Shown here: positions 1 to 16,548 of the stretch, piece after piece
Position numbering within the stretch: position 1 is the stretch's first letter
How the letters are laid out: each line of letters starts with the position of its first letter
Source: Escherichia phage vB_KppS-Ant
Reading direction: 5' to 3' (one strand)
Length of the DNA: 16,548 nt
Sequence record: LR881103
The notes under the pieces: generated by a model
Database searches by the model: none
Told to the model about the DNA's origin: nothing
What the model saw: only the letters and a program-made list of their open reading frames with translations
Made by a program: the position numbers and the translations under genes

Positions 1-22
1 ACGAAAAGGAAAACAGTAAGTT

Positions 23-379
23 ATGGCAAGACCACCCAAACCGCCCGCTTACCTTGATGAAATCGCGGCGCAGCAGTGGAAAGCAAAGGCGAAGCAACTG
101 GCGGAACGCGGTGATCTGACGCCTGCCGACTGGAACAACCTTGAGCTTTATTGCGTCAACTACTCGATGTACCGCAAAGCCGTGAAGGACCTTGCCGCGC
201 GGGGATTCAGCATTGTGAACAGCCAGGGTGGTGAGAGTCGCAACCCGGCCCTGAGCGCAAAGGCTGATGCCGAAAAAATTCTCATAAAAATGTCGTCTCT
301 GCTGGGCTTTGATCCGGTAAGCCGTCGCCGCAACCCGCCTGAAACTGAAGAGGAAGACGAACTTGACCGCATGGAATGA
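23..379 (+). CDS. terS: Phage terminase small subunit (P27-like family)
   Basis: 118 aa; N-terminal PPKPPAYLD...W, central LTPAD...LE.YC and C-terminal NPAL...GFDPVSRRR pattern typical of P27-type small terminases; sits directly upstream of and overlapping the large terminase. Confidence 0.75.
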   Translation: MARPPKPPAYLDEIAAQQWKAKAKQLAERGDLTPADWNNLELYCVNYSMYRKAVKDLAARGFSIVNSQGGESRNPALSAKADAEKILIKMSSLLGFDPVSRRRNPPETEEEDELDRME

Positions 380-2024
380 TTACGCCATCGCCATAAAATC
401 GGGCGAAATTCCGGCCTGTAAGCGGGTAAAACAGGCCGTCGAAAGGTACTTTTCAGACCTGAATGACCCCCGTTACGTGTTCGATACAGCGACCGTAGAG
501 CGGTTTATTGCGTTCTCCCGGCTTTGTCCTCACGTCAAAGGGCCGTTGCGCGGTCAGCCTATCATGCTGGAGCCGTGGCAGCAGTTCGCCTTTGCTAACC
601 TGCTGGGCTTTAAGGTCAGTGCTACGGGGCGCAGGAAGTACAGCAGCGCCTTTATCGAGGTGCCGCGTAAGAATGCCAAATCCACCGTAGCTGCAATGCT
701 GGCTAACTGGTTTCTGGTGATGGAGCAGGGCCAGCAAGACATTTACACGGCGGCGGTGAGCCGGGATCAGGCTCGTATCGTGTTCGACGATGCCCGTCAG
801 ATGTGCCTGCTGTCAAAACCGCTGAAAAAGCGCGTGAATATTCAGGCTCATAAAATGATTTTCCCGAAGAATAACAGCCTGTTAAAGCCGCTGGCGGCGA
901 AAGCGGCCACCATCGAGGGGACGAATCCCAGCCTGGCTATTGTCGATGAGTACCACCTTCACCCGGATAACGGCGTTTACTCCGCACTTGAGCTGGGTAT
1001 GGGGGCACGTCCTGAAGCGGTTTTATTCGCCATCACCACCGCCGGGAGTAACGTTGTTTCTGCCTGCAAGCAGCATTACGACTACTGCTGTCAGATTCTG
1101 GCCGGGGAAGAGAGCAACGATTCGCTGTTTGTTCTGATTTACGAACTGGACGACGAAAGCGAGGTTGATCAGCCTGAAATGTGGATCAAGGCTAACCCGA
1201 ATCTGGATATCTCCGTTGATGCGGCAAAACTGGAGGCCACTATCCAGAAAGCACGGGGCATCCCGTCGCAATGGGTGGAGATGCTGACCAAACGTTTCAA
1301 TATCTGGTGTCAGGGTTCCACACCGTGGATGGGCGCGGGGGCCTGGGACGCCTGCAAACTCGACTATGAAGAAAGCGAGCTGGCCGGAATGGAATGTTAT
1401 GCAGGTCTGGACTTGTCCTCAACCAGCGATATCACCAGTGTAAATTACGCTTTTCCGTTCGACAGGGAGATTAGGTTACTGACAAGGCACTATCTGCCGG
1501 AAGCGACACTTAATAATGTTTCCAATAAAAACCGCGCCATTTACCGCCAGTGGGTGAAAGCAGGCTGGATTCGTACCACTCCCGGCGACTGCATCGATTA
1601 TGACCGCATCCGCGACGATATTCTGCGCGATGCCGAAACATTCAATATCCGTCTGGTGGGCTTCGATACGTGGAACGCCACGCATCTGCGTACCCAACTA
1701 CAGGGGGCGGGCCTTGAGGTAGAGCCGTTCCAGCAAACCTATCTTAAATTCAGCCCGGTAGCGAAATCGTTTGAAGTGTTCGTTAACCGCAAGGTGGTGC
1801 GCCATCGCGGCGATCCGGTACTGGCCTGGGCGATTGGTAACGTGGTGATGGAGTCCGACGCCAACGCCAATATCAAGCCCAACAAGAAGAAATCCTCCAA
1901 CAAGATTGATCCGGCAGTGGCTGCGTTAATGGCGTTCGGCACATTCCAGGCTGAGCATGAGGATTTTGCATTTGATATGAGCGAAAGCCACAAAGATCGC
2001 CTCAGTCATTTTGACGGGGTGTAA
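363..2024 (+). CDS. terL: Phage terminase large subunit (ATPase/nuclease)
   Basis: 553 aa; Walker A-like VPRKNAKST and Walker B-like LAIVDEYH; C-terminal nuclease-like region; TTG start overlapping the terS 3' end with AGGA 8 nt upstream. Confidence 0.85.
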   Translation: MTAWNDYAIAIKSGEIPACKRVKQAVERYFSDLNDPRYVFDTATVERFIAFSRLCPHVKGPLRGQPIMLEPWQQFAFANLLGFKVSATGRRKYSSAFIEVPRKNAKSTVAAMLANWFLVMEQGQQDIYTAAVSRDQARIVFDDARQMCLLSKPLKKRVNIQAHKMIFPKNNSLLKPLAAKAATIEGTNPSLAIVDEYHLHPDNGVYSALELGMGARPEAVLFAITTAGSNVVSACKQHYDYCCQILAGEESNDSLFVLIYELDDESEVDQPEMWIKANPNLDISVDAAKLEATIQKARGIPSQWVEMLTKRFNIWCQGSTPWMGAGAWDACKLDYEESELAGMECYAGLDLSSTSDITSVNYAFPFDREIRLLTRHYLPEATLNNVSNKNRAIYRQWVKAGWIRTTPGDCIDYDRIRDDILRDAETFNIRLVGFDTWNATHLRTQLQGAGLEVEPFQQTYLKFSPVAKSFEVFVNRKVVRHRGDPVLAWAIGNVVMESDANANIKPNKKKSSNKIDPAVAALMAFGTFQAEHEDFAFDMSESHKDRLSHFDGV

Positions 2025-2035
2025 GGAGAAAGATT

Positions 2036-4333
2036 ATGGCAGGTAAATCATTAGGCACTCTCACCATTGACCTGATCGCCAGAACCGGCGGTTTTGTCCA
2101 GGGTATGGATAAAGCCGAACGTTCATCACAAAAATGGCGGGATAACGTTAAAAAAGATGCCGCAGCCGTGGGTTCAGCCCTTGCTGCTGTTGGCACAGCC
2201 GCAGCAGCGGCGGCTATCGGTGTTAGTGCCGCTGGTATTGCACTGGTAAAAAATACCTCAGAGCAGATCACTGAAACTGATCGCTGGGCTAAATCGCTAA
2301 AAATGTCTACTCAGGATTTGCTTTCATGGCAGTTTGCTGCTGAGAAAGCAGGGTTGACCGGGGATAATATTGCTGACATCTTCAAGGATATTAACGATAA
2401 AGTCGGCGATGCTGTCCTGAACAAGTCAGGTGAGGCTGCTCAGGCTCTGGATACTCTCGGGCTTTCAGCTGAGAAACTGGCCCAGCAATCCCCTGATAAG
2501 CAGTTACTGGCTATCAGCTCGGCATTGCAAAAAATCCCCTCTCAGGCCGGGAAAACTAATATCCTCGAAAGCCTGGGGAATGACCTGTCAAAAATGCTGC
2601 CGTTGTTCGACAACAATAACGAGAAGCTGAAGCAGTTTATCCAGCTGTCAAAAGATTTTGGTGTCGCTCCGCCCCAGGAGGATATTGATAACCTGGTTAA
2701 GGTTAATCAGTTTTTCCAGGATATTGAGAGCAGTGCACAGGGGTTAAAGATCGAGATTGCCAGTGGCCTGGCTAAAGTAGACCTCTCACCGATTCAGGAT
2801 GGACTTGATGATATCCGGGATGTGTTTACCGATCCTGCTGTTCTGTCAGGTCTGGCAAAGCTGGTCGGAGGGATGGCGGAACTTGTTGGCTGGATGGGTA
2901 AGCTAAGTTCTGAATCTGCTAATTTTCTCAGCCATATATTTGAAGTGCCTGACAGGTTTAAGGCGGGTGGCTGGTACGAGTTTGAAAAAAATCAGAGATT
3001 AGGAGCAATAGCAGATACGCTTCAATCAGATTTAGGGGGAATAACTAAACCATCTTCAAACTCTGAGTTGCCAATAAATAATAACCTGCTCCCCGGGCAG
3101 AGCAATCAGAAACAAACTCAAAAGCCTGATGCTGAGGCAAAAAAACTTGAAAGTGCCTATAAAGCCGTAGAACAGTCATATTTAAAGCAAATTGCGCTGG
3201 TGGATCAGCTAACCGGGAAAACCAAAGACGCCACTGAAGTAGAAAAACTACATTTCGATTTAGTATCTGGTCGTCTGGTTGGGATAAATAAAGAACAGCA
3301 AATCAGGCTTGAGGGCTTGGCCTCAGAAGTTGATAAATATAACGCGTTGTCAAAATTTCGAGATTTGCAGGATGAGTTATTAACTCCAGAAGAAAAATTA
3401 CTTAAAACGACGAGAGAACGTTTTGAAATATTAAAAGATATTCAGGGAATGAAGGGGATCAGCCCTGATGAATATAAAAAAGCAGCAGAAGCCATATCGA
3501 AAGATTCATTTACAGATATGCCTAAATTTAGTGGTCTTGATCCGATGTTTGGCGGTCAATCTGGAGAGTTAAGAAAAGTTGATGACGCACAGAAAGAACA
3601 GGAAAAATGGTATCAGAATCAGCTCGATTTGCTGGAACAGAACCGTCAGGCACGTTCTGACCTTAATGATGAGTGGGATGCCAGAGAGCTTGAACTGAAG
3701 AAAAAACACCAGGATGAAATGAATAAGCTCGATGAAGCCCGTAATCAGCTGATGTTGAGCAGTGTTGTCGATGGGCTTGGTTCTATGGTGGATTTGACCC
3801 GTACAGCTTTTGGTGAGCAATCAGGAGTATACAAAGCCGCGTTTGCAGTTCAGAAAGCCGCGGCTATTGCTCAGTCTGTTATCGCTATCCAGCAGGGGAT
3901 CGCGATGGCGGCTGCAAACCCTTTCCCGTACAACCTTGCAGCGATGGCCAGCGTAGCCGCTTCTACAGCCGGTATTGTGTCGAACATTGCGGCCGTGGGT
4001 ATGGCTCACGATGGTATTGATGCTGTTCCAGAAACCGGAACATGGCTTCTCCAGAAGGGCGAACGCGTAGTCACGGCGAATACCAGCGCGAAACTGGATG
4101 CGACCCTTAACCGTGTCGCCCAGCAATCCACTTCTGGTAATCAGATTTCCCAGGAATTTAATTTTAACGTTAATGGCGATCCTTCTGATGCTCAGATAGC
4201 CATGATGAAGAAAGCGGCCGCTGACGGTGCCAAGATGGGGTATCAAAAGGCGGTCAATTCAGTAATTACTGGTCAGGGTGATTTGCACAAGGCTCTGATG
4301 ACGAAAACTAATTCAGGCAGAAAAATAGGGTGA
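2036..4333 (+). CDS. Tail tape-measure-like protein (lambda gpH family architecture)
   Basis: 765 aa; N-terminal GTLTIDLIARTGGFVQGM segment followed by an Ala-rich hydrophobic stretch; long central charged Lys/Glu/Gln-rich helical region; C-terminal hydrophobic Ala/Gly-rich block then GIDAVPETGTWLLQKGERVVTANTS, which resembles the conserved C-terminal motif of lambda-family tape-measure proteins; strong RBS (AAGGAG) upstream. Confidence 0.65.
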   Translation: MAGKSLGTLTIDLIARTGGFVQGMDKAERSSQKWRDNVKKDAAAVGSALAAVGTAAAAAAIGVSAAGIALVKNTSEQITETDRWAKSLKMSTQDLLSWQFAAEKAGLTGDNIADIFKDINDKVGDAVLNKSGEAAQALDTLGLSAEKLAQQSPDKQLLAISSALQKIPSQAGKTNILESLGNDLSKMLPLFDNNNEKLKQFIQLSKDFGVAPPQEDIDNLVKVNQFFQDIESSAQGLKIEIASGLAKVDLSPIQDGLDDIRDVFTDPAVLSGLAKLVGGMAELVGWMGKLSSESANFLSHIFEVPDRFKAGGWYEFEKNQRLGAIADTLQSDLGGITKPSSNSELPINNNLLPGQSNQKQTQKPDAEAKKLESAYKAVEQSYLKQIALVDQLTGKTKDATEVEKLHFDLVSGRLVGINKEQQIRLEGLASEVDKYNALSKFRDLQDELLTPEEKLLKTTRERFEILKDIQGMKGISPDEYKKAAEAISKDSFTDMPKFSGLDPMFGGQSGELRKVDDAQKEQEKWYQNQLDLLEQNRQARSDLNDEWDARELELKKKHQDEMNKLDEARNQLMLSSVVDGLGSMVDLTRTAFGEQSGVYKAAFAVQKAAAIAQSVIAIQQGIAMAAANPFPYNLAAMASVAASTAGIVSNIAAVGMAHDGIDAVPETGTWLLQKGERVVTANTSAKLDATLNRVAQQSTSGNQISQEFNFNVNGDPSDAQIAMMKKAAADGAKMGYQKAVNSVITGQGDLHKALMTKTNSGRKIG

Positions 4334-4548
4334 TGAAGATGACAGAACTTGAAAGTTTATTTTACGAGATGATGCCGGGTCATATTGCCCACGCGATGAA
4401 AATTGAAGGGGCAAAAATTCTGGCAGAAAGTACGCAGAAAGAGGCCGAACGTCAGTCAACGTTAACCGGCCTGTCTTCTGAGCTTATCATTCAAACTGCG
4501 ATTCAGGCGATCTCTATGCAGATGAAAAACTGGCAAGTAGTCCACTGA
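4330..4548 (+). CDS. Hypothetical small protein (72 aa), start overlaps the tape-measure stop
   Basis: ORF with GTG/ATG starts overlapping the upstream TGA; no recognisable motif. Confidence 0.4.
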   Translation: MMKMTELESLFYEMMPGHIAHAMKIEGAKILAESTQKEAERQSTLTGLSSELIIQTAIQAISMQMKNWQVVH

Positions 4549-4597
4549 CAAGGTTATGGCCCTCAATCGGGGGCCACACTACCAACTGAGGTGCTGC

Positions 4598-4786
4598 ATG
4601 TTAAAAAGAGAAGCTTTAGAGTCTGCCATTATCAGTGCAGCAAAATTGCAGGGGCATGATCTTAACGGGCGAGATCGTCTTATGGTGCGTAATCGCGTTG
4701 CCACTTGCTTGGCTGCGAAAGAACGCCACCGGCAAAGGATGGATGCCGAACCGTATCAATGGAGAAAGCCGGAAAGGCCAAGGTGA
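4598..4786 (+). CDS. Hypothetical small basic protein (about 62 aa; internal ATG of ORF 4556..4786)
   Basis: GAGG 6 nt upstream of ATG at 4598 (the ATG at 4556 has only a 2-nt spacer after AAGG); followed by an intrinsic terminator. Confidence 0.3.
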   Translation: MLKREALESAIISAAKLQGHDLNGRDRLMVRNRVATCLAAKERHRQRMDAEPYQWRKPERPR

Positions 4787-4803
4787 TGAACCCAACCAAT
4801 CAA

Positions 4804-4837
4804 AGCACTGGACTATGTTCTGGTGCTTTTTTATTTG
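4804..4837 (+). terminator. Rho-independent terminator (hairpin then T-tract)
   Basis: agcactgg...ctggtgc stem followed by tttttta ttt immediately after the 4786 stop. Confidence 0.5.
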
Positions 4838-4849
4838 TGCGAGCCAACG

Positions 4850-4871
4850 TGTATAAACATATGTATAAACA
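4850..4871. repeat. Tandem pair of TGTATAAACA decamers (left copy of a 22-bp composite repeat)
   Basis: tgtataaaca-ta-tgtataaaca at 4850..4871, repeated 21/22 at 5083..5104. Confidence 0.7.
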
Positions 4872-4875
4872 CTAA

Positions 4876-4915
4876 TAAAAAAGGCGCTTCCCCATGCCGA
4901 AGAGCGCCTTTTTAA
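4876..4915. terminator. Bidirectional intrinsic terminator-like hairpin flanked by A-run and T-run
   Basis: aaaaaAGGCGCT...AGCGCCTTttt: 8-bp stem (4881..4888 with 4903..4910) with A-tract upstream and T-tract downstream. Confidence 0.5.
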
Positions 4916-5082
4916 ACAAGCATTTAACTGATTGGTATCAGTTCATGCCGTACTGTCATATTAGCTGTTTTCATGCTTTTAGATGATTTTAATATTCATA
5001 TAATAATCAATGTGTTGTATAAATTCATGCCTGTATATTGTTCCAGTGTTTTTCTTTGTTTATGCTATTATGCAAGCAATTC

Positions 5083-5104
5083 TGTATAAACATTTGTATA
5101 AACA
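5083..5104. repeat. Tandem pair of TGTATAAACA decamers (right copy), just upstream of the integrase start
   Basis: tgtataaaca-tt-tgtataaaca at 5083..5104; candidate integrase arm-type sites. Confidence 0.7.
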
Positions 5105-5122
5105 CTTTGGGCTGGGTGGTCT

Positions 5123-6343
5123 ATGGCTGGCGAACTTAACAAACTGAGCGACAGGAAGTTAAAGGGATTACATGGTATCCCGGCCAGTAAGATTGAGTTC
5201 TATGCTGATGGTGCCGGGCTGAGCGCCAAGGTAACTAAAGCTGGTGGTATTAGCTGGGTGTTTACTTACCGACTCGACGGGCAGAAGCTGCATCGTCTTA
5301 CTCTGGGACGATACCCGGATATGAGCCTCAAAGAGGCCCGTTCTTCGCGTGATAAATGCCGCCAATGGCTGGCCTCAGGTAAAGATCCAAAGCACCAGTT
5401 GGCGCTGACCACTCAGGAAACGCTTAAACCGGTCACTGTTAAGGAAGCTATAGAATACTGGATACGCGAATATGCAGAAGAGAACCGCGCGAATGTTGAA
5501 CGGCACAAAGCGGAGCTGCGAAAACACATTTATCCTTATATAGGGAAAATGGCGCTCGCTGACTGTGAAACACGATACTGGCTTGACTGCTTTGACAGGA
5601 TGAAAAAGAAAACTCCAGTCGCCGCAGGTTATGTGTTCCAGATGTGCAAACAAGCCCTGAAATTCTGCCGGGTTCGTCGCTATGCTGTGAGTACCGCGCT
5701 TGAAGATTTAACAATTCCAGATGTCGGTAAAAAACAGGCAAAAAAAGACCGGGTATTAAACGATAAAGAGGCTGGCGATTTATGGGCTGCCATTTCCTCT
5801 GGCACTTGCTTCATGCCTTACTACACCAGGCTACTGACAATCTTAATGGTGTTTGGGTGCCGAACGCAGGAGGCCAGGCTATCAGAGTGGAGTGAATGGG
5901 ATATGGATGCCTGGGTCTGGACAGTTCCCAAAGAGCACAGCAAGGGCGGCGAGAAGATTGTAAGACCTGTGCCGGATGCCATGCGCAAATTCATTGAAAT
6001 ACTGCATGATGAAACGAAACGATCCGGCCTTTTGCTTGGGTCGGTTAAAGGCAGTGAAGCGGTAAGTCAGTGGGGCCGCGGTGTTTATAAAAAGCTGGGG
6101 CATTCTGAACCATGGACACTGCACGATCTAAGACGAACTTTAGCAACGCATATGAATAATATGGGTATAGCACCACACGTTGTCGAACAGTTGTTGGGGC
6201 ACTCAATGCCGGGAGTTATGGCGATTTATAACCGTAGTCTGTACTTGCCTGAGAAACTGGATGCGTTGAATAAATGGTATGACAGACTTGATATTTTATC
6301 AGGTGGATTCACTAACATTGTTTTGTTGAATAGGGCTGAATAA
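5123..6343 (+). CDS. int: Tyrosine site-specific integrase, P4-type (N-terminal arm-binding domain plus C-terminal catalytic domain)
   Basis: 406 aa; N-terminal L.D.K...GL.....G..W.F.YR..G.....LG.YP..SL.EAR...D pattern of P4-like integrases; C-terminal HDLRRT ... LLGH ... Y catalytic signature. Confidence 0.9.
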   Translation: MAGELNKLSDRKLKGLHGIPASKIEFYADGAGLSAKVTKAGGISWVFTYRLDGQKLHRLTLGRYPDMSLKEARSSRDKCRQWLASGKDPKHQLALTTQETLKPVTVKEAIEYWIREYAEENRANVERHKAELRKHIYPYIGKMALADCETRYWLDCFDRMKKKTPVAAGYVFQMCKQALKFCRVRRYAVSTALEDLTIPDVGKKQAKKDRVLNDKEAGDLWAAISSGTCFMPYYTRLLTILMVFGCRTQEARLSEWSEWDMDAWVWTVPKEHSKGGEKIVRPVPDAMRKFIEILHDETKRSGLLLGSVKGSEAVSQWGRGVYKKLGHSEPWTLHDLRRTLATHMNNMGIAPHVVEQLLGHSMPGVMAIYNRSLYLPEKLDALNKWYDRLDILSGGFTNIVLLNRAE

Positions 6344-6993
6344 TGACTAGTTTTCTAAAATTGGGTATTTTCGAGCGAGAAGCCAAAGCCCCGGAACTCA
6401 ATATTAAACAACTTGCACTACTTATGTGTGGGGTAGATCCGACAGTTAAAACTGCTGATATCCCTGAGGCGAAAGTTGAAGCTTACAATATATACTATCG
6501 ACAACTGAGTAGATGGTTATCAGCATCTAAATTATTTCGAGGTGGAAACTCAACAGCCTATCCCGCAGACTATATGTTTGCTCTGGCATATCCTCTTATT
6601 GATGAAGATATTACACCACAACCCATAAAGGACAGATGCCTTGCAGCGGTGGCTATAATTGCTAATCAAAACAAAGGAAAAGAGCATCTTTATGCTATGG
6701 GAGGGGATGAGCTTTTACAGGTCGGAATTGCATTGAAAAGCAGCAAACGCGGCTTGCATCGTAAAGAAGATGAAAAGGAATATAATGATAAATTAATGGG
6801 GATGCTGGTCAAGCTTATAGCACATAAGATAGGCCATTCGTTTGGCACCTCTAAAAAACCAAGCATCTCGGCTATTTTAAACGAACTATATAAATTAGCT
6901 GATGAGGAAGGTATATCTAAAACTGGATTATCCAAATCAGCAATATATGATAAAATTCGCAAGGCATTAAATTCGATTTATTATACGGAATGA
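6343..6993 (+). CDS. Hypothetical protein (216 aa), AT-rich cargo gene translationally coupled to int
   Basis: Start overlaps the int stop (TAATG); codon composition visibly more AT-rich than the neighbouring core genes; no recognisable catalytic motif. Confidence 0.55.
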   Translation: MTSFLKLGIFEREAKAPELNIKQLALLMCGVDPTVKTADIPEAKVEAYNIYYRQLSRWLSASKLFRGGNSTAYPADYMFALAYPLIDEDITPQPIKDRCLAAVAIIANQNKGKEHLYAMGGDELLQVGIALKSSKRGLHRKEDEKEYNDKLMGMLVKLIAHKIGHSFGTSKKPSISAILNELYKLADEEGISKTGLSKSAIYDKIRKALNSIYYTE

Positions 6994-7129
6994 ATATTAT
7001 TTTGCAGTGTTAGTGGGTGTTATTTATATTTCATGTGAAAATACTAATTAATTATATTTGTTGGAGCTTTTGGCGATTCTATGATCGCCAAGGAGATTCA
7101 ATTGTTATATTTGATGTTTATTACAGTTA

Positions 7130-7229
7130 CATTCAACAGCATTCAACAGCATTCAACAGCATTCAACGACACGTAACGACACGTAATGACACGTAACGGC
7201 ACCCGACAGCACCTAACAATACCTAGCTC
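7130..7229. repeat. Array of ten contiguous 10-bp units (CATTCAACAG x3, then progressively diverged copies)
   Basis: cattcaacag at 7130, 7140, 7150; cattcaacga, cacgtaacga, cacgtaatga, cacgtaacgg, cacccgacag, cacctaacaa, tacctagctc follow with strict 10-bp period. Confidence 0.8.
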
Positions 7230-7270
7230 CATCCACGGTCTCTACTAGGTCATTACTTGCTAACTTTTTC

Positions 7271-7337
7271 CATCTTTGTTCATGGTTATTCATCACTGTT
7301 CATCAGCGTTCATCATTGTTCATCTTTGTTATGAACA
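7271..7337. repeat. Second 10-bp-periodic array: TGTTCATC-type units (about 5 direct copies plus 1 inverted copy)
   Basis: catctttgtt catggttatt catcactgtt catcagcgtt catcattgtt catctttgtt then atgaaca; the unit is one mismatch from the TGTTCACC octamer clustered at 11720..11950. Confidence 0.75.
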
Positions 7338-7379
7338 ATCCAAGGCGAATCAAATCGTTAAAGAACGGTGATCTTCGGC

Positions 7380-7583
7380 GAGTTATTGAAATTCATGATT
7401 TTTTCTCTCGCGACAGCCGTTGAAATTACTGTGGAAATTGTTTTCAACAGGGGAGCGTTATCTTGATGGAATTTCTATCTTTCAATGGAATTGCGTGTTC
7501 TTTTAAAGGATTCCAGAATCAATGGAAATGCTGGTCGTTTATCCACTAATCTCTTCGCATAACATTGAAACAGTGGAGGCAGC
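7380..7583 (+). promoter_or_regulatory. alpA upstream regulatory region with dispersed TGGAA(A/T)T and TTGAAATT repeats
   Basis: gtggaaattg (7431), tggaattt (7467), caatggaattg (7483), caatggaaatg (7520); ttgaaatt at about 7386 and 7421; promoter not confidently placed. Confidence 0.3.
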
Positions 7584-7868
7584 ATGCAAAATATAACCTT
7601 TACCCCGCCAAATCCTGAACAACGCCGCACCCTTTTAGAAGAGTACGGCTTTAAGTTTGATCGCCGAATCCGTGAAGATGAATGCAGCGAGATCACCAGT
7701 CTTTCCCGTTCCAGCCGCTGGAAGATGGAACAGCAGGGGCGCTTCCCTCCGCGCTGTCACTTTGGCCGCAATAGCTGTGCTTGGCTTCTTTCGGATGTGC
7801 TCTGGTGGGTTCGTAATCCGCCAGCAGTAGAGAACGTCAATAACCCATACAGCCGTAAATCTGCTTAA
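7584..7868 (+). CDS. alpA: AlpA-family phage transcriptional regulator (excisionase-like HTH)
   Basis: 94 aa; ...SEITSLSRSSRWKMEQQGRFPPRCHFGRNSCAWLLSDVLWWVRN matches the AlpA-family HTH pattern; GGAGG RBS; position downstream of int as in P4-like and PICI elements. Confidence 0.7.
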   Translation: MQNITFTPPNPEQRRTLLEEYGFKFDRRIREDECSEITSLSRSSRWKMEQQGRFPPRCHFGRNSCAWLLSDVLWWVRNPPAVENVNNPYSRKSA

Positions 7869-7888
7869 TTAACCACAGGTAATCTGAG

Positions 7889-8581
7889 ATGAAAAAGATT
7901 AATGCCCTCCACGGGCAGGGATTCGCTCACCCTGTAGCCAGCCAGCACGATATTTCAGCGAACCGTAAACAGGTTATTGCCGGTGACTGGTCGCCCATTA
8001 ATCGCGGTGAATTTACGCTTGCCGATCTGGGGTTGCGCCACAACGGTAACGGGCTGGTGTGGCTGCGTTCCGGCGTGTCCGTGCATGAGGCAGACCATGA
8101 TGCAGGGATAAGCGGCAAGGACAAGACCAAAGGAAGGGTTAACGGCCTTCCTTTTGAATTTGTCGGCCAGTGGCAGGAATACCCGACTAAACGCAGCTTT
8201 GCCGTTTCAGTATCTACGGAACTACGGCGCCAGTATTACCCGGACGATGCCGCATTCAGTAAGGCAATGCGTGAGGCTGGTTATGTTCCGGTGCGCACTC
8301 GCAAACTGACCGGAAAGGATGCTCGTTTTTGGCTGTACCGTGTAACGGGCAATGATAAGGGGGTTGTCGCAGCAGAATCCGCGCCACACAAGGCTTGCGC
8401 GCCAGTTGTCCAGACCATATCTAAGCCTCATCCGTGGTTTAAGCGTGTGGCACTCGATGGTAAATGGCAGTACGTCTACGCAGATCACATCCGCTTTCTG
8501 ACTAAAAAGCGTCATCGCGTCGATGGTGTTCGGGTTCAGGGGTATACCGCTGGCGGGCTGAAAGTGGAGGCTATTGTATGA
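7889..8581 (+). CDS. Hypothetical protein (230 aa) between alpA and the replication module
   Basis: Protein-like composition; stop overlaps next potential start (ATGA); function not recognisable from sequence. Confidence 0.55.
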   Translation: MKKINALHGQGFAHPVASQHDISANRKQVIAGDWSPINRGEFTLADLGLRHNGNGLVWLRSGVSVHEADHDAGISGKDKTKGRVNGLPFEFVGQWQEYPTKRSFAVSVSTELRRQYYPDDAAFSKAMREAGYVPVRTRKLTGKDARFWLYRVTGNDKGVVAAESAPHKACAPVVQTISKPHPWFKRVALDGKWQYVYADHIRFLTKKRHRVDGVRVQGYTAGGLKVEAIV

Positions 8582-8593
8582 CAGGCAAAACAA

Positions 8594-8615
8594 AGGCGGC
8601 CATGCCGGGCCGCCT
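8594..8615. other. GC-rich hairpin (8-bp stem, 6-nt loop) right after the 7889..8581 stop; terminator-like for minus-strand readthrough
   Basis: AGGCGGCC-atgccg-GGCCGCCT; the U-tract lies on the minus-strand side (complement of aaaacaaa at 8586..8593). Confidence 0.35.
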
Positions 8616-8923
8616 GAGTCTCAACGCTTTACTGAAACATCGCCAGATTACCAGGCTTGCCGCTGGTGGTCAAACCTTGAGCCAACGAAATCCGTACGCA
8701 CAAATTAACCGCGTACGTTTAACGTACGGACATCGCAATCCATTGAAGGAACTTGATTATAACGAATCGTTAGAATCGGCTGGCAACAAACACGAACAGT
8801 ATTCGGGTTCGCCTGAACATCAACACTGCTTAGGTTCAGAGGTTCCGACGAATAACGTAGAGAGCTGCGAAGATAACCAACCCTCTTTAAGAGGTGAGCC
8901 TCTGCACAACGCATTAAGAGTTG

Positions 8924-8950
8924 CGCAAAACAACCCCTCTTTAAGAGGGG
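8924..8950 (-). terminator. Rho-independent terminator for the minus-strand RHH gene
   Basis: Minus-strand reading: CCCCTCTT-a-AAGAGGGG followed by ttgtttt, about 35 nt downstream of the 8982 stop; a second similar palindrome CCTCTTTAAGAGG lies at 8881..8894. Confidence 0.55.
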
Positions 8951-8981
8951 CAGTTCACAGCATTACGGAGAGTAACCCTGT

Positions 8982-9185
8982 TCAGCTTTCAGGTTCCGAT
9001 CTGGCTTTCTTGCGCTGCTCAGATTTGAGTTTGCGCCCGCAGGCATCCAGAACCCACGCAGAGAAATTAGCACCGGCGTTATCTGCTTTCTCTCGCTCTA
9101 CGCTGGCGTCAATCTCTTCAATAAGTTCGTGCGGAAATCGTATCTTTTTCTGCGCTGATTTAGCGTTTACTGCCTTAGTAGCCAT
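8982..9185 (-). CDS. Small ribbon-helix-helix-like DNA-binding protein (67 aa), candidate repressor
   Basis: KIRFPHELIEEIDASV...NFSAWVLDACGRKL fits a beta-strand / helix / helix RHH (Arc/CopG-like) layout; strong RBS AGGAGG 4 nt before ATG; own terminator; divergent from the replication operon promoter. Confidence 0.55.
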   Translation of the reverse strand: MATKAVNAKSAQKKIRFPHELIEEIDASVEREKADNAGANFSAWVLDACGRKLKSEQRKKARSEPES

Positions 9186-9198
9186 TTACCCTCCTGCG

Positions 9199-9271
9199 TA
9201 TAGTGAGGGTACACCATATCAGAAAAATAGCTTGACGTGTACCCCCACCGAAAATATAGTGGGGGTGCACC
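9199..9271 (+). promoter_or_regulatory. Near-consensus sigma70 promoter (TTGACG-17-TATAGT) overlapped by three operator-like 12-mers GTG(A/G)GGGT(A/G)CAC
   Basis: -35 TTGACG 9232..9237, 17-nt spacer, -10 TATAGT 9255..9260; 12-mers at 9203..9214 (+), 9237..9248 (inverted) and 9259..9270 (+); 17-bp direct repeat tatagtgagggtacacc / tatagtgggggtgcacc. Confidence 0.55.
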
Positions 9272-9363
9272 TTGAGGTTGAAGATACTCAAGATACAGCG
9301 AAGCCCGGCAGTGTTACCAGCACTAACCGGGCCTCTGACCACAACGTAACTGAGGCTTACATC

Positions 9364-9552
9364 ATGGCTTGTATACAGCATACCCAAACTCGCCCCAAAT
9401 ATCAGTATCGTTTTCTTGCGCTGAGCGCCATCGGGCGCAACGTCATTCACATCACCGCTACCACTGAGCGCGAAGCCCGTGAGCAATCACCGGATGGATG
9501 CGTGATGGTATTCGCTGGTCGTCTGCCAGTTCGGGAGGGGCACCATGCGTGA
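9364..9552 (+). CDS. Possible small leader protein (about 62 aa), 3' portion of the long ORF 8578..9552
   Basis: ATG at 9364 with GAGG 8 nt upstream, downstream of the 9232..9260 promoter; sequence MACIQHTQTRPKYQYRFLALSAIGRNVIHITATTEREAREQ... looks more protein-like than the upstream part of the frame. Confidence 0.3.
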   Translation: MACIQHTQTRPKYQYRFLALSAIGRNVIHITATTEREAREQSPDGCVMVFAGRLPVREGHHA

Positions 9553-9739
9553 GCCAATCAGCTTAGACCAGGCAGAATACAAATCAGCGCTGGCCGCTTC
9601 ACTCTTCGAAACCATCCTGGAAAAAGCCTCTGCTGAATGTTCAGAAACGCTGCTGAATCTGATTTCTATTGCGTGTGATTTTAATCAGGAAATTCACCGG
9701 GCATTAATCGCTGAGCTGGGTATGGGAGAAACGAAATGA
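9545..9739 (+). CDS. Hypothetical small acidic protein (64 aa)
   Basis: Translationally coupled (overlapping start/stop) within the replication operon; net acidic. Confidence 0.45.
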   Translation: MREPISLDQAEYKSALAASLFETILEKASAECSETLLNLISIACDFNQEIHRALIAELGMGETK

Positions 9740-9954
9740 GACAGGTTCCTTTTGAAGTCCTGATGCACGCTGAAAATGCCCTTTCTGAAAGCGAAGGAGC
9801 CTATGAGGTTCTCAGCATGTGGCTAGACAGTATTCCTGAAAGCGAGGAGTTCCACGGTGAAGCGTGCAAGGTAAGCGCAATCATGTCGCTGCTGCATAAA
9901 TCTATCGGCGAGCTGGTGAAAGCGCGGGAGGCTTACAGTGAAAAACGCGCCTAA
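9736..9954 (+). CDS. Hypothetical small acidic protein (72 aa)
   Basis: ATGA overlap with the upstream ORF; Glu-rich; overlaps the helicase start. Confidence 0.45.
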   Translation: MRQVPFEVLMHAENALSESEGAYEVLSMWLDSIPESEEFHGEACKVSAIMSLLHKSIGELVKAREAYSEKRA

Positions 9955-11689
9955 TGTGAAAACCCTCCCGCGCGACAAAATGGAGGAGGCCATCATCTTT
10001 GCTGGAACGGGAGCATGGAAAGCCGCTCAGGATTACCAGAAAGGGAAGGGCGAGCATGGAGACGATGTTCCGCCTGTGGTTCTGGATCACACCCAACTGG
10101 CGGAATTACCACACCTGCGCATTGTTGATAAAGGCCGTCGATTTGCCCGTGTCTGTCAGGCCGGGCTTATCGAGCAAAACCAAATCAGCATGATTGCAAA
10201 TAAGTTGTGTGAGGCTGGCGTTACCAATGCTGAGTTTATCAACGAACAAGGCGAGAAAGAGGACTGGACGCCATTGATGAAACGTCTGGAAGACGAGCCC
10301 CTTATGGTGACTACGAGGGGAAGTGCTACGCCAGCGCTTAACCAGATGGGAGCCAGCCAGCGCGGGGAAGTTCTGCTTGCTCATTACAATGGCAATCTGG
10401 CGATCCATGCTGATTCCGACACGGTTCATCATTACAACGGCGTGGTGTGGGTTCCGCTTTCGGATAAAGAGCTGCAGCGAGAAATGGCGCAGATTTTTAT
10501 TGATTCCGAAGTCGCCTATTCGCAGAACGCGATTAAATCCGCTGTCGATACAATGAAGCTGGGCCTCCCGGTAATGGGTAACACAGCCCGTAACCTGATT
10601 GGTTTCAGCAACGGGGTTTTTGATACCCGGTTAGGCCAATTTCGACCGCATGATAAAAAGGACTGGCTTATCGTTGCGAGCGAATTGCCATTCAGCGAAC
10701 CAGCAGAAGGTGAAACTCTGGCAACCCATGCGCCTAACTTCTGGAAATGGCTCCGCCGCTCTGTGGCGGATAATGACCGAAAAGCAGACCGCGTACTGTC
10801 TGCGCTGTTTATGGTGCTGGCGAACCGGTACGACTGGCAGCTGTTTCTTGAGGTAACGGGGCCGGGCGGAAGTGGTAAAAGTGTCATGGCTGAGATCTGC
10901 ACGATGCTGGCGGGCAAGGCCAATACGGTATCGGCGAGCATGGCGGCGCTGGAGAACCCAAGGGAAAGGGCGCTGGTAGTTGGCTATTCGCTGATTATCA
11001 TGCCGGATATGACCCGGTACGCTGGCGACGGCGCAGGGATTAAAGCTATCACTGGCGGGGATAAGGTGGCTATCGACCCAAAACACAAAGCGCCATATTC
11101 AACCCGTATCCCGGCGGTGGTGCTGGCCGTCAATAACAATGCTATGACGTTCAGTGACCGCAGCGGCGGTATTTCAAGGCGACGGGTGATTTTCAACTTC
11201 ACCGAAGTAGTGCCGGAAAACGAACGCGATCCGATGCTGGCCGAGAAGATTGAAGGAGAGCTTGCGGTAATCATCCGGCATCTGCTTGTGCGCTTTTCCA
11301 GCCAGAACGAAGCCAAACAGCTTTTGCATGAGCAGCAGAAATCAGAAGAAGCGCTGGCCATCAAACGTGAAGGGGATTCACTGGTGGACTTTTGCGGATA
11401 CCTGATGGCTTCGGTGGTTTGTGATGGAATGCTGATTGGTAATGCCGAGATCGTGCCATTCAGCCCGCGCCGTTATCTGTATCACGCTTATCTGGCTTAC
11501 ATGCGGGCCAATGGTCTTAGCAAGCCTGTATCGTTAATGCGGTTCGGTACGGATATGCCAGGCGCAATGGCTGAATATGGCAAGGAGTACCAGAAGCGCA
11601 AAACTAAAAATGGCATAAGATCGAACGTCACCCTGCATGATGATTCAGAAGACTGGATGCCAATGTGTACCGATACAACAAAAGAATAA
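9938..11689 (+). CDS. Replication protein: P4-alpha / D5-family SF3 helicase (phage/plasmid primase C-terminal type), probable origin-binding initiator
   Basis: 583 aa; Walker A GPGGSGKS about 300 aa in; D5_N-like region upstream (HYNGVVWVP); GTG start with GGGAGG RBS; iteron cluster immediately downstream. Confidence 0.8.
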   Translation: MKNAPNVKTLPRDKMEEAIIFAGTGAWKAAQDYQKGKGEHGDDVPPVVLDHTQLAELPHLRIVDKGRRFARVCQAGLIEQNQISMIANKLCEAGVTNAEFINEQGEKEDWTPLMKRLEDEPLMVTTRGSATPALNQMGASQRGEVLLAHYNGNLAIHADSDTVHHYNGVVWVPLSDKELQREMAQIFIDSEVAYSQNAIKSAVDTMKLGLPVMGNTARNLIGFSNGVFDTRLGQFRPHDKKDWLIVASELPFSEPAEGETLATHAPNFWKWLRRSVADNDRKADRVLSALFMVLANRYDWQLFLEVTGPGGSGKSVMAEICTMLAGKANTVSASMAALENPRERALVVGYSLIIMPDMTRYAGDGAGIKAITGGDKVAIDPKHKAPYSTRIPAVVLAVNNNAMTFSDRSGGISRRRVIFNFTEVVPENERDPMLAEKIEGELAVIIRHLLVRFSSQNEAKQLLHEQQKSEEALAIKREGDSLVDFCGYLMASVVCDGMLIGNAEIVPFSPRRYLYHAYLAYMRANGLSKPVSLMRFGTDMPGAMAEYGKEYQKRKTKNGIRSNVTLHDDSEDWMPMCTDTTKE

Positions 11690-11719
11690 AGGCGGGGAAA
11701 ATTAAAAGTAATGGGATAA

Positions 11720-11950
11720 GTGTTCACCACTGTTCACCATGTATAAAAATCATTAAATAACAATATGTTAATGGGTGAACACTTTTTTATGAAGTGTTCA
11801 CCAAGTATTCACCTGTTCACCCTGTTTTATCTTTTCCTCAGTTTGAGGTGAAGGGTTGGGTGAACACTAGTGAACACCTGAAAGAATAGTATTCACCCTG
11901 TAACTATATGAATTTAATTAATAAATTATCAAAGGTGAACAGGTGAACAC
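11720..11950. promoter_or_regulatory. Origin-like iteron cluster: at least 10 copies of TGTTCACC / GGTGAACA (and the TATTCACC variant) in both orientations in AT-rich DNA
   Basis: Copies at about 11721, 11731, 11774 (inv), 11794, 11805 (variant), 11814, 11859 (inv), 11869 (inv), 11889 (variant), 11934 (inv), 11942 (inv). Confidence 0.65.
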
Positions 11951-12095
11951 TTAAACGTATATTTTTTAATTTTATTGAGCAACGCAGGATCACTTCCAGC
12001 CTGGAATACCTGGGATCAATCATGGAACACGCACCGTGGAATATTAAAAGCTAATATTTTTGTAAATTATTTGTATTCATGTTTACTCATTCTTA

Positions 12096-12123
12096 CCCCC
12101 GTCTTTTGCGGGGGTTTTCTTTA
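12096..12123 (+). terminator. Rho-independent terminator between the replication and head modules
   Basis: CCCCCG-tcttttg-CGGGGG (6-bp GC stem) followed by ttttcttt. Confidence 0.6.
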
Positions 12124-12289
12124 TATTTTTCATGTATATCTTGAAGAGTGGCACTCAGACGTGAGCCGCCACTGGCCGTTAAGTCAAGCTGTAGCGAGTA
12201 CAGCCTGCGAGAGGCAGAAAAAGATTTAACGGCCTCCCCTCCAAGCGCTGGTTTCACGTCTCTACATTAATTGATACGGAAACCACTCC

Positions 12290-13450
12290 ATGAAGAAACT
12301 ACTCGAATTACGCCAGCAGAAAGCCGCACTCAAAACACAGATGCGTTCCATGCTGGACAAAGCCGACACCGAAAAGCGCAGCCTGAACGAAGAAGAGGGC
12401 AAAAAGTTCGACGAACTCCGCGCACAGGCTGATGCGCTTGAAGTTGAAATCAACCGCCTTGAAGCCGTCGCCGAAGATCAGCGCAATCTGCCTGGTACTT
12501 CCGTTGAAGGTGATCCAGTAAGCAACGACGAGCTGCGCCACTACATCATGACCGGTGATACCCGTTCTCTCTCCACGCTGGTGCAGGCTGACGGCGGTTA
12601 TACCGTTATCCCTGAGCTGGACAAAGAGATTATGCGCCAGTTGCAGGATGATAGCGTGATGCGCTCCATCGCAACGGTGAAGACCACCAAAACCAACGAA
12701 TACCAGAAGCTGGTATCTGTGGGCGGCACTACCGTTAATCGTGGTACCGAAGGTGAGGCACGTACCGAAACCAGTACGCCGAAGATGGAGCGCGTTGATA
12801 TCAAACTCAACCCGATCTACGCCTACCCGAAAACCACTCAGGAGATTCTCGACTTCTCCGAGGTGGATATTTTGGGCTGGCTGTCTTCTGAAATTGCCGA
12901 CACCTTCACCGCGACCGAAGAAAGCGACTTTGTGAACGGCGACGGTGATAAAAAATCCAAAGGCTTCCTGTCTTACCCTCGCGCGGCCACTGCCGACAAA
13001 ACCCGTCCGTTCGGTACGCTGGAGAAGATGGAAGCGGCTGACGTTTCCTCTGATGGCCTGATCGACCTGCTGTATAAGCTGAAAGCCAAATACCGCAAAA
13101 ACGCCGTATGGGTGATGAACTCCAACACCGCAGCCAAACTGCAAAAGCTGAAAAACGGCAACGGGGATTACATCTGGCGCGATCGTCTGGTTGCCGGTTC
13201 TCCCGATACCCTGCTGGGCCGTCCGGTTCAGTACCTTGAAACCATGCCTGATGCTGATGCCGGAGAAGCGTTCCTCGCGGTTGGCGACTTCAAGCGCGGT
13301 TACTTCATCGTGGATCACACTACTGGTGTGCGTACCCGCCCTGACAACATCACCGAGCCGGGCTTCTATAAGGTTCACACCGATAAATATCTGGGCGGCG
13401 GCGTGGTGGACTCCAACGCGATCAAGATTCTGGAGCTTGCTGGTTCCTGA
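12290..13450 (+). CDS. Major capsid protein, HK97 fold/family
   Basis: 386 aa; N-terminal coiled-coil delta-domain-like region (KKLLELRQQKAALKTQ...), then ADGGYTVIPELDKEI and the overall HK97-family pattern. Confidence 0.85.
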   Translation: MKKLLELRQQKAALKTQMRSMLDKADTEKRSLNEEEGKKFDELRAQADALEVEINRLEAVAEDQRNLPGTSVEGDPVSNDELRHYIMTGDTRSLSTLVQADGGYTVIPELDKEIMRQLQDDSVMRSIATVKTTKTNEYQKLVSVGGTTVNRGTEGEARTETSTPKMERVDIKLNPIYAYPKTTQEILDFSEVDILGWLSSEIADTFTATEESDFVNGDGDKKSKGFLSYPRAATADKTRPFGTLEKMEAADVSSDGLIDLLYKLKAKYRKNAVWVMNSNTAAKLQKLKNGNGDYIWRDRLVAGSPDTLLGRPVQYLETMPDADAGEAFLAVGDFKRGYFIVDHTTGVRTRPDNITEPGFYKVHTDKYLGGGVVDSNAIKILELAGS

Positions 13451-13460
13451 TTCGACGTGT

Positions 13461-13477
13461 GAGGGGCTTCGGCCCCT
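13461..13477 (+). other. Stable hairpin with UUCG tetraloop between capsid and protease genes (possible attenuator or mRNA stabiliser)
   Basis: AGGGGC-ttcg-GCCCCT; only a short U-run follows. Confidence 0.35.
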
Positions 13478-13501
13478 TTCTGCCCTCTGTGGAGTCCAAT
13501 A

Positions 13502-14062
13502 ATGAAAACAATAGATTTTGAAATCCGCACCTCTGAACTGACCGCTACTGATAAGAAGCTGGTGGGCTATGCCGTGCGCTGGAACAGTCTGTCAGAAATC
13601 ATCTGGGATGAATTCAGGGAACAGTTCGCGCCGGGAGCGTTTAAAGACAGCCTGGCATCCGGTAGCGATGTGCGGGCGTTGTATGAGCATAACTATACCC
13701 AACTGCTGGGACGTACCAAATCTGGCACGCTGGTGCTGTCAGAAGATGATACCGGGCTGCGCTTTGAGCTGACGCCGCCGAATACTCAGCTTGGTAATGA
13801 TGTGCTGGCGCTGGTGGAACGTGGCGATCTTTCAGGTATGAGCTTTGGTTTCCGTGCGCTGAAAGAGTCCTGGGATATTGCGCAATCCCCGTACCTGCGA
13901 ACAGTGACCGCTGCCGAACTACGGGAAATCACCGTTACTTCCATGCCTGCTTACCCTGAATCCGGCGTGGAAATCGCGCACCGTTCGCTTTTCTCCCAAC
14001 ATCCTGAACTGCGCCGCGCTGGCGATAACCGTCGCCGCTGGGCTGAATTAGCGGGGCTCTGA
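13502..14062 (+). CDS. Prohead maturation protease, HK97 family
   Basis: 186 aa; GYAVRWN..., YEHNYTQLLGRT (His), LSEDDTGLRF, GMSFGF (Ser) pattern. Confidence 0.8.
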   Translation: MKTIDFEIRTSELTATDKKLVGYAVRWNSLSEIIWDEFREQFAPGAFKDSLASGSDVRALYEHNYTQLLGRTKSGTLVLSEDDTGLRFELTPPNTQLGNDVLALVERGDLSGMSFGFRALKESWDIAQSPYLRTVTAAELREITVTSMPAYPESGVEIAHRSLFSQHPELRRAGDNRRRWAELAGL

Positions 14063-14063
14063 T

Positions 14064-15299
14064 ATGTGGAATATCTGGCCGTTTGGCCGTAAGTCTGAAC
14101 CCTCTGAGCAGCGCAGCATGACCATTGATGAATTTCTGGCGATGGCAGGGATTCCAAATACCGGATCAGGCGAGTATGTGTCTGCGGGTACTGCGGAATC
14201 TCTGCCGGCGGTAATGAACGCCGTATCAGTTATCAGTGAGGCGGTGGCAACAATGCCCTGCTACCTCTACCGCGTGCGCAACGATAACGGGCGTGAGGCG
14301 CGGGAATGGCTGAGCAATCACCCGGTGGATTTTCTGCTGAATGAGCAGCCGAATATTTGCCAGACGCCTTACCAGTTCAAGCGCACGATGATGCGCCACT
14401 GTCTGCTGAACGGTAACGCCTATGCGGTGATCCAGTGGGGCCGCGACGGCCAGCCACAATCCCTGCATCCGTATGCGCCGGGGGCGGTTGTTCCTGAGCG
14501 TATCGGCGAGCATAAGTACAAATACACCATCACTGAGCCGTTTACCGGGGCTGTACGTACCTATTTGCAGGAAGAGATTCTGCACCTGCGTTATTCCACC
14601 GATGACGGTTTTCTGGGGCGCTCGCCGATCACCATTTGCCGGGAGGCGCTGGGGTTAGGTCTGGCCCAACAGCGCCACGGTGCCAGCATTATGAAAGATG
14701 GCATGATGGCGGCGGGCGTCATTACGGCTAAAGAATGGCTGGATAGCGTTAAAGGGAAAAGTGCACTTGAGGCGCTGGAGCGCTACAAAGGTGCAAGGAA
14801 TGCCGGGAAAACGCCGATCCTTGAAGGGGGGATGGACTACAAACAGCTTGGCATGAGCAATCAGGATGCCGAGTGGCTGGCCTCCCGCCGTTTCACCATT
14901 GAAGATATTGCCCGCATGTTCAACGTGTCGCCCATCTTCCTGCAGGAATACAGCAACAGCACCTACAGCAACTTCAGCGAGGCAAGCCGCGCTTTTCTCA
15001 CCATGACTATGCGCCCGTGGCTGGCGAACTTCGAGCAGCAGATTAAATCCGCGCTGCTGGTGGCTTCTCCTGTGCCGGGTATTCGTTATCAGGTGGAATT
15101 TGATTCCGCTGACCTTCTCCGCGCTACTCCTACCGAACGCTACGCAACCTATGAGCGCGGCATCAAGAACGGGATCATGAATCCTAACGAGGCTCGCGAG
15201 CGTGAGGGCATGGCACCGCGTGAAGGCGGTGACGAGTTCAGCCAGGCATGGAAGCAGGAAGTCACTGTGAGCAAGGGCAATAAGGATGGTGACGAATGA
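14064..15299 (+). CDS. Portal protein, HK97 family
   Basis: 411 aa; AVMNAVSVISEAVATMP and ARMFNVSPIFL segments typical of HK97-type portals. Confidence 0.8.
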   Translation: MWNIWPFGRKSEPSEQRSMTIDEFLAMAGIPNTGSGEYVSAGTAESLPAVMNAVSVISEAVATMPCYLYRVRNDNGREAREWLSNHPVDFLLNEQPNICQTPYQFKRTMMRHCLLNGNAYAVIQWGRDGQPQSLHPYAPGAVVPERIGEHKYKYTITEPFTGAVRTYLQEEILHLRYSTDDGFLGRSPITICREALGLGLAQQRHGASIMKDGMMAAGVITAKEWLDSVKGKSALEALERYKGARNAGKTPILEGGMDYKQLGMSNQDAEWLASRRFTIEDIARMFNVSPIFLQEYSNSTYSNFSEASRAFLTMTMRPWLANFEQQIKSALLVASPVPGIRYQVEFDSADLLRATPTERYATYERGIKNGIMNPNEAREREGMAPREGGDEFSQAWKQEVTVSKGNKDGDE

Positions 15300-15637
15300 A
15301 AGCCGGAAAGATGAAACGCCGCGTCACTATTCAGCAGTTCGTCAGTCACCAGGACCCGAACACGGGGTCAGTCACTAAAGAATGGCGCGATGTTGCCACC
15401 GTTTGGGGGGAGATAGACAGCGTAAGCGGGCGGGAGCTTGTAGCCGCCCAGGCTGAACAGTCAGAGATGACAGTCAGAATCTGGATTCGCTATCGCAAAG
15501 GCGTTACCACCAAAAACAGACTGACCTGCACAGAAAAAGGAATGCCTGTAACCATCTACGACATCAAAGCTGTTCTGCCTGATGCAGATCGTACCCGCCT
15601 TGAAATTATGTGCACCGGAGGGCTGACCAGTGGCTGA
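15296..15637 (+). CDS. Head-tail adaptor / head closure protein (SPP1 gp16-like head-tail joining family)
   Basis: 113 aa; RRVTIQ...D..G....W..V..VWGEI....GRE........MTVRIWIRYR pattern; ATGA overlap with the portal stop. Confidence 0.65.
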   Translation: MKAGKMKRRVTIQQFVSHQDPNTGSVTKEWRDVATVWGEIDSVSGRELVAAQAEQSEMTVRIWIRYRKGVTTKNRLTCTEKGMPVTIYDIKAVLPDADRTRLEIMCTGGLTSG

Positions 15638-15923
15638 AACTATTGAACTTGCTGAAGCAAAACTTCACTGCCGTATTGATGGCGATGATGAAGATTTGCT
15701 CATTCAGGCTTACATCGATGCGGCTCTGGAGGTTTGCCAGAAACATATCGGCAAGCGGTTTGATAGTGGGCTGGAGCTTACCCCGGCTATCAAAATCGGT
15801 TGCCTGATGTACGTCTCTCAGTTGTACGAGTACCGCACGATGATTAGCGATGTGGAGGCGAAAGAGGTTCCTCTTGCTGTCTCAGCGCTGTGGTCTGTCT
15901 ATCGTGACGTGGGGGTGTACTGA
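15630..15923 (+). CDS. gp6-like head-tail connector protein
   Basis: 97 aa; LAEAKLHCRIDGDDEDLLIQAYIDAA...; GTG start overlapping the upstream gene. Confidence 0.65.
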   Translation: MAETIELAEAKLHCRIDGDDEDLLIQAYIDAALEVCQKHIGKRFDSGLELTPAIKIGCLMYVSQLYEYRTMISDVEAKEVPLAVSALWSVYRDVGVY

Positions 15924-16366
15924 TGCCGTGGCAACCCTTACGCCGTTGCACTGAGCCGGGATGCAACAAGCGCGTGAAGTCTGGTAAATGCGATGAGCAT
16001 AAACGGGAGGTGTGGCGGGCACAGGATGCCAGACGCGGCCACCGTCGCGCCCGTGGTTACTCAGCAGCATGGGAGAAGTATCGCGCCCAGTATCTAAAAC
16101 GCTATCCCCTGTGCGCTGAGTGCCAGAAGCAGGGCCTCTTCGTTCCTGCAAAGATTGTCGATCACATCATCCCTATCGACGGCGGTGATGATGTTCTGTT
16201 CTGGCCTGAGTGGAATCACCAGCCGTTATGCCAGACGCATCATAACCAGAAGACCACACAGCAAGACCCTATCACCAAAGCCAATCGCAAAGCGGGGATG
16301 TACCACGAGCAGGAAGAGCGGGCAGCACAGCGCAATAACTGGATGTATGAGGTTGATCATGAATGA
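15923..16366 (+). CDS. HNH endonuclease (terminase-associated type)
   Basis: 147 aa; Cys pairs CTEPGC and CAECQ plus DHIIPIDGGDD...NHQPLCQTHHNQK HNH signature. Confidence 0.85.
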   Translation: MPWQPLRRCTEPGCNKRVKSGKCDEHKREVWRAQDARRGHRRARGYSAAWEKYRAQYLKRYPLCAECQKQGLFVPAKIVDHIIPIDGGDDVLFWPEWNHQPLCQTHHNQKTTQQDPITKANRKAGMYHEQEERAAQRNNWMYEVDHE

Positions 16367-16511
16367 GAAAGACGTGGTGAATCTGTATCAGTCGCTGGCC
16401 CGATGCCGTGATGGCTTCATGCAGACCCGCACCAGACGCGATGAGCGCCAGCCTGTGCAGCGCATGAGTGAGCGTGACCGGGAGTTGCGGGAATGCTTCC
16501 GCAACCGCTGA
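16359..16511 (+). CDS. Hypothetical small Arg-rich protein (about 50 aa), internal start of ORF 16155..16511
   Basis: ATG at 16359 overlaps the HNH stop; GAGG 6 nt upstream. Confidence 0.35.
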   Translation: MNEKDVVNLYQSLARCRDGFMQTRTRRDERQPVQRMSERDRELRECFRNR

Positions 16512-16548
16512 CAGGCCGCACCGATGGGGTGGGGGAGGTTTTCAGGAC

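Follow-up and report, generated by a model that had tools for sequence, protein, structure and literature searches.

The arrangement of the head genes in this DNA raises two questions: why the major capsid gene comes first, and what is done by the hairpin that follows it. The window, by which we mean the whole stretch of 16,548 nt analysed here, was described at first pass as carrying a head module in reversed order with a hairpin after the capsid gene. Both questions are taken up below, starting with the element that carries the module.

Identity of the window and its head genes

Comparison with Klebsiella pneumoniae ATCC 13883 reveals the source of the window. The comparison, which covers the window up to position 4952 and from 8405 on, gives 0 mismatches to scaffold KN046818.1 over 6,896 + 4,952 nt; another stretch of this scaffold, retrieved on its own, is identical to window positions 8405-12281 at 3,877 of 3,877 nt. 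The island lies beside fis in ATCC 13883, and its relatives in E. coli are inserted between yhdJ and fis. ATCC 13883 is a strain that we take to be the same as DSM 30104, and the 100% match to its fis-adjacent island therefore identifies the window as the capsid-forming PICI (cf-PICI) KpCIDSM30104. The window is almost certainly the excised, cos-opened form of this K. pneumoniae element, carrying the proteobacterial cf-PICI head-gene order; 69 nt of the chromosomal copy, at cos, are missing from it.

The integrase, alpA regulation and pri-rep/ori replication modules of a cf-PICI are all present. Profile searches find an integrase (PF00589/PF13356), an AlpA-family protein of 94 aa (PF05930) and a D5-type primase-helicase on the island, and the replication origin holds at least 13 GGTGAACA iterons at 11718-11952. 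With the 69 nt missing at cos added, the length lies within the ~10-18 kb given for cf-PICIs (10.1101/2025.02.11.637232). Pfam and PHROG profiles returned zero matches to lysis genes or a tail module among the scanned ORFs of the window. This absence, the AlpA, integrase and pri-rep backbone, and the identity to a named cf-PICI rule out that we are dealing with a small phage instead of a satellite. The element is in fact already known: KpCIDSM30104 and EcCIEDL933 are reported, on experimental grounds, to make their own small capsids and to borrow only tails (10.1101/2025.02.11.637232). One full-length tape-measure-like gene is a caveat to the absence of a complete tail module, and we found no mention of it in the cf-PICI papers searched.

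The HK97-family capsid, S78 protease and portal genes are all there (PF05065, PF04586 and PF04860), and the families proposed at first pass for the adaptor and the connector are confirmed by profile search (PF05521 and PF05135). In the cf-PICI papers the Hc1 gene is named the adaptor and the Ad1 gene the connector; the order of this pair is swapped relative to HK97 gp6/gp7. Relatives from E. coli have the 50-aa ORF in their annotation, and gene calling finds it in the copy from Klebsiella as well. The adjacency of HNH to terS and terL runs across the ends of the window only, and it is contiguous in the integrated copy. The sole non-coding gap of the module is the 51 nt between the capsid and protease genes, all other junctions overlapping or being 1 nt apart.

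Table 1 Features of the window that bear on head-gene order and capsid expression
Feature	Position	Strand	Evidence or remark
terS, P27-family small terminase	23..379	+	PF05119, E 3e-25
terL, large terminase	363..2024	+	PF03354 + PF20441; phrog_9, E 1e-177
Tape-measure-like gene, full-length	2036-4333		phrog_2854, E 2e-176
Intrinsic-terminator-like hairpin ACCCCCG-loop-CGGGGGT + TTTTCTTT	12095..12115	+	Between ori and capsid leader; called by terminator scan
Conserved box ATATTTTTCATGTATATCTTGAAGA, upstream of leader	12123..12147	+	Candidate promoter/regulator site; conserved across genera
Leader hairpin H1, GTGGC-A-CUCA[GACG]UGAG-CC-GCCAC	12148..12172	+	Invariant GACG loop
Leader hairpin H2	12174..12234	+	Long stem of variable sequence with covarying 9-bp base
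Leader hairpin H3	12249..12285	+	5' strand with invariant GGUUUCACGUC box; 3' strand over weak Shine-Dalgarno-like region before capsid AUG
Major capsid protein, HK97 fold family	12290..13450	+	PF05065, E 1e-68; phrog_10
Post-capsid hairpin GAGGGGC-UUCG-GCCCCUU, then UCUGCC	13461..13478	+	Intrinsic-terminator-like element of the family, U-tract weakened in this copy
Prohead serine protease S78	13502..14062	+	PF04586, E 1e-47
Portal protein	14064..15299	+	PF04860, E 6e-95
Head completion/closure Hc1	15296..15637	+	PF05521 Phage_HCP, E 1e-26; phrog_25
gp6-like head-tail connector Ad1	15630..15923	+	PF05135, E 4e-10; phrog_40, E 7e-33
HNH endonuclease of the packaging machine	15923..16366	+	PF01844; phrog_144, E 6e-42
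Conserved 50-aa ORF, between HNH and cos	16359..16511	+	phrog_3173, E 2e-27

Order of the head genes

Profile searches on the window, with the integrated copy showing that the two ends join, give the order capsid-protease-portal-Hc1-Ad1-HNH-50-aa ORF-cos-terS-terL. As had been noted from the letters of the DNA, the capsid gene is the first one past the replication module and ori, and the order is unlike that of HK97-like phages: in HK97, YeP1, SfI and contigs of distant viruses the genes are arranged as terS-terL-portal-protease-capsid-Ad1-Hc1, a canonical order that the window does not have. Phages with related capsids (at most 40% identity) have the canonical order as well. The module shares with HK97 and HK022 the Pfam families of the capsid, S78 protease, portal, gp6-like connector, head closure protein and terminase large subunit, a small terminase is encoded in both, and in both a GC-rich hairpin with a T-run lies directly 3' of the capsid gene. 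It differs from HK97 in having capsid-protease-portal-Hc1-Ad1 upstream of HNH-cos-terS-terL and in a capsid that is only ~23% identical locally, and from HK97 and HK022 in the absence of tail or lysis genes save the tape-measure-like one. The HNH gene of HK97 lies, we presume, at the right genome end adjoining cos, which would yield the same circular adjacency.

The first-pass annotation had proposed a synteny comparison with cf-PICIs and HK97-like phages, an apt one, for it shows the order to be the published cf-PICI organisation. Over 200 cf-PICI-type loci from Enterobacterales and Pasteurellaceae were fetched; the full capsid-first order is found in 163, and the remaining loci have consistent partial orders with zero exceptions. 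It is retained in E. coli islands of three lineages and in the Pasteurella "phage" Pmp8, and the proteobacterial cf-PICIs KpCIDSM30104, EcCIEDL933 and EcCIGN02175 have the window order throughout. These comparisons show that the head-gene order was fixed in the ancestor of the lineage and has been maintained since. The capsid-first order is given explicitly in the literature as the arrangement that proteobacterial cf-PICIs conserve (bioRxiv 10.1101/2022.09.08.507074; 10.1101/2025.02.11.637232); it is an already known hallmark, with no novelty. Together with HNH-terS-terL it provides a reliable sequence signature that separates cf-PICI satellites from small phages, and the GenBank "phage" records Pasteurella Pmp8 and Salmonella S.Kent 1-2-1 appear to be cf-PICI-type satellites.

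The hairpin after the capsid gene

Taken in the window alone, the hairpin is not significant. It has a 7-bp stem (5 G-C/C-G pairs), a UUCG loop and an energy of -12.5 kcal/mol, as expected of a terminator stem (GC-rich, at least 5 bp, loop of 3-8 nt). The U-tract falls short of 5 T in 8 nt, with 4 of 8, or 3 of 8 if counted past the full stem, and the T-run of this copy (TTTCTG) is the lowest among 29 representatives. The fold of 70 nt scores z = -1.05; about 18 comparable hairpins exist on the + strand of the window, and against block shuffles the post-capsid one is unexceptional. A terminator consensus scan did not call it, and its discriminant score, which is in the style of d'Aubenton-Carafa but computed with present-day energy parameters and serves only to rank copies, is borderline here and terminator-like for most relatives. 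As the hairpin is unexceptional in the single sequence, the case rests on comparative evidence.

This evidence is extensive. A GC-rich hairpin (GGGGC-loop-GCCCC stem and T-run) is found 4-15 nt past the capsid stop in 210 of 212 cf-PICI loci, and 27 of the 29 representatives have 5-7 T in the 8 nt past the stem, so that the family as a whole does carry the U-tract. The core stem is near-invariant, with the compensatory variants GGAGGAGGC/GCCUCCUU, CGGGGC/GCCCCG and GGGGGC/GCCCCC, and there are 20 different loops among the 29 representatives. The hairpin noticed at first pass is thus a conserved element, while its UUCG tetraloop is merely one of ~20 loops. That it is a chance structure or a neutral relic without function today is disfavoured, and very improbable in our estimate: the z-score, the many similar hairpins of the window and the weak U-tract of its copy would agree with such a relic, but not the same position in nearly all loci, kept even in lineages in which the surrounding intergenic sequence no longer aligns, nor a stem preserved by compensatory variants while the loops vary freely.

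The hairpin is not a part of the reversed order. HK97, of canonical order, has an annotated putative terminator (5192-5213) directly past the capsid gene, gene 5; SPP1 has a terminator at 8775-8815 directly past gene 13 (PMC6316719), and the T7-like phage LUZ100 a strong one directly past its capsid gene (PMC10134795). The last two cases surfaced apart from a literature search on post-capsid stem-loops and mRNA stability, which found none. Phages of canonical order thus have the hairpin behind their capsid gene too, and it is uninformative on why the order was reversed; it belongs to the capsid gene. In all of these phages, as in the window, a stem-loop with a U-run lies just 3' of the most abundant structural gene within a polycistronic late unit. 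The window differs in that the remaining head and packaging genes all follow the stem-loop, and not the connector and tail genes alone, and in a U-tract degraded to UUUCUG. The finding of order and hairpin therefore amounts to a rediscovery of the published cf-PICI signature on a studied element, with a post-capsid hairpin of a kind common in phages.

A role for the hairpin can be proposed. The head and packaging module appears to be a separate expression unit, divided from ori by the 12095-12115 hairpin, and its capsid AUG is preceded by a conserved box and what is probably a structured leader (12123-12285). The capsid gene would have brought the post-capsid hairpin with it from an ancestor of HK97 type, in which this element adjoins gene 5. 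It may stop some transcripts, block 3' exonucleases, or both, and capsid mRNA would thereby exceed that of the downstream genes. Such an excess would fit the need for ~240 capsid subunits per T=4 shell against ~12 portal subunits; a T=4 shell of 240 copies has been shown for EcCIEDL933, and tailed phages generally have roughly 12 portal subunits. High capsid and lower protease and portal expression through the hairpin, as suggested at first pass, is plausible as a putative effect. The predicted function as a partial terminator (attenuator) or mRNA stabiliser has, in our view, an even chance of being right. Its location in the sole intergenic gap of the module speaks for an attenuator, whereas the window copy, with the weakest T-run, the borderline score and no call by the consensus scan, counts against one. 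All essential packaging genes are downstream, and the 24 nt to the protease AUG leave no room for a new promoter; any termination must therefore be incomplete or be bypassed. Were the operon transcribed by an antiterminated polymerase (AlpA-like or Q-like), ratios would hardly be changed by the hairpin. The account as a whole, joining the KpCIDSM30104 order to a terminator-like post-capsid hairpin with an attenuator or stabiliser role, we consider moderately probable.

The capsid leader and possible control of the module

The timing and balance of capsid-gene expression are not addressed in the cf-PICI papers searched, and neither the post-capsid hairpin nor the leader was found mentioned there. 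The 12095-12115 hairpin at the head of the unit is conserved in close relatives. A promoter scan gave no convincing sigma-70 promoter upstream of the capsid gene, with no good match in the ATATTTTTCATGTATATCTTGAAGA box; for the TGTATATC box, spacing checked by hand did not fit one either. Positions 12148-12285 form a predicted conserved structured RNA, supported by covariation. The exact H1 23-mer, itself the search pattern by which loci with a window-type leader were retrieved and hence identical in all of them, is present in 27 loci from many Enterobacterales species, in 24 of them 123-145 nt upstream of the capsid start. Among 21 leaders representing many genera, compensatory changes affect 8 of the 9 base pairs at the base of H2. 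In EDL933-type islands H1 covaries but retains the GACG loop, and the H3-equivalent hairpin is followed by U7-8. The CGUC in the 5' strand of H3 could pair alternatively with the H1 loop. In a search of 50,697 phage records the leader matched 2, both containing the cf-PICI module itself. Rfam gave 0 matches for the whole window at gathering score and, for the leader at an E-value threshold, only sub-threshold hits, all on the 12095 terminator.

Two adjacent stem-loops opening a transcription unit that contains a terminator recall the put RNA of HK022, a putative likeness for the leader. H1 and H2 are adjacent and span 87 nt; put sites have two stem-loops of ~70 nt just past a promoter, and no convincing promoter is seen at the leader. 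As a relative in sequence, the HK022 put RNA or PR'/Q region was rejected: neither a search that allowed up to 3 mismatches nor short-word BLAST gave a match to HK022, putL when read directly is unrelated in sequence, and the leader differs further in having no Rfam match.

Tentatively, and with less confidence than we place in the attenuator, we propose that enterobacterial cf-PICIs gate the capsid module by this RNA leader, a putative riboregulatory or antitermination switch with flanking terminator-like hairpins. The GGUUUCACGUC box of H3 would have two alternative pairing partners, the H1 loop and the ribosome-binding region, and the H3 of EDL933-type islands would be a full terminator with U8. 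This is where induction would turn capsid production on, whether through AlpA, through a helper factor or through an action of capsid protein on the mRNA that encodes it. With such a switch the capsid-first order would make sense, the most-needed gene being placed directly under it.

Less likely still is that the post-capsid hairpin serves as an insulating terminator bypassed after induction, which would be no stoichiometry device and would produce no expression step. With the 12095-12115 terminator, and with H3-U8 in EDL933-type islands, it would silence protease to terL in uninduced cells, and upon induction a terminator-resistant polymerase loaded by the island AlpA, a helper Q-like factor or the leader RNA would read through. 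Terminator-like hairpins on either side of the capsid gene and the position of every essential gene beyond the second one agree with this, as does the PF05930 protein of the island. In P. aeruginosa, AlpA is known to act by processive antitermination: its loading site is a GGGACG element within a promoter, and it overcomes an intrinsic terminator located further downstream (PMC7969949, PMC9371919). The GACG core of the leader resembles this element, and GACG/CGTC is invariant (CAGACG in the window, AGGACG in EDL933-type islands). However, a motif match of 4 nt counts for little, the promoter scan identified no sigma-70 promoter that contains such an element, and similarity to HK022 putL or the PR' region is absent. 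In addition, P. aeruginosa AlpA, set beside the window protein by length only, is apparently longer (DNA-contact residues 128-142), and its N-terminal segment forms the ring in the RNA exit channel. Partial attenuation is compatible with insulation, and both could hold.

The order itself may have no bearing on an expression gradient. With a probability that we put slightly below even, it is a frozen accident that goes back to the founding recombination: on capture of an HK97-like module by a PICI, the morphogenesis genes were put together anew a single time, and rare operon rearrangements and tight overlaps have preserved the result. Its invariance over all fetched cf-PICI-type loci of Enterobacterales and Pasteurellaceae fits a single ancestry, the genes of the module overlap or abut, and the hairpin travels with the capsid gene under either order. 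Firmicutes cf-PICI groups, of independent origin, have other orders, with portal-protease-capsid first or HNH-terS-terL first (10.1101/2022.09.08.507074); as these are reported to be the same kind of element, capsid-first is not required. An adaptive arrangement would nevertheless look alike, with retention across hosts whose capsid proteins share only 62-70% identity, a capsid gene close to the promoter, and conservation of both leader and terminator. The terminator-leader-capsid-terminator layout offers a concrete and testable handle on cf-PICI capsid expression.

Identity and gene content of the island

The ORF listing and profile searches identify the window as a complete small mobile element. 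Its exact tape-measure-like protein is encoded on scaffold KN046818.1 of Klebsiella pneumoniae ATCC 13883, where the gene series runs pri-rep, capsid, protease, portal, HCP, connector, HNH, the 50-aa ORF, terS, terL and the tape-measure-like gene, followed by chromosomal fis. Window positions 9653-16548 correspond to 1-6896 of this locus and positions 1-4952 to 6966-11917, each with 0 mismatches, and a second stretch fetched from the same scaffold is identical to window 8405-12281 over 3,877 of 3,877 nt. ATCC 13883 is the K. pneumoniae type strain, DSM 30104, and the window is therefore KpCIDSM30104. This capsid-forming phage-inducible chromosomal island (cf-PICI) has been studied experimentally (bioRxiv 10.1101/2025.02.11.637232).

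Features of the island in window coordinates
Feature	Position	Remarks
terS	23-379	
terL	363-2024	
Tape-measure-like protein	2036-4333	765 aa
Two small ORFs		
att segment	~4875-4952	
Tyrosine integrase	5123-6343	
AlpA-family regulator	7584-7868	
D5-type primase-helicase	9938-11689	
Replication origin	11718-11952	iteron-rich, AT-rich DNA directly 3' of the primase-helicase gene
Intrinsic-terminator-like hairpin	12095-12115	canonical, TTTTCTTT tail; between ori and capsid leader
Conserved upstream box	12123-12147	
H1	12148-12172	GACG loop invariant in both lineages
H2	12174-12234	free sequence
Pyrimidine tract		between H2 and H3
H3	12249-12285	5' strand is the GGUUUCACGUC box; 3' strand over a weak Shine-Dalgarno-like region
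Capsid	12290-13450	PF05065
Post-capsid hairpin	13461-13478	GAGGGGC-UUCG-GCCCCUU
S78 protease	13502-14062	
Portal	14064-15299	
Head-completion protein	15296-15637	PF05521
gp6-like connector	15630-15923	PF05135
HNH	15923-16366	
Conserved 50-aa ORF	16359-16511	phrog_3173, E 2e-27; overlaps the HNH end
cos junction	16512-16548 joined to 1-22	

The window represents the island after excision, with the break in the cos region, between the 50-aa ORF and terS. The head and packaging module runs on past the ends of the window to include terS and terL. A segment of roughly 78 bp matches both ends of integrated relatives and is therefore the core of att in the excised circle; its copy in the chromosome abuts fis. 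At the cos junction 69 nt (GAACACGAGGGCGCC...GAAAATAAA) are absent compared with the chromosomal copy and relatives, a gap that could have arisen at the ends when packaged linear DNA was assembled.

The adaptor and connector labels of the first-pass annotation agree with the profile matches and with the naming in the cf-PICI papers (Hc1 and Ad1 in PHROGs). The usual gene lists leave out the 50-aa ORF, which makes a ninth conserved member of the packaging module; it is annotated in E. coli relatives and is among the genes called in the Klebsiella copy. The origin holds at least 13 copies of the iteron GGTGAACA/TGTTCACC, in both orientations. The ORF at 8578-9552 (324 aa) is probably over-extended; its family match (phrog_1743) is limited to the last ~60 residues, and a short Icd-like gene is annotated at the equivalent position in E. 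coli relatives.

The tape-measure-like gene is full-length (phrog_2854, E 2e-176) and lies directly after terL, in a satellite type defined as having no tail module. Its product is 63% identical to the tape-measure proteins of the Klebsiella siphophages KpF5 and KPP5665-2, and over the N-terminal 440 aa it shares 50% identity with that of HK022, a reported tail donor for KpCIDSM30104. The gene occurs in just 2-3 of ~80 close relatives, and in one E. coli relative the slot is taken by a 'tail assembly protein'.

Order of the head genes

The first-pass annotation had claimed that the head genes keep their orientation and differ in order from those of HK97-like phages. Every gene does retain its orientation, and the difference in order is borne out against HK97, HK022, YeP1, SfI and distant viral contigs. 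HK97 and HK022 run terS, terL, portal, protease, capsid, Ad1, Hc1. The Yersinia phage YeP1 and SfI, whose capsid sequences place them among the closest true phages, with an identity of just 34-40%, follow the HK97 order through capsid and then carry a gp6-like (Ad1) homologue; the distant contigs fetched (36-57 kb) have the HK97 order too. The position of HNH in HK97 is presumably such that a circular HNH-cos-terS-terL adjacency would match the window. Compared with HK97, the morphogenesis block of the window lies upstream of HNH and is internally re-ordered. Because every gene retains its orientation, a single inversion cannot yield the cf-PICI order.

The order is constant across ~210 cf-PICI-type loci drawn from IMG/VR, three lineages of E. 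coli islands and the Pasteurella 'phage' Pmp8; 163 of these present the full eight-gene series, and the others are contigs cut short whose partial series agree with it. Of the 5,426 complete E. coli genomes, 534 contain a relative of the module, chromosomal in every case. The cf-PICI paper spells out the module order, ending in hnh-terS-terL, and notes that phage and PICI modules 'have different genetic organisations' (10.1101/2022.09.08.507074); the same ordered gene list is a search criterion in the later paper (10.1101/2025.02.11.637232). The condition for refutation set in the first pass gives a divided outcome: the capsid-first order is not the norm of helper phages, but it is the known norm of the satellite family. 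The finding as first described is already known. The observation is confirmed, and the interpretation attached to it is partly supported.

Some cf-PICIs are without the PF05521 head-completion gene (loci L083, from E. coli SMS-3-5, L067, L075 and L213); in these the gp6-like connector directly follows the portal gene.

The hairpin behind the capsid gene

The hairpin reported after the capsid stop is present, 10 nt 3' of the stop codon in a 51-nt gap that is the sole non-coding gap of the module. In the window sequence alone it is not exceptional: its fold has z = -1.05, ~18 hairpins of similar strength lie on the same strand, and a terminator scan of the window did not call it. Among relatives, 210 of 212 cf-PICI loci have a GC-rich hairpin at a distance of 4-15 nt from the capsid stop, on its 3' side, the two exceptions being a point mutant and a locus where the script apparently missed the true capsid stop. 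The sequences behind the capsid gene comprise 58 distinct ones. Across 29 representatives the GGGGC/GCCCC core of 5 bp hardly varies, with 20 different loops of 4-7 nt and a closing pair that is A-U, G-C, C-G or G-U; the SMS-3-5 lineage has the compensated stem GGAGGAGGC/GCCUCCUU. The 8 nt after the stem contain 5-7 T in 27 of the 29, and 4 T in the window, the joint-lowest value. A d'Aubenton-Carafa-style terminator discriminant, which served just to rank the copies, places the window as borderline and most relatives as clearly positive. Conservation, the stem and loop pattern and the T-run across relatives argue that the hairpin is, at the family level, a predicted intrinsic-terminator-like element, of which the window copy has a degraded U-tract.

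Canonical-order phages possess such elements as well. The HK97 record annotates a putative terminator (5192-5213, GGGCGGG-GAAA-CCCGCCC-UUUU) directly after gene 5, strong post-capsid hairpins occur in SfI, YeP1 and two distant phage contigs, and in SPP1 a terminator is predicted to start with the stop codon of gene 13 (PMC6316719). The T7-like phage LUZ100 has a strong terminator immediately behind its capsid gene (PMC10134795). The hairpin accompanies the capsid gene and is not peculiar to the reversed order. What differs from the phages is that in cf-PICIs the protease, portal, connectors, HNH and terminase all lie downstream of it.

Capsid is the first gene of the module, the conserved terminator-like hairpin then follows, and the 24 nt from there to the protease gene leave no space for a promoter. 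The T=4 shell of EcCIEDL933 contains 240 capsid subunits. The hairpin could halt part of the polymerases, shield the 3' end of a capsid-only mRNA, or both, and capsid message would then exceed that for proteins required in ~12 copies or catalytically. We judge the chances of such an attenuating or stabilizing role to be evenly balanced. The main rival, which we hold to be rather improbable, takes the hairpins as insulators through which a terminator-resistant polymerase reads after induction; in its favor, the island encodes an AlpA-family protein, and AlpA of P. aeruginosa is a processive antiterminator (PMC7969949, PMC9371919). As to the order itself, a single ancestral rearrangement, since frozen, fits the data as well as adaptation does, and the Firmicutes cf-PICIs, of independent origin, have other orders (10.1101/2022.09.08.507074).

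A structured leader ahead of the capsid gene

The 175 nt between the hairpin at 12095-12115, on which weak sub-threshold sRNA-family matches fall, and the capsid AUG are strongly structured (MFE -65.6 kcal/mol, z = -5.6; none of 200 shuffles reaches this stability). The leader of EDL933-type islands, a second lineage otherwise unalignable, gives z = -5.5. In a 22-sequence alignment the leader pairs in 93.1% of cells, against 83.5 ± 0.7% in shuffles (none of 500 comes up to the observed figure) and just 32-49% in slid controls, with 14 double-change pairs against 7.3 ± 1.5 in shuffles. The exact H1 23-mer recurs in 27 loci, 24 of them with it 123-145 nt upstream of the capsid start, in Serratia, Proteus, Hafnia, Erwinia, Pantoea, Pectobacterium, Kosakonia, Citrobacter, Klebsiella and others; the GGUUUCACGUC box, which was not part of this selection, is invariant there too, and the H2 foot of these leaders shows compensatory changes at 8 of 9 base pairs. 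The leader is widely distributed across Enterobacterales cf-PICIs.

A predicted alternative long-range helix between the H1 loop region and the CGUC box is supported: 88% of cells pair, compared with 22-58% in slid controls, and the pairs flanking it show covariation from one lineage to the other, which counts as one evolutionary event. EDL933-type islands have U7-8 after H3, immediately before the AUG, and H3 would therefore be both a terminator-like hairpin and a mask of the ribosome-binding site. No Rfam family matches the leader, and it bears no resemblance to HK022 put or PR'. Among 50,697 phage records just two match, both containing the cf-PICI module. Promoters, transcripts and leaders are not mentioned in 10.1101/2022.09.08.507074 or 10.1101/2025.02.11.637232. 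We read the whole stretch from box to capsid AUG (12123-12289) as a candidate cis-regulatory leader of the capsid module. Its GACG core resembles the P. aeruginosa AlpA element GGGACG, a lead rather than a test. Leader and tape-measure-like accessory gene are the parts of the window that merit a separate look.

Pasteurellaceae cf-PICIs (L143, L161, L114 and others) show two layouts. One places an additional gene immediately ahead of capsid; in the other, a short leader contains a good sigma-70-like promoter (TTTACT-N17-TATATT), a pair of small hairpins and a CGTCT motif recalling the enterobacterial CACGTCT box.

Several GenBank 'phage' records resemble or contain a cf-PICI (OR544139, which is locus L089, Pmp8; OR850982; PQ569648). 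Pasteurella phage Pmp8 (15.3 kb) is organized like a satellite, Salmonella phage S.Kent 1-2-1 consists of a 3.8-kb piece of a cf-PICI module, and in Klebsiella phage P12620-1 (106 kb) the module sits at the extreme end of the sequence, perhaps through a mis-join.

Follow-up and report, generated by a model that had tools for sequence, protein, structure and literature searches.

A 16.5-kb sequence filed as an Escherichia phage reads as an excised copy of the Klebsiella cf-PICI KpCIDSM30104, opened at its probable cos site

Gene content of the window

The window, i.e., the whole stretch of 16,548 nt that was analysed (record LR881103, Escherichia phage vB_KppS-Ant), carries terminase genes at its left end, an integrase next to an att region in its interior, and capsid genes followed by an HNH endonuclease gene at its right end. 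The features are listed below with their coordinates, their strand and the matches on which they rest.

1..22, +, left terminal non-coding stretch, the terS leader; lies 38 nt right of the putative left physical end CTCAAATTTTTT...
23..379, +, terS, small terminase of the P27 / Terminase_4 family (Pfam PF05119, E 3e-25)
363..2024, +, terL, large terminase with TerL_ATPase and TerL_nuclease (Pfam PF03354, PF20441)
2036..4333, +, 765-aa homologue of the tail tape-measure protein (TMP), in the accessory slot after terL (PHROG 2854, E 2e-176)
4339..4786, +, two small accessory ORFs of 69 aa (4339-4548) and 62 aa (4598-4786), called as genes in the integrated K. pneumoniae copy L125
4816..5122, no strand, attP; left part as attR, right part as attL of the integrated copies
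5123..6343, +, tyrosine integrase (Pfam Arm-DNA-bind_3 and Phage_integrase); first gene after attL in the integrated copies
7584..7868, +, alpA-type regulator/excisionase (PHROG 2790, E 1.5e-39; PF05930 Phage_AlpA on the same gene in L130)
9938..11689, +, primase/helicase, the PICI pri-rep gene (Pfam D5_N, DUF5906, Pox_D5)
11700..11960, no strand, probable replication origin with GTGAACA/TGTTCAC iterons, proposed from the repeats
12290..13450, +, HK97-fold major capsid protein (Pfam PF05065, E 1e-68)
13502..14062, +, prohead protease (Pfam Peptidase_S78, E 1e-47)
14064..15299, +, portal protein (Pfam PF04860, E 6e-95)
15296-15637, +, head closure protein (PHROG 25 and PHROG 40 for the connector pair; Pfam on the identical L125 genes)
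15630-15923, +, head-tail adaptor/connector (PHROG 25 and PHROG 40 for the connector pair; PF05521 and PF05135 on the identical L125 genes)
15923..16366, +, HNH endonuclease of the packaging module (Pfam HNH; 38% identity to HK97 gp74, E 8e-20)
16359..16511, +, conserved 50-aa ORF between HNH and cos (PHROG 3173, E 2e-27; annotated in relatives)
16512..16548, +, right terminal non-coding stretch, holding the left flank of cos (block GGGGTGGGGGAGGTTTTCAGGAC at 16526-16548)

The terS gene is annotated in relatives as "phage terminase small subunit P27 family". The two accessory ORFs correspond to L125 12304-12513 and 12563-12751, and the 62-aa product matches PHROG 7271, to which no function is assigned. 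The original prediction had placed terS 22 nt from the left end and the small ORF 37 nt from the right end, with a G-rich run at the right terminus, and each of these positions was confirmed. The run, GGGGTGGGGGAGG, was found only once in the window, at 16526-16538, with 0.01 matches expected by chance.

Some further observations concern the region between the integrase and the capsid genes. Three consecutive 10-nt tandem-repeat arrays lie upstream of alpA at 7130-7325, with the units CATTCAACAG (four copies), CACGTAACGA-like (four to five copies) and TTCATCANNG (four copies). The 324-aa ORF at 8578-9552 (+) is probably over-called: only its last ~60 residues match phage transcriptional repressor PHROGs, and the identical chromosomal copies have a DUF3950 gene called inside it on the opposite strand (8982-9185, -). 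Just downstream of the primase gene, dense GTGAACA/TGTTCAC iterons in both orientations surround AT-rich DNA (11700-11960), and from its repeats this cluster is probably the replication origin of the island.

The gene set and order described for the cf-PICI family are int, alpA, pri-rep, capsid-protease-portal-connectors and hnh-terS-terL (Alqurainy et al., bioRxiv 10.1101/2022.09.08.507074). The integrase gene lies at one end of the integrated island, which is located at the fis 3' end and has the 18-bp repeat GTATCAGTTCATGCCGTA on either side. The PICI core is represented by alpA and the primase/helicase gene, and capsid genes of the element's own were recognized by Pfam or PHROG in five of five cases (major capsid, protease, portal, head closure and adaptor). 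The packaging genes hnh-terS-terL follow the morphogenesis genes; they are contiguous in L125 and are split in the window only by the point of linearisation. With the exception of the tape-measure homologue, the window ORFs gave no Pfam or PHROG match to a tube, terminator, baseplate/tip or fibre protein. Thus, all the sequence-level defining features of cf-PICIs that were tested were found. Gene set, order and size (~15-16 kb) are as in EcCIEDL933, EcCIGN02175 and the rest of the cf-PICI family, which likewise have their own capsid and packaging genes and no tail gene set.

Excision and identity with KpCIDSM30104

A look-up of the 765-aa protein led to integrated copies in K. pneumoniae. The window matched L125 with 100% identity in two blocks, window 1-4952 to L125 7966-12917 and window 8653-16548 to L125 1-7896. 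An identical integrated island is present in the K. pneumoniae chromosomes GCA_000742135.1 (KN046818.1) and GCA_000281755.1 (AJJI01000015.1). We take AJJI01 to be strain DSM 30104, the same type strain as ATCC 13883, an assumption supported by Table S2 cited below. In the DSM 30104 / ATCC 13883 chromosome the island occurs as a single copy, with a TetR-family gene on one side and fis on the other.

The integrated order is attL - int ... HNH - small ORF - spacer - terS - terL - accessory genes - attR, and the packaging module is therefore contiguous in the chromosome. An apparent colinear match of a terS...HNH order in E. coli chromosomes was considered and rejected: it arose from the way in which the search tool joins separate pieces, and the annotation there gives int first and terL last. 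When the circle was rebuilt in silico from the chromosomal copy through the 18-bp att core, it measured 16,617 bp; after rotation to window base 1, all 16,548 nt agreed with the window and 69 nt were left over. This bears out the suggestion that the window is a whole element linearised upstream of terS. The window is this circle in an order permuted relative to the integrated form, opened just upstream of terS.

The region next to int supports the same reading. It comprises a P arm in which TGTATAAACANNTGTATAAACA occupies 4850-4873, the 18-bp core of the crossover (GTATCAGTTCATGCCGTA, 4935-4952) and a P' arm (4953-5122) containing the second arm repeat (5083-5106). The attR side of the integrated copies corresponds to window 4816-4952 and the attL side to 4869-5122. 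In DSM 30104, both the attL and the attR regions contain an imperfect ~80-bp copy of the fis 3' end with its terminator, and in the window this segment is of the attR version and leads into the right arm of attL, so that the crossover must lie in the last identical stretch, GTATCAGTTCATGCCGTA. Since the chromosomal attL and attR differ at several positions, the crossover is limited to these 18 bp. The arrangement of P arm, core and P' arm is exactly that predicted by precise excision of the chromosomal copy. The internal att-like region, which the original prediction had attributed to the window being a whole element or a tandem unit, is thus a genuine attP. Ordinary host DNA on both sides of the window, named in advance as the outcome that would speak against the prediction, conflicts with an intact attP.

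Within attP, positions 4873-4952 hold the island's own copy of the last fis codons (...YGMN-stop) and a hairpin terminator downstream of them. On integration, the fis 3' end and terminator of the host would consequently be exchanged for those of the island.

A chromosomal head-to-tail tandem array, of which the window would be one unit with an attP-like junction, had been put forward as an alternative. Such an array would also account for an attP-like junction in the interior and for an uninterrupted HNH-terS module. However, the identical island is single-copy in the reference chromosomes, between the TetR-family gene and fis, the attP junction was found in 0 of 51 complete E. coli genomes with this att type, and an array gives no reason for a window to start and end within 69 nt of one point of the unit. 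The alternative found no support, and we consider it very unlikely.

KpCIDSM30104 is given in Table S2 of He et al. (2025, bioRxiv 10.1101/2025.02.11.637232) at AJJI01000015 416,261-432,888, and the right coordinate (432,888) coincides with the end of the attR core derived here. The 100% match and the agreement of the coordinate identify the window as the excised copy of this published Klebsiella cf-PICI, and not a phage. The published element is integrated, in int-first order, and 16,628 bp long, whereas the window is excised, runs cos-first, keeps attP whole and is short of 69 nt in the cos spacer. For KpCIDSM30104, the same study (He et al. 2025, 10.1101/2025.02.11.637232) reported excision and a covalently closed circular form, very efficient cos packaging into its own small capsids, dependence on the helper prophage P1 for induction and transfer, and DNA concatemers formed through cohesive cos ends. 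A >100-fold interference with the helper has been reported as well. Excision and cos packaging, like the element as such, are therefore already published; the original prediction was a correct reading of biology that is known. What may be new, in a modest way, are explicit cos coordinates and a full-length tape-measure homologue in a tail-less satellite. No statement on cos nick positions was found in the main text of the preprints by He et al. and Alqurainy et al.

The proposed course of events is as follows. In the chromosome, the island resides at the fis 3' end in the order attL - int - alpA - primase - capsid - protease - portal - connectors - HNH - small ORF - cos - terS - terL - TMP-like gene - attR. 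Upon induction by the helper prophage, Int would recombine the 18-bp cores. The resulting circle of 16,617 bp, with attP (window 4816-5122) linking the terL/TMP end to int, would then replicate. The island TerS, TerL and HNH would cut the circle at cos, in the stretch of 128 nt that separates the small ORF from terS, and the cut DNA would be packaged into the small capsids made by the island. Because cutting at cos takes place between the small ORF and terS, the mature DNA would run from terS to HNH, which is the layout of the window.

The window ends and the probable cos site

The original prediction held that the window ends fit together, HNH - small ORF - terS - terL being contiguous once the sequence is circular. 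This order was indeed seen in >120 relatives, with ~128 nt between the small ORF and terS, and in the chromosomal copy; both ends thus belong to one module. The direct abutment did not hold. The two terminal stretches of the window sum to 37 + 22 = 59 nt, compared with 128 nt in the identical chromosomal copy, so 69 nt (GAACACGAGGGCGCCAGGCACCACCCGCCCCCTCAAATTTTTTCGCACGGTGATTTTTTTGAAAATAAA of the circle) are absent and the window ends do not abut. A spacer of 125-130 nt is kept in all of the ~120 IMG/VR relatives and in the relatives found by other routes, where the sequence left of window base 1 reads ...CTCAAATTTTTTCGCACGGTGATTTTTTTGAAAATAAA. The chance that a random break of the 16.6-kb circle would fall inside the 128-nt spacer is ~0.8%. 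No terminal direct repeat was found in the window, and the cos core occurs nowhere in it.

Taken alone, the window would formally be compatible with ends that truly abut, as in a circular variant that had lost 69 bp together with cos. Yet a search of IMG/VR gave no match to the direct junction GGGGGAGGTTTTCAGGAC|ACGAAAAGGAAAACAG, the 69-nt segment is kept in all relatives examined, the window agrees with the intact island at 100% identity everywhere else, and the deletion would remove the packaging site. We consider such a variant very unlikely.

Further evidence came from other excised members of the family. Six assemblies of this cf-PICI family carry attP and are consequently derived from excised DNA; four were opened within ~100 nt of one spot and two span it intact.

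Window: opened in the spacer
NZ_CP069874.1, 15,995-bp Klebsiella "plasmid": broken at ...CACCCGCCCC|CTCAAATTTTT
IMGVR_UViG_3300022664_000095, 15,518 nt (L128 + L007): begins CTCAAATTTTT, ends ...GGCAC
cf-PICI part of PQ569648.1, a phage-preparation (virion-derived) record: runs from the second terS base to a point 5 nt short of the small-ORF stop
CP018459.1, 16,971-bp "plasmid": spacer spanned intact
OLJR01000206.1, metagenome contig: spacer spanned intact

Two independent records, NZ_CP069874.1 and IMGVR_UViG_3300022664_000095, share the same start base, for which the chance odds are roughly 1 in 16,000, with the reservation that NZ_CP069874.1 is filed as circular and its break point could in principle be arbitrary. 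The IMG/VR contig is without exactly 10 nt, CACCCGCCCC, which are present between GGCAC and CTCAAATTTTT in every relative. Four loci that end near the G-run (L056, L105, L014 and L114) were not counted among the termini, since a locus may simply stop at a storage boundary; a true contig end was verified for L007 alone.

According to the PhageTerm paper, end repair removes 3' overhangs and fills 5' overhangs, cos ends are placed at contig limits by assemblers, and HK97 belongs to the 3' cos phages, its termini being spaced by 10 nt. The loss of exactly 10 nt from the IMG/VR contig is thus as left by a 10-nt 3' overhang, since a 5' overhang would duplicate 10 nt at both ends. From the two records and the analogy with HK97, we infer a top-strand nick at CACCCGCCCC^CTCAAATTT and a bottom-strand nick 10 nt to the left; the cohesive end would then be a 10-nt 3' overhang, CACCCGCCCC, similar to that of HK97. 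The 69-nt gap of the window probably holds this cos site. The window stops 21 nt before the predicted right duplex end and 31 nt before the predicted top-strand nick, and it starts 38 nt inside the predicted left end (21 + 38 + the 10-nt overhang = 69 nt). Its termini would therefore lie near the physical ends without being the ends themselves. The suggestion of physical cos ends marked by the G-run accordingly stands in that the element was opened at the probable cos site, and fails in that the physical termini would lie 21 and 38 nt further out and the G-run is a flank.

Could the template instead have been a closed circular or concatemeric form without physical ends, the contig having broken in a cos spacer that is hard to assemble? 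In the 69-nt gap and its flanks, GGGGTGGGGGAGG ... CCACCCGCCCCC pair in the predicted fold and two T6-T7 runs occur; the covalently closed circular form of KpCIDSM30104 is documented (He et al. 2025), and circular records of relatives exist. However, the local fold of the spacer is no more stable than shuffled sequence (z +1.0), and the spacer was assembled without trouble in >120 IMG/VR contigs, in draft genomes and in one metagenome contig. Furthermore, a circular template normally gives overlapping contig ends and not a gap, and the window has no terminal repeat. The identical start base in two records and the exact 10-nt loss in one would also be left unexplained, and we regard a circular template as improbable. 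Most likely, the contig derives mostly from cos-cleaved linear molecules whose low-coverage termini were eroded, the erosion being an assumption. Taken jointly, we hold it highly probable that the window represents the whole KpCIDSM30104 genome in the excised and packaged gene order, with the contig stemming mainly from such cleaved molecules.

The cos spacer was also considered as an intrinsic terminator or a stable RNA, and this was rejected: the G-run and a C-run pair in the minimum-energy fold, but no better than in the shuffles, and a terminator scan of the spacer gave nothing.

The G-run block GGGGTGGGGGAGGTTTTCAGGAC is exact in at least 120 IMG/VR contigs and is also kept in L129, L142 and L143, which were found by other routes. 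It is a conserved cos flank ~31-54 nt left of the putative nick and not the cohesive end. By its position left of cos, this block may be a termination (cosQ-like) element, and the conserved A/T-rich block CTCAAATTTTTnCGCACGGTGATTTTTTTGAAAATAA right of cos may be the TerS-binding (cosB-like) side. The ~20 nt between the G-run block and the C-rich run of the cohesive end (L125 7897-7917) are the only hypervariable part of the cos spacer, and several of their variants can form a small hairpin of their own. This hypervariable segment could confer packaging specificity between satellite and helper. On balance, we lean towards the joint reading that the ends of the window and of the three other opened assemblies reflect physical cf-PICI termini, with a 10-nt 3' overhang CACCCGCCCC, conserved flanks and a hypervariable 20-nt spacer. 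The proposed cos coordinates provide a concrete target for how cf-PICIs package only their own DNA.

The HK97 record offers a comparison, and the expectation that HNH sits beside terS as in HK97-like cos modules agreed with it: the HK97 gene order begins with terS gp1 and closes with HNH gp74, a layout like that of the window, with the 38% identity between the two HNH proteins noted above. The G-run lies ~56 nt before the right end in HK97 and 54 nt in this element, the motif GATTTTTTT lies 22 and 21 nt from the left end, respectively, and the terS ATG lies 50 and ~61 nt from it. A GC-rich end is also found at nearly equal distance from the terminus in both, whereas the cohesive-end sequences differ. 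In an ungapped offset scan against the HK97 termini, the best of 289 offsets placed the HK97 terminus on the putative nick (45/112, ~3 sd above the mean), although the similarity is modest at 40% ungapped. Unlike HK97, this element is a 16.6-kb satellite without lysis genes or a tail gene set. Moreover, its TerS (P27 / Terminase_4) showed no significant BLASTP similarity to HK97 gp1, and on the TerS side it is not a member of the HK97 terminase lineage. By analogy, packaging probably works as in HK97, being HNH-dependent and probably of the 3' cos type.

Relatives, public records and the tape-measure homologue

The E. coli relatives lie between yhdJ and fis, with the same att type as the window, and share 88-97% identity over the ~77% of the window that aligns. 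No match in INPHARED, PLSDB or E. coli RefSeq covered more than 77% of the window; a 40-mer specific to the window was absent from IMG/VR, its attP pattern was absent from the GTDB representative genomes, and no record was found of a 30-aa ORF that spans attP. The Klebsiella "plasmids" NZ_CP069874.1 and CP018459.1 have an architecture like that of the window, with attP, and both keep the whole spacer of 129-130 nt; their identity to the window is ~86-94% over only 38-45% of it. Although filed as small non-mobilizable K. pneumoniae plasmids, these two records correspond to excised cf-PICIs with int, attP, capsid and terminase. In the record "Klebsiella phage P12620-1, complete genome" (PQ569648.1, 106.5 kb), the last 15.9 kb (90645-106503 = L124 4646-20504) are a cos-first cf-PICI, which is abruptly joined to unrelated sequence at the second base of terS. 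It has the appearance of a chimera in which a phage and a co-purified satellite were assembled together.

A contig of 16.5 kb that has phage head and terminase genes and an attP in its interior but is devoid of tail genes would accordingly be read as a complete excised cf-PICI and not as a prophage fragment or a plasmid. The same misreading is present in public records, namely the two Klebsiella "plasmids" and part of the one "phage genome". The ends of such an excised cf-PICI contig would mark the packaging site.

Some integrated relatives are degraded by IS1 insertions (L136 16704-17216 and L139 11769-12466), and L136 is without the capsid-to-terL block. Hence, this island family includes non-functional copies.

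The accessory slot after terL differs between relatives, with the 765-aa homologue in the window versus a DUF3892 gene in E. coli OW1E2. The 765-aa ORF matches PHROG 2854, "tail length tape measure protein", along its full length; it has no Pfam match, and its 5' 800 nt share 78-80% DNA identity with the TMP genes of Escherichia and Klebsiella siphophages. The term "tape measure" is absent from the main text of He et al. (2025). A tape-measure homologue alone cannot build a tail. It could act as a decoy against helper tail assembly or be part of tail hijacking, and it might be a functional component of that hijacking or of the >100-fold interference with the helper. In the corresponding slot after terL, CP018459.1 encodes a TMP of 1135 aa, and other relatives carry unrelated genes there.
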